Shown here: positions 1-64,000 of the stretch, one piece after another
Layout of the letters: every line of letters begins with the position of its first letter
Position numbering within the stretch: position 1 is the first letter of the stretch
Notes under the pieces: model-generated
What the model was told of the DNA's origin: nothing
The model's database searches: none
The model's input: only the letters and a program-made list of their open reading frames with translations
Made by a program: the position numbers and the translations under genes
From: a virus
Taxonomy: Duplodnaviria; Heunggongvirae; Uroviricota; Caudoviricetes
DNA length: 64,000 bases
Reading direction: 5' to 3' (one strand)
IMG/VR virus record: IMGVR_UViG_3300032167_000002
Location: 216,286-280,285 of that record

Positions 1-55
1 AACCGCCGACGCTAGGAGCTTCAATCCTACGCTCTACCAACTGAGCTACCGGGGC
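1..55 (-). tRNA. tRNA-Phe (GAA), 5' portion, truncated by window edge
   Basis: Reverse complement gives acceptor GCCCCGG, D-arm GCTCAGTTGGTAGAGC and anticodon stem-loop TAGGA-TTGAAGC-TCCTA. Confidence 0.6.
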
Positions 56-74
56 ATAAACTAGGCGCATAAAG

Positions 75-147
75 AAAAGATTGAGGGAATTGAACCCACT
101 ACACATTGTTTAACAGACAATTGCTCTACCAAATGAGCTAAATTTTT
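75..147 (-). tRNA. tRNA-Asn (GTT), AT-rich
   Basis: T-arm GTGGGTTCAATTCCC, D-arm GCTCATTTGGTAGAGC and anticodon loop CTGTTAA. Confidence 0.6.
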
Positions 148-218
148 TCTAAAAGAAAAATTGCTGTGTGCGCCTAAATATATCACCTAAAGGAGAGTTG
201 CCTATGCACAACCCTGGT

Positions 219-291
219 TGCGGTGGGTGGGACTCGAACCCACGATTTCCAGCTTATGAGGCTGGCGACTTAGCCACTTGTCTACCCCGCA
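219..291 (-). tRNA. tRNA with CAT anticodon (Met, fMet or Ile2)
   Basis: T-arm GTGGGTTCGAGTCCCAC and anticodon stem CCAGC/GCTGG around loop CTCATAA. Confidence 0.55.
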
Positions 292-295
292 ATGG

Positions 296-369
296 ATGCA
301 GAGGGTGGATTCGAACCACCGTTCTCCAGCTTATGAGGCTAGCGAGATCGGCCTCTTCTCTACTCTGCA
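296..369 (-). tRNA. tRNA with CAT anticodon (Met, fMet or Ile2)
   Basis: Perfect acceptor TGCAGAG/CTCTGCA with CCA encoded, T-arm GGTGGTTCGAATCCACC, loop CTCATAA. Confidence 0.65.
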
Positions 370-636
370 ATATACAAGGGGGAATATTTTTCCGGTCGGA
401 GCCCCCACGACCGCACATGAAAGGAAATGAAAACCGCAATCAGCGGTTGGTAAATAATTACAAATATTTTTCCGTTACAGCTGATTGGAAAAATACCTAC
501 TCGGTGGTCAGCCTTTTGGAAGAAGTGTGTATAGAGATTGTCGCGATCCACTTCAGCTCTCTACTGCCTCATCGCTCTTAGTCTATGCCCCACCACAGAA
601 CATAGAACCCACGGTATCTCATTGTAATTATTCTGG

Positions 637-710
637 TCCCTCTGAGTGGGCTCGAACCACTGACCTGCCGGGTATGAACCGGCCGCTCTGACCAACTGAG
701 CTACATAGGG
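637..710 (-). tRNA. tRNA with CAT anticodon (third copy)
   Basis: D-arm GCTCAGTTGGTCAGAGC, anticodon stem GCCGG/CCGGC around loop TTCATAC, T-arm AGTGGTTCGAGCCCACT, CCA encoded. Confidence 0.65.
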
Positions 711-883
711 ATATGAAAATGTTGGGTAGCTGCCCTTGTAAGCACGGTACGTCGGCTAAGGCACACATTGAGTACCTACAACAGTTTATAACCAAAAAAC
801 CGTTGCCAAACAAAGCGATTCTTTCGTCTCCTCTTCCACGCCCGATTTTTCCGCTACGAGGTATCGGGAACATACCTTTATGG

Positions 884-957
<74 letters not shown>

Positions 958-1028
958 ATATAAGTGGTGAGATTGGTGCAAGGCTCTCACCAAGCCCCAG
1001 TATGGGTTATATACCACGGAGGTATTGG

Positions 1029-1101
1029 CAGCTTCGACGGGGATCGAACCCGCGATCTCCAGTGTGACAAACTGGCGAGCACTCCGCTGCTCCACGAAGC
1101 T
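1029..1101 (-). tRNA. tRNA-Asp (GTC), second copy
   Basis: Acceptor AGCTTCG/CGAAGCT, loop TTGTCAC, T-arm GCGGGTTCGATCCCCGT, CCA encoded. Confidence 0.65.
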
Positions 1102-1382
1102 ATATGTAAGATACTAAAGGCTAAGCGGATACATTTTTCAGAACCACTTTAAAGGCGTAGGAAACCCAACCTCACTTACCTCACCTACTTAGCCGGGCGA
1201 TTGGACCTGACCCGTTTCAGTATCTTTTTAGTGTAAGTTTACTTTGCTTCTTTATATAGCGTTTTCCACTAAGCCACATATCTAACGCTGTTTGTCTATG
1301 ACGCACATTGTTTTGCCGGTGGTAGTTTAACTTACAAATCCATGTTAACGCTTTTATCAATGCCGCCCAAGAGGGCTGCTGG

Positions 1383-1455
1383 TGACCCCACGGAGAATCG
1401 AACTCCGGTTTCGAGCTTGAGAGGCTCGCGTCCTAGACCGCTAGACGACGGGGCC
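1383..1455 (-). tRNA. tRNA-Glu (CTC)
   Basis: Glu-type D-arm GTCTAGCGGTCTAGGAC, anticodon stem CGAGC/GCTCG around loop CTCTCAA, T-arm CGGAGTTCGATTCTCCG, CCA encoded. Confidence 0.65.
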
Positions 1456-2083
1456 ATAAAGGAGGGCGACTTTGTCTTCTGTCCTCGGAGCGCGACTCCG
1501 GTGGGATTTCAACCCACGATTCCCTCTATAAAAATGTTTTTCGACAGCTTCTTCATCTTCTACGGCTTCCTACTTCATTATAGCCGGAATTCTGCGCTTA
1601 GGTACTGTTGTATCTACCCACGTAGCCCTCTTGCTTGAGGGGAGAAGAAATATGGACTATTCCAACTTATCCACTTTACTATCTAAAGCCTTTTTGTCAA
1701 AGGGCAGTTGGCTACCCAAAGTCCGGGACAAGGGAACGAGGACCCAGCTTTTTACGATGTCCCATATCTGCAGGATTCTACCTTAACCTGCCGGTAGTTG
1801 TGATTTCAGCTGACACAACCAGCTACGGGGAATATCCCCGATCCTCCTTGGTGGACCCGTCCTATGAGTAGCGATCTCATAGTCAATCTCCTCTTTCCAG
1901 TTGCGGAGCCAGCCCAGATGGGAATGCAGGCGATACTCGCGATTATCGCTCTAACGGGTCTGCTTTATAATTGTTTTCGCACCCGGCGCATAATAAGGAC
2001 CATGCACTGAAACCCACGACTCATTGTGCAGGTAATCGCTCCTGCCGGTCTGTTGTTAGTCAGGCTAACCGCAACCTCAATGG

Positions 2084-2157
2084 TGACCCCAGGGAGGCTC
2101 GAACTCCCATTTACAGCGTGAAAGGCTGTTGTCACTGACCTATTAGACGATGGGGCC
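2084..2157 (-). tRNA. tRNA-Glu (TTC)
   Basis: D-arm GTCTAATAGGTCAGTGAC, anticodon stem ACAGC/GCTGT around loop CTTTCAC, T-arm GGGAGTTCGAGCCTCCC, CCA encoded. Confidence 0.65.
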
Positions 2158-2291
2158 AAATTACTCTTCGTCTTGGTAGCGAGGATCTTCAAACTGGTCA
2201 TTGTAGTTGATAATCTCTGCCAATTCATCGGATTGGATTTGAGTATCGAAATCATCAATCTTTTTCATTTTGATTACCTCTCTTCCTTTAT

Positions 2292-2331
2292 CTTACATAT
2301 ATATTATAACATATTTTTTTATAAAAATCAA
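2292..2331 (-). promoter_or_regulatory. AT-rich early promoter copy (TTGATT-N17-TATAAT on the minus strand)
   Basis: Plus strand reads CTTACATATATATTATAACATATTTTTTTATAAAAATCAA. Confidence 0.6.
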
Positions 2332-2366
2332 GGAAGATTTTTTTTACTAGACACCATTTTTGCTAC

Positions 2367-2445
2367 GGCACGGACTGGGGACTCGAACCCCAATCTTCTC
2401 CTTTGAAGGGAGATGCTCTCACCCTTTGTTGACCGGTAAAGCGAT
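2367..2445 (-). ncRNA. tRNA-like element with a clean T-arm and a clean anticodon arm (loop CTTCAAA, i.e. UCA) but no acceptor or D-arm pairing; pseudo-tRNA or part of a larger RNA
   Basis: T-arm TGGGGTTCGAGTCCCCA and anticodon stem TCTCC/GGAGA; the 3' side GTCCGTG has no 5' partner. Confidence 0.3.
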
Positions 2446-2539
2446 CTCGGGTCTATATCCAGTTAAGCTAGTCTGCGAATCACAATTTCTTGCGGTCGAT
2501 GTCTAAATGGTTTGGAAAAGGAGGTCTAAATAGACCTGG

Positions 2540-2615
2540 TGGACCGTATCGGATTTGAACCGATCTGCCGTCCTGTCTGCCAGACAGGTGACCACCCCAA
2601 GCAGTCCCACAGCCC
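2540..2615 (-). tRNA. tRNA, probably Ala (GGC), with a non-standard D-loop
   Basis: Acceptor GGGCTGT/ACGGTCC with CCA, anticodon stem CCTGT/ACAGG around loop CTGGCAG, T-arm ATCGGTTCAAATCCGAT. Confidence 0.45.
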
Positions 2616-3135
2616 AAATATTGCCCTCCAATAGTCTGCGCAGTATTATTGGAGGATGAGGGTTTTGAGTCTTATACGCCCACAACTATATTGGTGAGTG
2701 CGACGGGATCCTCCCCCGCAAGCCAAGCGTCCAGGCCCGGCACCCCGTTGTCCGGAGCGCGTTTAGTTTTATTTTTCGCCACACACTCTGTGATAAATCA
2801 CACATACCTCAACAAGTCCTGCTTGCGCTTCACAGGTTTATATGTCGCGAGTAGGGGCGTACCGAACTCCGCATATCCAGGACTCTACTTTCCTGCCATC
2901 TTGTTTTGATAAAAAATCAGAGAACCGGACCAAACTCTGCGTGTGCCCCTCAGCTAGGCGGTGATTGAGCCTTTCCGCTTTACTCACACACTTTATATCA
3001 CTCTTATACCTCGGTTTTTGCCGTGCATACCACGGTGGTTAGTATAATACCGTTCCCGAACCCTCATGCATTTTTTACGAGCTCTCAGTTTTTTATAGGC
3101 CAGCCAGGAGTTAGCTACCGGATATTATACTATGG

Positions 3136-3219
3136 TGCCCTCGGCGGGACTTGAACCCGCACGCCCTTTCGGACCTTAGATTCTGAGTCTAAGAAGTCTA
3201 CCAGTTCCATCACAAGGGC
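3136..3219 (-). tRNA. tRNA-Leu (CAG), type II with long variable arm
   Basis: Acceptor GCCCTTG/CGAGGGC with CCA, anticodon stem TTAGA/TCTAA around loop CTCAGAA, T-arm GCGGGTTCAAGTCCCGC. Confidence 0.65.
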
Positions 3220-3254
3220 ATATGAACCAAGAGCGTTCTGGACCTGCCTAAACT

Positions 3255-3340
3255 ACTCGGCCGAAGGAAGGATTTGAACCTCCGTCTCTCTTGGTGCGAG
3301 TGAAAAAAGAGGGTTGCAACTAATCCGCATCTGCCTGCTG
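3255..3340 (-). ncRNA. tRNA-like element, unresolved (T-arm present, acceptor pairing not found)
   Basis: T-arm GGAGGTTCAAATCCTTC; the rest does not fold as a canonical tRNA. Confidence 0.25.
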
Positions 3341-3429
3341 CCGTACGCGCGTTGCCTGGTATTGGTAGCTACACTCACAGGTCGCCTACTGTCGCTCCAC
3401 ATTCTTTATTTTTCGGATTCCTCTTATGG

Positions 3430-3513
3430 TGCCTCTGGCGAGACTCGAACTCGCACACCCTTGCGGATACCAGATTCTTAGTCTGGGATGTCTACCAATT
3501 CCATCACAAAGGC
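3430..3513 (-). tRNA. tRNA-Leu, type II; anticodon reads AAG as written, which is atypical
   Basis: Acceptor GCCTTTG/CAGAGGC with CCA, D-arm GATGGAATTGGTAGAC, anticodon stem CCAGA/TCTGG around loop CTAAGAA, T-arm GCGAGTTCGAGTCTCGC. Confidence 0.55.
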
Positions 3514-3647
3514 AAATATAAAAGTAACTAATCGGCTAGGGACTGGTCGTGTCAGTGTGCCGCGGCATAAAGCCCTACTTTCGGTGTCTCGCTCTTAGGA
3601 CTCACGCACTTACGATTGCGTTTTCAATTTCCTTAGTTACCTTTTGG

Positions 3648-3731
3648 TGGGGATAGTGGGACTCGAACCCACACGACCTCTCGGTCACCAGATTTTGAGT
3701 CTAGCGCGTCTACCGATTCCACCATATCCCC
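3648..3731 (-). tRNA. tRNA-Leu (CAA), type II
   Basis: Acceptor GGGGATA/TATCCCC with CCA, anticodon stem CTAGA/TCTGG around loop CTCAAAA, T-arm GTGGGTTCGAGTCCCAC. Confidence 0.65.
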
Positions 3732-4104
3732 ATATGGCGGTTTTTTAGAGGCTCCGCGAAACCTCGATCTAAAACGCATTTCGAGGGCGTGCACTCCCTC
3801 TCCGGCAGCTTCACCGAACAACTCTCACTTACGGCTGGTCGTTGTCACCATCATACACCCGTGCATTCTTAGCGCCCCACACAAGGCCGTCAACTCAATC
3901 CGACTAGTCTCCAATCGTCTGGTTTTTCTAGCTTTACCAGCAAACTTCCCTTTCTCGTCTTGAGATTGTAGTTATCGGTCAAACCTCGGGAGTCAGTAAG
4001 GGAAAAACCATCTCACAAAAAGACCTATTTAGTGGGCTTCTTTGTATGTAACAGGCCACTTATTAGTATGGCTCTGGCCCCGATTCTCGAAACCCCTAGA
4101 GTAC

Positions 4105-4190
4105 GAGGACTTTTTCCGGACAGGAATCGAACCTGCATCACTCCTATTACTGCGAGCGTTCTTGCCTTGTTGAACTACCGGATCTTTTAG
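4105..4190 (-). ncRNA. Atypical tRNA-like gene; 5' half is canonical but the anticodon arm and acceptor 3' strand pair poorly
   Basis: 5' half GATCCGG-TA-GTTC...GAAC-G and T-arm GCAGGTTCGATTCCTGT are canonical; no CCA. Confidence 0.3.
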
Positions 4191-4195
4191 TAATA

Positions 4196-4269
4196 AGCCA
4201 ATGGACGGACTCGAACCGCCGGCCTGTCCCCTCCTACAGGGACCGCTCTCCCGACTGAGCTACATCAGC
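4196..4269 (-). tRNA. tRNA with an 8-nt anticodon loop (TGTAGGAG) closed by a GTCCC/GGGAC stem
   Basis: Acceptor GCTGATG/CATTGGC, D-arm GCTCAGTCGGGAGAGC and T-arm GGCGGTTCGAGTCCGTC are otherwise canonical. Confidence 0.45.
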
Positions 4270-4275
4270 ATATGG

Positions 4276-4350
4276 TGGAGCCAGTGGGACTCGAACCCAC
4301 AACCTACTGCTTGCAAGGCAGTCGCTCTCTCCAGTTGGAGCTATGACCCC
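4276..4350 (-). tRNA. tRNA-Ala (TGC)
   Basis: Acceptor GGGGTCA/TGGCTCC with CCA, loop CTTGCAA, T-arm GTGGGTTCGAGTCCCAC. Confidence 0.7.
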
Positions 4351-4356
4351 ATAGAC

Positions 4357-4421
4357 GACCGTCTGGAGAGTTGAACTCCTGTTTCTTACGGGGCGCCATT
4401 GCCCCTGCCACCCGGACAGCC
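4357..4421 (-). ncRNA. Short tRNA-like element (about 65 nt), not canonical
   Basis: T-loop-like AGGAGTTCAACTCTCC and acceptor-like GGCTGTC/GACGGTC pairing, but too short for a full tRNA. Confidence 0.2.
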
Positions 4422-4567
4422 ATATGGAAATGCAACTTATTTATGTACTGATGGAGTTGCCAACCACCCGCATACATCATATTTTTTTGACTCAAGCTCG
4501 TGCTATATGCCCGTAGAGCTGTTTAGTGATTTTTTTCTTCGCACAGGAAAAACCTACAAACCTGTGG

Positions 4568-4647
4568 TCCGGGTAGAGGGACTCGAACCCATCACGCGGA
4601 GCATCGGAACCTAAATCCGACGTGTCTACCAATTCCACCATACCCGG
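4568..4647 (-). tRNA. tRNA-Leu (TAG anticodon, reads CUN), type II
   Basis: Perfect acceptor CCGGGTA/TACCCGG with CCA, D-arm GTGGAATTGGTAGACAC, anticodon stem TCGGA/TCCGA around loop TTTAGGT. Confidence 0.55.
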
Positions 4648-4918
4648 AGATGGAACTGTGATTATGGCAGCCACAGGCCCACATCTACCACAGTGGCTTT
4701 TAAGGGATTTTTCTCAGATGATAACCCACCATCTACTCCATGCGAATGAAAGGAGTAGTGTTTAGCTTTGGGTCAGCTAACCGCACATTTGTTGATTGCT
4801 GGAATTTTTGCTTTTCCAATAGTTATGGCTTATATTATACAGAGAAGCTACATAACTGGAACCTCTGGAGGTTGGTTTAGTTTAAGGTCTCTCGTCACTC
4901 CAACAAACTCGACCTTGG

Positions 4919-4991
4919 CTGCCCCGGTGGGGCTCGAACCCACGACATCCAGATTAACAGTCTGGCGCTCTACCGACTGAGCTACAGGGCA
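4919..4991 (-). tRNA. tRNA-Asn (GTT), second copy
   Basis: Acceptor TGCCCTG/CGGGGCA with CCA, D-arm GCTCAGTCGGTAGAGC, loop CTGTTAA, T-arm GTGGGTTCGAGCCCCAC. Confidence 0.7.
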
Positions 4992-5300
4992 ATATTTAGT
5001 TGCCATTTTGGGATGGGTATTCCCCGGTTACATGAGTCCATGGCTAGACCCGGATACTTCTCGCTTGCATCTGCCGTCGTACTTTTGGTCCCACCCAAGG
5101 TATACGAGATTCTACCTTTCTGTGTTGATATAACACATATGTAAGGTGAGAAGATGATCGAAGTCCCGGACCAGCTGCTACCTGCGTCAACTTGATGAGA
5201 GCTTCTCAGAAATGGATCTTATTCTCAAGTACTTCACCCTCGAGGCATTAGCAGAATGTCGAGTCATTTCTCTTGAGGAGAGTTTTCACATTTCCTTTAC

Positions 5301-5340
5301 CTTACATATATATTATATCATATTTTTTTATAAAAATCAA
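5301..5340 (-). promoter_or_regulatory. AT-rich early promoter copy
   Basis: Same 40-bp consensus; lies inside the tRNA array. Confidence 0.6.
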
Positions 5341-5366
5341 ATAAGCACTTTTGCCCTTGATTTTTA

Positions 5367-5420
5367 TTTTGCCAAGACGGAATTTGACATACGCTGCTCT
5401 ATCCAGCTGAGCTACGCCCC
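5367..5420 (-). ncRNA. tRNA 5'-half-like fragment with no T-arm following
   Basis: Sequence GGGGCGTAGCTCAGCTGGATAGAGC; a GC hairpin GGGACCTTCGGGTCCC lies just upstream on the minus strand. Confidence 0.25.
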
Positions 5421-5477
5421 TCATATCAGGGACCCGAAGGTCCCCTTAGTAGTTCACCTACGCCACCTTGCCAGGTG

Positions 5478-5540
5478 ATGGGAGGGACGGTTGGACTCGA
5501 ACCAACGACCTGCGGCACCACAAGCTCGTCATAATTGCTG
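5478..5540 (-). ncRNA. tRNA 3'-half-like fragment (T-arm, acceptor 3' strand and CCA) with no matching 5' half
   Basis: T-arm GTTGGTTCGAGTCCAAC, acceptor 3' strand CGTCCCT, then CCCA. Confidence 0.25.
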
Positions 5541-5611
5541 TTACCGTCTTTTTTACAATGGAAAAGGTTGTATGGAGAAAGAAAGCAATCCGTGCATATC
5601 ACTTTCTTTAC

Positions 5612-5651
5612 CTTACATATATATTATAACATATTTTTTTTGAAAAATCAA
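5612..5651 (-). promoter_or_regulatory. AT-rich early promoter copy
   Basis: Same consensus. Confidence 0.6.
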
Positions 5652-5662
5652 GAAAGATTTTT

Positions 5663-6058
5663 TTATTCAGCAGGATTTTCAGAAGCCTCAGTCAAAAATG
5701 CGCCGACCTTATCAATCTCGTCTTCGAACATCATCTGCTCGTAACCAACGACTTTTACGGTCTCCACGATCCCAGGATTCTCTTCGCTGTCGCTGAACTG
5801 TAATCCTTCCGGAAGCACGCCGCCGCAAATATCATCGGTCAGATCGCTCCAATCCTCATACAGATAAAAAGGATTGACGACGCCGTCTTCCGCAGCGGTC
5901 TTCACCACTTCATCGATCTCGAATACGCCACCACAACAGGAGCAAATTACCTCATCACGGTATGCGATACCACACAGCCAATCTCCCGGATTTTCCGGGT
6001 CGGCAAAAACAACTTGCTTTGGTTTATCGAAGTAATATCGTTTTTCCATCGCTATCAT
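5663..6058 (-). CDS. Hypothetical acidic early protein (131 aa)
   Basis: ORF with upstream AT-rich promoter and Shine-Dalgarno-like AAAGGAAAGG; starts MIAMEKRYYF. Confidence 0.6.
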   Translation of the reverse strand: MIAMEKRYYFDKPKQVVFADPENPGDWLCGIAYRDEVICSCCGGVFEIDEVVKTAAEDGVVNPFYLYEDWSDLTDDICGGVLPEGLQFSDSEENPGIVETVKVVGYEQMMFEDEIDKVGAFLTEASENPAE

Positions 6059-6073
6059 TTCCTTTCCTTTATC

Positions 6074-6111
6074 TTACATAAATATTATAACATATTTTTT
6101 TATAAAAATCA
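6074..6111 (-). promoter_or_regulatory. AT-rich early promoter copy driving 5663..6058
   Basis: Consensus followed on the minus strand by AAAGGAAAGG then ATG. Confidence 0.6.
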
Positions 6112-6249
6112 AGAAAGACTTTTTAATGGCGATAGTGTCGCTCCGAACGACATCTTTCATTGAGTGTTTCACCCTACAAAGGACTACTCGTTCAATTACT
6201 TCCTCCTCGATCCACGGAGGTGGTTTTACCTTAAACTAACTACCGGTGG

Positions 6250-6321
6250 CAGGGGAGTAGGGATTCGAACCCCAATACACAGTTTTGGAGACTGTAGTCC
6301 TAGCCGTTAGACGACTCCCCT
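6250..6321 (-). tRNA. tRNA-Trp (CCA)
   Basis: Perfect acceptor AGGGGAG/CTCCCCT with CCA, anticodon stem ACAGT/ACTGT around loop CTCCAAA, T-arm TGGGGTTCGAATCCCTA. Confidence 0.7.
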
Positions 6322-6340
6322 ATATTTATCTTTCATTCTT

Positions 6341-6378
6341 TACATATATATTATATCATATTTTTTTATAAAAATCAA
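6341..6378 (-). promoter_or_regulatory. AT-rich early promoter copy upstream of tRNA-Trp
   Basis: Same consensus. Confidence 0.55.
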
Positions 6379-6452
6379 ATGCGTAAAAAATGGGGAATGT
6401 AATTATTCTAAAAATTACATTCCCCATATTGAATAGATTCGCCCAGCCGATC

Positions 6453-6788
6453 TTATAGGTCAAGCATCTTCATCAGATCATTGACTCTCGCGCGCTCTTC
6501 AGGTGAAATCTCTGCAGGCTGATAAGCACCAGCCGCAACCACCACATTGGGTGTATCATCTTCAAAATTGAAGTCGCCGGTCACGGGGGCCGCACTTACT
6601 TCAACGGGGACTTTAGGGCAGGTCAAAGAAATGGCGATCTGAACGGTTTCACCACCATCATTAGCCCATACATAAATTTTCTTATCGTATTCACCGATAT
6701 AATTATCTCCAAAAGCCTGTGCAATTCGCTTCTGGACTTCGATCTTTGCATTAGCACCCTTTGCCATTTCATTTTTCTCCTTTATCAC
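6453..6788 (-). CDS. Hypothetical protein (111 aa)
   Basis: ORF; overlaps the upstream gene start by ATGA. Confidence 0.55.
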   Translation of the reverse strand: MIKEKNEMAKGANAKIEVQKRIAQAFGDNYIGEYDKKIYVWANDGGETVQIAISLTCPKVPVEVSAAPVTGDFNFEDDTPNVVVAAGAYQPAEISPEERARVNDLMKMLDL

Positions 6789-8047
6789 TTATATTGTTCG
6801 TAACAATGAGGACACACCATTGCATCATCCCCATCTTCATATGTTATATAATTTGCATCTTCTTTGAAATATGCACTGCCGCAACTATCACAGACAAAAC
6901 ATCTTTCTTGGAAACAGCTGTCACATACGGGTTCATCATATCGACCGACATATGGAGCATCGTCTAAATAGATGCGTCGACCGCAACAAGAGCATGAGCC
7001 GTATACATCATTTTCTTCATACCCATATTCCATTTCACAATCATCGCAGCGCATTGTTTCAGGATTCCGAACGACAGCCTGGCCGCAGTGCAAACAAGTG
7101 ATTTCACCGCCTACAACAATTGGATTATGTCTCAGTCGTTCGGGACTTTCATAGCACCAAGTATCATAAACAGCATAGTATGGAAATTCGTAACAAGTGG
7201 AACAAAGAATATCATTGTAATTCATTGCTCCTGGACCCTGTTTCACTACATCATGCAATCCGACTAATTGATTATTGAAAACGATATACTTATCATCAAG
7301 AGGTACAGGTTCTGTATCATATGCAGCATCATAAGGCACATAACCATTGACATAATCAGCTCGCCAATTATTATACCTAAATCGACTATATCCTCCAAAA
7401 GGATTATCGGAAGGCTGTTGCATTAGATTATTATAAATATTGAGGACTTGCGTAATACCATCAAATGAAGAGAATGGATACTGGCGTCCCGCAAACATAA
7501 TCTTATCATCTTCAGCAGTATGAATCAACATACGCCATTTCTTCGAGTTCCATTTCACTTCTGGACCGAAGCCCGCAAGAATAACATCATCTGCGCCTTT
7601 GAGATATACCATAAATGTGGTAGTATCAACCATATAGCTTAAATTGCCAGCTCGATATTCTCCATCGAGAGCGTGACAACTGCGCCAGTTATATGTATTC
7701 TCACTACTACTCAGAAAATCGAGCGGATGAACGGAGAAACACAAAGTACCAACAACCTTATTCTCTTGGATAAGAATACTTGCCATATCTTGCAGATTAC
7801 GCAATACTTTCTTATCATCCTCAAAAAACTTGAAAGCCTTGATGAGCTTCATACCTTCTGGAATCTGTCTACCAGTAGTATTAGAAACTCGATTATCAAA
7901 AAATGAGTCTAAATTTTCATCAATAAAGTGCGCCAAATCGGGATTATGATATGTATCATTTACCTGATTCGCAAACTCCATAATGCGATATTTTTTCGTT
8001 TGAGAGTCCAAATGGAACTCAATAGGATTGGGCCATTCATAAATCAA
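6785..8047 (-). CDS. Large Cys-rich (multi-CxxC) early protein, paralog of 10716..12473
   Basis: 420-aa ORF; shares the segment LCFSVHPLDF...KWNSKKWRMLI with the 585-aa protein. Confidence 0.6.
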   Translation of the reverse strand: MIYEWPNPIEFHLDSQTKKYRIMEFANQVNDTYHNPDLAHFIDENLDSFFDNRVSNTTGRQIPEGMKLIKAFKFFEDDKKVLRNLQDMASILIQENKVVGTLCFSVHPLDFLSSSENTYNWRSCHALDGEYRAGNLSYMVDTTTFMVYLKGADDVILAGFGPEVKWNSKKWRMLIHTAEDDKIMFAGRQYPFSSFDGITQVLNIYNNLMQQPSDNPFGGYSRFRYNNWRADYVNGYVPYDAAYDTEPVPLDDKYIVFNNQLVGLHDVVKQGPGAMNYNDILCSTCYEFPYYAVYDTWCYESPERLRHNPIVVGGEITCLHCGQAVVRNPETMRCDDCEMEYGYEENDVYGSCSCCGRRIYLDDAPYVGRYDEPVCDSCFQERCFVCDSCGSAYFKEDANYITYEDGDDAMVCPHCYEQYK

Positions 8048-8142
8048 ACCGCCAAATCGCTCAATAAACTTTGCCTTAGACGATTCCCAAAGAGTAAATA
8101 AATCATCAATCTAAGGACTGGAAATACACTGAGAATAAGCGA

Positions 8143-9126
8143 TTACTTCTCGGAATTGGGATTTGATGTCTTCATACATACTTCTTTTTCGCACTCCTTG
8201 CATAATTTCGTAGTAGTCGGAGAAGCGATTTCGAAGGCCTCGCCGCACTCTTCGCACCACTCCACGTTGCCAACAATGCAATCGGGGCAGTAGTATTTTA
8301 CTTTTCCATCAATTCCCATCACGGGGAATAGTTCATATTCAGAATGAAGTTTCTTGCATTTGCTGCAATGCTGACCGAAGATACTCTGTCTCCACCAAGC
8401 AGAGGTAGAAGCAACCACTTCGTCATATACAAAATCTGGAATATCTTTCTCAGATAACATCTTTTTGACTTTACGGATAGTATCAAAAAGCGGATTGACA
8501 TTCAAAATTTCAGTATGACTATGTTCGTCTTCATAGCCAACAGACAGATTCACACCGACGATCTGCCATTCCGGCATCAAGAAACTAATGTCGGTAAAAG
8601 AACCCCATCGTTCACAGAACCCAAAACTCTCAACATAATCCACAAATTCGGGGCAATAACAATCATAGAACACACAATCATTTGTGCCTCGACGATCTAA
8701 CTGAATCATATATTTAAGTCCTGGAATCGGACAATCGGGATATTTATCACAGATAGCGCAAGCGCCTACGCCGCCATCTTCTTCACCTGTGGTGAGGATA
8801 ATGGACGGCCGCAAGCCCTCCTGCAATATTTTAATAATGGCGAAAATGCCAGCCCGGTCATCGGCACCAAGACCCTCCGGACTCCACAATACACCTTTAC
8901 GCTGGTCATAATATAAATCAGATACAGGAGTTTTGAATACAGTATCCATATGAGCGACCAAGGCAATGGGAATATCTCCAATAGCAATAATGTAATCCTT
9001 TGTGATAATTACATTCTTGTCATACTTATCTTTGAGATATTGAGACATCGCTCGAACCATTTCTTTCTCAGTCAGAGATACTAATCGTTCAAATAGTCTA
9101 TAATCTTTTTCACTCAAGACTCGCAC
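8143..9126 (-). CDS. M20/M42-type metallopeptidase-like protein with C-terminal zinc-ribbon region
   Basis: Motifs ALVAHMDTV, GADDRAGI and TGEEDGGVGA, plus C-terminal CxxC pairs. Confidence 0.45.
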   Translation of the reverse strand: MRVLSEKDYRLFERLVSLTEKEMVRAMSQYLKDKYDKNVIITKDYIIAIGDIPIALVAHMDTVFKTPVSDLYYDQRKGVLWSPEGLGADDRAGIFAIIKILQEGLRPSIILTTGEEDGGVGACAICDKYPDCPIPGLKYMIQLDRRGTNDCVFYDCYCPEFVDYVESFGFCERWGSFTDISFLMPEWQIVGVNLSVGYEDEHSHTEILNVNPLFDTIRKVKKMLSEKDIPDFVYDEVVASTSAWWRQSIFGQHCSKCKKLHSEYELFPVMGIDGKVKYYCPDCIVGNVEWCEECGEAFEIASPTTTKLCKECEKEVCMKTSNPNSEK

Positions 9127-9145
9127 AAAGTTTCCTCCTTTTATT

Positions 9146-9185
9146 TCTTATATTATATTATACCATTTTTTTTTATAAAAATCAA
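9146..9185 (-). promoter_or_regulatory. AT-rich early promoter copy driving 8143..9126
   Basis: Same consensus. Confidence 0.55.
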
Positions 9186-9991
9186 TCTTTATCTTCTTGG
9201 TTGCGGCGAAGCTTCTCTTTACGCACATTGTCGGCGAAGCGGAAGGCGCTCTCGCACAAACGGCACCCTGAGGTAGACCAGCACCGCTGGCCGCAATCCA
9301 TTCGAGCTTCTCCCAGCTCTTCTGGAATTGCTCTGTTGTCTACATTGAAATTCAGGTTTTGAATCAATAAGTTCAGGTTGCCAGGCCATGTTTGATTTTC
9401 CTTGTAAACATGAAGCAATACTTCTTCTTGCTTCAAATCTACATTTTCAAATTCAAAACATTGTACGCGGGTAGAATACAACTTTGCATCTTCTGGACGC
9501 ACCCATTGACCGCGTAATCCAGTGCCTACTCCCTGGGCGGCCAAATATGAAGGCTTTGCATTATTGACTACCATACGCACAGGACACTGATCGGTACTAC
9601 CGTCATAATAGGTATTATTAAACACCTGATCTAAATCAAAGCTCAAAGGTGGACCAACCATCACATATGAAGGATCCAAATCCATAATCATACCTAATTC
9701 ATAGAATGAGGTAATGGGATAAGGCCAATACCATTTGATATTGTGCTCTTGGAAATCCTTGAAGCGGTCAAGTCTGTGAGAAGCGATGTAAAATTCACTA
9801 AACTTCTCACTATACATTTCCCAGGTAGACCACTCATATTCAGCATCTCCTGGCAATTCCAAAATAATTACTTTATCGGGTAACTTCTCAACAAAGTCGA
9901 GAATGCGGTCCCGATCGGCATATGCAACCTTGATTTCATCAGCTCGTTTGAGAACTGAATAAGGTTGTCTACCAGATACACAGTAACGCAT
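9182..9991 (-). CDS. Hypothetical protein (269 aa)
   Basis: ORF with upstream promoter. Confidence 0.55.
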   Translation of the reverse strand: MRYCVSGRQPYSVLKRADEIKVAYADRDRILDFVEKLPDKVIILELPGDAEYEWSTWEMYSEKFSEFYIASHRLDRFKDFQEHNIKWYWPYPITSFYELGMIMDLDPSYVMVGPPLSFDLDQVFNNTYYDGSTDQCPVRMVVNNAKPSYLAAQGVGTGLRGQWVRPEDAKLYSTRVQCFEFENVDLKQEEVLLHVYKENQTWPGNLNLLIQNLNFNVDNRAIPEELGEARMDCGQRCWSTSGCRLCESAFRFADNVRKEKLRRNQEDKD

Positions 9992-10000
9992 ATAATCACA

Positions 10001-10040
10001 CTCCTTTATTATATTATAACATTTTTTTTCAAGTTTTTCA
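10001..10040 (-). promoter_or_regulatory. Degenerate AT-rich promoter (TTGAAA-N18-TATAAT) driving 9182..9991
   Basis: Reads GTTGAAAAACTTGAAAAAAAATGTTATAAT on the minus strand. Confidence 0.4.
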
Positions 10041-10144
10041 ACTTTTGGAACAAAAAATTTCTAAACCGATTTTCTATTTGGGCGTTTCGGACTTTGCGCG
10101 CGTCGCCGGCCGGAGCAGGCTTGTGGAACATTATGTTAGACAAT

Positions 10145-10182
10145 AAAAAAGCCGCCCCTCTCAGCGCTTGTGAGAGGGGCGG
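10145..10182 (-). terminator. Rho-independent terminator after 10205..10621
   Basis: Hairpin CCGCCCCTCTCA...TGAGAGGGGCGG followed by a T-run on the minus strand. Confidence 0.6.
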
Positions 10183-10204
10183 GAAGTATTACATCAGACC
10201 GAGA

Positions 10205-10621
10205 TTAGTCAGTCACAACGGCACGGTAGGCCTGAACCTTACGAGCCTTGGAAGTCTCGGTAGCGGGAATGGTGACCTGGGTCTTCTCGGCAACACCGGC
10301 TTCGACCAGCTTACCCAGACGGTAGGTAACCTTGGATACGGTAGCGTCGGGATTCACGCCGGCGACAGTAGCGGCGATATCGGCGATGACCTGGTACTCA
10401 TCGGTCAGAGCGTCCTCAACCTGGCCCATCAGAATATCGGCTTCAGCCTTCTTGGCAGCAGCGCGCTCCTTAGCCTTGGCAGCCTTGGCGTCCAGGGCGG
10501 CGATCTCCTTGTCGCAGAACGCAGTCACAGTGGCAGCATCGTACTTGCAGGAACCGGTCTCGAAAGTCTCCTTGATAGCTTCATACATTTCACGCTTGGT
10601 AATCTTTTCCATAGTTTGCAC
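10205..10621 (-). CDS. Hypothetical Ala/Lys-rich helical protein (138 aa)
   Basis: ORF flanked by a promoter and a strong terminator; GC-rich codons. Confidence 0.6.
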   Translation of the reverse strand: MQTMEKITKREMYEAIKETFETGSCKYDAATVTAFCDKEIAALDAKAAKAKERAAAKKAEADILMGQVEDALTDEYQVIADIAATVAGVNPDATVSKVTYRLGKLVEAGVAEKTQVTIPATETSKARKVQAYRAVVTD

Positions 10622-10678
10622 CTATACCTTTCAAAAATTCTTTTTTTATTTTTTTTCTGCAAGGTTTTTCTCTCTTTA

Positions 10679-10719
10679 CCTTACATATATATTATAACAT
10701 ATTTTTTTTGAAAAATCAA
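10679..10719 (-). promoter_or_regulatory. AT-rich early promoter copy driving 10205..10621
   Basis: Same consensus. Confidence 0.6.
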
Positions 10720-12473
10720 TCAATGTACTGCCGAATCAAGGCAATCCTCTCTTCGATGCTCTTTGCATCTCTGATTTTGGTGAGTACATTGAAGACATCG
10801 TCGGGAAGGTCTCCACGACTAAGTCCCTCATCATTGATATTTTCAATTCGGGCAACGACTCTAATGCGACCCCACATATCGGCAGTTTCTTTCAACTCGC
10901 CGAGAGTAACCTCATAGTCTTCGGGGCGACGCATACAACAGTCACACATCGGGATTTTATAAGTCCAGTTATAACAAACCAGATCTTCGGGGCACTTACC
11001 TGCGGGAATCAGCTCGATAAATACATTGTTGATGTGCTCCACTCGGTCTCCGCAGACTTCACATTCGTGCAGTTCGTGTGAATAACAATATTCACAGTAG
11101 TTGCGGTCAGTATCTGCCGCATAGTAGGGTTCTCCATAATGCCAGTCACCACATTTGGCACACTGCCACATACCATTACAGTCGCGGCAAGTGGTCCAGC
11201 TGGATTCGACATCTTGACTGGGAATAATGTCGCCGCAGGAAGTACACACGGCAGGTCCGCACAGATCAATACTCAGATCAGTGCCATCCCAGTTGCTCTT
11301 CATAAAGCCCATCCGCAAATCATAAATGTCGTTATACATATAACCACCCATATACAGGTTGAAACGCACACGACGATTGCCGATGGTATTGGTATTCTGG
11401 TTGCTAATCTGGACGCTCTCCTCATCATAGGGGCCGTAGCTCATATAAGGAGTGCCAGAGAAATCGGTGCCGGCCGCAAGATCTCTGATCCATCTAAGTG
11501 CGGTGCCCTGCACCACATCATTGAAGTATGGATACTGCTTGTTGCCGAGAACGAGTTCGGGGGTAACAATGATTAACTGACGCCAGCGTTTATTGTTCCA
11601 CTTATCGTCAGCGTTGCAAATACACATATCTTCTTTCGCCTCAATATAGGCGATGATGACACTTTCAGAGTTCATCATTTCGATAGTGCCAAGGCGGTAA
11701 TCACCCGCCTCTTCCATCCAGCTCATACAGGAGCTCCAGCCGCACTCATTGTCGGACATAGTGATAAAGTCCAGCGGATGGATACTCAGACACAGATTGC
11801 CACGAACGGTCTTCTGGTTCAATGCCAGAGAATGGGCTCGGCGGAATGACTCATAGCCATCAAATTCTTTCAACGGCTTGTCACTACCGCAATGGCATTT
11901 ACCGGGCTGGCGGTACAGATCCCAGTAACCGCAATCCTCACAGTAGTACATCTTGACGGAAAAATCCAAAGCAGAGCAAATCTTGCCAAGCATCTTGATA
12001 GCCTTGGCACCAGAATTGATTTGCAGAGGATGTCCATTCTTGGTAAACTGACTCGGAATTACGATGGGATCGCCGTCATATACATTTCTGACGAGCATAG
12101 AGGTATCATTGACGAAACGCTTCAGTTGATAGCGCAGTTCAAAAGACATATCGTAATGATTCTCGATGAAAGCGATATACTCACGGCGGAAAGTCAGAGT
12201 AGGAACATCTGCACTCCGACGCAGGATATCATCCATTTCCTCTTCGAGGTCGTCGGTATTTTTGGTGAAGGAGATTTCTCTCTTGAGAATAAACTTCTCA
12301 CCGAACATTTTGTAGAAGGGTGCCTTGGCGGTCGCCCAATACCGGAGGAAGTAGTCCATACGGTTGCGATTGATTACGCAATAGTCGGTCTCACAATCAC
12401 CGCCGCCATACCAGGCAATATAGCGGTGAATCAAATCCTTATCTTCTTCCGGAAGTCTTGCCAATAAATCCAT
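10716..12473 (-). CDS. Large Cys-rich early protein (585 aa), paralog of 6785..8047
   Basis: ORF; many CxxC pairs; shares conserved core LCLSIHPLDF...KWNNKRWRQLI. Confidence 0.6.
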   Translation of the reverse strand: MDLLARLPEEDKDLIHRYIAWYGGGDCETDYCVINRNRMDYFLRYWATAKAPFYKMFGEKFILKREISFTKNTDDLEEEMDDILRRSADVPTLTFRREYIAFIENHYDMSFELRYQLKRFVNDTSMLVRNVYDGDPIVIPSQFTKNGHPLQINSGAKAIKMLGKICSALDFSVKMYYCEDCGYWDLYRQPGKCHCGSDKPLKEFDGYESFRRAHSLALNQKTVRGNLCLSIHPLDFITMSDNECGWSSCMSWMEEAGDYRLGTIEMMNSESVIIAYIEAKEDMCICNADDKWNNKRWRQLIIVTPELVLGNKQYPYFNDVVQGTALRWIRDLAAGTDFSGTPYMSYGPYDEESVQISNQNTNTIGNRRVRFNLYMGGYMYNDIYDLRMGFMKSNWDGTDLSIDLCGPAVCTSCGDIIPSQDVESSWTTCRDCNGMWQCAKCGDWHYGEPYYAADTDRNYCEYCYSHELHECEVCGDRVEHINNVFIELIPAGKCPEDLVCYNWTYKIPMCDCCMRRPEDYEVTLGELKETADMWGRIRVVARIENINDEGLSRGDLPDDVFNVLTKIRDAKSIEERIALIRQYID

Positions 12474-12502
12474 TGGACTACTACCTCACATTCTTTTCAT
12501 AT

Positions 12503-12541
12503 CTTGTATATATATTATACAATATTTTTTATGAAAAATCA
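12503..12541 (-). promoter_or_regulatory. AT-rich early promoter copy driving 10716..12473
   Basis: Same consensus. Confidence 0.55.
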
Positions 12542-12576
12542 AATAAGGCTCTCTGCTCTCAGCAAGAGAGCCTTAT
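12541..12576 (-). terminator. Hairpin terminator after 12590..13843
   Basis: Hairpin AAGGCTCTC...GAGAGCCTT. Confidence 0.45.
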
Positions 12577-12589
12577 TGCGGATCAGTTA

Positions 12590-13843
12590 TTAGCCCTGGG
12601 TGTGGTTATCGGTGCAGTGACCGCCGCAGGTGCAACCCTGGGAAGGAACATTGGGAACGGGATGCTGAGCGTTCAGCATCATCAGCATAGGCAGGATATT
12701 ATCCTTGCTGCCGTCCTTGGTATTGGACAGTGCCATAAACATCAGTACATTGTTGTCAATGCCGGGGGTGGCATTGTTCAGCATCAGGAAGGGCAGAATG
12801 TCATTCATATCCTTGTTCTCACCGGACATAGCCATCAGCATCCACATATTGCCGAAGGGATTCTCGGCGGTGGCGCTGGTATTGAAGGCGTTACCCAGGA
12901 AGTTGACAACCTTGGTAGCGAAGTTGAAGCCGAAGGGAGACTTGGGCAGCATAATGTCCTTACGCTCGCCGTTGATGGGGTCGACCGCAGTGATGTAGGC
13001 GCCGCTGGTAGCGATGGCGATGACGAACATGGGGATACCATTGTGGATTACAACATCGCCGATAGCGATATCCTTGATGGCAACAGGCATCTTGTACAGG
13101 AACTTGGCGCCGTCGAAGTTGAGGATGTCGACATCCATAATGTCGCCAGCCTTGGCGTCATAGGAAACCCAGGTGCCGGCCTTGTTCTTCACAGCCAGAC
13201 CATACAGGGACATACGAACCATAGAGGAATTGACGGGGCCGAAATCGAAATTGAACTTCATAGCAAAACTCTCCTTATTAGTTTTATTGTTGTTGTTTTC
13301 ATTTTTCAGCGGGGCTGCGAGAGCCGCAGACTCGCATAGCTTACTGATGGTATCATTTGTACGCTCGAGGTCATAAGCCTCAGCCTTGGTAGCCAGTGCA
13401 CTTTCATACTCTGACTTAGTTCTGTGAGCCAGTTCTTCGTAGATGGTAGATTTACCAGTACGAGAATCATAGTACTCGTAATACTGACGACCTTCTTGGT
13501 CGGTGTAATAATCGGAGGGATACTCACGACGCATTTCATCTTCAACTCCAAATAGTAGATTTTTATAAATGAAATCACCAAAGGAGTTGTCTCCGGTATT
13601 AAACGACCACGCTACTCGATTACTGTCATAGAAAATGTCGATGATAGTTTCATATCCATCGCTTTCCCATTCGATTTCAAACAGAGCCCAATCATCTGCT
13701 GTAGCCCTAATCATATCGCGCCAATAGGCATAAGGCATTTTCTTTGCCTTATCTTCATATACGCGATTCTGGAAGTCTGTTAGCAAATCATGCAGTTCTT
13801 TGTAATCGATGACGTGGCTATAACGCTTTTTTATCCTCGCCAC
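12590..13843 (-). CDS. Hypothetical protein (417 aa)
   Basis: Long ORF followed by a hairpin. Confidence 0.55.
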   Translation of the reverse strand: MARIKKRYSHVIDYKELHDLLTDFQNRVYEDKAKKMPYAYWRDMIRATADDWALFEIEWESDGYETIIDIFYDSNRVAWSFNTGDNSFGDFIYKNLLFGVEDEMRREYPSDYYTDQEGRQYYEYYDSRTGKSTIYEELAHRTKSEYESALATKAEAYDLERTNDTISKLCESAALAAPLKNENNNNKTNKESFAMKFNFDFGPVNSSMVRMSLYGLAVKNKAGTWVSYDAKAGDIMDVDILNFDGAKFLYKMPVAIKDIAIGDVVIHNGIPMFVIAIATSGAYITAVDPINGERKDIMLPKSPFGFNFATKVVNFLGNAFNTSATAENPFGNMWMLMAMSGENKDMNDILPFLMLNNATPGIDNNVLMFMALSNTKDGSKDNILPMLMMLNAQHPVPNVPSQGCTCGGHCTDNHTQG

Positions 13844-14082
13844 CTTTTGGCAACCTCTCTTTCAACATATTCTCGCTCATCGCGAGTAAGGGAACTTATA
13901 TTTAGATTGGCGGCCAAGGCAGCATCTGCCTGTGCCGATATATCGTTCGGATCATCGGCGGCCGCAAGTGCGTTGATAAAATTTTCAATTCTCTGCTGAG
14001 AATAAGCATATGCATTGAATGCTGTATGCTCTACTGGATCTTGATACCAGGGAGGAGTAATTCCGATCATGCGTGCCACCAC
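13831..14082 (-). CDS. Hypothetical protein (83 aa)
   Basis: ORF in operon context. Confidence 0.4.
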   Translation of the reverse strand: MVARMIGITPPWYQDPVEHTAFNAYAYSQQRIENFINALAAADDPNDISAQADAALAANLNISSLTRDEREYVEREVAKRWRG

Positions 14083-14372
14083 TCAGAACTGTACTGCCAC
14101 AGAGTTTCAAACACAGCTCGCCATTCGTTTTCGGGAACTGTGATAAAGCCCAAAGCAATATCAAACAGACGAATAACATCATCTTCGCTAATGCCGGGAA
14201 TCTCATCGTGGTCGCAAATGTGAAAACCACGGACTTCATAACTGTCCGTATGCGGCTGAGCCAAGCGGTGGGTAATGAAAGAGCAGGCATTAGAGTAGGT
14301 ATGCCAGTCCTCGGTTACAAATTGGGCGTCGTGATTATCGTCGTCCATACAAAGAACGCGAACCTTTTCCAT
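14067..14372 (-). CDS. Hypothetical protein (101 aa)
   Basis: ORF immediately downstream of a promoter copy. Confidence 0.5.
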   Translation of the reverse strand: MEKVRVLCMDDDNHDAQFVTEDWHTYSNACSFITHRLAQPHTDSYEVRGFHICDHDEIPGISEDDVIRLFDIALGFITVPENEWRAVFETLWQYSSEWWHA

Positions 14373-14404
14373 AAATCAGTATCAGTCCTTTCCTCTTTCT
14401 TTAT

Positions 14405-14444
14405 CTTACATATATATTATATCATATTTTTTTATAAAAATCAA
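14405..14444 (-). promoter_or_regulatory. AT-rich early promoter copy driving 14067..14372
   Basis: Same consensus. Confidence 0.6.
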
Positions 14445-14474
14445 ATAAGTCTTATGGCGCCAGGAGAGTAGCTT

Positions 14475-14768
14475 TCACAGTTTCAAGATGCGATTACATT
14501 GTTCTAACAGAGTGATGCGACTATCACGAGTTCTTACTTCCTGACGCAGCTTTTCACACTCTCGCTGCCACAACTGCACGCCGGCAAGGACAAGCGCATG
14601 ATTTTTTCTCTCAATATCCAGCTCAGTATCGAGCTTAGCATTTTTCTGCTTTAACTCCATCACCTGGTCGCGTAGTGAGACCAACTCCGCAGACATAGAG
14701 TCCATCTGCTCTTGAGTATATAACTTAGGAGAAGAAACCTTTGCTTTCACTCGAACAACTTTCATATT
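14475..14768 (-). CDS. Coiled-coil protein (about 97 aa); track ORF start trimmed
   Basis: The N-terminus MIFIKKYDIIYIE in the ORF track is a translation of the promoter repeat; the real start MINMKVV follows AAAGGAAATG. Confidence 0.5.
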   Translation of the reverse strand, partial: NMKVVRVKAKVSSPKLYTQEQMDSMSAELVSLRDQVMELKQKNAKLDTELDIERKNHALVLAGVQLWQRECEKLRQEVRTRDSRITLLEQCNRILKL

Positions 14769-14789
14769 TATCATTTCCTTTCTTTCACT

Positions 14790-14828
14790 TTCTATATATA
14801 TTATATCATATTTTTTTATAAAAATCAA
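14790..14828 (-). promoter_or_regulatory. AT-rich early promoter copy driving 14475..14768
   Basis: Same consensus; the terminator hairpin abuts its -35. Confidence 0.6.
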
Positions 14829-14861
14829 AGAAGCCTCTCTGCGTCCATGCAGAGAGGCTTC
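14829..14861 (-). terminator. Hairpin terminator after the lipoprotein gene, abutting the next promoter
   Basis: GAAGCCTCTCTGC-GTCCAT-GCAGAGAGGCTTC followed by TTTGATTTTT on the minus strand. Confidence 0.55.
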
Positions 14862-14865
14862 TGTC

Positions 14866-15552
14866 TTATTTGAGGATAGATGTATCTATGATAGAGAAAT
14901 TGGATCTGTGGATATATATAACCTTACCATCAATCATCAATTCGGTGGTTTTAGGTAAGTTACGAGATACCGACCAGGTAACTTCCTCGCCGGCAAACAT
15001 ACAAATCGGATCGCCATTCTGAGACTGAATAACCACAACTCTAGATGCCGGAGTAGTATTTGCCTGTTTCTCAGTCTGCCAATACCAATACATCAAACCC
15101 CAGCGATCATTGGACCAGCTATAGCCATCATAGGGTGTTTCAATAGTAGCAGAATCACCGGTAGAAGATGTAATTTCCTTTGGAATATCAATTTCCAGCG
15201 GTGTCAGACGGGTATCATAGAACAATACGGTAGAACCACAGGACTCAATATGCTGGTCGTCAATGGTAATAGACATAACCGAAGAAGTCGTCCACTTGGA
15301 AACCCAGGAACCATCACTGTCATATGCGTATTCCTTGACCTTGTTCGGTTCGATATTGAAGCTAGTACCCTCAACAGAGAGCCACTGAGCGCCGTAGTTA
15401 TCATAAAACTCGGCGACATATGAAATCTTGATGGGTTCACCATTTTCATCAGTTGTGGCAACATTCATACCACCGCTCGGATAAGGGGCGCCGCACGCAC
15501 ACAGGGACAGAAGCAGAGCCAAAGCTAACAGAATTGCATAAAGTCGTTTCAT
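14866..15552 (-). CDS. Secreted or lipoprotein-like protein (228 aa)
   Basis: N-terminus MKRLYAILLALALLLSLCACG is a signal peptide with a lipobox-like Cys. Confidence 0.55.
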   Translation of the reverse strand: MKRLYAILLALALLLSLCACGAPYPSGGMNVATTDENGEPIKISYVAEFYDNYGAQWLSVEGTSFNIEPNKVKEYAYDSDGSWVSKWTTSSVMSITIDDQHIESCGSTVLFYDTRLTPLEIDIPKEITSSTGDSATIETPYDGYSWSNDRWGLMYWYWQTEKQANTTPASRVVVIQSQNGDPICMFAGEEVTWSVSRNLPKTTELMIDGKVIYIHRSNFSIIDTSILK

Positions 15553-15564
15553 ATTTTTCCTCCA

Positions 15565-16281
15565 TTATTTCATTTGCTCCAAACACCGTGTAAGCACAGT
15601 GGTTTGAATATTGTTGATGATTTTATGTTCCTTGACAGAACCACGGATAGTCTTAATGGAACCCTCAGCCCAGAACTTGGCGCCGGTATCCCATGCATAA
15701 TGATTACCATTGGCATCTTCAAAGATATGATGGGCAGTCTTACCGAAATGATTTTCAGTTTGATGAGACTTGATAACTGTGATTTTCAGCTCGAGACGAT
15801 CGCCGATATGACCCTGGAAAACACTTGGATGCGTGCCATATAGCAGCGAACTTACCGCCGCCCGCACTTCCTCATCATTTTTCAGAGTGGTACCGCAACC
15901 AACCATTTCCCACTTCAACTCTACTGGCTCTAATCCAGCAGGTAAATCAAATGGGATAGTATCCTCAGATACTACATACCAACCCCAATGGCGGCAATAT
16001 CTTGCGATGGAGCGACCGAACCAGTCTTCATGTTCCTCTTGGTTGCCTTTGAAGATAGTTATGTATCCCTCCTGGAAACCGAGAATATTCTTCTGATTGA
16101 CGAACATTTCGGGTTCAACGAATTCACCGGGATACATTTTTGCATATTCTTCGGCATTATACCAGCGAACTTCTCGCTCGCTGCCGCCTTTCATCAGAAC
16201 CTTGACATAGAGCTTACCGTTAGCCTTGGCATAGGGTTCATCAGACAACATTTTCAGCTTTTGATACGATTTCGCAACCAA
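15565..16281 (-). CDS. Hypothetical protein (238 aa)
   Basis: ORF. Confidence 0.5.
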   Translation of the reverse strand: MVAKSYQKLKMLSDEPYAKANGKLYVKVLMKGGSEREVRWYNAEEYAKMYPGEFVEPEMFVNQKNILGFQEGYITIFKGNQEEHEDWFGRSIARYCRHWGWYVVSEDTIPFDLPAGLEPVELKWEMVGCGTTLKNDEEVRAAVSSLLYGTHPSVFQGHIGDRLELKITVIKSHQTENHFGKTAHHIFEDANGNHYAWDTGAKFWAEGSIKTIRGSVKEHKIINNIQTTVLTRCLEQMK

Positions 16282-16960
16282 CTAACGGCACCTCCTTGAT
16301 GAAATAATTACAGTCTGCGGGAGAGATATGATAGATGCCATCTTCATTACTGAAACCGTAATAAAAAACATCATTCAAATAACTCTCATAATCTTGCTCT
16401 TGGAAAAGAGCCAGGCAAATATCTTGCAGTAAGCCCAAATCAGGGCTTGCCATAATGAAATCATACCACGAATCATCGTAGTCGATTTCGCATAAAACAT
16501 ACATAATAGGCATAGCTATACCTCTCCTTATGCAACAGAGATTTCCAGGTCGTTATGATAAATATCGGCCATATGAGTGATATGGTCGGTGATCTCTTCC
16601 ATCTTCGCTTCAGCAGCAGCTTCCAATTCTTCATTCGTTGCGTCGTCCGGCAGACCGAGATCCGCACGAGTAAAGCTCCACAAATAAGTTACAGAGCAGT
16701 ATGCGGTTTCACCTCTCTGGCGTCCATCTTTTGTTCCGATCATATTACAGTCCCTCCAATACGCTTTTACGACGAGCTAATTCCGCCTGCATCGCAGGTA
16801 ACATCTGCTTCTCATAGAAGAAATTGACATCGCCCTCAAAGTTGACGATAACTTTCTCGATCTCATCCATAAACAACTCAAAATCGTCAATATCTTGCAG
16901 AGTTCTTGCGACGATGTTCGCCTTCTCTCGTGTCATACCTATCATTTCCTTTCCTTTACT

Positions 16961-16998
16961 TTCTATATATATTATATCATATTTTTTTATAAAAATCA
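16961..16998 (-). promoter_or_regulatory. AT-rich early promoter copy
   Basis: Same consensus. Confidence 0.6.
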
Positions 16999-16999
16999 A

Positions 17000-17031
17000 A
17001 GAAGCCTCTCTGCGCTAAACAGAGAGGCTTC
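17000..17031 (-). terminator. Hairpin terminator abutting a promoter
   Basis: GAAGCCTCTCTG...CAGAGAGGCTTC. Confidence 0.5.
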
Positions 17032-17036
17032 TATCT

Positions 17037-17228
17037 TCAATCCCATGGGGAACTAAATTCGATAACGGTAACTATGATTGCAATTATTGCAGCGATTACG
17101 ACAATCAAAACGACTATGCCGAGTGCAACATTGATGGCAAATGATAGGATTGTGCCAAAAATTGCTACTCCCAACCCAGCGAGAATCGCAACCATAATGC
17201 CGAATACTTTTAAGAAGTATTTTAGCAT
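17037..17228 (-). CDS. Small hydrophobic membrane protein (63 aa)
   Basis: Almost entirely a transmembrane segment. Confidence 0.5.
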   Translation of the reverse strand: MLKYFLKVFGIMVAILAGLGVAIFGTILSFAINVALGIVVLIVVIAAIIAIIVTVIEFSSPWD

Positions 17229-17237
17229 ATATCCTCC

Positions 17238-17765
17238 TTACTGAAAATCAATGGTAAAGTCATCAATGATATTGGCGCCCTCGGGCAGATAAAACACATA
17301 TTCTGTCTTAGTAAGCCAACCCTCGCCAAAACACCAGCGTAGGATCGGGCTCTCCCAGTCATAGTGCAAAATCTTTACATAGGGGGTGGCCGCAGGATCT
17401 TCCAAATAATTCAAATAGCAGGAAGTCGCCTTAGCACTCTTGAATCCAAAACCTTTGCCCTCAACATTATACATATAGTTGTACTTTAGCTCTTCATCAA
17501 CGCGACTCTGAACCAGGAATACACTACCGGAAACCTTGCCCTCAAACTGCATATTGTCAACTAGGGCGTGAATTTCATGAGTCTCAGTATCAATTACACC
17601 AGCGGGCGCGCCAACGAAGCACATACTGGCTAACAAAACGACCAAAGCCGCAACCGCACCACCCAACAGACCAAACAGGAAACCATAGCCCCATTCACCT
17701 TCAGAGATGCCAATACCCAGGAATACTGCGAAGAATACGATTGCGGGAATAATTACAAACAGCAT
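17238..17765 (-). CDS. Membrane protein (175 aa)
   Basis: Two N-terminal transmembrane helices. Confidence 0.5.
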   Translation of the reverse strand: MLFVIIPAIVFFAVFLGIGISEGEWGYGFLFGLLGGAVAALVVLLASMCFVGAPAGVIDTETHEIHALVDNMQFEGKVSGSVFLVQSRVDEELKYNYMYNVEGKGFGFKSAKATSCYLNYLEDPAATPYVKILHYDWESPILRWCFGEGWLTKTEYVFYLPEGANIIDDFTIDFQ

Positions 17766-18328
17766 ATTACTTTTCCTTTCTCAAATCAACTTTCTTATAG
17801 AAGTAGCGCGGGCACTCTAGCCGCACTTGATATTTGATCTTTGCCAGAGTCATATTACGAGATTGTAATGTTTCCATTGCGCTCTCATAGGCATCTTCAA
17901 AGGCGTATGCCATTACTTGCTCCTGGGCGACCTCTTCATTGATTGTTGCATCAATGGTTTCAAAATTTATACCCTCGTCGTCCCAGACGCAGATTACATA
18001 GAACACATCGGGGATAAAAGCATATCTACTCATTAGAAATAACCCCCTCTCTCCCATCCCATAATGAAGCTGGCCATCTCGCCGATTTTAGCGGCAGACC
18101 GCAAATTTGCAATAGCTTCATCGGGAGTCATTTTACCGTCAGTGAGCTTTGTAATAACCTCTTCCAGCTCATGGACTCGATTTGCCAGAACCAGATTTTG
18201 ACGCTTCTGCTCTTGGATAGTAATTTCTTTTTCAGCACACTTGCCAATCCAGTTTTGAACTTCGCTTTGTAAGCGAGTGCGCTCGCGATCCCATGCTTTA
18301 TCCTTGGCAGTTTTTTCATATTTCGGCA

Positions 18329-18787
18329 TTAGTCTGCCTCCTTTTTCACCAGTTCATATGGCCATCGAGGTTTAGTTTCTTCCTTGTATTCAGCCTCGGA
18401 AATTTCTTCAACGGTAGCACCGCAGCCGCCATAATAAGCTTCCTGCCACTCGTCCTCAGATTCATAGCCCTCTTCTTCGTAGTCCACCCAACAGGGTTCC
18501 CACTCAGCCGCGCAGTCCTCAATGAGGTTCTGCTTGAAGGCTTCCAGTTCATCTTTACTACTGGTGGCAATGAAGTCTTCCAGATGCTCGCCGCAGTAAG
18601 GAGTATAGGCAGTAACGCGATAATATTTGACCGGAGTGGAGGATTCCGGCTCGTCGCTCTCTTTAGGAGCAAAACACTTCTCTACTGCTTCTTTGACCGC
18701 GTCAGAGAGAGCGGAACCCTGTCCGCAGGCGATAGCGACATAGCCACTCTTAGGAATATCTCCCATAATGATAACATTCGTACTCAT
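18329..18787 (-). CDS. Hypothetical acidic protein (152 aa)
   Basis: ORF immediately downstream of a promoter copy. Confidence 0.5.
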   Translation of the reverse strand: MSTNVIIMGDIPKSGYVAIACGQGSALSDAVKEAVEKCFAPKESDEPESSTPVKYYRVTAYTPYCGEHLEDFIATSSKDELEAFKQNLIEDCAAEWEPCWVDYEEEGYESEDEWQEAYYGGCGATVEEISEAEYKEETKPRWPYELVKKEAD

Positions 18788-18823
18788 ATCAACACTCCAT
18801 TCCGTTTTTTCTTTTCTCTTTAC

Positions 18824-18862
18824 CTTACATATATATTATATCATATTTTTTTATAAAAATCA
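18824..18862 (-). promoter_or_regulatory. AT-rich early promoter copy
   Basis: Same consensus. Confidence 0.6.
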
Positions 18863-18865
18863 AAA

Positions 18866-18892
18866 AACCTTCCTGTCGTTAGATAGGAAGGT
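18866..18892 (-). terminator. Hairpin terminator abutting a promoter
   Basis: AACCTTCCT...AGGAAGGTT. Confidence 0.45.
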
Positions 18893-19295
18893 TATAAAAC
18901 ACCGTCAAGGCTTTGTATCTCTCACTATATCCTTGGGCGTAGGAGTCATCGGCGGTAAATTTGATTATATGTTCCGCAAGGATCTTCTTGAATGATTCGA
19001 TCTGAGTTTCAGCGCCCTTACCATCATTATGAGAGAGCGTCCATACCATATCGTCATAAGACTGTTCGAGTGTACGGCACGACAGTTGATATTCCATTTC
19101 CATAGCTTCGTTGAAGTCTTTGCGGGCAGTGATATATGTAACCAGAAGTATACCTACTATTATCAGAATAATGGCGCCCCAGGTTCCAGACAAAGCAAGG
19201 AGTTTGAGACATCCCACCAGCACTGCAAAGATGCCAAACGCCGCACCTAAGACAGATAGAATATACAGTAGATTGCGGAAAAATAATTTTACCAT
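18879..19295 (-). CDS. Membrane protein (138 aa)
   Basis: N-terminal transmembrane helices. Confidence 0.5.
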   Translation of the reverse strand: MVKLFFRNLLYILSVLGAAFGIFAVLVGCLKLLALSGTWGAIILIIVGILLVTYITARKDFNEAMEMEYQLSCRTLEQSYDDMVWTLSHNDGKGAETQIESFKKILAEHIIKFTADDSYAQGYSERYKALTVFYNLPI

Positions 19296-19589
19296 AGAAA
19301 CCTCCTTAGTAGGTTACATCAATGAGAATGCTCTCCCAGTCGGGGAAGCAATCTTCCAGCATTGTGATGACACAGTTTTCGATGGTACGATCGGGATCCT
19401 CGGAGTCCGCAACTATCGGACCGTCACCATAGAAGTATTCTTTGTGGCAATCATTACCAGGCGGTTCATACCACAGAATATTTCTGAGCTGCTTGAAGCC
19501 AACATCAATGTCATATTGAAGTTTCAGCTCTTCAACCAAAGTTGCCAGCGAAACCACTGGCATCATTGTATATTTCATAAACTGCCTCC

Positions 19590-19868
19590 TTAGAAAGATG
19601 GTCCCAAATACCAGATAGCATTACATCCAGAACAAATAAATTCTGCATCTCCACTATCAGTAATACGATTGCGGGTCATATGAGTGCCGCAATCACAAGT
19701 GTACTCCATAGGTAGATCTTCTGGTCTTGGCTCATACTTTTTGGCGAACTGATAGATAACATCTTCAATTTCGCCCATTAGCTCCAGGTCCTCATCACTA
19801 CACTCGCCATAATTAGCAAGTGCATCGAAAAAACCGTCGAGCTTTTCCAAAGCCTCATAGATATCCAT
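19590..19868 (-). CDS. Small zinc-ribbon protein (92 aa)
   Basis: CDCGTH...CSGC motif. Confidence 0.45.
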   Translation of the reverse strand: MDIYEALEKLDGFFDALANYGECSDEDLELMGEIEDVIYQFAKKYEPRPEDLPMEYTCDCGTHMTRNRITDSGDAEFICSGCNAIWYLGPSF

Positions 19869-19877
19869 ATATCCTCC

Positions 19878-20228
19878 TTACCAGCTGACCCAGACTAGGA
19901 TTTCGTAGCGGATACCATATTCTTTCCGCAGACGCTCAACCAGCTTGATCTGATTCCGCAAACGAGCGGCGTAACAATGCTTAGCCTTCCATTCGTATTC
20001 TTCGGGATCATCATAATCCTCGGGACGAGGTTCATTGCCCTTGCGAACCTCCCAGTCCAGATACTCATACAGCTCTTCCAGGCCATAGTCAGAGCAGTCC
20101 AGACGCACATAGCTGTCATTCTCAGCCATCTGTGCGAACTCACAGTCGTTCCAACGGGCCGGCGCAATCAGCTGATCCACATCTTCAGTGTCGATATAGG
20201 TAATATTTTTCAGTTTGACAGATACCAT
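19878..20228 (-). CDS. Hypothetical protein (116 aa)
   Basis: ORF. Confidence 0.45.
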   Translation of the reverse strand: MVSVKLKNITYIDTEDVDQLIAPARWNDCEFAQMAENDSYVRLDCSDYGLEELYEYLDWEVRKGNEPRPEDYDDPEEYEWKAKHCYAARLRNQIKLVERLRKEYGIRYEILVWVSW

Positions 20229-20450
20229 TATTCTTCCTCCTCTTTCATAGCTTCTCTTAAAAAGTAGCTCATCCAGCGCTTTCCATCGGGATCGCTCTTG
20301 GCATCAACTAACAGAGCAATAATATCCATATCTCCATCCCAGCCAGCATCAGCAGGTGGATGTTCTCGCAGGTATTTACATGTCTTGAGAAAGGCTTTAC
20401 GCATAATCTCGACTTTATCCATATTTCTCATTTCCTTTCTCTCTCACTTT

Positions 20451-20487
20451 CTATATATATTATATCATATTTTTTTATAAAAATCAA
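20451..20487 (-). promoter_or_regulatory. AT-rich early promoter copy
   Basis: Same consensus. Confidence 0.6.
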
Positions 20488-20488
20488 A

Positions 20489-20512
20489 GAAGCCTCCTAG
20501 GGACTAGGAGGC
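20489..20512 (-). terminator. Hairpin terminator abutting a promoter
   Basis: GAAGCCTCCTAG-GGAC-TAGGAGGCTC. Confidence 0.45.
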
Positions 20513-20592
20513 TCGGTCGATCAGTCGCCGCGATGACTTGATTTTTCTGATTTATTTTGTTATAATATATGTAGAAAGGAGTGATTCAATGT

Positions 20593-21012
20593 TTAGTCAT
20601 CGGTATAACAGTCAGCGTCATCGTCATCATAAGCATCGTCTTCATCACAATCTGAGTCGCACATTCGCCCAAATGGTATAGGTACTGCTTTGTATTCTAG
20701 CCAACCTTCCATTTGTTCGATATAGGCATCATCAACAATGCCCTCGATTTCAGCTTCACTTTGAGCGCCAGGCTCAATCCACTCAGATTCCAACAGGTCC
20801 TCATAAACACCATCCCAATCCAGCAATCCATGATTGCCACCATAGGACTCATACTCCTCGACCGCCAAATCATACGCAAATTTATCTGCTTCCTTTTGGC
20901 TGGCGAATTCATATACGCCTTGGAAGATGGCGCCACCGAAGGAGCCATTCAAACCTGCGTAGATTTTATACAGTCTCTTCAGCATCGGGAATCTCCATTT
21001 CTGTGCCCACAT
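20593..21012 (-). CDS. Very acidic small protein (poly-Asp C-terminus); candidate DNA-mimic or anti-restriction protein (inference)
   Basis: Estimated pI about 3.5; C-terminus CDSDCDEDDAYDDDDADCYTDD. Confidence 0.4.
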   Translation of the reverse strand: MWAQKWRFPMLKRLYKIYAGLNGSFGGAIFQGVYEFASQKEADKFAYDLAVEEYESYGGNHGLLDWDGVYEDLLESEWIEPGAQSEAEIEGIVDDAYIEQMEGWLEYKAVPIPFGRMCDSDCDEDDAYDDDDADCYTDD

Positions 21013-21137
21013 AAGGGCAATTCATATATTTCTTGCAGGCCTCGACAACCTGCTCCATTGTGTCGAGGCCAGAGCCCTCTTCAAATGCGGCCAGCCATAT
21101 GGAGCAGCTGCCGCAATATTGACAGGGTGCTGTTACC

Positions 21138-21566
21138 TTAGCCATATGTGCCGGTATGCAGCGTGAAGTCGATGGGCGCGCACTCAGTCAATACAGTTTC
21201 ATCATACAGCCAACTGGTCCAAGGATTCTCAATGGCTTCCTGGTAGGCTGCATAGAAATGGTTGTATTCTTTTACCCTGTCGTAGAAGTCATAGCGCACA
21301 TATTCGTTATCAGAATATACGATGGTATTGTAATAAAGTTGGATGTCAGCAGACTCATTCTTCAGCCAAGCGGCGTCATTACGAGCACCATTACCAACGC
21401 ATACGCAGCTCGCACCGAAGACAATGCAGATAGCCAAGCCAACGCATACAGCACAGTGCAGCCACTTAGATCTGTAATGGAACAGTGCGGGGACGATGAT
21501 GGCTGCGGCGGTCAGAATGAGTGCGATCAAAAGTACAGTAATCAAAATCATTTCGTGTTCCTCCAA
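21138..21566 (-). CDS. Membrane protein (142 aa)
   Basis: N-terminal transmembrane helices. Confidence 0.45.
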   Translation of the reverse strand: MEEHEMILITVLLIALILTAAAIIVPALFHYRSKWLHCAVCVGLAICIVFGASCVCVGNGARNDAAWLKNESADIQLYYNTIVYSDNEYVRYDFYDRVKEYNHFYAAYQEAIENPWTSWLYDETVLTECAPIDFTLHTGTYG

Positions 21567-22024
21567 TTTGTTTTATAGTTTTTACAGCCACATCCCACTG
21601 TACTCAAACAGAAGAATCCATCTTCCAGACCCTCTGGATTGTAACAGGGACAACCTTGCGCGCAGGTGGCTTCAACGCGCTTGGGGTTCAGTGCTTGCGT
21701 TTGAATAATTGCATTACCTTGCCTTTGTTGAACCATTACGTAAGGCGGCTCGGTGCAGGATTGATCGTTATTGAATCTGCACTCTTTGCGCTGACATACA
21801 TTGCAGGGTGATGCAGCAGCGCATTTCTGACACATTTCATGCCAGATATCTCCATCGGCTTCAAGAACCCCTGCGCCGAGTATCACAGACCCGCAGATAT
21901 GGCAGGTCCGCAGTTCAGTGGTGAAGTAGGGACAACCGTCTTTCTCACTCATATCAGCATTGAAGATCGGGCACATCCCACCTTTTAGCGCCTTTAGGGC
22001 GCACTGGCCGCATTTATGTTCCAT
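21548..22024 (-). CDS. Cys-rich protein (158 aa)
   Basis: Multiple CxxC pairs. Confidence 0.45.
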   Translation of the reverse strand: MEHKCGQCALKALKGGMCPIFNADMSEKDGCPYFTTELRTCHICGSVILGAGVLEADGDIWHEMCQKCAAASPCNVCQRKECRFNNDQSCTEPPYVMVQQRQGNAIIQTQALNPKRVEATCAQGCPCYNPEGLEDGFFCLSTVGCGCKNYKTNWRNTK

Positions 22025-22822
22025 ATGCTTACCTCACCATAGTTGATTTATCAGATATAGTTTAGGTGGTCCCCAGTCATCGAGATTGAGGGCCTGGCCG
22101 CAAACACGAAGAATTTCTGTATATTTTCGCATAAAATCTTCATCATCGAAGTTATCAGAAAAGCCTTCCAAATCCTCCCACTCGCCAGCATCGACTGAAC
22201 TCAGCCATTCGCCGAGGAAATAGTCGGAATCATCGGTATAGCCATTGATAAAATGGAATTCGTCTTCCACATATACATCTTCTGAAGCATTGGCTAGGGC
22301 GGCCTCAATCATTTCTTCTCTCTGCTCGGCTGTGACTATCCATCCGATACCAATACGAGCAGTGATATCTACGCCCATTAGTTATTATTCAGCTCCTTCT
22401 TCATAATTTCCCAAGTTTCCTTGGTGAAGATGGGGCAGGTGTCGAGCAATTCCATATGAGTAATTTCAACCAGATCCTCGCCATAGAGAACCTTTTCCAG
22501 GTACTCAGCTGCGCTGGCAAAGGAGTCGGCAAAAATCATACCGAAGTCCTCTTTATTCTCTCCGCTATCATCGTGATAGATAACGGAATATAAACAGATA
22601 TAAGTTCCGTCCATTATTTGATTGCACCTCCATCATCGGGATCGAACAAATCAAGAATATGTTGAATGTTACGCAGTGCAGTTTCTTCGCTGTCGCAGGA
22701 GAATGTGACTGACTCGCCATCTTCATATTTGACTTCGATCTTACTTTGATTTTCATTGGATAGGCCAAGATATTTGACCTTAGATAAATTGATAATCCAT
22801 CGACCGTTAACTCTTACAAACA

Positions 22823-23290
22823 TCACTGTGCCACCTCCACGGGGTGGTAGCCGCACTTGCAGGGGTCGTCCCAGTCGACGGGAGAGTTATCTATGTCGCA
22901 GATTAAATTGCCAAAATCATCTTCGTAGCCATAGGGACAAATCCCACAGGTCAACAAATCGTGGGGAATTTTCCATATACAATCTCTGCGAATGCGTGCG
23001 GTTTCCTTGAGGTCGTTCAGCCAATACGAGGCCCAGTATTCAAACTTGTAAGCAGGATTATCAGTAATGTCGCCAGTAATGTCATAGATATGATCGCCGA
23101 TCTTCGTGGCGAAATGGTTGACTACTGGATCGTACATGACCTGGTTTTCCATGCCGAAGCGTCCGCGCAGAACCATTGTGAAATGCCAGCACATACCGTT
23201 GCTGAAACAATCTTTGACTGCGTCGCCGAATGCGCGGAACTGTTCGATGAAGTTGAGGACAACTTCGTGCTTATTAGTAATCTTCGTCAT
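22823..23290 (-). CDS. Hypothetical protein (start trimmed to MTKITNKH, ATGA overlap with upstream gene)
   Basis: Resolves the overlap with 23274..23558. Confidence 0.4.
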   Translation of the reverse strand: MTKITNKHEVVLNFIEQFRAFGDAVKDCFSNGMCWHFTMVLRGRFGMENQVMYDPVVNHFATKIGDHIYDITGDITDNPAYKFEYWASYWLNDLKETARIRRDCIWKIPHDLLTCGICPYGYEDDFGNLICDIDNSPVDWDDPCKCGYHPVEVAQ

Positions 23291-23945
23291 CGAGATTGTC
23301 CTCCACATATGATGCAACATTCTCGCAGTCCGCATCAGCGCAACTGGCGATAGCATCTTGGATGCTTGCGGAGATGGCCTCTCGGGTGAGAACAGGAAGC
23401 TCAGAAATCTCACTGGCATGGGTATCGAGGCGAATAGTTTCTACTCGATCCGGGTAAATGACCTGGATAGCGATCTCAGAGTTACTGGGTTGTAGGACGC
23501 GTATATGCAAGGCCTGCCGCAGGTTGATAAAATCGTGATTGATACGAATATAGTTCATGGGTTGGTCTCCTTAGTACTTGAGATTGAGTACAATGTGATG
23601 GAGGTAGCCGGTCTCAATCCAGCAAATGGAAAGGGATGCACCCGTCATATCGGGATAAGGATCTTCGATCATATTGAACTGTACGGAACAGTCCTCAAGA
23701 TATTCCATAATTGCAGGACCGATAGTACGATCGTATTCACTGGACGACACGGTATGCTCTTCAGTGTTGATTATATCATAGATGTGATTTTCGATTGCTG
23801 AGGGGTGAAAATCATTGCCAACGCCGTTCATAATCTTTTACCTCCAAATGGCTTTTTTTGTGGGTTTGTCGGACGTTGTCAGACATTTCCGAAAAACGGA
23901 TTTTGATAATTCTGACGGTTACTTGTCTTTTTCTTTTTCTTTATC

Positions 23946-23984
23946 TTACATATATATTATATCATATTTTTTTTATAAAATCAA
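23946..23984 (-). promoter_or_regulatory. AT-rich early promoter copy, first of the minus-strand early block
   Basis: Same consensus. Confidence 0.6.
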
Positions 23985-24094
23985 TTAGATAGATTTAGTT
24001 GGGCTTATTTACAATAAGAAAGGTAAGACAGCGTAGGACAGGGTAAGACAATTTTATTAGTTAGATTTTTATAATAAGTATAGGAGGTGATTCT

Positions 24095-24232
24095 GTGACC
24101 TCAATTACTATAAAAATTGATGATATTGAGAAACAGTTATTACAAGAATATGCTGAAGATAATGATCTCACCATATCTTAGGTTATTCGCCGTCTAATTA
24201 AAGAGTTATTAGACGAAAAATTTGATAGATAA
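24095..24232 (+). CDS. Small DNA-binding protein, ribbon-helix-helix-like, with one in-frame TAG
   Basis: AGGAGG then GTG start; ...DLTIS-TAG-VIRRLIKELL...; TAA stop. Confidence 0.45.
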
Positions 24233-24429
24233 GGAGCCAATATTAATGCTAAATACGAAGACTAAAATAGTTTATTCATTGCGACTCCATGTTGCGCTAT
24301 AGCAATAGGGATTCGTACATATTACGGAAATGAAAAATCCGCAAAATCCGCACCTAAATTGTTGGGTATACGAGGCTACTCCGCGCTTTACAGCTGCCTT
24401 TGAGGCGCTTATGGGGGAGGTCGGCCGCA

Positions 24430-25014
24430 GTGATTGAGAATTTCAAAGATTTAGAAGTTAGACAAAGTGGTGTTATTTATTAGAGCACTTTTGAATAGAT
24501 AAAGAAATTATATGCTGTTGATCCAGAGAAAGCCGGAGAGTTGGCTATTAGTGCCATTGAAATGGTTTTATGTGGATAGATTAGCAGTGATGATATGATT
24601 GTTGAATTGATGTTAGAACCTACAAAGGTTGTGGCGGGGAAGGATCATGTTAAGTATGATTAGAAAGTGGAAACGCAGAGACAAAAGAAAATTTTGGATC
24701 AAAAATTGGATCAGATTGCGGACTTGCATCTGCGAGGCATGCGCCAGCGTGAAATTGCGGAGAGACTGGGCTTGACGCAGCAAATAGTGAGCTATCGGCT
24801 GGGGGTTATCCGTTCTACTTATCCAGAACTTTTACAAAAAGATTCACAAAATTTACAAACAAATTTACCAAATAATTACAAAAATACAAATGATACAAAA
24901 GTTACAAAAAATACAAAAGTTTGTACTGATGGTGAGTTTGGTAAAATTGGTGAAGTTTGTAAAGTAGATGAAACATCTGCGCTTGTTGACGGCCAAAAAC
25001 CGTGGAATTTCTAA
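24430..25014 (+). CDS. Sigma-factor region-4 or LuxR-type HTH protein with four in-frame TAG codons
   Basis: HTH LHLRGMRQREIAERLGLTQQIVSYRL; GTG or TTG start after GGGGGAGG; TAA stop. Confidence 0.45.
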
Positions 25015-25130
25015 AATTTTTACAAACATTTTACAAATAAAAGTAGATTTTACAAACGATTTTACCAAATGATTACAAAAATACAAATAATACAAAACTT
25101 ACAAATGTATGATAATGTTAATGATAATGA
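24838..25130. repeat. TTACAAA-type direct-repeat tract (about 25 copies) followed by a GATAATG microrepeat
   Basis: Runs of TTTACAAA, ATACAAA and TTACAAAC. Confidence 0.6.
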
Positions 25131-25217
25131 TAATGTAAATGATAATAGGTGCGTTTGGTGCCGTTGGCACCAATCCGCTTGCGCCTACCGGCGATGAAGT
25201 GATAAAGGAGTGCGATT

Positions 25218-25418
25218 ATGAGATATTTTAAAGCGCCTAAGGGCGATGTAAAATTTAAGATAGGTAGTATAGAGGATTTACCATATGATGCTGAAGAGAT
25301 TAAATTATATATGGTAAGTGGAGATCCTGCTATTTATATAGTACCAGTTTCTGAAATACCTTATGACTATACTAAAGTTAAAGAAGAGGGCGAAGAAAAT
25401 TCCCATTTGATTTTTTAA
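25218..25418 (+). CDS. Hypothetical protein (66 aa)
   Basis: AAGGAG Shine-Dalgarno. Confidence 0.45.
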   Translation: MRYFKAPKGDVKFKIGSIEDLPYDAEEIKLYMVSGDPAIYIVPVSEIPYDYTKVKEEGEENSHLIF

Positions 25419-25437
25419 TTATTTTTTGATATAATAA

Positions 25438-25530
25438 TTGTAGGAAAAAATGAAATGAAAAAATGAATTGAAAAAATGATTTTTCATTTGAAAAAATGAA
25501 ATGAAAAACGAAAGGAAAATTGAAATGAAA
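25438..25530. repeat. Tandem GAAAAAATGA(A/T) repeats with a central palindrome GAAAAAATGATTTTTC
   Basis: At least 8 copies, immediately upstream of 25525..25989. Confidence 0.55.
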
Positions 25531-25989
25531 TTTTCATATAGTAATTTGAAAAGTGCAGATCAAGGTGGAAATAGAGTCGGCAACTGGCACGGAGTGCCGG
25601 TGTTCGCTTCTTCTCAGCATGGACTGAAGAATAAGAGTAGCGGAGTCTATTATATTGTCTATGATGACAATAATAAGATTGTACGTTACAAGAATGGCGA
25701 CTGGTTTGAATATGGTACTGTAAGTGAAGCCGGCAATGTGGACGAGTATCGCAGTCCCAGATCTTACGTGCAGGAATACCAGAGTCCGCAGTATTACAAG
25801 GAACAGGCTCATGCAGTATGCGGAAAGACTGCAAGTCAGTGTGACGGAACAGCAGCGGCCGCAGATTGTGGGCCTATTGGAGATGTCAAGATTGGCATTG
25901 ATGTAGATGCCGTATTGAAGAATGCGAGAGAGATGACCGTTGACTCTCTCTTGGATGGATTCAACTATGGACTGGAAGCTAAGGGATGA
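25525..25989 (+). CDS. Hypothetical protein (about 154 aa)
   Basis: ORF; start MKFSYSNLK. Confidence 0.45.
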   Translation: MKFSYSNLKSADQGGNRVGNWHGVPVFASSQHGLKNKSSGVYYIVYDDNNKIVRYKNGDWFEYGTVSEAGNVDEYRSPRSYVQEYQSPQYYKEQAHAVCGKTASQCDGTAAAADCGPIGDVKIGIDVDAVLKNAREMTVDSLLDGFNYGLEAKG

Positions 25990-26073
25990 TTGAATTCATA
26001 ATTGGCTGGTGCATTGGTTATGCTCTTGGCATTGTGGCAATACATTTAATATTGAGAAGGAGAGGGTAAAACC
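25990..26073 (+). CDS. 27-aa transmembrane peptide
   Basis: MIEFIIGWCIGYALGIVAIHLILRRRG; ATGA overlap with upstream gene; followed by a terminator. Confidence 0.35.
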
Positions 26074-26088
26074 TCTCCTTTTTTTTGT
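26058..26088 (+). terminator. Rho-independent terminator
   Basis: GGAGAGG-GTAAAAC-CCTCTCC then T8. Confidence 0.7.
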
Positions 26089-26302
26089 TTTATATGGTAC
26101 AAAGTTAGTGGAGTGTGGTGGCCGATCGGGGCCTAGACTCATCGATCAATTTGCCCGTCATCGTTATCGTCACCCTATCAGTTTCCAAACATAAAAAATC
26201 CCGGGGACCATGGAAAGTCCTCGGGATTGAAATCATATTGCGCTAGCTCTTCTCTTGGTAGCTACGCTCTTAGTTATAGCCTTCTTGTGAGAGTTTCTTC
26301 AC

Positions 26303-26755
26303 TTAGACCAAACTCTTGATGAAATTGGCTAATACTTCATCATCGCTCTTGGAAGCGTGGGTGGCGGGAGTAATGTGGCTCTTGGTCTGGGGCTTCTCTT
26401 CCAAGGCGGCGCGCATCTGAATTGCAAACTGAAGTAGATTGAACATCTGATCGATTGCGGCGATCATTTCGTCCAGGTCTTCATCGGTGTACTCAGACAG
26501 AATGTCACGACTGCCGGGACAAACCAGGTCACCGTATCTCTGCATAAGATGAATAAACTCCTCGGCCAGCTCGCGCTTCTGGGTAGCCAGAGCGTTTGCG
26601 GCCTCGGCCTTCTTGGTGGCCTCAACCTCAGCATCATAGGCACTCTGAGCGGCGTTCAGCACGTCGGCAATAGACTGCCCGATAGTATCCATAGACTCAC
26701 CGTTGCGCAGACGGGCCAGGATATCCTTTTCACTAATCATTGGTATATACCTCAT
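26303..26755 (-). CDS. Hypothetical helical protein (150 aa)
   Basis: ORF with promoter copy and Shine-Dalgarno. Confidence 0.55.
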   Translation of the reverse strand: MRYIPMISEKDILARLRNGESMDTIGQSIADVLNAAQSAYDAEVEATKKAEAANALATQKRELAEEFIHLMQRYGDLVCPGSRDILSEYTDEDLDEMIAAIDQMFNLLQFAIQMRAALEEKPQTKSHITPATHASKSDDEVLANFIKSLV

Positions 26756-26769
26756 TTCTTCTTTATTGT

Positions 26770-26804
26770 ATTATTATTATATCATATTTTTTTTATAAAG
26801 TCAA
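26770..26804 (-). promoter_or_regulatory. AT-rich early promoter copy driving 26303..26755
   Basis: Minus strand reads TTGACTTTATAAAAAAAATATGATATAAT. Confidence 0.55.
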
Positions 26805-26822
26805 TTGCGGTCGGTGCGGCCT

Positions 26823-26850
26823 TGACAAATAAGAATTTTTTTGGTATAAT
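26823..26850 (+). promoter_or_regulatory. Plus-strand consensus promoter TTGACA-N16-TATAAT at the junction region
   Basis: TTGACAAATAAGAATTTTTTTGGTATAAT. Confidence 0.5.
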
Positions 26851-26867
26851 ATTAAAAAAAACTAAAT

Positions 26868-27130
26868 TTCCCGATCGGGTTGATTTTTATAAAAAAATAT
26901 GTTATAATTATAATGGAAGAGAATAATAATAAGCCGATCGGCTTTATACAAATAGATCGGCCATATGCGGATTCCCGATCGGCCCTGCGGGGACTTGGTT
27001 TTCGGGAAAAATTGAGGCCATATAGAGGTCGCTAGAAGTAGCAGAAAATTTGCATATGGGGTGTACCGATCGGAAAATCGGGCCAGTACTGGCGTCCTCG
27101 GCCCGTCGAGTTTCGGGAATCCGAACGGAT
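26868..27130. repeat. Non-coding junction with at least 5 copies of the GC-rich palindromic motif CCGATCGG
   Basis: CCCGATCGGG, GCCGATCGGC, AGATCGGCC, CCCGATCGGCCC and ACCGATCGGAAAATCGGGCC in otherwise AT-rich sequence. Confidence 0.5.
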
Positions 27131-27236
27131 GTTCGCCCCGGCCGCATTTTGTGAAAAAATACTTGAAATCACTTGACAAATCGAAATTCGGGCCGGAAGC
27201 GCTAGTGTACGGCCCGCCAAAAAATGACCCCATGAC

Positions 27237-27408
27237 TCAATAATGAGCCATGGGGTTTGTTACTACATAGGGGTCATCCTCGTTGTAAGGGTCTTCGACG
27301 GGGTCGAAGAAGTCCCAACACTCGTCACCCTCTTCACACAGATTGCAACAGGCCACATCGTCCGTGGTTTCCTGTCCCACATGGGAGCAACGCCAACATC
27401 TACTCATA
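27237..27408 (-). CDS. Small Cys-rich acidic protein (about 56 aa)
   Basis: MSRCWRCSHVGQ...; its start overlaps the upstream gene's TAG stop (ATGAGTAG). Confidence 0.4.
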
Positions 27409-27570
27409 GTCCTCGTCCTCCTCTGCAGGTTCGGCATCCCAGTCATCTTCTTCACAGGGGGCGGGGAAAGGGCTATCGCTGGGGTAGTGGCAGGAAGGGT
27501 GGTCTTCCCCTTCATCTTGCCAGTAGTAGCCACAGTTGCTATCGGCACAGCCGAGATGCTTTTTAGCCAT
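27400..27570 (-). CDS. Small acidic Cys-containing protein (56 aa) that stops with TAG
   Basis: MAKKHLGCADSNCGYYW...EEDEDYE. Confidence 0.4.
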   Translation of the reverse strand: MAKKHLGCADSNCGYYWQDEGEDHPSCHYPSDSPFPAPCEEDDWDAEPAEEDEDYE

Positions 27571-27688
27571 TGTTCTTGTCCTCGCTTTCCTTAGGGTCTG
27601 CGGTCGGCTGTTCTTGCGTTCCGCACTGGTCGCACTTGGTTTCGTCAATGTCGGTTTTCCAGTAGTTAGGGCACTTCAAGCAGTTCAT
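27563..27688 (-). CDS. 41-aa zinc-ribbon peptide
   Basis: MNCLKCPNYW...CDQCG; preceded by a consensus promoter. Confidence 0.4.
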   Translation of the reverse strand: MNCLKCPNYWKTDIDETKCDQCGTQEQPTADPKESEDKNNG

Positions 27689-27712
27689 AATCTGCACCTC
27701 ACTTTCTGAATG

Positions 27713-27742
27713 TATTATAGCATACCTTGGGGGTTTTGTCAA
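27713..27742 (-). promoter_or_regulatory. Consensus sigma70 promoter (TTGACA-N17-TATAAT) embedded in the palindrome GGGGGTT...AACCCCC
   Basis: Minus strand reads GGGGGTTGACAAAACCCCCAAGGTATGCTATAAT. Confidence 0.6.
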
Positions 27743-27760
27743 CCCCCTTTTTCGTTTTTT

Positions 27761-28366
27761 TTAGAAAGGCAGTTCGTGGTTTTGAGCCGCCCATTCGCAC
27801 GCAATCGTGCTGTATTCCTCGCTGATTGCAGGAATGTCGATGAAAGAACGGCTTGCCATGTAGTCCGCCATGTGAACACATCTGTCTACGGAAGTAAAAG
27901 GTCTGTCCTCTCTGTCGGTAGACCACTGCCCCATGTGGCTTGCAACCGCATTTGTCAGCAAGAAATGGGGAGTAAATCCGTACTGTTCCTCGCACCAATG
28001 GGTGAAACTCTCGGCGGCGTTTCGTGCATGGTCTGCGTACTGGGACTTGTCAAAGTCCTTGATGCCGTACTTGTTCGTGTCGTGGATAAGGCAGGCGACA
28101 ATGACATAATCCTTGTACTCTGCTCTCATGTACGCATAGGAACTCATGCGGAGCAACTCTTCTGCAAACATCACAACTGCCTTGGTGTGGCGAATAGTAC
28201 CGCCGATGCCGTGGGCGAACTTCGGATGATACTTGCCGGAACTGGATGCGCCGTCCGTCCAAAAGTAGTCAGGTGTGGCTTCTTCCAGATAAGACTTGGT
28301 AGCCATGCGCAGGTCTTCATTTACGATGAGCGCCAACTCACGCTCGAAAAGTTTAATGTTTCTCAT
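27761..28366 (-). CDS. HD-domain phosphohydrolase
   Basis: Motifs GKYHPKFAHGIGGTIRH and ACLIHDTNKYG (H...HD); AAGGAG Shine-Dalgarno. Confidence 0.6.
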   Translation of the reverse strand: MRNIKLFERELALIVNEDLRMATKSYLEEATPDYFWTDGASSSGKYHPKFAHGIGGTIRHTKAVVMFAEELLRMSSYAYMRAEYKDYVIVACLIHDTNKYGIKDFDKSQYADHARNAAESFTHWCEEQYGFTPHFLLTNAVASHMGQWSTDREDRPFTSVDRCVHMADYMASRSFIDIPAISEEYSTIACEWAAQNHELPF

Positions 28367-28396
28367 GGGTATCAATCTCCTTCATTTGATGAACTT

Positions 28397-28425
28397 ATTA
28401 TAGCATACTTTGTGCCATTTGTCAA
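28397..28425 (-). promoter_or_regulatory. Consensus sigma70 promoter driving the HD hydrolase gene
   Basis: TTGACAAATGGCACAAAGTATGCTATAAT. Confidence 0.65.
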
Positions 28426-28438
28426 GCACTTTTTTTGG

Positions 28439-28532
28439 TGGAGATGGGGGGAATCGAACCCCCTTGCACACCCTCGGCAGGATGAAGGCTTAGACCAAAG
28501 CATCCTCTGACTTTCCTAGCCAGCCCATCCCC
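28439..28532 (-). tRNA. Type-II tRNA-like gene (94 nt) with a 16-nt anticodon loop containing UCUAA; amber-suppressor candidate, speculative
   Basis: Acceptor GGGGATG/CATCTCC with CCA, D-stem CTGG/TCAG, anticodon stem GGATG/CATCC enclosing CTTTGGTCTAAGCCTT, 16-nt variable arm, T-arm GGGGGTTCGATTCCCCC. It has its own promoter (TTGCAT-N16-TATAAT) at 28540-28585. Confidence 0.45.
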
Positions 28533-28704
28533 ATCGGACAATAGTATTATACCATAATTGCGGGACAATGCAAGTGGTAATAGTGCACAAAAATTCGATT
28601 TGAAAAAATGCCTGGGTTGTGCAAAATGCTAAATAACGCCCGCGACATTTGTCTGCGGGCGGCCGAAAATTATGTAAACCGCACAAAAAATTACACAAAA
28701 ACGC

Positions 28705-28732
28705 GAAAAACCGCCCATTTTAGGCGGTTTTT
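28705..28732. terminator. Bidirectional rho-independent terminator
   Basis: AAAAACCGCC-CATTTTA-GGCGGTTTTT. Confidence 0.6.
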
Positions 28733-28733
28733 C

Positions 28734-29102
28734 TCAACTTTTCGGCTTGCGTTTAGCGATTAGCGTCAATTCGTAGGCATCTTCACCAATTTTGAAGGCG
28801 ATTTGCCGTGTTTTGTTGGTGATTTCGACGGAATTGTAGCCATTTTCGGTCAAAAACTCCGCAATTTTAGCAATTACACCCTCTTTTGTGGGGTTTTCTG
28901 GTGCTTTTCGTGCGGTTTTGCCCTCTTTGGCGGTGCGTGTGCCTGCGTTGGCGTTCTTCATAGCCTGCTTGTGTTGCTCGTCGGTCAAGTCAAAATCGAC
29001 CTTTTCCCCTCGGTCTATCTTCTTGTCCTCGGCAAGTACGGCTTCGGCTTCCTCTCGGCTACAACGCAGATTTTTCATAATGCGGTCAACTTGCGTTTCC
29101 AT
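28734..29102 (-). CDS. Cassette gene A (122 aa), hypothetical; paralog of 32558..32911
   Basis: Shared N-terminus ...SREEA..L.EDK.IDRGEK. Confidence 0.55.
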   Translation of the reverse strand: METQVDRIMKNLRCSREEAEAVLAEDKKIDRGEKVDFDLTDEQHKQAMKNANAGTRTAKEGKTARKAPENPTKEGVIAKIAEFLTENGYNSVEITNKTRQIAFKIGEDAYELTLIAKRKPKS

Positions 29103-29200
29103 AGTGGTTGCCCCCTTTCATTACATAGTACAGCACACTTGGGGCAGGTTGTCAAGAGGGAGTTTTGAGGGGGCGATTGCCCCCTCGACCCTCGGCAGGG

Positions 29201-29575
29201 TTAGACAAGGGAGAAGTATGCCTTTCTCTTGTCCTCGGTACGCTTGACCTTGCCAGCCTCGACCAACTGGCGGAGCAGGGCGGACACCCTCTGATTGGTC
29301 AGGTCAGCACACGCAGGGATGGACTTGATGACCTCGGTAACGGTGTACAGACGGTTGGGTTCCATACCCTCGACGATGGCGGTGGCGATACCTGCGTTCT
29401 GCACCTGCTGTGCGGTGGGCTTCTTGTCAGCGGAGTTCTTCTTGGTCAGCAACTCGACCTCGTGGTCGATAAACTCGACCAGCATTGCGTTCTCCGCAAC
29501 GGCAGGGATGGCACGGAGCATAGCAAACTTCTGTGCCTTGGTCAGCTTGGGGGTAGAGGTAGTGTTAGTAGCCAT
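29201..29575 (-). CDS. Cassette gene B (124 aa), winged-helix DNA-binding protein; paralog of 33021..33404
   Basis: TNTTSTPKLTK...YTVTEVIKSIP..LTNQRVSALLRQLVEAGKV.RTEDKRKAYF. Confidence 0.6.
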   Translation of the reverse strand: MATNTTSTPKLTKAQKFAMLRAIPAVAENAMLVEFIDHEVELLTKKNSADKKPTAQQVQNAGIATAIVEGMEPNRLYTVTEVIKSIPACADLTNQRVSALLRQLVEAGKVKRTEDKRKAYFSLV

Positions 29576-29639
29576 AGTATCGACTTCCTTTCGGTTTTTA
29601 CGACTTGAACCTGTCGGTAATATTCACAAGAGGTTTCCC

Positions 29640-29900
29640 TCTTTGTGTTCTTATTATAGCACATTCAGTGCGGTTTGTCAAGAGGTTTTTTGAAGTTTTT
29701 TCAACTTTTTTTCAACCGCTTGGCTTGGGGTGTTCCCCTCATTGCTCTTACATTGTATCACATCTTGGGGCATTTGTCAAGAGGTTTTTCAACTTTTTTT
29801 TCGCTCGGCTCGCTCTGTCCTGCGTTGTTGCTCACCCTCATTGCTCCTTAATTGTACCACATCGCACCGCAAATTGCAAGTAGTAATTTGCACAAATAAC
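29640..29900 (-). promoter_or_regulatory. Tandem array of three sigma70-type promoters with A-tract UP-like elements upstream of cassette B
   Basis: Three TTGACA or TTGCAA -N17- TATAAT or TACAAT units, each 5'-flanked by GAAAAAAAGTTGAAAAAACC, with a CCTCTTGACA ... TGTCAAGAGG inverted pair. Confidence 0.6.
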
Positions 29901-29938
29901 GGGATTTTACAGAATGATTATTTGTGCAAAATTTCCTC

Positions 29939-29967
29939 TTGACAAATTGCTGGGGGTCTGTTATAAT
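29939..29967 (+). promoter_or_regulatory. Conserved plus-strand (antisense) promoter CTTGACAAATTGCTGGGGGTCTGTTATAAT, copy 1 of 3
   Basis: Perfect -35 and -10 with 17-bp spacer; convergent with minus gene 30040..30252. Confidence 0.55.
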
Positions 29968-30036
29968 GGAATTTCTGCCCGCGCACATACGTCCGCGGGC
30001 CGCCAAATCTTAATGGGAAAAGCGAGGGTTTCCCCT
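29960..30036 (-). terminator. Pair of GC-rich hairpin terminators after gene 30040..30252
   Basis: GCGAGGGG-AAA-CCCTCGC then TTTTCCC; GCCCGCGGACGTATGTGCGCGGGC. Confidence 0.5.
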
Positions 30037-30039
30037 CGC

Positions 30040-30252
30040 TCAAAATGTGTCGTATCCCATTGCTTCCGTTTGTGCGTCGGTGTACTCACCGAGATAGTCG
30101 TACCAGTCGGGAACATCGGAACACCCCATCACCAAGCCGGAATGTTCGCAAGCGATTTCTTCCCAAATGATTTCGTAAGCCTCTTCTACACTGTTGCACT
30201 GTACAAAGAAGAAACCACCATCGATGGTATCTTCAAATAAGAAATTCATCAT
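30040..30252 (-). CDS. Hypothetical acidic protein (about 70 aa); track ORF start trimmed
   Basis: The upstream residues in the ORF track are promoter-derived; AAAGGAAGTG then ATGATGAAT. Confidence 0.45.
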   Translation of the reverse strand: MMNFLFEDTIDGGFFFVQCNSVEEAYEIIWEEIACEHSGLVMGCSDVPDWYDYLGEYTDAQTEAMGYDTF

Positions 30253-30313
30253 TTCATTCACTTCCTTTCTGTGGTTATTATAGCACAGATTATTGAGTTT
30301 GTCAAGACCCTTT

Positions 30314-30786
30314 TTACAGGGTCTTGCTTTCACTCACAAAGTACTTGGCTTCGTACTGATTGATAATGTCACGGACTTTCGCACTCTCGGCTTGGGTCGC
30401 ACAGTAGAAGTTGAATAAGGTGTAGTTGCCGACACCCTCAATGTAGTTGTGGGGAATGTCTTTCAAATCGAAATGCACCGCACCTTGGTACTTGGCAGGA
30501 ACGGTTGCTTCCACTTTCCACAGTTTATCCTTTCGTGCCTTTTCCTCAATCAGTTTTACCACATAGACACCGACAAGGTTACACAAGGCAACAATACCTG
30601 CTTTGAGATAAAGGTCAAGTTCACACATCAAATAGACAGTGACGATAGTATACAGACCGTAGGCAACTGCATTGACAACTGCGGCGGTTGCCTTTCCGCA
30701 CTTGACAGTGGCGATAGATTTTACAGTTTGAATGATGACATTGGCGATGTTCAGTACAACGAACACTAAGAGCAGTTTTGTATTCA
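30314..30786 (-). CDS. Membrane protein (about 157 aa)
   Basis: Start MNTKLLLVFVV; several transmembrane helices. Confidence 0.5.
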
Positions 30787-30978
30787 TTCTATTTACCTCA
30801 CTTTCTGTTAGTATTATACCACAAATACGGGAAATGTCAAGTGTCAATTTACACAAAAGATTTACCCAAAAAATTGTTGAAACTGGTTATTTTGCCGAAA
30901 AACCGGCCCGCGCGTACGTGAAGGGCCGGCCAAAAAATGTCCCCCACCCGCGAACACGGATGGGGGTTGTGGGGGATG

Positions 30979-31404
30979 TTACTCCCCCTTGCCAATGCGG
31001 AACTCACCCTCGGGAACACTCGGCTCATCAATCACAATCAACACAGGGTCGTGAGCGATTGCGGTTCTCGGTTTGGCAATTCGCACAAGGAACAGCTTGT
31101 TGCAAAATGCTCTTGCCTTTTGGTCGTAGCAGATGTAGAGGTTGCCAATCTTGAAATACTTCTCAATCTTGACCCTATCCCAAGCCTCTTGGGTTACTGG
31201 CTTGACTGCGTTGCGGATGAACTTCCAAATCAGCATAAACGGATACCAGATGATGATGAAGATACCCGTCAGCACCACCCACGGCAGAGAGATGGCATAG
31301 TCCAAAATGTTCCACAGAGTGTTGTTGCAGGTTTCCTCTTTCCAAGTGTAGAGGGCACCCATTACCATCCAAGTAATGAGTACAGAGAGCAGGATTTCTA
31401 ACAT
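30979..31404 (-). CDS. Membrane protein (141 aa)
   Basis: N-terminal transmembrane helices. Confidence 0.5.
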   Translation of the reverse strand: MLEILLSVLITWMVMGALYTWKEETCNNTLWNILDYAISLPWVVLTGIFIIIWYPFMLIWKFIRNAVKPVTQEAWDRVKIEKYFKIGNLYICYDQKARAFCNKLFLVRIAKPRTAIAHDPVLIVIDEPSVPEGEFRIGKGE

Positions 31405-31461
31405 AGTATCATTTCCTTTCGTCTTTTGGTACTTTGATTATAGCACACTTTGGGGGATTTG

Positions 31462-31905
31462 TCAAGCGTTTTCTGCGAGAAAACGCTTGAACTTTTCCAC
31501 ATTGAAACGGAAGATGTTACGCTCGCAGGCGTGTTCCACAGGCTCTTCGTGGTAAGGCAGAGTGTAGATAGAACCCCATCTGTCTACAAAGTCCGGGCGG
31601 TCAAACAGAGTGGCGATGGCTCTGCGGTCAAACAGACCCATTTCCTCTTCGTTGTACTTGCGACCCTTGGAGTCAACCCACACACTCTCTTCCTTGGTGT
31701 AGGTGGCAGGCTCGGTGCGAGCTACAACGATGAAGCCATACTCGCGGCAGGTCTGCAGGCTCAGCGGATGTTCCTTGCAACTCTTACGCAGTTCGTCAAA
31801 CTGCTTCTTGGTGAACTCGGCAGGCAGGCTCTGCAGAAACTGCTCGGTTACCTTTGCCAGTGCGAACATGGTGGGGACAGTGTGAGAAAAAGTGTTACGA
31901 TACAT
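31462..31905 (-). CDS. Hypothetical protein (147 aa) with a conserved 5' leader
   Basis: ORF; its leader is shared with the exonuclease gene. Confidence 0.5.
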   Translation of the reverse strand: MYRNTFSHTVPTMFALAKVTEQFLQSLPAEFTKKQFDELRKSCKEHPLSLQTCREYGFIVVARTEPATYTKEESVWVDSKGRKYNEEEMGLFDRRAIATLFDRPDFVDRWGSIYTLPYHEEPVEHACERNIFRFNVEKFKRFLAENA

Positions 31906-32005
31906 AGTAGTTACCTCATTTCATTTTTGTATTGGGGGTTTGCCATCGCTCCCCCAACCGTGATTACATTATAGCATACTTTGTGGGGTTTGTCAACCCC
32001 TTTTT

Positions 32006-32221
32006 TTAGATTTTGAAAACTATTTTTTCAAAAGCAGGTTTGTAGGTTTCGTTCCACAGCTGTTCATACTTGGCACAGTTGTTGGGGTCGTAGGCACAAG
32101 CCATCAGTAACATACCAAAAGCTTGGTCGAAGTAGGTGCGGGCGGTGGGGAAGTGGTTCTCACCGAACTTTTTGCAGTTATGCAGGTGCAGGTCGAGTTG
32201 GTTGATTAAGCAGTTCATCAT
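32006..32221 (-). CDS. Hypothetical protein (71 aa)
   Basis: ORF with upstream promoter. Confidence 0.45.
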   Translation of the reverse strand: MMNCLINQLDLHLHNCKKFGENHFPTARTYFDQAFGMLLMACAYDPNNCAKYEQLWNETYKPAFEKIVFKI

Positions 32222-32398
32222 AGGTCATTACCTCCTTGGTTTGTATCTAAATTATAGCACACCTTTCGGGATTTGTCAAGGGGTTTTGTAAAACTTTTTT
32301 TCTGAATAAAAATTTGTGTGGGATGTATAATAATGCAAATTCCGGGCGCCACGCACGTCAGCGCCCGGCCAAATTTTTCGTCAAAATGCACAAAACCG

Positions 32399-32436
32399 CT
32401 CCCCAGTGCCGTGGTCAAACACTGGGGAGTTTTTTC
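32399..32436 (+). terminator. Rho-independent terminator on the plus strand
   Basis: CTCCCCAGTG...CACTGGGGAG then T6. Confidence 0.55.
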
Positions 32437-32557
32437 GGAGTTTGATTCGGTTGGCTAGGCTCTACGACCACAGTAAAACCCCCTTGCCGCAGTTGGGCAG
32501 TCTTCTTTCTGCCCCGCTGGGATGGGGGTCGATAGGCTCGACCCCACTCAGAGAGCC

Positions 32558-32911
32558 TTAGGAACGGGGGCACGCAAGGGTGACCTTGTACTTCGTGCCG
32601 TTGTGGGTGAATAGGAACTCTCGCTCGGGGTTGGTGATGTTGAAATCAGCCACACCCAGTTCCGCAAGTCCTGCCATCATAGCGGAGCAGATTTCAGCCT
32701 TTTCGGGTTTCGGCTTTCGCTCTCTCTTGGTGGGAGTGTCGGACTTCTTGCGGTCGGCTTGTCTTGCCTTTTTCGCACCCTTTTCCAGTTCGGGGTCAAG
32801 TTCGTACAACTTTTCGCCCCTGTCGATTCGCTTATCTTCTTCGATGAGGTCGATTGCCTCTTCTCGGCTGATGTTCAGCGACTTCATCAGCTTTTGGATT
32901 TTCTCTTCCAT
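32558..32911 (-). CDS. Cassette gene A' (117 aa)
   Basis: Paralog of 28734..29102. Confidence 0.55.
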   Translation of the reverse strand: MEEKIQKLMKSLNISREEAIDLIEEDKRIDRGEKLYELDPELEKGAKKARQADRKKSDTPTKRERKPKPEKAEICSAMMAGLAELGVADFNITNPEREFLFTHNGTKYKVTLACPRS

Positions 32912-33020
32912 CGGGGTTCACTTCCTTTCTGTACTTACAGTATAGCACAGTTTACCCCGATTGTCAAGCACTTTTTTCGGGGTGGGTGGGGGAGATTTCT
33001 CTCCCCCTTGGGCGGTCGGC

Positions 33021-33404
33021 TTAGCCTACCTTGGTAAAGTAGGCTTTCCGCTTGTCCTCGGTACGCACCACCGCACCGCTCTCCACCATCTGACGCATCA
33101 GAGCGGAAACACGCTGGTTGGTGAGGTCGGCACACTCGGGAACGGACTTGATGATCTCGGTGACGGTGTACGCCTTACCGCTCTCCATGCCGTTCAGAAT
33201 GGCGGTCTTGATGCCCTCGTTGGCAGTCTGCTGAGCGGTGGGCTTCTTCTCAGCGGAGTTCTTCTTGTTGAGCAGTTCCACCTCATGGGCGATGAACTCG
33301 CTCAGCATGGGATTGGACTTGACCTCGGGCAGTTCGGCGATGATAGCGAACTTCTGAGTCTTGGTCAGCTTGGGGGTAGAGGTAGTGTTAGCCATAGTTA
33401 TCAA
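33021..33404 (-). CDS. Cassette gene B' (127 aa), winged-helix protein
   Basis: Paralog of 29201..29575; conserved leader GACAGGTTCAAGTC...AAACCGAAAGGAA. Confidence 0.6.
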   Translation of the reverse strand: MITMANTTSTPKLTKTQKFAIIAELPEVKSNPMLSEFIAHEVELLNKKNSAEKKPTAQQTANEGIKTAILNGMESGKAYTVTEIIKSVPECADLTNQRVSALMRQMVESGAVVRTEDKRKAYFTKVG

Positions 33405-33439
33405 TTCCTTTCGGTTTTAGGGACTTGAACCTGTCCTTG

Positions 33440-33960
33440 ATTACATTTAGATTATACCACAAGTGGTTGAATTTGTCAAGAGGTTTTCTGAAAAAATTCC
33501 GGACTTTTTTCATTATACAACAGACCTCATGCCGTCATTGGGATTGTATTCTGTCCTTACTTGCCCTGAGTCTACCGCACCATTCTGCCGTTCGTTCTAC
33601 CCTTTGGCGAACATACTTGGTCAATGGGTCTTGGTTTCAATCCGCAGTGTTTCCGTTTCCACCAATCCATAGGGGAGTATCTCGATGTGTTCCCCTCTTG
33701 ACACACTCATTATACCACACTTTGTGGGGTTTGTCAAGAGGTTTTTTCAACTTTTTTTCGTTTCGGTCTGTCCATCAACTTGACCCGACCTACCGAGTGG
33801 AGTTGCTGTCCCCTCTTGACATACTCATTATAGCACATCTTGTGCCGTTTGTCAAGAGGTTTTTTCAACTTTTTTTCGCCATTCTGTGGCTCAACCTCAC
33901 GGCTGTGGGGAGTTGCTGTCCCCTCTTGACAATAGTATTCTATCACATCTTGAGCCAAAA
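33440..33960 (-). promoter_or_regulatory. Tandem array of at least four sigma70 promoters (about 115-bp units) upstream of cassette B'
   Basis: Repeated units ...GTTGCTGTCCCCTCTTGACA...TATAGCACA...TTTGTCAAGAGGTTTTTTCAACTTTTTTTCG. Confidence 0.6.
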
Positions 33961-34024
33961 TGCAAGTGGTAATGTTGCACAATTATGGGAGATTTTGCGC
34001 TGATTTATTTGTGCGGTTTGCCTA

Positions 34025-34054
34025 TTGACAAATTGCTGGGGTCTGTGGTATAAT
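34025..34054 (+). promoter_or_regulatory. Conserved plus-strand antisense promoter, copy 2
   Basis: ATTGACAAATTGCTGGGGTCTGTGGTATAAT. Confidence 0.5.
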
Positions 34055-34227
34055 AAAATTTCGGCTCGCGCGCCCGTGAGCGAGTCGCCGAAAAAGCCGA
34101 CAATCCGCCACCCCATTTTGGAGTGGCGGACCGCCAGAAAGGAGATTATGAATTGTCTAATCCGCAAGCACCACCAAGCGGATTTTCAAGTGGGATGGGG
34201 TCGATTGGCTCGACCCCTCAAGAGCCA

Positions 34228-34719
34228 TTAGGAGGGCAGATCCTTGGGAATGGGGAGTAAGCAAGGGGACACATCCAAGTCCCTGCCGGGCAGGGGGATA
34301 ACCTCAACCCCCAGCTCGTCAGCCATCTGCTTGGCAAGAGCAACCATTACCTCACCAATGTAGGGGATGCGTTCGGTGTAGGGTTCGACCTTGCGACCGC
34401 AGAACTCACAGACCCCATTAACCACATCACCACCGCACATTCCGCAGGTGGGCAGGTTGCTGTCCTCGTCCTCTTCTTCCTCGGCACCTGCCTGCTCGAC
34501 CACAAAGCCGAGCATCATCAGTGCCATTTCATCGGTACACCACGGCTCTTCACCATTGTGGTACAGAACCTCGCCCGTGTAGCCGTTGCAAATGCAGATG
34601 TGAGCGTCCTCGAAGTCGCACTCAAACACGGCTCGGATTGCCTCACGCACATCATTCGTTTCGTAGGTGAAGCGGTTGTCCTCGGTAGTGATGATGACAG
34701 AGTAGTTGAAGTTTTTCAT
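34228..34719 (-). CDS. Acidic protein with zinc ribbon (about 163 aa)
   Basis: Real start MKNFNYSV after AAAGGAA; GAEEEEDEDSNLPTCGMCGG...CEFCGRK. Confidence 0.5.
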   Translation of the reverse strand: MKNFNYSVIITTEDNRFTYETNDVREAIRAVFECDFEDAHICICNGYTGEVLYHNGEEPWCTDEMALMMLGFVVEQAGAEEEEDEDSNLPTCGMCGGDVVNGVCEFCGRKVEPYTERIPYIGEVMVALAKQMADELGVEVIPLPGRDLDVSPCLLPIPKDLPS

Positions 34720-34816
34720 AGTTATCAGTTCCTTTCCTTTGATGAACTCATTATAGCACACTTTTGGCGGTTTGTCAAGAGGTTTTTTCAACTTTTTTTT
34801 GGGGGTTGGGCGGTTG

Positions 34817-35479
34817 TTACACCGCCCACTTGGGGAATACCTTGTTTCGCTCGGTGCAATCCCAACAATGCACATTCTTTGTATAGTGCTTGTGGGTGCG
34901 GACACACCGCACAAAGATTGCCATTTCAATCAGTGCGTCAGCCAGTGCGGTGTGTTCCTCGATGTACTCACCATTTCCGCTGATGTATGCGTACACACTT
35001 TCGGCAGAGGTGGCACAAGTCTTTCCACCCTTGGACTTGTAGCCATTCTCTCGACAGAACTTGGCATAGCCTTTCTGATGAGTAATGGTCTGCAATGCCA
35101 TCAACCAAAGGTCGATGAACTGGAACTCGTCAGCCAACTCACGGCAACAGGTCTTGCAGAGGTCAAAAGCGGAATTGTAAGCACAGATGTACTTGACATT
35201 ATAAAAACGCAGGAGATTTCGCACGATGTTGAGTGCTTCGGCTTCGGTGGCAACTGCGGAGATTTCGCCCCTTGCCAGTCGCTCGGCATAGATGTGGAAA
35301 TTCTTCTTTGCGTAGTCGTCGTTCTTGATTTCGTCATAGAACTCCATCACCAACAGAGAAGTGGTCGCACAGATGTTGCCCTCTCTATCGTGGATAACCA
35401 CACCCACATTGTAAAATCCCTTGGGGTGGTCGATACCGCCAACTGTTTCGGTATCAAGGGTTGCGTACATTGTTTTCAT
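34817..35479 (-). CDS. DnaQ-like DEDD 3'-5' exonuclease
   Basis: Exo I YATLDTETVGG, Exo II ICAYNSAFDL, Exo III HTALADAL. Confidence 0.65.
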   Translation of the reverse strand: MKTMYATLDTETVGGIDHPKGFYNVGVVIHDREGNICATTSLLVMEFYDEIKNDDYAKKNFHIYAERLARGEISAVATEAEALNIVRNLLRFYNVKYICAYNSAFDLCKTCCRELADEFQFIDLWLMALQTITHQKGYAKFCRENGYKSKGGKTCATSAESVYAYISGNGEYIEEHTALADALIEMAIFVRCVRTHKHYTKNVHCWDCTERNKVFPKWAV

Positions 35480-35901
35480 TGGTCTTTACCTCGTTTCATT
35501 AGTGTGTTGTGGGTTTGCCGTCGCTCCCTCAACTGTGAGTACATTGTATCATAGATTTAACGGTTTGTCAAGCACTTTTTTTCAATTTCTTCCGCACTTG
35601 CGTAAAAAGTTTCGCTTGAGTTCCACACCCTCATAATGTATTTACCGCTGGTATCATCGTAACTGGACACCACGCACACACCGTAAGGGGCAATGCGGAA
35701 CTTAGTTCCTCGTTTCAGCATTCTTCTCGCCTCACTTTCTGATAGTATTCTATCACACATTGCGGGAAATGTCAATTGTGAATATTGCACAAAGTTTTGC
35801 CTAAAATAATTGCCTGGGTTGTTTATTATGCCAAATTCCGAGCGCGTGGGCCGTGCGCGCTCGGCTCAAAAGTCAATAGGCAAAATGCACAAAAAAAATT
35901 C

Positions 35902-36360
35902 TCAGATTTCTCTGAGAATTTCCAAGATGTTTTCAACTCCATAGGCTCTGCCCGTCCAGTTGTTTCTGTTGCGTTCTTCATCGTCAAACAGAATGTCAAG
36001 GGGGTTGTGGCAGAAATTTTCTTTCGGAGTGCCATAGGGAACGATTGTGATTTCGTCCCAGTTGACGCTCGGCAGGTGCTTTGCAAGCCATTCCAGTTTT
36101 GCATTGGTAACGGCTTCATCATACTCGGCAGTGCTTTCCTTGCTGAGCCAGCTGATTACCGCAATGCGGTAGCCGTTTCTCTGGAGAGTATTCAGCTTGC
36201 GGGCGAGGTCGCACAAGCGGAGCAGAGGCTTTGCCGTTGCGTAGGGAGTGGGGTCGTAGGCTCGGAGCAGGGGCAACCAGTTGGGGTTTGCGTACAGGTC
36301 AGCGATTGTTCCGTCCATATCGAAGTTGATGGTGATGTTCATAGTCTTCATAGTTTTCAT
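35902..36360 (-). CDS. HAD-superfamily 5'(3')-deoxyribonucleotidase-like protein
   Basis: Motif I FDMDGTIADL. Confidence 0.55.
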   Translation of the reverse strand: MKTMKTMNITINFDMDGTIADLYANPNWLPLLRAYDPTPYATAKPLLRLCDLARKLNTLQRNGYRIAVISWLSKESTAEYDEAVTNAKLEWLAKHLPSVNWDEITIVPYGTPKENFCHNPLDILFDDEERNRNNWTGRAYGVENILEILREI

Positions 36361-36749
36361 TTCCTTTCCTTTTTGTACCTTAATTATAGCACATCATTTA
36401 CTATTTGTCAAGGGGTTTTTAGAAATAAAATCCGCCAATTATTGCAACTGGTACAAGCACCGCAAGGGTGTAGCCAACGAAGCCAAGCAGAATGTTGTGC
36501 TTGACATTATTCTCTTGATTATAGCTAATGCATCCTAAGCCAAGAATGGCACTAATTACTGCGAAAATCCACATAGTTTGCATCTCCTTTGTTCTTTGTG
36601 TCTTAATTATAACACGCATTATGGGATTTGTCAATAATCAATTTGCACAAATTATTCCCCAAAATAAATCCTGGGGTTGGTTATTCTGACGAAAATCGGC
36701 GCGCCAGGACCGATAGCGCGCCGCCGAATTTTGAGCTGAAAATTGCGCC

Positions 36750-36989
36750 CTAATGATAGGGCGCTTCGATTTCCAGTATGTCGGTTTGAATGAGTGCAAA
36801 GCGTGCCGAAAACCGACACCCGCACCCGCAAATGTATTCGTCTGTTTTGTCTTTGTGGTTGCTTGTTGAGTCCAGGTATACCAGTTCCGCTTGGGCGCTA
36901 CTTCCGCAGTTAGGGCAACGAATGCGCGGGTCTCTCAACTGCGCTTGCCACTCTTGGGCGATTTGAGCCGCTGTTTTCATTGTTCTCAC
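36750..36989 (-). CDS. Zinc-ribbon protein (79 aa) that stops with TAG
   Basis: RCPNCGS...CGCGCRF. Confidence 0.45.
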   Translation of the reverse strand: MRTMKTAAQIAQEWQAQLRDPRIRCPNCGSSAQAELVYLDSTSNHKDKTDEYICGCGCRFSARFALIQTDILEIEAPYH

Positions 36990-37038
36990 CTCTTGGCATT
37001 ATTATAGCAGATTGTGGGGGTTTTGTCAACCCCCATTT

Positions 37039-37446
37039 TCAGATAATCCGCACAAACTTGATGATGGGAACGAGGATTTCTTCGTCCTTGTAAGGAGAGG
37101 AAACGCCCCTCTTCCAACCAACCCACCGCTGAATGGTAACCTTTTCGACTTCATCGGTTTTCTGCCGTTCGACCACACCAGCCCACACCAGAGCCTTGAG
37201 TGCGGCGGCGACTTTCTGCACCGAGTAGTCGTCAACTTTGCCGTTGCGTGCTTGGATTTCCTTTACACGCAGAGGCACACCGAGGGGCATTGTTGCGAGA
37301 ATGTCGGAGCGCAGTTCGTAGTCTCTGTCGATGCGACCTCTTGTGTTGAAGCCGAGGGAAACCAGTGCGGAGAGTTCACGCACCTGCGAGGGAGAGAGTT
37401 CCACACCTGCGGAAACATTGTAGAGAATAGTTTGTAAGCTGTCCAT
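37039..37446 (-). CDS. Hypothetical protein, possible winged-helix (start trimmed)
   Basis: Start MDSLQTILYN after the promoter-derived region. Confidence 0.4.
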   Translation of the reverse strand: MDSLQTILYNVSAGVELSPSQVRELSALVSLGFNTRGRIDRDYELRSDILATMPLGVPLRVKEIQARNGKVDDYSVQKVAAALKALVWAGVVERQKTDEVEKVTIQRWVGWKRGVSSPYKDEEILVPIIKFVRII

Positions 37447-37515
37447 AGTATTCAGTTCCTTTCCTTTTGGTACTGTTATTGTATCATAGATTTGGGAGTT
37501 TGTCAAGCCTTATTT

Positions 37516-38133
37516 TTAGAAAATCGTTGCCAAAATTTCAGCCTTGCGGTTGAGTTCTGCCACATCTTCTGCGGTGATTTCTCGCAGTTCGGGGAAGCGG
37601 TCATTGCCCAAGAGGGTCAGACCTTTTTTCTCGAAGTGGTCACGGATAACATCTTCCATAGCGAGTGCGTGATTTTTATTTTTGCAGGGATACCAACCAA
37701 GCACCACACCGCTGTCAGCTTCGTTTGCGTAGTCAACTGTGAAATGCTGATTTAGTCTGCGGATTGCATCGTCAGCCTTTCCGCATTTAATCCACAGGTG
37801 CTTGCCTTTCTTGTTGAAATGCTGAACGATGTAAGCACCGCAACCCTCTGCCGGAACATTAAAAATCAGATTGTGATTGACAAGAGTGGCAGGATTTGGG
37901 ATGCGACCTCTGCCCAACTTTTTCAGCTCTCGCTTGATGGGGTCAAGGATGAAGTATTTTGCCCAGGCGGTGCAGGCATTGAAAATGTCCTCGACTACTT
38001 TCCACCAACGACCTTGCCAATTCTTAGTGGCTGACTGGTATCTCTTGTATGCACCAACAAGGTCATTTCCATTGCGGTAGTCCTGCATTGTGAGGGTGGG
38101 GGTGGGGTGAATTGCGTGTACCATTTCAATCAT
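37516..38133 (-). CDS. Hypothetical protein with a GIY-YIG-like segment
   Basis: GAYIVQHFNKKGKHLWIKCGKADDAIRRLNQH. Confidence 0.3.
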   Translation of the reverse strand: MIEMVHAIHPTPTLTMQDYRNGNDLVGAYKRYQSATKNWQGRWWKVVEDIFNACTAWAKYFILDPIKRELKKLGRGRIPNPATLVNHNLIFNVPAEGCGAYIVQHFNKKGKHLWIKCGKADDAIRRLNQHFTVDYANEADSGVVLGWYPCKNKNHALAMEDVIRDHFEKKGLTLLGNDRFPELREITAEDVAELNRKAEILATIF

Positions 38134-38199
38134 TTCCTTTCGGCTTCCTTTGATGCTCTAATTATAGCACAACTTGATTTGTTTGTCAAGCATTTTTTT

Positions 38200-38760
38200 T
38201 GCCAAGTCTTATATTTTTCCGAGAAGATACTTGGCGAGAACCTCGTGGTTTTCCGGGGTAGTTTTCCTTCTCCCGCAGTAGGGGTGGTGGCTTTTGTATC
38301 CTGCGTATCCCCAACATTTTTTCAGCCTGTGGGGTCTGGTTCACATTTGTATACCGCAAACAGGAACACCTTGCGGTCGGGTCATCGGGTAATGGTCTTA
38401 CATACTCTCGTGGGAATCCGCCATCTTCGCGGTTGCCTTACCCTCGCCTTTTGTACCCTTATTGTATCACACTCTAAGGGATTTGTCAAGGGGTTTTCCC
38501 AACTTTTTCTCACCTTTTCGCGAGGGAGCTACTGGGGAGGATACTCGATTGGGGTTTCCCTCCCCCTTGACACCCTTATTGTATCACAACTTGGGTGATT
38601 TGTCAAGAGGGAAATTGAAATTTTTTCAACTTTTTTCGCTCTGTTATTGTCGGTACCGCTTCTCCTGAATCGGGCGCTACATTCGCGCCACAGTTTGCGT
38701 TCCCTCTTGACAATGATAGTATACCACAGACCGCACACAAAGTCAACTGGTAATGTTGCA
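38200..38760 (-). promoter_or_regulatory. Third tandem promoter array (at least four TTGACA-N17-TATAAT or TACAAT units)
   Basis: Repeats of ATTGTATCACA...TTTGTCAAG(A/G)GG with CCCTCTTGACA inverted partners. Confidence 0.55.
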
Positions 38761-38805
38761 CAAATTCGGGATTTTGTGGGATGATTATTTTGTTGAAATT
38801 GCCTA

Positions 38806-38834
38806 TTGACAAATTGCTGGGGCTGTGGTATAAT
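38806..38834 (+). promoter_or_regulatory. Conserved plus-strand antisense promoter, copy 3
   Basis: ATTGACAAATTGCTGGGGCTGTGGTATAAT. Confidence 0.5.
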
Positions 38835-38909
38835 GGAAATTCGCGCCCATGACAATCGTGGGCGCGCGGCCGAAAATTCAATAGAAAAAGCGAGGGTTTG
38901 ACCCCTCGC

Positions 38910-39146
38910 TCAGTTGAAGATTTTGATTTCTGCGTGACACGGCTCAACGATTTCGGTCGGCTCAATGCCGTAGATACTGCCCTCGGACAGGCTGACCGCA
39001 TTTACAAAGCCGTCGCACTCATCGCAACCGCACTCTTCAATTTTCAGCATGAAGCAGAGGTAAGTAGGAGACCAAAAGGTCTGCCCCTTACTTATCTCGC
39101 TGAAGCGGATACCGCGCTCTTGGCGCTGGTCGAGTATCTTCACCAT
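38910..39146 (-). CDS. Hypothetical protein (78 aa)
   Basis: ORF. Confidence 0.45.
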   Translation of the reverse strand: MVKILDQRQERGIRFSEISKGQTFWSPTYLCFMLKIEECGCDECDGFVNAVSLSEGSIYGIEPTEIVEPCHAEIKIFN

Positions 39147-39436
39147 TGTTCTTCCTCCTTCTTCTGTTTCTTCAGCAGGAGAACTACCCGTTCAAGTGCC
39201 ATCCGCACTTCATCACGGCAGGGTGCGTCTGCGTCGAGATAGCAGACCACATTCTCCAAAAGGGAGTTAGCCTCACCAACGAGGTCAACCCCGTACTTCT
39301 TGAACACAACCGCATCCCTTTCGGTATAAATCTCAAGGGGGTCGCCCTCTTTGATTTTCAGAGTTCTGCGGATTTCCTTGGGGATAACCACTCTGCCGAG
39401 GTCATCCACTCTACGAATGATACCAGTTGCTTTCAT
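39140..39436 (-). CDS. AbrB/MazE (SpoVT-AbrB) family DNA-binding protein
   Basis: GIIRRVDDLGRVVIPKEIRRTLKIKEGD. Confidence 0.7.
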   Translation of the reverse strand: MKATGIIRRVDDLGRVVIPKEIRRTLKIKEGDPLEIYTERDAVVFKKYGVDLVGEANSLLENVVCYLDADAPCRDEVRMALERVVLLLKKQKKEEEQW

Positions 39437-39492
39437 CTTCATCATTTCCTTTCGTTTTTGTACCTTGATTATAGCATAGAATTGGGGATTTG

Positions 39493-39771
39493 TCAATCCC
39501 CAATTTCACATTTTTCTACGAAATCGCTTGGCACGATGTAGTCCATTAAATCAATTTCGCCTGCGGTGGTTTTGGTCAATGGCAGTTTAGAGTTGGGGAA
39601 CTCTTCGAAAATTACATCGAGATACATCTTGACCTGTCCGCACAGATACTTGAAGCGGTCGAGCCGTTCTGTCATTCGGTCTTCTGTGGCGGTTAGCAGA
39701 CCTGCCAACTGGGCTTGGCTCATTTCTCCCAGTTTATCCAGTAGGTCTGCATAGCGGACTTCATTCATCAT
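39493..39771 (-). CDS. Hypothetical protein (92 aa)
   Basis: ATGA overlap with the next gene. Confidence 0.45.
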   Translation of the reverse strand: MMNEVRYADLLDKLGEMSQAQLAGLLTATEDRMTERLDRFKYLCGQVKMYLDVIFEEFPNSKLPLTKTTAGEIDLMDYIVPSDFVEKCEIGD

Positions 39772-39920
39772 TCTTTATCACCTCTCTTGAACTTTTGGCG
39801 GTTGTACTTCTTACCGCTTTCGACTTTGCTACCTCTGCGAGTGAAGATAAGCCATTGCTGTAATTCTTCACCAGTTTTCTTGAAGGCTCTGCGGTCGACT
39901 TTCTTATTCTTCTTAGCCAT
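39768..39920 (-). CDS. Small basic protein (50 aa)
   Basis: MAKKNKKVDRRAFKK... Confidence 0.35.
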   Translation of the reverse strand: MAKKNKKVDRRAFKKTGEELQQWLIFTRRGSKVESGKKYNRQKFKRGDKE

Positions 39921-40240
39921 TTTCAATCACTCCTTGTTCTTTGTACTTGTATTATACCACAACATTTACTATTTGTCAAGGACTTTTTTAGTCCCAAACA
40001 AAAGTATTTATCAGCTTGCCTTCGCCATCAAATTCCAGTTCCAGTTCTGCGTTGGGGTCAAGCAGAGTATCGACAGGGATGTGAATGCTTTTGGATGTGG
40101 GGAAATCGTAGATTTCTACATCTGCTCTTACTCTTGCCAGTGCTTTCTTAATGATTTCAAATTCAGTCATTGCTCTGTACCTCTTTCTTTTTTGTACCTT
40201 AATTATAACATGGGTTGGGGGTTTTGTCAACCCCCATTTT

Positions 40241-40549
40241 TTACATTTTCAGAAGAAATGCGTATTTCTTTTCGTTGCGGACAACAACCTTTTTCAGACC
40301 AGTAGGAACATTGCCGTTGAAGATTGCGGTCAGCTTCTTGATGGTAGCCATGTAGCCAGTTACCACTGTTCCATCATCTGCCCCCCGCACAAGAATAATG
40401 CCAGTGTCGGTGATGGTGTAGATGTGGCTGGGAGACCGAGGGTCGGGGATTTCGTAGGCAAACTCATTGTAGCCGATGTGGGTCATGCAAGCAACCAGTC
40501 GGTCCAGTCGCTCAACTCTTGCGTGGTAGCTCATTTTCATAGTAGTCAT
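40241..40549 (-). CDS. Hypothetical protein (102 aa)
   Basis: ORF. Confidence 0.45.
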   Translation of the reverse strand: MTTMKMSYHARVERLDRLVACMTHIGYNEFAYEIPDPRSPSHIYTITDTGIILVRGADDGTVVTGYMATIKKLTAIFNGNVPTGLKKVVVRNEKKYAFLLKM

Positions 40550-40826
40550 TTTATTTACCCCCTTATTTCATCCACCATCTTTTGGAGATGGTCACACAGC
40601 AGTTGTTCTTTACTTCGACTTTATACTTCTCTTTGCGGAAGTGGTTTGCTACATACTCGGCATTGTCATCATTGTCCGTGCAGTAGATTGCGGTGCGTTG
40701 CTCACGCAGTTGCTTGTAAATGTTCTGTAAAGTCTTGTACATGGTATTCATTTCCTTTCCTTTTTGTACCTTAATTGTATCACAGATGTTTTATTTTGTC
40801 AAGAGTTCTTTTTGGAAACTGGCAAT

Positions 40827-41027
40827 TTATTTTGCCAGTTTCCAGAGGATGTAACTCTCACCCTGTACGAAGTTATTCACTCCGATACCAGTGATGACAC
40901 CCGCCTTTTTCAACTCATCAAGCAGGTTGATGAGGGAGAAGCGATTGACCTGCAGGTACATCGCAATCTCACGCAGGCGAAGTCCGTTGGGATGGTGGGC
41001 GAGGAGTTCTCTAATCTGTTCTTTCAT
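40827..41027 (-). CDS. Winged-helix transcription regulator-like protein (start trimmed)
   Basis: GLRLREIAMYLQVNRFSLINLLDELKKAGVI. Confidence 0.5.
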   Translation of the reverse strand: MKEQIRELLAHHPNGLRLREIAMYLQVNRFSLINLLDELKKAGVITGIGVNNFVQGESYILWKLAK

Positions 41028-41187
41028 GGTAATCAATTCCTTTCTTGTTTGTATCTGTATTATAGCACAGGTTTCGGGATTTGTCAATACCTTTTTATAA
41101 ATTATTTTGCAGAATTTTATTTTTCTGTAGGTTTTATTTAGCGCAAATAACGCGCGCCAGATCCGTGGGCGCGCGTAGCAAAAAGGC

Positions 41188-41496
41188 TTAGCAGTACGCT
41201 AAGCCCATAGTCTTCCAGCAAAGGACGCTTATCTGATTGTGTGCTCTACCAATGGACATTGCCTCTCTCTTGGTGTTTACTCGGTAGCTGTGGTCGATGT
41301 AGTACACGCCATCACTGTACCATACACCGCAGTTGCCCTTCATCATACGCACTGCCTTGATGCACTCTTCTGCTGTGTGTGCTTCTACACCATAGTCAGC
41401 GACCTGCCAGCCGCTCTTGTATGTGATGACTTTGCCTGCCTTAATGGTCAAGCCTTCATTGTTAGCGAGCTTCTTGATTGTTCTTACATTGATCAT
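41188..41496 (-). CDS. Hypothetical protein (102 aa)
   Basis: ORF. Confidence 0.45.
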   Translation of the reverse strand: MINVRTIKKLANNEGLTIKAGKVITYKSGWQVADYGVEAHTAEECIKAVRMMKGNCGVWYSDGVYYIDHSYRVNTKREAMSIGRAHNQISVLCWKTMGLAYC

Positions 41497-41576
41497 TGTG
41501 TCTTACCTCTCTCTCTTTGTGTCTTTATTATAACACACAAAGATTTATTTGTCAAGCATTTTTTTTATTTATTTAC

Positions 41577-41699
41577 TAAAATAATTGTAGTAATTGTGGC
41601 AATAATAAAAAGCGCTACCAGACCAATCAAAGTCCAGCCAAGCCAAGCGGGACAAGTAGTTCCTTCGTAAACAAGTTCATTCATCCAGTAAGCATTCAT
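41577..41699 (-). CDS. 40-aa membrane peptide
   Basis: MNAYWMNELVYEGTTCPAWLGWTLIGLVALFIIATITTIILVNK. Confidence 0.35.
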
Positions 41700-42535
41700 T
41701 GTGTTTCTCTCCTCTCTCTTTGTACCTTTATTATAGCACAAGAGTGATTATTTGTCAAGCTTTTTTTTATTATTTATTCAATGACTTGTACTATCTCACA
41801 GTGGCAAGCCTTTACTGCACAACCATTGATCACCAATGTATTGTGTCTGCCAGAAGGATAGTATTGCACATACTCTCTCTCTACGATGTGCCAGCCTGCG
41901 CCAATGCGCTTGGCTGTGTAGTCTGTGGTGTACTTGTATCTTGCGTAAGTCTTCATTGTCTTGTGTCCTTTCTGTGGGGATTAATTCCACTGTCTGCTGT
42001 CTTGGTAATCTCTCACTGCATCCCAGATTTTATCATAGCTGTAATTGGCAGGTTCTCTTGCACCATCTGCGTTCTCTGCCCACTGTCTACCAGTAGTGAT
42101 GACCTTACCATTCCATCTCTTCTTCTGTGCCTTGTGTTCTCTTTCAATCTCTGCCTGCCATTCGTACATTTTGTGTACCTCTCTCTCTTCTTTGTATCTG
42201 TATTATAGCACAAAGACAGCGAGTTGTCAAGAGGTTTTGGGAAATTTTTTTATTTATTTTCTTCGTCATTTTGCACAAAAATTTTTTCGTAAGCAGATTA
42301 TTTATGCAAACTACGGCCTCGCCGCCTGTCAGCGGCTCGCTGATTGTGTGGGGGTGGAGGCCTTCACCAGCGTTTTCTCAGAAATTTCACAGACTATAGA
42401 CTTTGTGTTTTTCCTCAGATAGAAAACATAAACCGGGGGTGTATTTCGGGAAAAAAATTTTTTTATTTGGTCAAATTGTTTTTGTCTGGGCATAACAATC
42501 CCAGAATCGATTTTAGATTTCGGATTACGGGCAAA

Positions 42536-42577
42536 ATAAAACCGATAGGCCATTTCGACCTATCGGTAATTTTTTTT
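42536..42577. terminator. Bidirectional rho-independent terminator
   Basis: AAAACCGATAGG-CCATTTCGA-CCTATCGGT then T8. Confidence 0.65.
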
Positions 42578-43151
42578 ATCGGATGCTCGCATTAGTTACC
42601 GTATCACTACTTCCTACGTACTTCTCGACCATACCAATGATTCTATCTAAATCAACTTTATAATTATGATATGTATCTGTACTGATTGTTCCAGTACATG
42701 CAGTGGAAATGGTTGGATCATAAGCCAATTTATCACTTACTAAATTATCAATCGCTGTATTACCATCACAGCTAATTGAAATTGTGTATGGACTATATGG
42801 CTATGCAGTAGTTTCCAATGCTGCAACTTTATCGGCCGGGTTCACATACTTAAATGTAGCGTCCTCAGTCCAACGATCGGAAGACCGGGTCGCCGCAAAG
42901 TAATGCCAAACATATCCTGCGCCATCTTCTGCCGTGCCCCAGTAGTCAGTTTCAAAATAAACATCATCAGGTAACGGCCAACCAGTACCCCATGCCACGA
43001 CTTCAGTCTCTTGGACTTTATCAGTATCCACTACCGCCCATAATGTAGGCCATCCATCTTGCGTGCCGATGTACAGAACCTCAATGATATATTCTGCAAT
43101 TGTAATTGTTTGACCATCTCTTGGAAGTTTATACTTATAAATAGTTCTCAT
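42576..43151 (-). CDS. Hypothetical protein with one in-frame TAG (read-through of the track ORF 42801..43151)
   Basis: ...ALETTA-TAG-PYSPYTISI...NASIR then TAA. Confidence 0.5.
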
Positions 43152-43378
43152 TTTTTTTCATCCTCAGCTTCTTCTCCTGGCACTGGAATATGTTGAGTTA
43201 CACACATAAACCACTTACCATCAACAAAAGTAGTATAATAATCCATATCTTCTCCAAGGGCAATACCAAATTTTGCACGAATATGTGCAGGTAATGCAAT
43301 ACGACTTGCACTATCAATTTTATAAGTTTTACCCTCTGGAATTAACTATGCATTATCAATCCATTTACTTTGTGGCAT
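43148..43378 (-). CDS. AbrB/MazE-like protein with in-frame TAG
   Basis: MPQSKWIDNA-TAG-LIPEGKTYKIDSASRIALPAHIRAKFGI; TGA stop overlaps the next ATG. Confidence 0.5.
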
Positions 43379-43673
43379 TTAACATACACCCCTTTTCAAA
43401 ATCATATTTGTGGCAAAACATTGTACATTGACAATCATCTGATATTTTTTTACAAGGAACATAATCATCTAAGAGATGATGGATGTGCGGACACCGGTCA
43501 ATGAATCGGCGGAACCATTCATATCCATATAAATCAAAAATACGCTGTGCTTTGTAAAAATCTCTATCAATGCGATACTATTCTGTCATTGGATATTCTG
43601 CGGCCACCATGCGCTCACGCGACTCTTCCCACATATGCTCTACAGTCAATAAAATACTTATCCATTTATCCAT
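43365..43673 (-). CDS. Cys-rich hypothetical protein with in-frame TAG
   Basis: MDKWISILL...YPMTE-TAG-YRIDRDFY...; TAA stop. Confidence 0.45.
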
Positions 43674-43865
43674 GCAATCACCTTTTCTTTTCTAATATGC
43701 GGCGGCCAGTAGATCGGATAGACCAGTTCATCGTAGAACTCAACGAGGTTCATAATCTCTTCTGCGAGTTCCCATTCAGAGATATCTTCAGGATAACAAT
43801 ATACATGATATTCTTTTTCTTTTATTGTATGTGGAAAATATTCTCCAATTTCTATATATGCTTTT

Positions 43866-44093
43866 TTAACCTGGTCCATTTTCATCCCATCCTTCTGGTA
43901 AGAAATAATTAAGAATAGCTTCAAGGACATTGGCAATGGTAAAAATGGGTCCACCAATTATAAAAATGATACCAACAATTAATTGTTCGCTTGGCTTTAA
44001 ATCTTTACAATATGGTGCATAGTCAATCATTACCAAGAGTGACATTGCAGTCCACAGTATTATAATAATTATTCCACTGATTTCCAAAACCAA
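43866..44093 (-). CDS. Small membrane protein (75 aa)
   Basis: Two transmembrane helices. Confidence 0.45.
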   Translation of the reverse strand: MVLEISGIIIIILWTAMSLLVMIDYAPYCKDLKPSEQLIVGIIFIIGGPIFTIANVLEAILNYFLPEGWDENGPG

Positions 44094-44497
44094 TCATCCT
44101 CCCTTACTGCATAAACTAATGCATTTTTGATTATTACAGGTTTGAGAAGCTCTTCTAATTCTTCTTCTTCCAAATTTTCAATAAATTCTTTTCCATAATA
44201 ATCTTCCGGCTTATCTGTTGTAAGCATAAAAAATCCGATTATTTTCTTTTTTTCATATAGCGACCAATCAACAACTTTACCTTCGCTTGGTTGACCAAAT
44301 TTAACTTGTGCGATTACTGTTGCTGGATAATATTTTCCATCATAAGCTTCTTTCATTGCGCGAGGAGGTTTACCTTGTACTATATTTACTAGATTTTCCG
44401 TAACTACAAAGGTATTTTTTAGTACCTTTAATAACCAAAAAATAAATGCGGCCGCTCCGAGTAGTAGCACCGCGAGGATAGCTATAACAATGCCCAT
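44069..44497 (-). CDS. Membrane-anchored protein (142 aa), first gene of the minus operon
   Basis: N-terminal transmembrane helix; consensus promoter upstream. Confidence 0.5.
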   Translation of the reverse strand: MGIVIAILAVLLLGAAAFIFWLLKVLKNTFVVTENLVNIVQGKPPRAMKEAYDGKYYPATVIAQVKFGQPSEGKVVDWSLYEKKKIIGFFMLTTDKPEDYYGKEFIENLEEEELEELLKPVIIKNALVYAVREDDWFWKSVE

Positions 44498-44532
44498 AGT
44501 CTATACTCTATTCCTTTCTTTTTTCTTATAAT

Positions 44533-44561
44533 TATTATACCAAAAAATTTTTTCGTTGTCA
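44533..44561 (-). promoter_or_regulatory. Consensus sigma70 promoter (minus), divergent from the late promoter
   Basis: TTGACAACGAAAAAATTTTTTGGTATAAT. Confidence 0.6.
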
Positions 44562-44643
44562 AGTGATGTGCACCAGGGCAGAATTGGTTTATCCGATTGT
44601 TAGAAATTTTATATATAAGTTGGGAAAATTTTTTCGCTACGAC

Positions 44644-44672
44644 TTGACAAAAGAAAATTTTTCTGGTATAAT
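44644..44672 (+). promoter_or_regulatory. Consensus promoter (plus) at the head of the late module
   Basis: TTGACAAAAGAAAATTTTTCTGGTATAAT, then GGAGGT and ATG at 44701. Confidence 0.6.
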
Positions 44673-44700
44673 AGTAGTATCAAAGACTGGAGGTAAAGTG

Positions 44701-45753
44701 ATGATAAAATTAGATTACACTTTAGAATCTCCAGAAGAGAGAAAGGAATTGGTTGAGAAAATTCTCGCAGAGGTCGAGAATCCTTCCGAAGCTTATTTGG
44801 AAACTCTCGCTGATTACTTAGTTCTTTGTATGGAGAAACAAGAGAAAAAGGAGCGCAAACTACTGACTGATAACCGAATGGCTACCGTCAATAAGCGTGA
44901 AACATCCTATGAAGGTCTTGTTTCCCAACTGGAGAATGGCGAAGACGGCATATATAATATGATAACTAATAATAAGAATACTATTTTCCAACCGAAAGTA
45001 ATGATAACTAAACAAGATGTAGAAGAAATCCCTGGGATGAAGCAATTAAGAGAAGCCATCAAAATGTGGGAAACAAAATTGAAAAGTGCCTCCGGACGTG
45101 AAGCGTATATTATTAAGAGTGCAATTATTGAATTACGAAAGGATTAGTATGTATTAAAAAATGCATATCGCAAACCTATCGTATGTACTCAAGTTACTCG
45201 TTCAAGACATTTTATTCCTTTAGATGATGATTTTGATTTTGACGATGATGGTTTTGTAATTCCATAGGGAGTTTCTTTATGTGATCCAAAAGTTGTAGAA
45301 GCAATCTTATGTAACTATTCCTTATGCAAATAGGAAAGCTGGGGAGAGTTTGAAAAAGATCTATGGTATTTGATGGATGATTTTGATAGGGTTGCGGACG
45401 CCGCACTAAAGGAGTATCCTTTATATGAGCGTATTGTAGAATATAAAATTGATGGATTACAAAACATTGACATTCAAGAGAAAATTCAAATGGAATTTGG
45501 TATCAAGCATAGTTTAGAATATATTTCCAGTTTATGGCGAAATAAAATTCCTAAGCTAATTGCTTCTGAAGCTGAAGATCGTTTATTAGATTGGTACTTC
45601 CTGAACGAAATGAAAGGGAAGTATAAAAAATGCAGTAGATGCGGCCAGGTCAAACTGGCACACAACAAGTACTTTAGCAAGAATAAGACAAGCCGGGATG
45701 GTTTTTATAGCATCTGTAAGTGCTGCCGAAATGCTAAGGCCAAAAGTTCATAA
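44701..45753 (+). CDS. Hypothetical late protein with C-terminal zinc finger and three in-frame TAG
   Basis: Merges track ORFs 44563..45147 and 45370..45753 across TAGs at 45145, 45265 and 45331; C-terminus CSRCGQ...CKCC. Confidence 0.5.
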
Positions 45754-45796
45754 TTCTTGCCTGCTATTTTTATCTAAATAAAAAGGAGGAAAAATT

Positions 45797-46993
45797 ATGG
45801 CTGAAAGTTATTACTGTGAAAAATGTAATAGAACAATGGACGCTTCTTAGTTTTATAGTTCAAATAACTTAGAAAAATATCCTGATGGTAAATTAAGACA
45901 ATGTAAAAAGTGTATTACAATGCATGTTGATAATTTCAATCCTGATACTTATTTATGGATTTTACAAGAATGTGATGTCCCATATGTACCAGATGAGTGG
46001 AATAAATTATTAGTTAGTTATGCGAAAGATAAATCTAAATTAACTGGTATGACTATTCTTGGTAGATATTTATCAAAGATGAAATTAAAACAATATCGTG
46101 ATTATCGTTGGAAAGACACTGAGTTTTTGCAAGAAGTTGCAAATAAAAAAATTGAAGAAACTATGAAGCGTTAGGGATATGAAGCTGCGGAAATCGCTCA
46201 AGCGATCGCCACATCTACAATCCCCGTACCTACGGCTCCGTTACAAGAGCCGGTTTATGTTGAAGAAAATCCATTCTTAGCTCAAGGTAATGAAGATTAT
46301 TTTGGAGAAATTAATGGCGGTCAAGATGACTTTGTTGATGATTTGACTGAGGAAGATAAAACTTATCTTCGTTTGAAATGGGGTAAAACCTATAAACCAG
46401 AAGAGTGGATTAGATTAGAATAGCTATATGAGGAAATGATGGCCTCATATGATATTCAAGGTGCCGGACACATTGATACTTTGAAATTAGTATGTAAGAC
46501 ATCTTTAAAGGCGAATCAATTAATCGACATTGGCGACATTGAGGGCTTCCAAAAGATGAGTAAAGTTTATGACAGTTTGATGAAGTCTGGTAAATTTACA
46601 GCAGCTCAAAATAAAGCGGAATCTGGTGATTTCATTGATTCAATTGGCGAGCTGATTGAAATGTGTGAAAAAGAAGGATATGTTGAAAGATACTATGTTG
46701 ATTCTCCAAAAGATAGAGTTGACTTGACTATCGCGGATATGCAAAGATATACAAGAACTCTGATTGAAGAGGAAACTAATCTACCAAACATGGTTGAAAA
46801 GGCTCTTCGTGAAATTGATAAAGAAGATAAAGATAACGCGGCTAATGATGAGACCGATATTATTGATGATGTTGAAATCAGCTTAGATGACTTAGAGGCT
46901 ACATTGAAAGATTAGGATTTCTCTGATTTTGATGATTTCTTAGATGAAGAAGCTGCGGCCGACGCTTCATTTCTGAATGGAGGCGGAGCATAA
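45797..46993 (+). CDS. Late protein with N-terminal zinc ribbon and four in-frame TAG; possibly a terminase small subunit or packaging-associated protein (positional guess)
   Basis: MAESYYCEKCNRTMDAS-TAG-FYSS...; TAA stop overlaps the TerL ATG. Confidence 0.4.
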
Positions 46994-48732
46994 TGGCTCT
47001 ACAAGACTTATTGAATTTATCCACGCAACGGCGAAAGATTGGTCTTTCGCCCGAGCGTGTTGAGGCAGTAATGCCAGAGATCCGCAAATATGTTGCTTGG
47101 TGGAGAGAATATCCTGACTTATTCGTTGATTTTATGGTGCGTGGAACTCGCACTGAACCCAAAGATGGAGAGTTCCAATTTTATTTTTATCAAAGAGTTT
47201 TCTTGCGCTCAGTTATGAGATATTAGTATGTATATGCGGTTTTCCCTCGTGCATATTCTAAATCATTCCTAACTGTTATGGCATTGATGTGTAGATGTAT
47301 TCTATATCCAGATGCACACTTGTTTGTTACCTCTGGCGGTAAGGAACAGGGTGCAAGTATCTTATAGAGCAAAGTTGAAGAAATCTGTAGATTGATTCCA
47401 AGCTTCTCTCGTGAGATTGATTGGGGTCGTGGTAAAACTCTAACCGGTAAAGATAAGGTTCGATATGTTTTCAAAAATGGCTCTGTTCTTGATAACCTTG
47501 CGGCCCGTGAATCTACGCGTGGTCAGCGTCGTCATGGCGGCGTTATGGAGGAATGTGTTGGTATTGATGACCAAATCCTTCGAGAGGTTATTATTCCAGT
47601 TATGGCTATTTCTCGTCGTGCTAAAGATGGTACCACAAATGAGGGCGAACCGCTCAATAAATCACAGATTTATATTACCACTGCTGGTTATAAGGGAACA
47701 TTCCCATATGATAGATTAATTGGTTTCTTAGTGCGTATGGTTACTCAGCCTGACCGTTGTATGGTCTTAGGTGGCACTTGGCGCACACCAGTTGGTATGG
47801 GATTACAGAGTAAAACCTTTATTACCGACCAGAAGAATGAAGGTACTTACAATGAAGCTTCATTCGATCGAGAGTATGAGAGTAAGTGGTCTGGAACAGT
47901 TGAAGATGCATTCTTTAACGGAGAACATTTTACAAGAAATAGAAAATTATTACAACCTGAATACGAACATTCTGGTCGAAGTGCGGCCGGTGCTTACTAT
48001 ATACTATCAGTTGACGTAGGCCGTAAAGGATGCGATTCAGTTATTTGTGTCTTCAAAGTAACGCCATAGGCGCAAGGACCCGCAATCAAATCACTTGTAA
48101 ATATTTATACAATGTCTGATACTCATATGGAAGAACAAGCTATTATGATAAAGAAGTTGTATTATAGATACAAGGCTCGCACTGTTGTAATTGATGGTAA
48201 TGGTGTTGGTTTAGGTCTTGTTGACTATATGGTAAAATCTCAAGAAGATGAAAATGGCGATTTCTATGCAGATTTCGGTGTTGAAAATGATGATGAAGGC
48301 TATTATAAAAAGTATAGAACTAATAATACTGAATATGATGCTATGTATATTATCAAAGCAAATGCGCCGATCAATACTGAGTGTCACACCAATGCGCAAG
48401 TACAATTGCAAGCAGGTAAGGTAAAATTCTTGATTGATGAACGTGCGGCTAAGGAAAAATTATTAGGTACAGCTAAAGGTTAGAAAATGAAGCCTGAGGA
48501 AAGGGCAGAATATCTTAAACCATTTACCTTAACTTCCATATTGAAAGAGGAAATGATGAATTTGCGTGAAGAAAATGAAGGTATAAACATCATTTTGAAG
48601 CAGGCAAATCGTGGTATTAGGAAGGATAAATTTTCCGCTTTTGAATATGGATTATACTATATCAAACAAGAAGAAGATAGAAAGAAAAAGAAGAAGAAGT
48701 TTAACGTTGCTGATTATGCGTTTTACAATTAA
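46993..48732 (+). CDS. terL: Terminase large subunit with four in-frame TAG
   Basis: ATPase region ...AVFPRAYSKSF... and C-terminal RNase-H-like nuclease (ILSVDVGRKG, VVIDGNGVGLGLVD); 579 codons ending TAA. Confidence 0.65.
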
Positions 48733-48744
48733 GGAGGGTGAATT

Positions 48745-49101
48745 ATGAGAGCTTCGAGAGGCGAAATCAAGATCGAAGAAATCTTGAAGGAAGCAGAACT
48801 CCCTTTCAAAATGGAGTATACTTTCCAAGACTTAAGGAGTCCAAATGGTCGCCCTTTGAGATTTGATTTTGTTGTTTTTGATGATGATGGAAGAATTGAT
48901 TTTATTATCGAATATCAAGGTAAATAGCATTATGAGCCAAGCGCAAAATTCGGTGGTAAAAAAGGCTTCTTCCAACAATAGTATAATGATAACATGAAAC
49001 GACGTTTTTGTGCTATACATGATTTCAAATTAATAGAAATTCCATATACTGACGAGAATTTAATTTCCTATGATTATATTATGAATTTAGCAGGATATTA
49101 A
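48745..49101 (+). CDS. PD-(D/E)xK nuclease-fold protein (DUF559 or Vsr-like) with two in-frame TAG
   Basis: FDFVVFDDDGRIDFIIEYQGK. Confidence 0.4.
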
Positions 49102-49114
49102 AGGAGGTGGAGTT

Positions 49115-50764
49115 TTGGAAGAATTGACTAGACAAGAAGAAATCCGTGCCAAAGGTTTTGATATGGGTGGAACAACTTATGGTAAGATCAAGATTGGAAC
49201 AAAGCAACTTGAAGATGCTGTCCTAAATCTCGGCTCCATCCAAAGAGAAGGTAAAAATCAAATCAATAAGGCAGTTATTTATCGTGCGCTTGCTGATAAT
49301 GATGTCGAAAAATTGAGAGAGATTTCTAATTACTTCTATAAAACTAGCGGTATTTATCAAAGAGTATGTAATTATTTTGCTACGATGTATAGATATGATT
49401 GGTATGTTGTACCAGAGGTTTATGATACAACAGTTAAGGAAGATAAGATTGTTGGTGATTTCCATAAGGTTTTGAATTATTTAGATAATTCGTATATCAA
49501 GAAAGTTTGTGGTGATATGGCTCTTGGCGTTATCAAGAATGGCGCTTATTATGGTTATATTGTTCCAACTGCAAATGGTATTGTTATCCAGGAGTTGCCA
49601 GTAAATTTCTGTCGTTCTCGTTTTAGTGTAGGTAATTTACCTGCGGTCGAGTTCAATATGAAGTTTTTTGATGTTATGTTCCCAGACACTAATGAGAGAA
49701 TCAAAGTATTGAATTTGTTCCCCGACGAATTTAAGAAAGGATATATCGCTTATAAAAATGGTAAGCTAAATCCTTATCGTACCAATGGTGAACCAACAAG
49801 CACTGGTGGTATTATGGCTCGTCGTTGGATTGATGAATCTGGATGGTATCTTTTGGAAACTGAGCGAACTGTAAAGTTTAGTTTTAGTAATGGTGGTTTT
49901 GGTGGCGCAGACATTCCTTTGTTTGTAAATGCCATTCCTGCTATTTTGGATTTGGATGCTGCTCAAGATCTAGATCGTCGTAAGCAAATGCAGAAATTAT
50001 TGAAAATTGTAGTTCAGAAATTGCCAATGGATAAAAATGGTGATTTGATTTTTGACGTAGATGAAGCAAGAGATATTCATAATAATGCGGTTCAAATGTT
50101 GAGACGTGCGGTCGGCGTTGACGTACTGACTACTTTTGCGGATATTGATAGCATTGATATGTCAGATAAAAATACTACTACTTCCCAAGACGACTTGATG
50201 AAGGTTGAACGTACTGTATATAATGCTTTTGGTGTTTCCAGTAATATGTTCAATACTGATGGTAACTTATCATTAGAAAAGTCTGTTTTGAATGATGAGG
50301 GTAGTGTACGAACTCTATTATTACAATTTGGTGTGTTCTTTGATAGACTGACCCAGGCTTGCGGAGCTAATAAAAAGAAATATAATTTCAGATTATATAT
50401 GTTAGAAACTACTCAATATAACTATAAAGAGTTATCAAAGTTATATAAGGAGCAAGTTCAAATTGGATATTCCAAGATGCTTCCATAGATTGCTCTTGGA
50501 CATTCTCAAAGCTCTATTTTGAATACTGCTTATTTTGAGAATGAAGTTTTACATCTGAGTGAGATTATGATTCCTCCCGTTATGTCTTCTACAATGAAAA
50601 TGGAAGATTTGAAGGGCAATTCTCAACAGACTCAAACTAACAAAACTCAAAGTAATACAGGAGGATAGAAAGTTGCTTCTGGTGATAAGCCTGCGGGCCG
50701 GCCGGAGAAACCCGACGATCAGAAGAGTACTAAGACTATCCAAAATAAAGAATCTATGAGTTAA
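49115..50764 (+). CDS. Probable portal protein (549 codons) with two in-frame TAG
   Basis: Large ORF immediately after TerL; TTG start after AGGAGG; TAA stop. Confidence 0.4.
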
Positions 50765-50772
50765 GGAGGACA

Positions 50773-52320
50773 ATGATGCATACAAGTATTAAATTAGATA
50801 CTCCTATCGAGTTTATCAACATCACTCCTCTAAATCCTTTGATTTCAAAATGTCAAATTAAAGTATGTTATGTAGGTGATGAACCCAATAGAAATAGAAG
50901 TATCATCACTAAGGAAACTGCTAAGCAAATGGCAAATTCTTTGCCAGGTTGCCCCATCGTTGGTTTCTATAATGAAGAGACCAAGGATTTTGAAGAGCAT
51001 AATCGCATTATTGATATTTCAAATGGCAAATTTGAAATCAAGGATACTACAAGACCTTATGGTTTTGTTGATTTGAATGCGAAGGTCTGGTTCCAGAAGT
51101 TCCTGGATGATGGAATGAACGAGCGCGAGTATTTGATGACTGAAGGTTGGTTATGGATCGGTCAGTATCCCGAGTGCCGTAGAATTTTATCCCAGGGTAA
51201 TAATCACTCCATGGAGCTGGATGAAGATACAATTGACGCTCATTGGACAAAAGATGGTAATGGAAATCCCAAGTTTTTTATTATCAATGAAGCAATTATT
51301 TCTAAACTTTGCACTCTTGGTGTAAATAATGAACCCTGTTTCGAGGGATCTCAAATCACTGCACCAATTATTCAATTCGCTTTTGAAGATGGTTTTAAAG
51401 AGCAGTTATTCTCTATGATGAACGAATTGAAAGAATATTTGAATAAGGAGGAGAAAAAAGTGTTTACTAGATATGCTGTTGAAATCGGTGACGCTTTATG
51501 GACCGCTCTTTATAGCCATGTAGAAGGTACTTACGGCATCGAGAGCGTTTGTGAGGATGGCGAGCAGAAGTTCGCAGTTCTGACTTCCGATGATAAGTAT
51601 TACCGTTTAGACTTCTCCATCAACGAGGAAAATGTAGTTGAGTTTGCGGCCGAGGCTACCTTACTGGAAGAATATGCCCCAGAGGAAGAGCCCCAGTTCG
51701 ACCCAGCTGCTGTCGCAGAGTATAAGGCCAAGAAGGATGAGGAAAAGAATCCTCCCAAGAAGGACGACGACGACGATGATGACAATGACGATGATGAGGA
51801 GAAATGCCCCAAGTGCGGCAAGCCTAAGGACGAGTGCACATGCGACGACGAAGGCGATGATGACGATGATGATGACAAGAAAAAGGGCAAGAAAGCAAAA
51901 TACAATCTTGATGAAATTCAAGAATATGTAGAGCTAAGCGAAAAATATTCTGCTATGGAAACTGATTACAGTGCCGCACAGCAGAAGATTGCCGATCTGG
52001 AAGCCCAGGTCAGCGCTTTGACTGAATTCAAGAATAAGGTTGATCGTGCTGAAAAGCAGAAGATGATTGATAGCTTCTCTGTTCTTTCTGATGAAGAGAA
52101 GAAAGATGTTATCGACAACATTGACACTTATTCTGTTGATGAAATTGAAGCTAAGCTAGCAGTTATTTGTGTTCGCAACAAGGTCAGTTTCAGCCTTGAT
52201 GATGATGATAAGGGCGAAAAGAAAGACCCAACCACTTTCAATTTAAATGGTGGCGTACCAGGTGACGAGACCGTACCTGCTTGGGTAAAAGTTCTTCGTT
52301 CTGTTGCGAGTGAAATGTAA
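50773..52320 (+). CDS. Acidic coiled-coil protein with poly-Asp tract and CxxC pair; scaffold-like candidate
   Basis: KKDDDDDDDNDDDEEKCPKCGKPKDECTCDDEGDDDDDDD followed by a coiled coil. Confidence 0.35.
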   Translation: MMHTSIKLDTPIEFINITPLNPLISKCQIKVCYVGDEPNRNRSIITKETAKQMANSLPGCPIVGFYNEETKDFEEHNRIIDISNGKFEIKDTTRPYGFVDLNAKVWFQKFLDDGMNEREYLMTEGWLWIGQYPECRRILSQGNNHSMELDEDTIDAHWTKDGNGNPKFFIINEAIISKLCTLGVNNEPCFEGSQITAPIIQFAFEDGFKEQLFSMMNELKEYLNKEEKKVFTRYAVEIGDALWTALYSHVEGTYGIESVCEDGEQKFAVLTSDDKYYRLDFSINEENVVEFAAEATLLEEYAPEEEPQFDPAAVAEYKAKKDEEKNPPKKDDDDDDDNDDDEEKCPKCGKPKDECTCDDEGDDDDDDDKKKGKKAKYNLDEIQEYVELSEKYSAMETDYSAAQQKIADLEAQVSALTEFKNKVDRAEKQKMIDSFSVLSDEEKKDVIDNIDTYSVDEIEAKLAVICVRNKVSFSLDDDDKGEKKDPTTFNLNGGVPGDETVPAWVKVLRSVASEM

Positions 52321-52346
52321 AAAACTAATAAGGAGGAAATATAGAA

Positions 52347-53174
52347 ATGCTTAGAGAAATTTTGAAAAAGCATATTAAGTCTCAGGCTAAGTATGTTGAA
52401 GTTGGCTATGGCCAGGTTGAGCCTAACCATCTGTCCGCACAGCGTACCGCCCAGATTTATGCTCAGTTACCTGCTGATCCCTCTATTGAGATTTTAGAGC
52501 AGGGACAGTTTGTTAAGTATGACTATGCAGCTGGCCTTGTAAACTTTACTGGTGCAGGCGAATGGATGTTGGTCTACAACGAAACCAAGCTGTATCGTGA
52601 GCATCAGTTAGATTGCGAGTTCGCAATGATTAAGGGCAACTATCAGGCCCGTGTTTACAGCCCTCTGGATGGCAATAAGTCCGCTGAGGAGATGTATGGT
52701 CCCACTCGTTTGCTGCAGGGACGCCGCGAGAAGTGGGATGGCGAGAAGTTCGTTGAGTTGGCAGAGGTAAAGGATCCTCAGGGTGACGGTTCTGTTGCTG
52801 ACTATAGTGTAGCTTCTGAAGTATATGATTACTATGAGATGGGCGATATTAATAATCCCGATATTGAGGAAGATTATCGCAAGCGTTTGTTTATGAAGCT
52901 TCGTGCTGTTAAGCATCCTGAAGCTATGATGCCCGCAGGTACCACTATGGTTCCTCGTGTATTCAAGACCAATGTTGGTGACCACTACACTACTAACATG
53001 GTAAATGAAGATGTATTGGCTGTTAACGATCTGTTGACTCCTCAGCCTGGTGCAGAGGGCAAGGGTATCTTGGCTAAGGCCGGTGCCGATTCTGCTGATA
53101 TGCAGTGGCAGGTTGTTAAGGTTTACACTATGCCTGACCATCAGCGCGGTGTAAAGATCTTGAGAATTAAGTAA
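52347..53174 (+). CDS. Structural protein candidate (275 aa) with GC3-rich codons
   Basis: Codon usage differs from the flanking AT-rich genes. Confidence 0.4.
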   Translation: MLREILKKHIKSQAKYVEVGYGQVEPNHLSAQRTAQIYAQLPADPSIEILEQGQFVKYDYAAGLVNFTGAGEWMLVYNETKLYREHQLDCEFAMIKGNYQARVYSPLDGNKSAEEMYGPTRLLQGRREKWDGEKFVELAEVKDPQGDGSVADYSVASEVYDYYEMGDINNPDIEEDYRKRLFMKLRAVKHPEAMMPAGTTMVPRVFKTNVGDHYTTNMVNEDVLAVNDLLTPQPGAEGKGILAKAGADSADMQWQVVKVYTMPDHQRGVKILRIK

Positions 53175-53193
53175 TTGAAAGGAGAGAAGAATA

Positions 53194-54303
53194 ATGGCTT
53201 TAGATAAGAAAAACTTAGTACAGCTAGCAAAGACTGTAGCAAAAGCTGATCCTTCTGCTTCCGTTTCTTACAGCTTCAACGGAGAGAACTTCTCCTACGA
53301 GGCATTGAACGAGACTCTGCGTCGTGAGTTCAATGAGATTGCTGGCACTTATTCTCTGTATCGTGAGAACAAGAATCTGATCTTCGCAGTTATCGAAGAG
53401 ACTTTAGACGAGGTTCTGCCTAAGAAGGTCGAGCAGGCTTATATGCAGTTCGCTGAGACCAAGCAGTTCGCTCAGGGCGACAAGCCCATCTTCCGTCGTA
53501 AGAGAGATGTACGTAGCCGCGCAAAGCAGTTCATCACTCGCGTTGGCTTGGCTGGTATTTACGAAGTCTTCAAGCTGGGTCCTGCTGAGGACGAGAGCTT
53601 CGAAGTTCGTACTAGCGCTATCGGTGGAGCCGCTCAGATCGGCTTCGAGGAGTTCCTGGATGGTCGTGTTGACTTCGCTGAAGTAACTGCTATCGTTATG
53701 GAAGGCATGGACGAGTTGATCTTCCGTGAGGTTGGTCATGCTCTGGCCGCTTCTGTAAATCAGTTGCCTCCTGCAAACATCGTTGTTGCTAACGACTTCG
53801 ACGAGAAAGAGTTCGATCGTTTACTGGTTATCGCTTCCGCTTACGGTGAGCCCACTATCTACTGCACTTACGAGTTCGCAGTAAAGATGGTTCCTACCGA
53901 GGGTTGGAGATACACTGAGTCCATGAAGCAGCAGTTGTGGGATACTGGTCATCTGGCTACCTACAAGGGCCGCAAGGTTGTTATCCTGCCTCAGGGCTTG
54001 GAAGACGAGACTAACACTCGCAAGGTAATCAATTCTGGTTACTGCTACATCATTCCTTCTGGCGCTGACAGCAAGCCTGTCAAGATTGCTTTCGAAGGCG
54101 GCACTATTGTTGATGAATACACTAATGCCGATCGTTCTCGTGAGATTCAGGTTTATAAGAAGGTTGGCGTTGTTGCTATGTTGGCTAACAACATTTGCGC
54201 TTACTGCGACACTTCTTTGATGAGCTTGGAGTTGGCTGATTCTATCTGGGATAGCTCCAACTACATTACTGAGGTAAAGGCTTATCATACCGAGAACGCC
54301 TAA
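53194..54303 (+). CDS. Major capsid protein candidate (369 aa)
   Basis: Highly biased codons, strong Shine-Dalgarno, and a strong terminator immediately downstream. Confidence 0.35.
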   Translation: MALDKKNLVQLAKTVAKADPSASVSYSFNGENFSYEALNETLRREFNEIAGTYSLYRENKNLIFAVIEETLDEVLPKKVEQAYMQFAETKQFAQGDKPIFRRKRDVRSRAKQFITRVGLAGIYEVFKLGPAEDESFEVRTSAIGGAAQIGFEEFLDGRVDFAEVTAIVMEGMDELIFREVGHALAASVNQLPPANIVVANDFDEKEFDRLLVIASAYGEPTIYCTYEFAVKMVPTEGWRYTESMKQQLWDTGHLATYKGRKVVILPQGLEDETNTRKVINSGYCYIIPSGADSKPVKIAFEGGTIVDEYTNADRSREIQVYKKVGVVAMLANNICAYCDTSLMSLELADSIWDSSNYITEVKAYHTENA

Positions 54304-54330
54304 TTTAGATATAATATAATATATACTTTT

Positions 54331-54370
54331 AGGGGAGGCGGGGACATCCCCACCTCCCCTTATTTTTATT
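54331..54370 (+). terminator. Strong rho-independent terminator
   Basis: AGGGGAGGCGGGG-ACAT-CCCCACCTCCCCT then a T-run. Confidence 0.7.
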
Positions 54371-54391
54371 TGAGAAAAAGGAGATAATAAT

Positions 54392-54991
54392 ATGAGCAAG
54401 AATACTTGTTTAGTAAAGAATAGAGGCGCAGGTCATGTGTCTTATAAGATTCCAGAAGATGGAGTTCGTCGTTCCTTCGCTCCTGGTGAGACTAAGGAAA
54501 TTAGCTACGCTGAGCTTGAGAAGCTGACCTTCCAGCCCGGTGGTATGGTTATTTTGACTAACTATTTGCAAATTATGGAGCAGGATGCTCTGAAGTCTTT
54601 CGGCATTCATGCTGAGCCTGAATATCATATGAGTGAGCGCGATGTTGCTAACTTGATTAAGACTGGTTCTTTGGATGCTTTCTTGGATGCTTTGGATTTC
54701 GCTCCCACTGCTGTAATTGATCTTATTAAGAAACTGAGTGTTGATATTCCTCTGGTCGATATGAATAAGCGCAAGGCTTTGAAGGAAAAGACTGGTTTTG
54801 ATGTTGACGCCGCTCTTCGTCACATTGAGGAAGAGAAGGAAGATAACCAGACTACTATCTTGAAGCAGACTGGCGAGCGCCGCGTAAAGGCGGAAGCTGC
54901 ACCTGCGGGCCGCAGAACTAATCCAGAGTATACCGCACCTGCCGCTCCTAAGTATAACGTTATCAAGAAGGCTGAAGAGGCCACTGAATAA
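54392..54991 (+). CDS. Hypothetical structural-module protein (199 aa)
   Basis: ORF. Confidence 0.45.
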   Translation: MSKNTCLVKNRGAGHVSYKIPEDGVRRSFAPGETKEISYAELEKLTFQPGGMVILTNYLQIMEQDALKSFGIHAEPEYHMSERDVANLIKTGSLDAFLDALDFAPTAVIDLIKKLSVDIPLVDMNKRKALKEKTGFDVDAALRHIEEEKEDNQTTILKQTGERRVKAEAAPAGRRTNPEYTAPAAPKYNVIKKAEEATE

Positions 54992-55013
54992 TATAAGATA
55001 AGGAGGCAATTAT

Positions 55014-55589
55014 ATGGCTGAGACACAATTTTCGGCTGTTTATAATCGCTTTCTTGGACAAATTACCGATGATTTGTATCTAGAATTAACGCCAGAAGAT
55101 ACTTTAAAAGATTTATAGAATCTTTTAATTAATGCTATCCCAGGTTTTGAGTTTCCTCGTTAGAATTTATATGATTATACAATTGAAGTTAAAGAAATTC
55201 CCGAGGATGATATCACTCCTGACGATTTTATTCTTGGTGTTGTATGGGGAGATATCATAGATACATCATTAACTCCTAATGTAATGGTAGATAAGTCTCG
55301 TTTTAACGTTGAACTTACTCCAGAAGAAATCAATATTTTGGCGCTTTTAATGAAACAAGGTTGGGTTTAGCGTCAAGTTACTTCCATTGAAAATACTAGA
55401 ATGAAATATAGCGGTTCTGATTTTAAAATGACTTCTTAGGCAAATCATTTGTCTAAATTGTTAACTTTATTAGAAGAGAGCCGTAGAGATTCATTCCATA
55501 TGCAAAGATTGTATAAGCGTAGAAAATTTGCGGATGGCAGTTACAAGAGTAACTGGTCCAGTCTAATGGAGGTAAGTGCCATTGACTAA
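55014..55589 (+). CDS. Hypothetical late protein with four in-frame TAG
   Basis: ATG after AGGAGG; TAA stop. Confidence 0.45.
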
Positions 55590-55884
55590 ATATAATTTTG
55601 AATTCAGTGGAGAAAGTATTGATGTAAATATTCGTCGTTTAACCAACCAATTATGGAAATTAATTCCAATGCGAGAGCACGACGAAGATTGGCCTAAACA
55701 ATTAGATACTGTTATTATTGAAATTGCGGGGTTAAATGAAATTTTTATGGCCCCGCATTTCTTGTAGCTGTTATGTAAATTAGAGGGACTAAAGATCTAG
55801 GAAACAGATTTTGAGCTATATAGAAAGACTGTGTTTGAAAGCATTAGTCTTTTACAGGAGCTAAACCATGGCATCAGGTTATGA
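55576..55884 (+). CDS. Small late protein; reads through the TAG at 55765 to a TGA stop
   Basis: GTG start; overlaps the next gene's ATG. Confidence 0.3.
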
Positions 55885-56920
55885 TTTAAGTAGTCGAGTC
55901 CCTTTTAGATTAATGCAAGGTCGATTGGGAGTTTATGATAAAAGACCGTTTGATGTAGATAAAACACCTGTTGAAGGTGTAGCTGATTAGGCTATTCGTT
56001 TACAACAAGCGGGCGGTAATAGATAGCAAGAACGCATGATTAAAGATAAACGTCGTTCTTTAGATCACGCAGTTTGGAATTCTTACCAAGCGGCGGAGGT
56101 CGTTAAAATTGATGCAGAGGATCGTAAACCGGTTCGCGCACTTATTAATCCGAATAAGCTGAAACAAGATTATGATGATAAGATTATTTCAGTTGGATTT
56201 GAATATAATTTTCACTGTGGTGATGTTTTTGAATGGTTAGGAACTAAAACTAAGTGGTTAATCTATTTACAAGATTTAACTGAGTTGGCATATTTTAGGG
56301 GAGATATTCGTAAGTGTTCTTATGAAATTATATGGAAAGATGAAGATGGCGAACATAAAACTTATGCTGCTATTCGAGGTCCAGTAGAAACTAAAATAAA
56401 TTTTATTCAAAAACATGGTATCAGTGTAGATACTCCTAATCACTCATTGAGTATTTTGATGCCAAAAAATGATTATGCAATGAATTATTTCAAACGATAT
56501 AGTAAATTCTATTTACAAGGTTGTGATACTTGTTGGAGGGTTGAAGCAACCGATTGGATTTCTACTCCTGGCATTTTAGAAGTTGTTGCTGTAGAATACT
56601 ACGCCAATGAAACCGAAGATGATATTGAAGCCGGTATTATTGGTGGTCTAATAGAAGAACCAAAAGATCCAAATATCGAACAAGGTAGAATGGAAATTTT
56701 AGGTGATACTTTTATTAAAATTAAAAAATCTTATGATTTTAATTTTGACGGAACTTTAGCTGCTGAGTGGAAAGTTGATAGTAGATATCCAGTTATATTA
56801 ACGCCAGATCCTCAAGATGCAAGACACATTTCTTTAAAATGGATTAGTTCTTATAGTGGTCAATTTGATTTATGGTATGGTACTTATAAGAAGACTATTA
56901 TTGTGGAATCATTGTTTTAA
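55868..56920 (+). CDS. Hypothetical late protein (about 351 aa) with two in-frame TAG
   Basis: Extends track ORF 56036..56920 upstream to the ATG at 55868. Confidence 0.45.
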
Positions 56921-56948
56921 TATGTGAGAGATAAAGGAGTGTATTAAA

Positions 56949-57542
56949 TTGAAGATTGAAACTTATAGTTATCCAAAATCTAGTTTTTTATCAGCTGAAA
57001 AAGATATGAATATTATCGTTCAAATGATTATGAAAAATGAACGTTTGAAAAAAATGCTTCATTATACAACTAGAGATTGTTTAAGTAAGCCAAATTTAAC
57101 AGAGGATGAAACTTTGGATTTATTTGGTAAGAATATTAAAATTGTCCCAAAACTTTATGTTGATGGTTCAGTATTAAATTATATTATTGTTAGTTTTGAT
57201 AATTTTACTACTAATACTACGAATCCAGAATTTAGGGATAATATTGTTGAATTTGATATTATATGTCATTTTGATCAATGGCATATGAGAGATTTTGAAT
57301 TGCGTCCATATAAAATTGCTGCTGAATTGGATTCTATGTTTAATGAAAAAAGATTGACAGGAATTGGTAAGTTAGAATTTTTAGGAGCAAATCAAATGAT
57401 TTTAACTGATGAATATGCTGGTTTATGTGTTATGTATCAAGCAATTCATGGAGATGAAGATAAACAAAAAATGCCTAATCCTAATACTGAAGCCGATATG
57501 GTTGCAAACTTTGATGCGATGTTTAATCCACAGAGAGCTTAA
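56949..57542 (+). CDS. Hypothetical protein (197 aa)
   Basis: ORF. Confidence 0.45.
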   Translation: MKIETYSYPKSSFLSAEKDMNIIVQMIMKNERLKKMLHYTTRDCLSKPNLTEDETLDLFGKNIKIVPKLYVDGSVLNYIIVSFDNFTTNTTNPEFRDNIVEFDIICHFDQWHMRDFELRPYKIAAELDSMFNEKRLTGIGKLEFLGANQMILTDEYAGLCVMYQAIHGDEDKQKMPNPNTEADMVANFDAMFNPQRA

Positions 57543-58267
57543 TGGATACTCGATTAAGTTTAATGTGTGGTACTGATTATCCAGTTCCGCAATGTTAGAT
57601 TATCATTCATTAGCCTCGCATTAAAGAAATTGCTTTTATCGGCGAATAGGATTTTTTTACAGGTGTTTAGTGTTTGTGTTTAAATAAATCAATGTTCGTT
57701 AAGGACGAAAGTGATTTATCAAATGTGAATAACTTTTAGATATTTATGACGATAATGTCAGAAAAAGAAGCAATAGATAAAAAAATTGCTGTATAGCAAG
57801 TTTGTACTTTATTTTTCCCAAAGTATAAAGTTGTATTCACTCCACGCTCTGTGCTTATTAGTGGAGAGGGATAGACCATGTAGATTGATGAAAGTAATTT
57901 TGAATATTTACAAACAGCAATTTCAAATATCTGTTGTATGAAAACTGGCCCTATGGATTAGACAGCTTTTAATCCCGCAAACTCAAAGGCAAGAGAAATC
58001 GCGGAAAAACTTATGCGTGGGCGCGCAAAAGTAGCTGCTGAAAAGGGGCAATCTAATACTAGTATATTTAGCCAATATCTTTCAATACTAACAGTGGGAT
58101 TGGGTTCAATGTCACTTTAGGATGCGATGGATTTAACCATGTTCCAATTATATGATCTAGTTGAAAGATATATGCTATATATTAATTGGGATATGGACGT
58201 TCGGTGCCGTTTGGCTGGCGGAAAACCAGATAGCTAGCCTGACAACTGGATGAAAAATATTCACTAA
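57542..58267 (+). CDS. Hypothetical late protein with eleven in-frame TAG
   Basis: Every internal stop is TAG; TAA terminates. Confidence 0.4.
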
Positions 58268-58293
58268 ATGAAAATTTAAGGAGGATATAAACC

Positions 58294-59289
58294 ATGAAAT
58301 TTGGTGTTCGCGAAATTTGTGATGTTGTTTTGAAGGCAAAGGCCGCACAGAAGATTGGTAACAAAATCTTCTATAAAAATGAGCCTGTTATTTACTTCGA
58401 CACTTTGAAGACCTCTAGCATGGAAGGCGCAGCTACCACTGTTTATGCACAGGGCGGTCGTGGTAACTCTCGTCTAGTTGCTTGGGAAGGTGAGCGTACT
58501 ATCACCTTCACTATGGAAGATGCTTTGATTTCTCCCGCTGGCTTTATGATTCTGTCTGGCGCAGGCTTGATTGAGGCTTCTGAGGCAACTCCTATTAAGG
58601 TTCATACTACTGAGCAGACTGACAATGTTGCTGTTGATCCTGATAGCGGTGTTGTTACCATTACTCTGAAAGAAGCTGCTTACAATGTAGCTGACGATGC
58701 TGAGGATTATGTTTATGTTATGCTGATGGAGAACGGCGAAGTTGTTTCTGAGCCTTTCATTCCCAGTGCTGTTGAGGGCAAGGTTTTAACTCTGTCTCCC
58801 GCTTGGGAAGATGAGGGTCGTACCGGCAATATCAAGCCTCGTGGCAATGATTTGTCTGGTTTCTACAACCATTGTGTTGTAATGGTTGATTACTATGTTG
58901 AGCGCAAGGGTAAGGCTCAGGAGATTACTATTACTCCCGATAAGTTCGGTGGTAACTACTACCTAGAGGCTTCTACTCTGTTCCGCACTCAGGATGGTGT
59001 CGATATGCCTGCAGAGTTTGTAATTCCTAACTGCAAGATTCAGTCTAACTTCACTTTCACTATGGCTTCTTCTGGCGATCCTTCCACCTTCACTTTCACT
59101 ATGGACGCATTCCCTGACTATACTCGTTTCGACAGAACTAAGAAAGTCTTGGCTGCTATCCAGATTATCGAAGGCGGTAATGAAGCTGAAGACATCATGC
59201 GTGTAAGCACTCATTCTTTGGACTATGCTGACGCAAATGGTATGATTACTGGCGCTCGTCCTTTCGCAGGATTTAACGCTGTTGAGTAA
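58294..59289 (+). CDS. Abundant structural protein candidate (major tail or capsid-associated, 331 aa)
   Basis: GC3-rich biased codons; strong terminator downstream. Confidence 0.4.
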   Translation: MKFGVREICDVVLKAKAAQKIGNKIFYKNEPVIYFDTLKTSSMEGAATTVYAQGGRGNSRLVAWEGERTITFTMEDALISPAGFMILSGAGLIEASEATPIKVHTTEQTDNVAVDPDSGVVTITLKEAAYNVADDAEDYVYVMLMENGEVVSEPFIPSAVEGKVLTLSPAWEDEGRTGNIKPRGNDLSGFYNHCVVMVDYYVERKGKAQEITITPDKFGGNYYLEASTLFRTQDGVDMPAEFVIPNCKIQSNFTFTMASSGDPSTFTFTMDAFPDYTRFDRTKKVLAAIQIIEGGNEAEDIMRVSTHSLDYADANGMITGARPFAGFNAVE

Positions 59290-59309
59290 TTGACAATTAA
59301 ATAAATTTA

Positions 59310-59350
59310 AGGGGAGAGGTTTTAAATAACCTCTCCCCTTTTTGTCGTTT
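59310..59350 (+). terminator. Strong rho-independent terminator
   Basis: GGGGAGAGGTTTTAAATAACCTCTCCCC then T5. Confidence 0.7.
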
Positions 59351-59369
59351 TGAGAGAAAGGAGAAAAAT

Positions 59370-60563
59370 ATGTTAGAAAGTTGGCAAAGTTTATTAAATA
59401 CTCCTATTGATACGTCTGGCTATGATTAGGCCATGCTTCATTATAAAAATTTAAAAGAAAAAATGTTAGATTAGATTACTAATTCAGCAAAAGTTAAATT
59501 AAAAAATGAAGAATATAAAAAATTTATTAATGATATAGATATGTTAATTTTACAAAACGCAAGTGGATGGGGAGAAGGCTATGAAAATGCTCAACGCACA
59601 TTAAATAATATTGAAGCAGCAGTAGTAAATTTAATTGAAAGTGGTTCAACTGCAGGAGCTAAAGAATTGTTGGAATCAATTCATAAACAAGTTTATGATA
59701 AAAAAGATAAAATTAAAAATGCCCAACAAACTTTTAAATAGAAATTAAATTTAAATAAAGATTTAATTTTTGCTGAATTAGGTATTAATAATCAATTTAT
59801 TGAAAATATGCTTAGTGTTCAAGGAACTTCTGGAGATACTGCTGATATTGTTGCACAAGCATCTTCATATTTTATTCGTTATTTATATAGTAAATTATTT
59901 AATGAGAAATCATTTGCTGAAGGCTCTCGTTTTAAATATGCGATGTCTTTAGGTGGTTATTATAAAGAGTTGCATGAGTATGAAGCTTTAGAAAAAGTAT
60001 TAAATAATTTTTTAAATGTTTATCATACTGGTGGTACAAAAATGAGCGGACGCGATACTGAAATGGATATTTTTATTTCAACATTAGATAACTTAGAAAA
60101 TGGATTAACGCAAAATGTAAAAGTTACTTAGATGATATCTTCTCTTTAGGAACCACCAGGGATTGAGGATATATTATTATCTTTGTCTCAATAGATTGAT
60201 AGTTTTGGTGAGTAGGTAAAATCTAAAAGTCTAGGGAAAAGTGATACATTTGAAATTGGTAATAGAGCAGATTTGTATTCTGCATTTTTAAGCGAAGGTG
60301 GAAATGAATATAGTTCTTTATAGGCTTTACATTTCTTAGCACGTTTTAAAAATATTTTATTAAGTTTAGGTGTATCTAATGTTTTATTTAGTTCTAATAA
60401 TAAAAGACAATGGATGGTTGATTTTATTGAAGATTTTAGAAGATAGTCATATTTACTGTCTTTTGTAAGACCAACAAATAAAGATAAATTAACTTCTAAA
60501 GTCGGATTAGAACAGTTATATACTTCATCCAGAAATTCTATTAGAAGTAGATTTTCAAATTAA
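59370..60563 (+). CDS. Hypothetical late protein with about nine in-frame TAG
   Basis: Merges track ORFs 59541..59741 and 59808..60131 (same frame). Confidence 0.4.
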
Positions 60564-60566
60564 AAT

Positions 60567-60595
60567 TTGACAACTAAGAAATTTTTTGGTATAAT
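60567..60595 (+). promoter_or_regulatory. Consensus promoter TTGACA-N17-TATAAT (plus)
   Basis: TTGACAACTAAGAAATTTTTTGGTATAAT, then AAGGAGG and ATG at 60630. Confidence 0.55.
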
Positions 60596-60629
60596 AATAT
60601 AAAAAGTGAGATAAAGGAGGAGTTTGACT

Positions 60630-61154
60630 ATGGCAAAAATTCCATTTTCCAAACTTGGTGTAAAAGTAAATTCTGAAATTGCTTTATTAACATGGGGGGA
60701 ATATAATATTGAAATTCGTAAATATTTACCCATGGAAGAAAAGGCAAATTTGATTACAAATGTTTTAAATGCTTCTGCAGATGATAATAAATTTTATAAT
60801 CCTTTGCGAGTAAAAGTATTTTTAACCTTGGAAGCTTTGTACGCATATACTAATTTAAGTTTTACTGAAAAAGCTAAAGAGAATTATTTAAAACTTTATG
60901 ATTCTGTTGTAAGTTCCGGTTTATTTGAACAGGTAATTAGTAATATTCCCAAGAGTGAATGGGATGATTTAGTATCTGCAATGTGGGAAACTATTTCTAA
61001 AGTTTATGAATATAATAATTCTGTATTGGGATTATTAGACAATATTTCTAATGATTATAGTAGCTTATCTTTGGAGGCTGCAGAAATTCAAAAAAAGTTA
61101 GCTGAAGGCAATGGTGTAGAATTTTTATAGGATGTAATGAGTAAGCTGGGCTAA
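60630..61154 (+). CDS. Hypothetical tail-module protein with one TAG
   Basis: MAKIPFSKLG... Confidence 0.45.
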
Positions 61155-61202
61155 TTAAGTTATTTTTATAGGAAAACTTTTCAAATTATCATAGGAATAG
61201 TC

Positions 61203-61242
61203 GAGGGATGAGATAAGTGATTATTCTCATCCCTCTTTTTTA
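61203..61242 (+). terminator. Rho-independent terminator
   Basis: GAGGGATGAGA...TCTCATCCCTC then T6. Confidence 0.65.
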
Positions 61243-61283
61243 TTTTATAAAATAAAAATGGAGAGAAAGGAGATAGCTTTTAT

Positions 61284-64000
61284 ATGGCAAAGAATTTAAA
61301 TGTTAGTTTATCTTTTTCTGCTGATTCATCAAAAGTTAGAGCTGAACTAAATAGTTTAAAAAAGTCTTTGAATGAATTATCTAACAGTATTGCTTTAAAG
61401 ATTCCGCATTTTGAATTTACTAAAGACCTTCAAGAAGCGAGTCGTGCAGCAGCTCAATTAAAAGTTCAATTAGATGCTGCAGTTAATACAAAAACTGGAA
61501 ACTTGGACTTGACTAAGTTCAGCGAGTCAATGAAAAAAAGTGGTATGTCTTTAGAGAAATACCAAAATCAATTATACTAGCTTGGACCTGCCGGTGAAAA
61601 AGCTTTTGCGGACTTAGCAAAGGCTATTACTATGGCGGATGTACCTTTGAGACGCAGTAGTAAATTATTAGATGAATTATGGACTACTATGAAAAATACT
61701 GCTAGATGGCAGCTAACTTCTAGCGCAATGCATGGATTCATGGGTGCAGTATCAAGCGCTTATGGGTATGCAAAAGATTTAAATGCATCTTTAAATGATA
61801 TCAGAATTGTTACTGGCGCAAGTACTGAAAAGATGGCTGAGTTTGCGAAAGAGGCAAATAATGCCGCAAAAGCGCTAAGTACAACTACAACAGATTATAC
61901 TAAAGCTTCTTTGATTTTCTATCAATAGGGTTTAAGTGATGAATAGGTTAAAGAGCGTACTGATGTTACTATAAAAATGGCTAATGCTGCGGGCGCAAGT
62001 GCCCAAGAAGTTTCTGATTAGTTAACCGCTGTTTGGAATAACTTTTATGATGGTACTAAATCTTTAGAGTATTATGCTGATGTCATGACTGCTCTCGGTG
62101 CGGCAACTGCTTCTAGTACTGATGAGATTGCTGGCGGATTAGAGAAATTTGCAGCCATCGGTAAAACAATTGGTTTAAGTTATGAATATGCTGCATCAGC
62201 CTTGGCAACAATTACTTCAAATACTCGCTAGAGTGAAGAAGTTGTTGGTACTGCCTTAAAGACTATTTTTGCTCGTATTCAAGGTTTGAATTTAGGTGAA
62301 ACTCTTGATGATGGAGTTACTTTAAATAAATATTCTCAAGCACTTGAAAAAGTTGGAATTAGTATATTTGATAGTACTGGAGAATTGAAGAATATGGATA
62401 ATATTCTTGATGAAATGGCTGCAAAATGGGATGTCTTAAATAACTCTTAGCAAGTAGCATTGGCACAGACTGTTGCTGGTGTTCGTCAATATAACCAATT
62501 AATTGCCCTAATGAATAACTGGGATAGTGGTGACAGTGATAGTATGGTCGCAAACTTAACTACTGCGACTAATTCTACAGGAACCTTACAGAATCAAGCA
62601 GATATTTATGCTGAATCTTGGGAGGCTGCAAACAAGAGAGTAAAGGCTTCTACTGAAGCAGTTTATTCTGCTATTTTAAATGATGAGTTCTTTATTGATT
62701 TAACTAATAGTTTTGCTGATCTTATAGATGGAGTTAAAACTTTTATTGATAGTTTAGGTGGTATTAAAGGTGTTTTATTAGCTATTGGTAGTATTGTAAC
62801 AAGTGTTTTTTCTAAGCAAATTAGTTAGAGTATTCAAAATGCTGCTTTTAGTATTAAAGGATTTTTAAATCCAAAGGCTATTTTGGAGGCAGAAGTTAAA
62901 TAGAAGGAAAAGGCCAATAAATTATTAGTTAGTGGTTTAAAGGATTAGGGAACTACTTCTAGTGGTTATAGCGCAGAAGCTTATAAAGCTTTAGGTGAAA
63001 ATCAATTAACTTATATTCAAAATATTGAAAGAATGAGTGAAGAAGAGTAGGCTATTAATTAGATTTTAATGGATAGAAATCGAGCCTTAGTAGATAATGC
63101 GATTAAAGCTGGCGAAGAATTAGAAATAATTGAAGAAAAAATTGCTGCTGAAAGAAATATCCTTGTATTTTAGGCTCAAAAAGCTGGAAAAGGATCTTCA
63201 GATCAAATCGCTCAAGTTCGAACATTGTCTAAACAGTATGAAGACTTATCAAAAAATGCTTCTAAATTCCAAGCAGTAGCAAATACTGCTTTTAAATCTA
63301 TCGGCATGAATGAATAGGCTGAAGATGCTAAAGAATTAAAAAAGGAATTGTCAGAGACTGTTCAAGAAATGTTAAAACTAAAAAATGTTAATAAATTAAC
63401 AGATGCTCAAGGTATTGAAAAATTAAAAACTTCATTAAAAACGTTATTGCCGGAAGTTAATCTTACAACAACAGAAGTTAATGAATTATGGCAAACTATT
63501 AAAAATAGTGAAAATGTTTCTTTTGAATAGATTACTGCTGTATTTAATAGATTATCAACTGCAAGTACAGCTGCTGGAACAAGTATCCAATCAAAATTAA
63601 AAGTTGCGATGGAAGCTTGTGGTATGACAAGTGAAGAAGTAGAAAATGCTATTCGAGAGTATAATGCAGTTTTAGAATAGTTTGAAAATAAAAACGAAGG
63701 TGCTGAAGTTGCATTAAGAAAAGTAATTGTGGCGATGAAAGAGCATAATAAAAGCATGGAAGAGGCAAAATAGAAACCTATTCCAATGGCTGAAGCTTTT
63801 TCTAAAGCTGCCGGGGCAGCTATGGCATTGGGACAAGCCATTACTACTATTACTGGTATTATTGATGTATTTAATAATGAAGAAGCCACTACTAAAGATA
63901 AAATTATGGCTTTAATATCTGGTATTGGAATGCTAACTGTTACTATAACATCTATTGTACCAGCATTTAGCACTGCAGAAGTTGCTGTGACTGCATTTGG
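61284..64000 (+). CDS. Tail tape measure protein (5' part, continues beyond the window) with many in-frame TAG
   Basis: Tape-measure core ALGAATASSTDEIAGGLEKFAAIGKTIGLSYEYAASALATITSNTR-TAG-SEEVVGTALKTIFARIQ; coiled-coil rich; four track ORFs lie in one frame. Confidence 0.65.

Follow-up and report, generated by a model that had tools for sequence, protein, structure and literature searches.

Three near-identical promoters on the plus strand of the analyzed phage DNA (a stretch of 64,000 nucleotides, hereafter the window) are, judged from their sequences, real and strong promoters for the host housekeeping sigma factor, at which initiation is predicted. All three are members of a distinct class of promoters, found, almost always in antisense orientation, in 58 related phage loci. 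From its arrangement, this class appears to have been placed by the phage lineage at the 3' boundaries of early operons, facing them. The explanation that we tentatively favor is that the promoters fire a hairpin-capped antisense RNA at the early operon upstream, which would be limited or insulated through collision and pairing, and that the cassette carrying them also serves as a recombination junction.

The initial annotation had reported three near-identical consensus promoters on the plus strand, directed against the flanking early genes, and both statements hold. The 18-mer CTTGACAAATTGCTGGGG matches the plus strand at 29938 without a mismatch and at 34024 and 38805 with one mismatch each; shuffled sequences gave a mean of 0.10 matches, and three or more were reached in 0 of 100 shuffles. 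All three copies carry the 12 consensus bases of TTGACA and TATAAT at spacings within the 16–18 bp range (17, 18, and 17 bp; Table 1). The promoter scan flagged a TG one base 5' of the -10 box in every copy, and the extended -10 region reads TGGTATAAT in copies 2 and 3 and TGTTATAAT in copy 1. In the early region of about 15 kb (27–43 kb), these are the only perfect sigma-A promoters on the plus strand, compared to 23 on the minus strand. The opposing minus-strand genes end at 30040, 34228, and 38910, which places the -10 boxes 73, 174, and 76 nt from the convergent gene ends in copies 1, 2, and 3, respectively, a geometry like that of cis-antisense RNAs. The opposing promoters in the window are 0.2–0.9 kb away, beyond a gene and its terminator. 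A plus-strand gene behind the promoters was considered and rejected: the only frame is one of 26 codons after copy 2, with GGAG 3 nt from the ATG, and the gene calls in close strains are all on the early-gene strand, with none opposite.

Table 1. Positions in the window of the promoters, hairpins, inverted repeats, further units, and neighboring genes
Feature	Position	Strand	Remarks
Copy 1 antisense promoter	29939..29967	+	TTGACA-17-TATAAT, 12/12; spacer AATTGCTGGGGGTCTGT
Copy 2 antisense promoter	34025..34054	+	TTGACA-18-TATAAT, 12/12
Copy 3 antisense promoter	38806..38834	+	TTGACA-17-TATAAT, 12/12
Copy 1 hairpin 1	29977..30000	+	GCCCGCG / CGCGGGC; starts 9 nt past -10
Copy 1 hairpin 2	30021..30040	-	Terminator of convergent - gene 30040-30252; then UUUUCCCAUU on - strand; no + U-run
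Copy 2 hairpin 1	34063..34086	+	GGCTCGC / GCGAGTC, one G-U pair on +; starts 8 nt past -10
Copy 2 hairpin 2	34097..34137	-	- terminator 3' of gene 34228-34719
Copy 3 hairpin 1	38842..38866	+	CGCGCCCAUGA / UCGUGGGCGCG; starts 7 nt past -10
Copy 3 hairpin 2	38888..38911	-	- terminator; overlaps stop codon of gene 38910-39146
Copy 1 inverted repeat, left arm	29887..29899		TTTGCACAAATAA; upstream TTTGTGCAA element of - promoter
Copy 1 inverted repeat, right arm	29918..29930		TTATTTGTGCAAA, exact complement of left arm; upstream TTTGTGCAA element of + promoter, ~-52 to -44
Copy 1 back-to-back promoter	29851..29879	-	TTGCAA-17-TACAAT, 9/12 with TG; own TTTGTGCAA 8 nt 5' of -35
Copy 2 back-to-back promoter	33937..33965	-	TTGCAT-17-TGnTAGAAT; by eye, under scanner threshold
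Copy 2 imperfect inverted repeat	33975..34014		TTGCACAA ... ATTTGTGC; left arm kept
Copy 3 back-to-back promoter	38718..38746	-	TTGACT-17-TATACT; TTTGTGCAA at 38756-38764, - strand
Copy 3 inverted repeat	38756..38797		Left arm intact (TTGCACAAA), right arm degenerate (ATTTTGTTGAA)
Further unit	32326..32377	+	Best covariance-model match in the window (50 bits); TATAAT, AATGCAAATTC, hairpin CGGGCGCC/GGCGCCCG; poor -35
Decayed unit	35833..35873	+	Class spacer and hairpin kept (AAAATAATTGCCTGGGTTGTTTATTATGCCAAATTC); -35 lost
Decayed unit, early/middle boundary	27174..27225	+	TTGACAAAT joined directly to CGAAATTC and hairpin; no -10
124-aa protein, predicted C-terminal winged-helix domain	29201..29575	-	First gene downstream of copy 1 cassette
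Paralogue of 124-aa protein	33021-33395		After copy 2; 72% identical

The class was defined on the 58 related loci, which yielded 193 unique antisense and 1387 unique sense strong promoters. Its members share a layout of TTTGTGCAA at about -52 to -44, a TGC/G-rich spacer, TGGTATAAT, GGAAATTC, and then a GC hairpin, which begins approximately where transcription should start and whose stems covary strongly. A GC hairpin lies within 60 nt downstream of 158 of the 193 antisense promoters but of only 176 of the 1387 sense promoters, and TTGTGCA is found upstream of 47% and 7%, respectively. The spacer motif TTGACAAA(W0-3)TGC occurs in 44% of the hairpin-followed antisense promoters versus 2% of the sense promoters, and the initial sequence nGnAWWT in 49% versus 0%; within the spacer, G is enriched at -21 to -18 and is present at -13 in 71%. 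The conservation beyond the hexamers that had been noticed in the window is thus real and specific to the class. A 17-mer of the promoter is identical even in phages whose neighboring protein is just 54–70% identical. Next after the class hairpin comes the terminator of the early operon that converges on the unit. Some relatives have a promoter directed at the unit there instead: in 23 of 103 related units, the single hairpin separates the antisense promoter from a full promoter of opposite direction, in place of a terminator.

Dozens of genomes of uncultured gut phages contain such units, at a density of about 2–7 per 20 kb. A megablast search with 4.8 kb and a blastn search with the cassette found no match among 50,697 phage records, and protein-level similarity was only distant, to phAss-1 and large Bacillus siphoviruses. 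Scanning bacterial genomes for the exact motif gave eight matches, seven in Clostridia-class MAG bins (Clostridia, Acutalibacteraceae, Lachnospiraceae, and Clostridium) and one in a Treponema bin. The former may be taken as a weak hint at the host, one that carries no context for function.

Two GC hairpins lie 3' of each plus-strand promoter in the window. According to the initial annotation, the promoters run into GC hairpin terminators. This is correct for hairpin 2, the terminator of the minus-strand gene, but not for hairpin 1, which begins at about +1 to +3 of the predicted plus-strand transcript and is not terminator-like. Counted from the -10 box, the onset of hairpin 1 is at 7–8 nt in 67 of 103 unique units, at 5–9 nt in 85 of them, and at 7–9 nt in the window; with the start site predicted from the -10 box, this would be the position of a 5' stabilizer. 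In copy 1, the distance of 9 nt makes hairpin 1 the predicted 5'-terminal hairpin of the plus-strand transcript. A covariance model of the unit gave 117 matches, 114 of which are on the antisense strand, and all six in the window are on the plus strand. Within the hairpin, 94.9% of the alignment cells are paired, compared to 71.6% in shuffles, and both sides have changed in 151 cells, compared to 44.7; the observed values were reached in 0 of 500 shuffles. A compensatory stem change was seen even between close strains with an invariant promoter. The earlier proposal of a functional antisense RNA is therefore plausible, given a covarying GC hairpin at a fixed distance from the -10 box. The stability of the hairpins showed no strand bias (49 versus 49; Wilcoxon p 0.77), and the wobble pairs showed no asymmetry favoring the antisense RNA (six G-T and six A-C internal mismatches). 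Owing to this symmetry, the covariation fits selection on the RNA of either strand, or on the DNA itself, equally well.

In the mechanism that we favor, RNA polymerase would start about 7 nt past the -10 box, which would put a GC hairpin of very high stability (roughly -18 kcal/mol) at the start of the RNA. Located at the very 5' end, such a hairpin would protect the RNA from 5'-end-dependent decay. The antisense transcript would cross an A-rich linker into the terminator hairpin and the 3' end of the upstream early operon. Read on the antisense strand, hairpin 2 is preceded by an A-run and lacks a following T-run, which makes it sense-only, in 29 of 51 scored relatives as well as in copies 1 and 2 of the window. 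Because hairpin 2 terminates the sense strand only in the window and in most relatives, antisense polymerases should continue into the operon. They may halt at the plus-strand terminators built into some sense promoters; terminator-like hairpins of this kind are located at 27729, 31985, 37015, 39479, and 40216, where no plus-strand genes are present. Acting in cis, head-on collision, promoter interference, and antisense pairing with the 3' end of the mRNA would limit the upstream operon, and the next operon, with its tandem promoters, would be insulated against read-through. A perfect consensus promoter firing against the phage's own early operons is costly, which counts against this mechanism. 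A more ambitious version appears doubtful to us: a dedicated antisense system of a large clade of ~200-kb TAG-recoding gut phages, in which a specialized class of host-type promoters, distinguished by an upstream operator and a spacer signature of its own, would launch 5'-hairpin-capped RNAs at early operon ends or towards a facing promoter, gating the timing of each operon's expression. The semi-conserved loops might then nucleate sense-antisense kissing, and programmed polymerase collision, not new sigma factors, would set the timing of sub-classes of 'early' genes.

The units might instead be boundary elements against sense read-through between early operons. Hairpin 1 would then be a back-up terminator whose U-rich tail is supplied by the complement of GGAAATTC and TATAAT, the opposing polymerase, parked or firing, would be a roadblock, and the antisense RNA would be a by-product. 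We consider this unlikely. The units do always lie between an operon terminator and tandem sense promoters, directly after the former when read in the sense direction, and the hairpin is as stable in the sense RNA. Three further units in the window also retain the hairpin and AAATTC (GAATTT as a tail in the sense direction) despite weak or lost promoters; a facing TTTGTGCA-N8-TTGACT element is found on the far side of the unit at 35833..35873. Such retention raises the possibility that the hairpin has a role independent of the antisense promoter. However, the tail GAAUUUCC AUUAUA is a poor U-tract, the terminator scan called hairpin 1 at no copy, and the loops of 7–11 nt are long for intrinsic terminators. 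Moreover, a terminator needs neither the tight 7–8 nt distance from the -10 box nor the class-specific -35 box, spacer, and upstream element.

The promoter copies reside in an intergenic cassette of about 330 bp that occurs three times in the window, in an early region rich in promoter repeats. Between copies, the 30-mer promoter core is 84–97% identical pairwise and the cassette flanks 42–69%. At copy 1, comparison of four close strains (L070–L073) showed that the gene upstream differs (70, 76, 148, and 76 aa) and that homology starts exactly at hairpin 2. About 200 bp of the cassette are 100% identical between strains, beside adjoining coding DNA at about 90%, a contrast that looks like recent exchange. 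The copy 1 cassette is thus a junction for swapping different genes between strains. These properties recall the PeSLs, conserved compound promoter-terminator elements that mediate gene exchange (PMC4122927): the cassette is a repeated, well-conserved, intergenic composite of an early promoter and a stem-loop, and at copy 1, it sits at a gene-replacement junction between close genomes. The conserved promoter is antisense to all flanking genes, in contrast to the co-orientation in PeSLs, which the tandem sense promoters within the cassette do match. According to Arbiol et al. 2010, the PeSL promoter is reportedly co-oriented with the flanking genes and drives the next one. It could be argued from these observations that the cassette is simply a PeSL-like mobile element, whose near-identity arises from recombination or gene conversion shuffling early genes and whose spacer and antisense RNA have no specific function. 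We regard this as improbable, since recombination explains the likeness only within and between close genomes. It leaves unexplained the class features common to loci whose neighboring protein is 34–60% identical, the near-exclusive antisense orientation, and the fixed hairpin distance. The two readings are in any case compatible, so that mobility of the cassette does not compete with the antisense mechanism.

A short, stable non-coding RNA of about 75–90 nt (5' hairpin, A-rich linker, and hairpin 2), working as a trans regulator or decoy or as a primer or R-loop for DNA replication, is distinctly improbable. It would be in line with the z-scores of the predicted two-hairpin fold (-3.3 to -5.6), the median of about 80 nt from the -10 box to the end of hairpin 2, the loose motif WGGRCCGTG shared by the loops, and the presence of several units with very strong promoters per genome. 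On the other hand, each copy has its own stem sequences and the linker is just A-rich, so that no conserved seed is visible, and hairpin 2 mostly has no U-run on the antisense strand; in the quarter to a third or so of relatives where it is bidirectional, only an RNA of about 80 nt would result. In 23 of 103 relatives, a facing promoter even replaces the terminator after the hairpin. A search of the window against Rfam 15 returned only tRNAs at the gathering score and, at E <= 5, no match overlapping the units, and no tRNA or tmRNA was found at the units. The shape of hairpin 1 and its tail had also suggested a mimic of a CRISPR repeat, and this idea was dropped because the stems differ in every copy, even inside one genome.

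In copy 1, the plus-strand promoter had been described as lying back-to-back with a minus-strand promoter across a perfect 13-bp inverted repeat, and both are present (Table 1). In copies 2 and 3, the repeat is imperfect, with the left arm TTGCACAA retained. Among the 58 loci, 81 of 158 units have an inverted TTGCACAAA/TTTGTGCAA pair, and the spacings between the arms have maxima at 23 (n = 23) and 33 (n = 27), a difference of one helical turn. As far as its sequence tells, the 'palindrome' is the upstream elements TTTGTGCAA of two divergent promoters of one class, and the two copies are phased on the helix in a way suggestive of a common site for a regulator or the polymerase alpha subunits. 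A candidate regulator is encoded next to copies 1 and 2. The predicted fold of this 124-aa protein (pLDDT 81) had its best PDB match at E = 2.8e-3, the top matches being mostly winged-helix DNA-binding proteins, which weakly suggests a DNA-binding winged helix. A unit is located within 900 bp upstream of 93 of 145 winged-helix genes. Repeat-bearing units were not enriched next to such a gene (35 of 70, versus 39 of 80 units without the repeat; odds ratio 1.05, p = 1), and hence the co-occurrence of operator repeat and regulator gene expected of an autoregulated repressor was not seen.

The initially suggested late switch, in which a late factor on the spacer or palindrome would activate the promoters and early genes would be silenced by the antisense RNA, agrees with the class-specific spacer, the upstream inverted repeat, the orientation against early genes, and the shared direction with the plus-strand late genes, but it is very improbable, because perfect host sigma-A promoters with an extended -10 need no activator and should be active once the DNA enters, no late-type promoter feature or link to late genes is seen, and a repressor could equally make the promoters immediate-early only. 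Late promoters with Q-type read-through into the plus-strand late genes were likewise rejected: plus-strand terminators (42338-42372 and 42541-42567) and a minus-strand gene block (42.6–44.5 kb) intervene, and no promoter-proximal pause element was recognized.

One recognizable unit of this kind offers a signature for annotating antisense control points and operon boundaries in phages that have no cultured host. Should the units indeed slow down or schedule early operons, they would reveal how the early program is sub-divided in a phage dependent on the host polymerase. The cassettes also mark the places at which strains exchange early "host-takeover" genes.

Antisense promoters have been described from phage early regions before, usually as single cases. 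The OOP RNA of lambda is a single discrete RNA of 77 nt with its own terminator and one target, and P22 sar is a similar cis-antisense RNA. The units resemble OOP in having a constitutive host-type promoter that converges on an early gene's 3' end and a predicted RNA complementary to the mRNA 3' end and the intergenic region. They differ in that several are present per genome, usually with no terminator of their own, that the upstream genes are unrelated (no similarity in the one pair compared), and that they add a promoter architecture specific to the class and a conserved hairpin at the 5' terminus. In coliphage 186, the face-to-face promoters pR and pL show transcriptional interference, and strong promoters likewise face each other in the related units with a facing pair; in contrast to coliphage 186, the opposing promoters in the window are separated by a gene and its terminator, and no lysis/lysogeny decision is involved. 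In the early/late switch of the phi29 type, the late promoter has no -35 box and needs an activator bound to inverted repeats between divergent promoters. The inverted repeat is shared, whereas the plus-strand promoters in the window have a perfect -35 box. Stabilizing stem-loops at the 5' terminus are known from E. coli ompA, the B. subtilis ermC and aprE leaders, and SP82 early RNA, where they stabilize protein-coding mRNAs. The distance from the -10 box would place hairpin 1, too, a few nucleotides from the 5' end, although here no plus-strand gene follows.

Antisense promoters, such as P001 of LUZ19 in the early region of phiKMV-like phages and those behind the antisense RNAs of PAK_P3, likewise keep their sequence and position in related virulent phages, and it has been proposed that they block transcription entering early genes (PMC10914365). 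Those are promoters of a phage RNA polymerase at single sites, whereas the present ones are of the host sigma-A type, in multiple copies, with a 5' hairpin and an upstream repeat. With the PeSLs of T4-type phages (PMC4122927, PMC2839356), the cassettes share the repeated, conserved combination of promoter and stem-loop, the plastic early region, and the gene-swap junction. They belong to another phage group and host, their conserved promoter opposes the flanking genes with a hairpin at its own predicted transcript start, and their class features persist over very divergent genomes. The units most likely represent a known kind of control, antisense RNA directed into the ends of early operons, in a new form.

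The window is part of the genome of a large phage and has the gene layout given in the table; no nucleotide match to it was found among 50,697 phage records, and its IMG/VR relatives are mostly 120–240 kb. When 27–43 kb was scanned for TTGACA-16/18-TATAAT with 12/12 positions matching and TG before the −10, 26 promoters were found, 23 on the − strand, which is the direction of the early genes (sense), and three on the + strand (antisense; copies 1, 2, and 3). The three + strand sites coincide with the near-identical antisense consensus promoters proposed in the initial annotation, which are thus borne out. The 18-mer CTTGACAAATTGCTGGGG matched three times in the window, always on the + strand (exactly at 29938, and with one mismatch each at 34024 and 38805), against 0.10 matches on average in shuffled sequence. 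Both arms of the 13-bp perfect inverted repeat described at copy 1 were found, as was the back-to-back − strand promoter (TTGCAA-17-TACAAT at 29879–29851).

Alignment of the window copies showed that the 30-mers at these sites are the best-conserved segment of a ~330-bp repeated cassette, with pairwise identities of 84–97% in the core and 42–69% in the flanks. Read along the + strand, the cassette consists of two strong tandem − strand promoters, a weaker − strand promoter, the inverted repeat, the + strand promoter, a GC hairpin (hairpin 1), an A-rich linker, and a second hairpin (hairpin 2). Hairpin 2 carries a − strand T-run, either overlaps the stop codon of the convergent − strand gene or lies past it, and is the terminator for that gene, but hairpin 1 is terminator-like on neither strand; the earlier view of the GC hairpins as terminators therefore stands for the former and fails for the latter. 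In the sense direction, copies 1 and 2 each precede a two-gene operon; the two operons are paralogous, and their first genes encode a 124-aa protein (paralogues 72% identical). A stretch of ~270 nt in which no frame is convincing (38190–38460, −) separates the tandem promoters of cassette 3 from a further promoter and a T5orf172-like gene (37516–38133), both downstream of it; this stretch may represent a non-coding RNA or a gene remnant.

Positions of the features in the window
Feature	Position	Strand	Remarks
tRNA array	1–6.3 kb	−	
Gene block with second, AT-rich promoter class	2–27 kb	−	
Early region, 15 kb	27.7–42.3 kb	−	short genes, each preceded by consensus promoters
Late genes, low GC	from ~44.5 kb	+	frames broken by TAG
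12/12 promoter, copy 1	29939–29967	+	consensus scan
12/12 promoter, copy 2	34025–34054	+	consensus scan
12/12 promoter, copy 3	38806–38834	+	consensus scan
Copy 1 repeat arm TTTGCACAAATAA	29887–29899; exact complement 29918–29930		13 bp
Hairpin 1, copies 1, 2, 3	29977–30000, 34063–34086, 38842–38866		
Hairpin 2, copies 1, 2, 3	30021–30040, 34097–34137, 38888–38911		
Extra covariance-model site	32326–32377	+	50 bits; −10 and hairpin present, −35 poor
Extra covariance-model site	35833–35873	+	class spacer and hairpin retained, −35 gone
Extra covariance-model site	27174–27225	+	TTGACAAAT joined to CGAAATTC and hairpin; no −10
Promoter/terminator-like hairpins	27729–27747, 31985–32000, 37015–37035, 39479–39506, 40216–40236	+	

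An exact IMG/VR scan with a 17-mer gave seven related contigs sharing the architecture. Using the family of the 124-aa protein as bait, we fetched 58 loci of at most 20 kb each and scanned both strands for promoters with at least 11/12 positions matching, which gave 1387 sense and 193 antisense promoters after duplicate removal. A GC hairpin lay within 60 nt of 158 of the 193 antisense promoters versus 176 of the 1387 sense promoters, and TTGTGCA was located a short way upstream of the −35 in 47% and 7% of them, respectively. Between hairpin-bearing antisense promoters (n = 158) and hairpin-less sense promoters (n = 1211), the frequencies were 44% versus 2% for the spacer motif TTGACAAA(W0-3)TGC and 49% versus 0% for the initial sequence nGnAWWT. 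Antisense spacers are rich in G from −21 to −18, and 71% have G at −13. The conservation beyond the hexamers that was initially perceived in the spacer is thus confirmed, also across genomes in which the neighbouring protein is 34–70% identical to that of the window.

The first paired base of hairpin 1 is located 7–8 nt past the −10 in 67 of 103 unique units (antisense promoter plus hairpin 1), and 5–9 nt past it in 85. Since transcription from sigma-A promoters usually starts ~7 nt past the −10, the 5' end of each unit's RNA would fall at the base of the hairpin. A covariance model seeded with nine units found 117 matches in 40 sources; 108 of the 111 matches in the fetched loci, and all six in the window (on the + strand), run antisense to the early genes. 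In the resulting alignment, which was fitted to the model and is thus biased toward pairing, 94.9% of the stem cells were paired (71.6% in shuffles), two-sided changes were seen at all eight stem pairs, and double-change cells numbered 151 (44.7 in shuffles). The observed covariation values were reached by none of 500 shuffles, and pairing dropped to 27–45% in slid controls. The raw stems agreed with this (866 Watson-Crick pairs against 15 internal mismatches), and between close strains the promoter is unchanged and hairpin 1 shows a compensatory change. The covariation proves a selected hairpin, but not which strand is selected, since neither internal mismatches (six G-T and six A-C) nor folding energies (49 versus 49, p 0.77) showed asymmetry between the strands. 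Many hairpin-1 loops in the related loci L012–L069 share a loose motif, WGGRCCGTG, with CG in 83 of 103, which hints at sequence-specific recognition or loop-loop contacts beyond the stem.

In the best-supported model, all functional steps of which we infer from sequence, active host-type promoters would direct an RNA capped by a 5' hairpin against the upstream early operon. The action would be in cis, through collision or interference and antisense pairing with the mRNA 3' end, and the units would also insulate the following operon. Hairpin 2 of copies 1 and 2 has no U-run on the + strand; of the 51 cases scored in relatives, 29 have a hairpin 2 that terminates the sense strand only, and about one-quarter to one-third have a bidirectional one, as judged by reading the listed sequences. 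The terminator is missing after the hairpin in 23 of the 103 units, where a complete promoter that faces the antisense one takes its place; in 10 further units, a facing −35 with its own TGCACAAA element follows the hairpin. In several sense promoters, GGGGG-TTTTGTCAA-CCCCC holds the −35 in its loop and has a + strand T-run behind it; such DNA thus reads as a promoter in one direction and as a terminator-like signal in the other, directed at a strand without genes. These + strand hairpins fit, though indirectly, real antisense transcription that needs containment.

At three further covariance-model sites in the window, the hairpin and its AAATTC flank persist beside a decayed promoter. This retention is the main argument against a purely promoter-centred reading, and the possibility that the units are boundary elements therefore stays alive. 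The copies might also represent only a mobile cassette: at copy 1, the upstream gene differs among four close strains (70, 76, 148, and 76 aa), and their homology to the window starts precisely at hairpin 2, a gene-exchange junction like those of the PeSL promoter/stem-loop cassettes of T4-type phages (PMC4122927). Recombination accounts for part of the similarity among the copies, but it leaves the clade-wide class features, the orientation bias, and the fixed hairpin distance unaccounted for. In the alignment of the four strains (L070–L073) with window positions 29560–30080, the leaders between the tandem sense promoters (~200 bp) show 100% identity between strains, versus ~90% for adjacent coding DNA, reflecting either recent exchange or strong constraint on short leader transcripts. 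A short trans-acting or priming RNA is a further rival to antisense firing in cis. The late-expression switch suggested initially has no support, as the promoters are perfect consensus and nothing ties them to late genes.

All six exact occurrences of TTTGTGCAA in the window are inside the early region, and five are 8–9 nt upstream of a −35, including those of the copy 1 + strand promoter and of the − strand promoters at 29879, 35775, 36634, and 38746. The copy 1 inverted repeat thus consists of two such upstream elements, one for each of two divergent same-class promoters. An inverted partner element is present in 81 of the 158 units of relatives, with spacings peaking at 23 bp (n = 23) and 33 bp (n = 27), one helical turn apart, which may fit a factor, or polymerase alpha subunits, on one DNA face. 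For the 124-aa protein, sub-threshold Pfam and PDB sequence matches to BlaI/MecI, MarR, TrmB, and Hop2, together with an AlphaFold model (pLDDT 81) for which most of the best PDB fold matches are to winged-helix DNA-binding proteins (best E 2.8e-3), tentatively suggest a C-terminal winged helix. A unit is located at most 900 bp upstream of 93 of the 145 genes of this family; units with the inverted repeat were not enriched beside the gene relative to repeat-less units (odds ratio 1.05, p = 1), and we do not claim the protein as the binder of the repeat. At the early/middle boundary (26850–27150, −), palindromes of the CCGATCGG type are clustered (three exact and two with a single deviating base), and a segment that looks structured contains GGCCCGATTTTCCGATCGGTA (27064–27084), near-identical versions of which trail a G-rich-spacer promoter in many related phages; an RNA gene, an origin, and a packaging signal are candidate identities for the segment.

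Several other features of the window were observed. One late protein has distant similarity to phAss-1 and large Bacillus siphoviruses; phAss-1 is a human-gut phage recoding TAG, and its paper makes no mention of promoters or antisense transcription (PMC10607447). In the late genes (44500–64000, +), TAG is seemingly read as a sense codon: reading through TAG lengthens the long stop-to-stop frames from 3462 to 5282 codons, in-frame TAGs (1–11 each) occur in nine of 15 long frames, and the early region (27000–42600, −) shows almost no change. Such recoding fits the distant similarity to phAss-1 (GenBank 'code 15 clade'); because of it, one of the 17–18 tRNA genes in the array (1–6321, −) may be a suppressor tRNA. 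ARAGORN could not assign the tRNA at 4196–4269 (two-base anticodon call), and weak additional Rfam tRNA matches are located at 4115–4182 and 1–55. A very uniform second promoter class, TTGATTTTTATAAAAAAATATGATATAAT then ATATATGTAAG (15 copies, 2272–26807, −), was found only in the 2–27 kb gene block and probably represents middle promoters, in which the −35 is distinct and the spacer AT-rich. Within the early region, a tRNA-like/tmRNA-like element (28436–28532, −) matched the Rfam tmRNA model at its ends alone (38.9 bits, E 1e-12, under the gathering score of 47). A low-GC gene block (42580–44500, −) with its own promoter (~44530–44565) separates the early region from the late genes; its frame 42801–42998 runs on beyond a TAG, as judged by reading the sequence.

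An antisense promoter in a phage early region has a precedent in lambda OOP. Conserved antisense promoters in such regions are also represented by LUZ19 P001 and PAK_P3 (PMC10914365). Given these precedents, antisense promoters in phage early regions are of a known kind, and the architecture described here is a new form of that kind.
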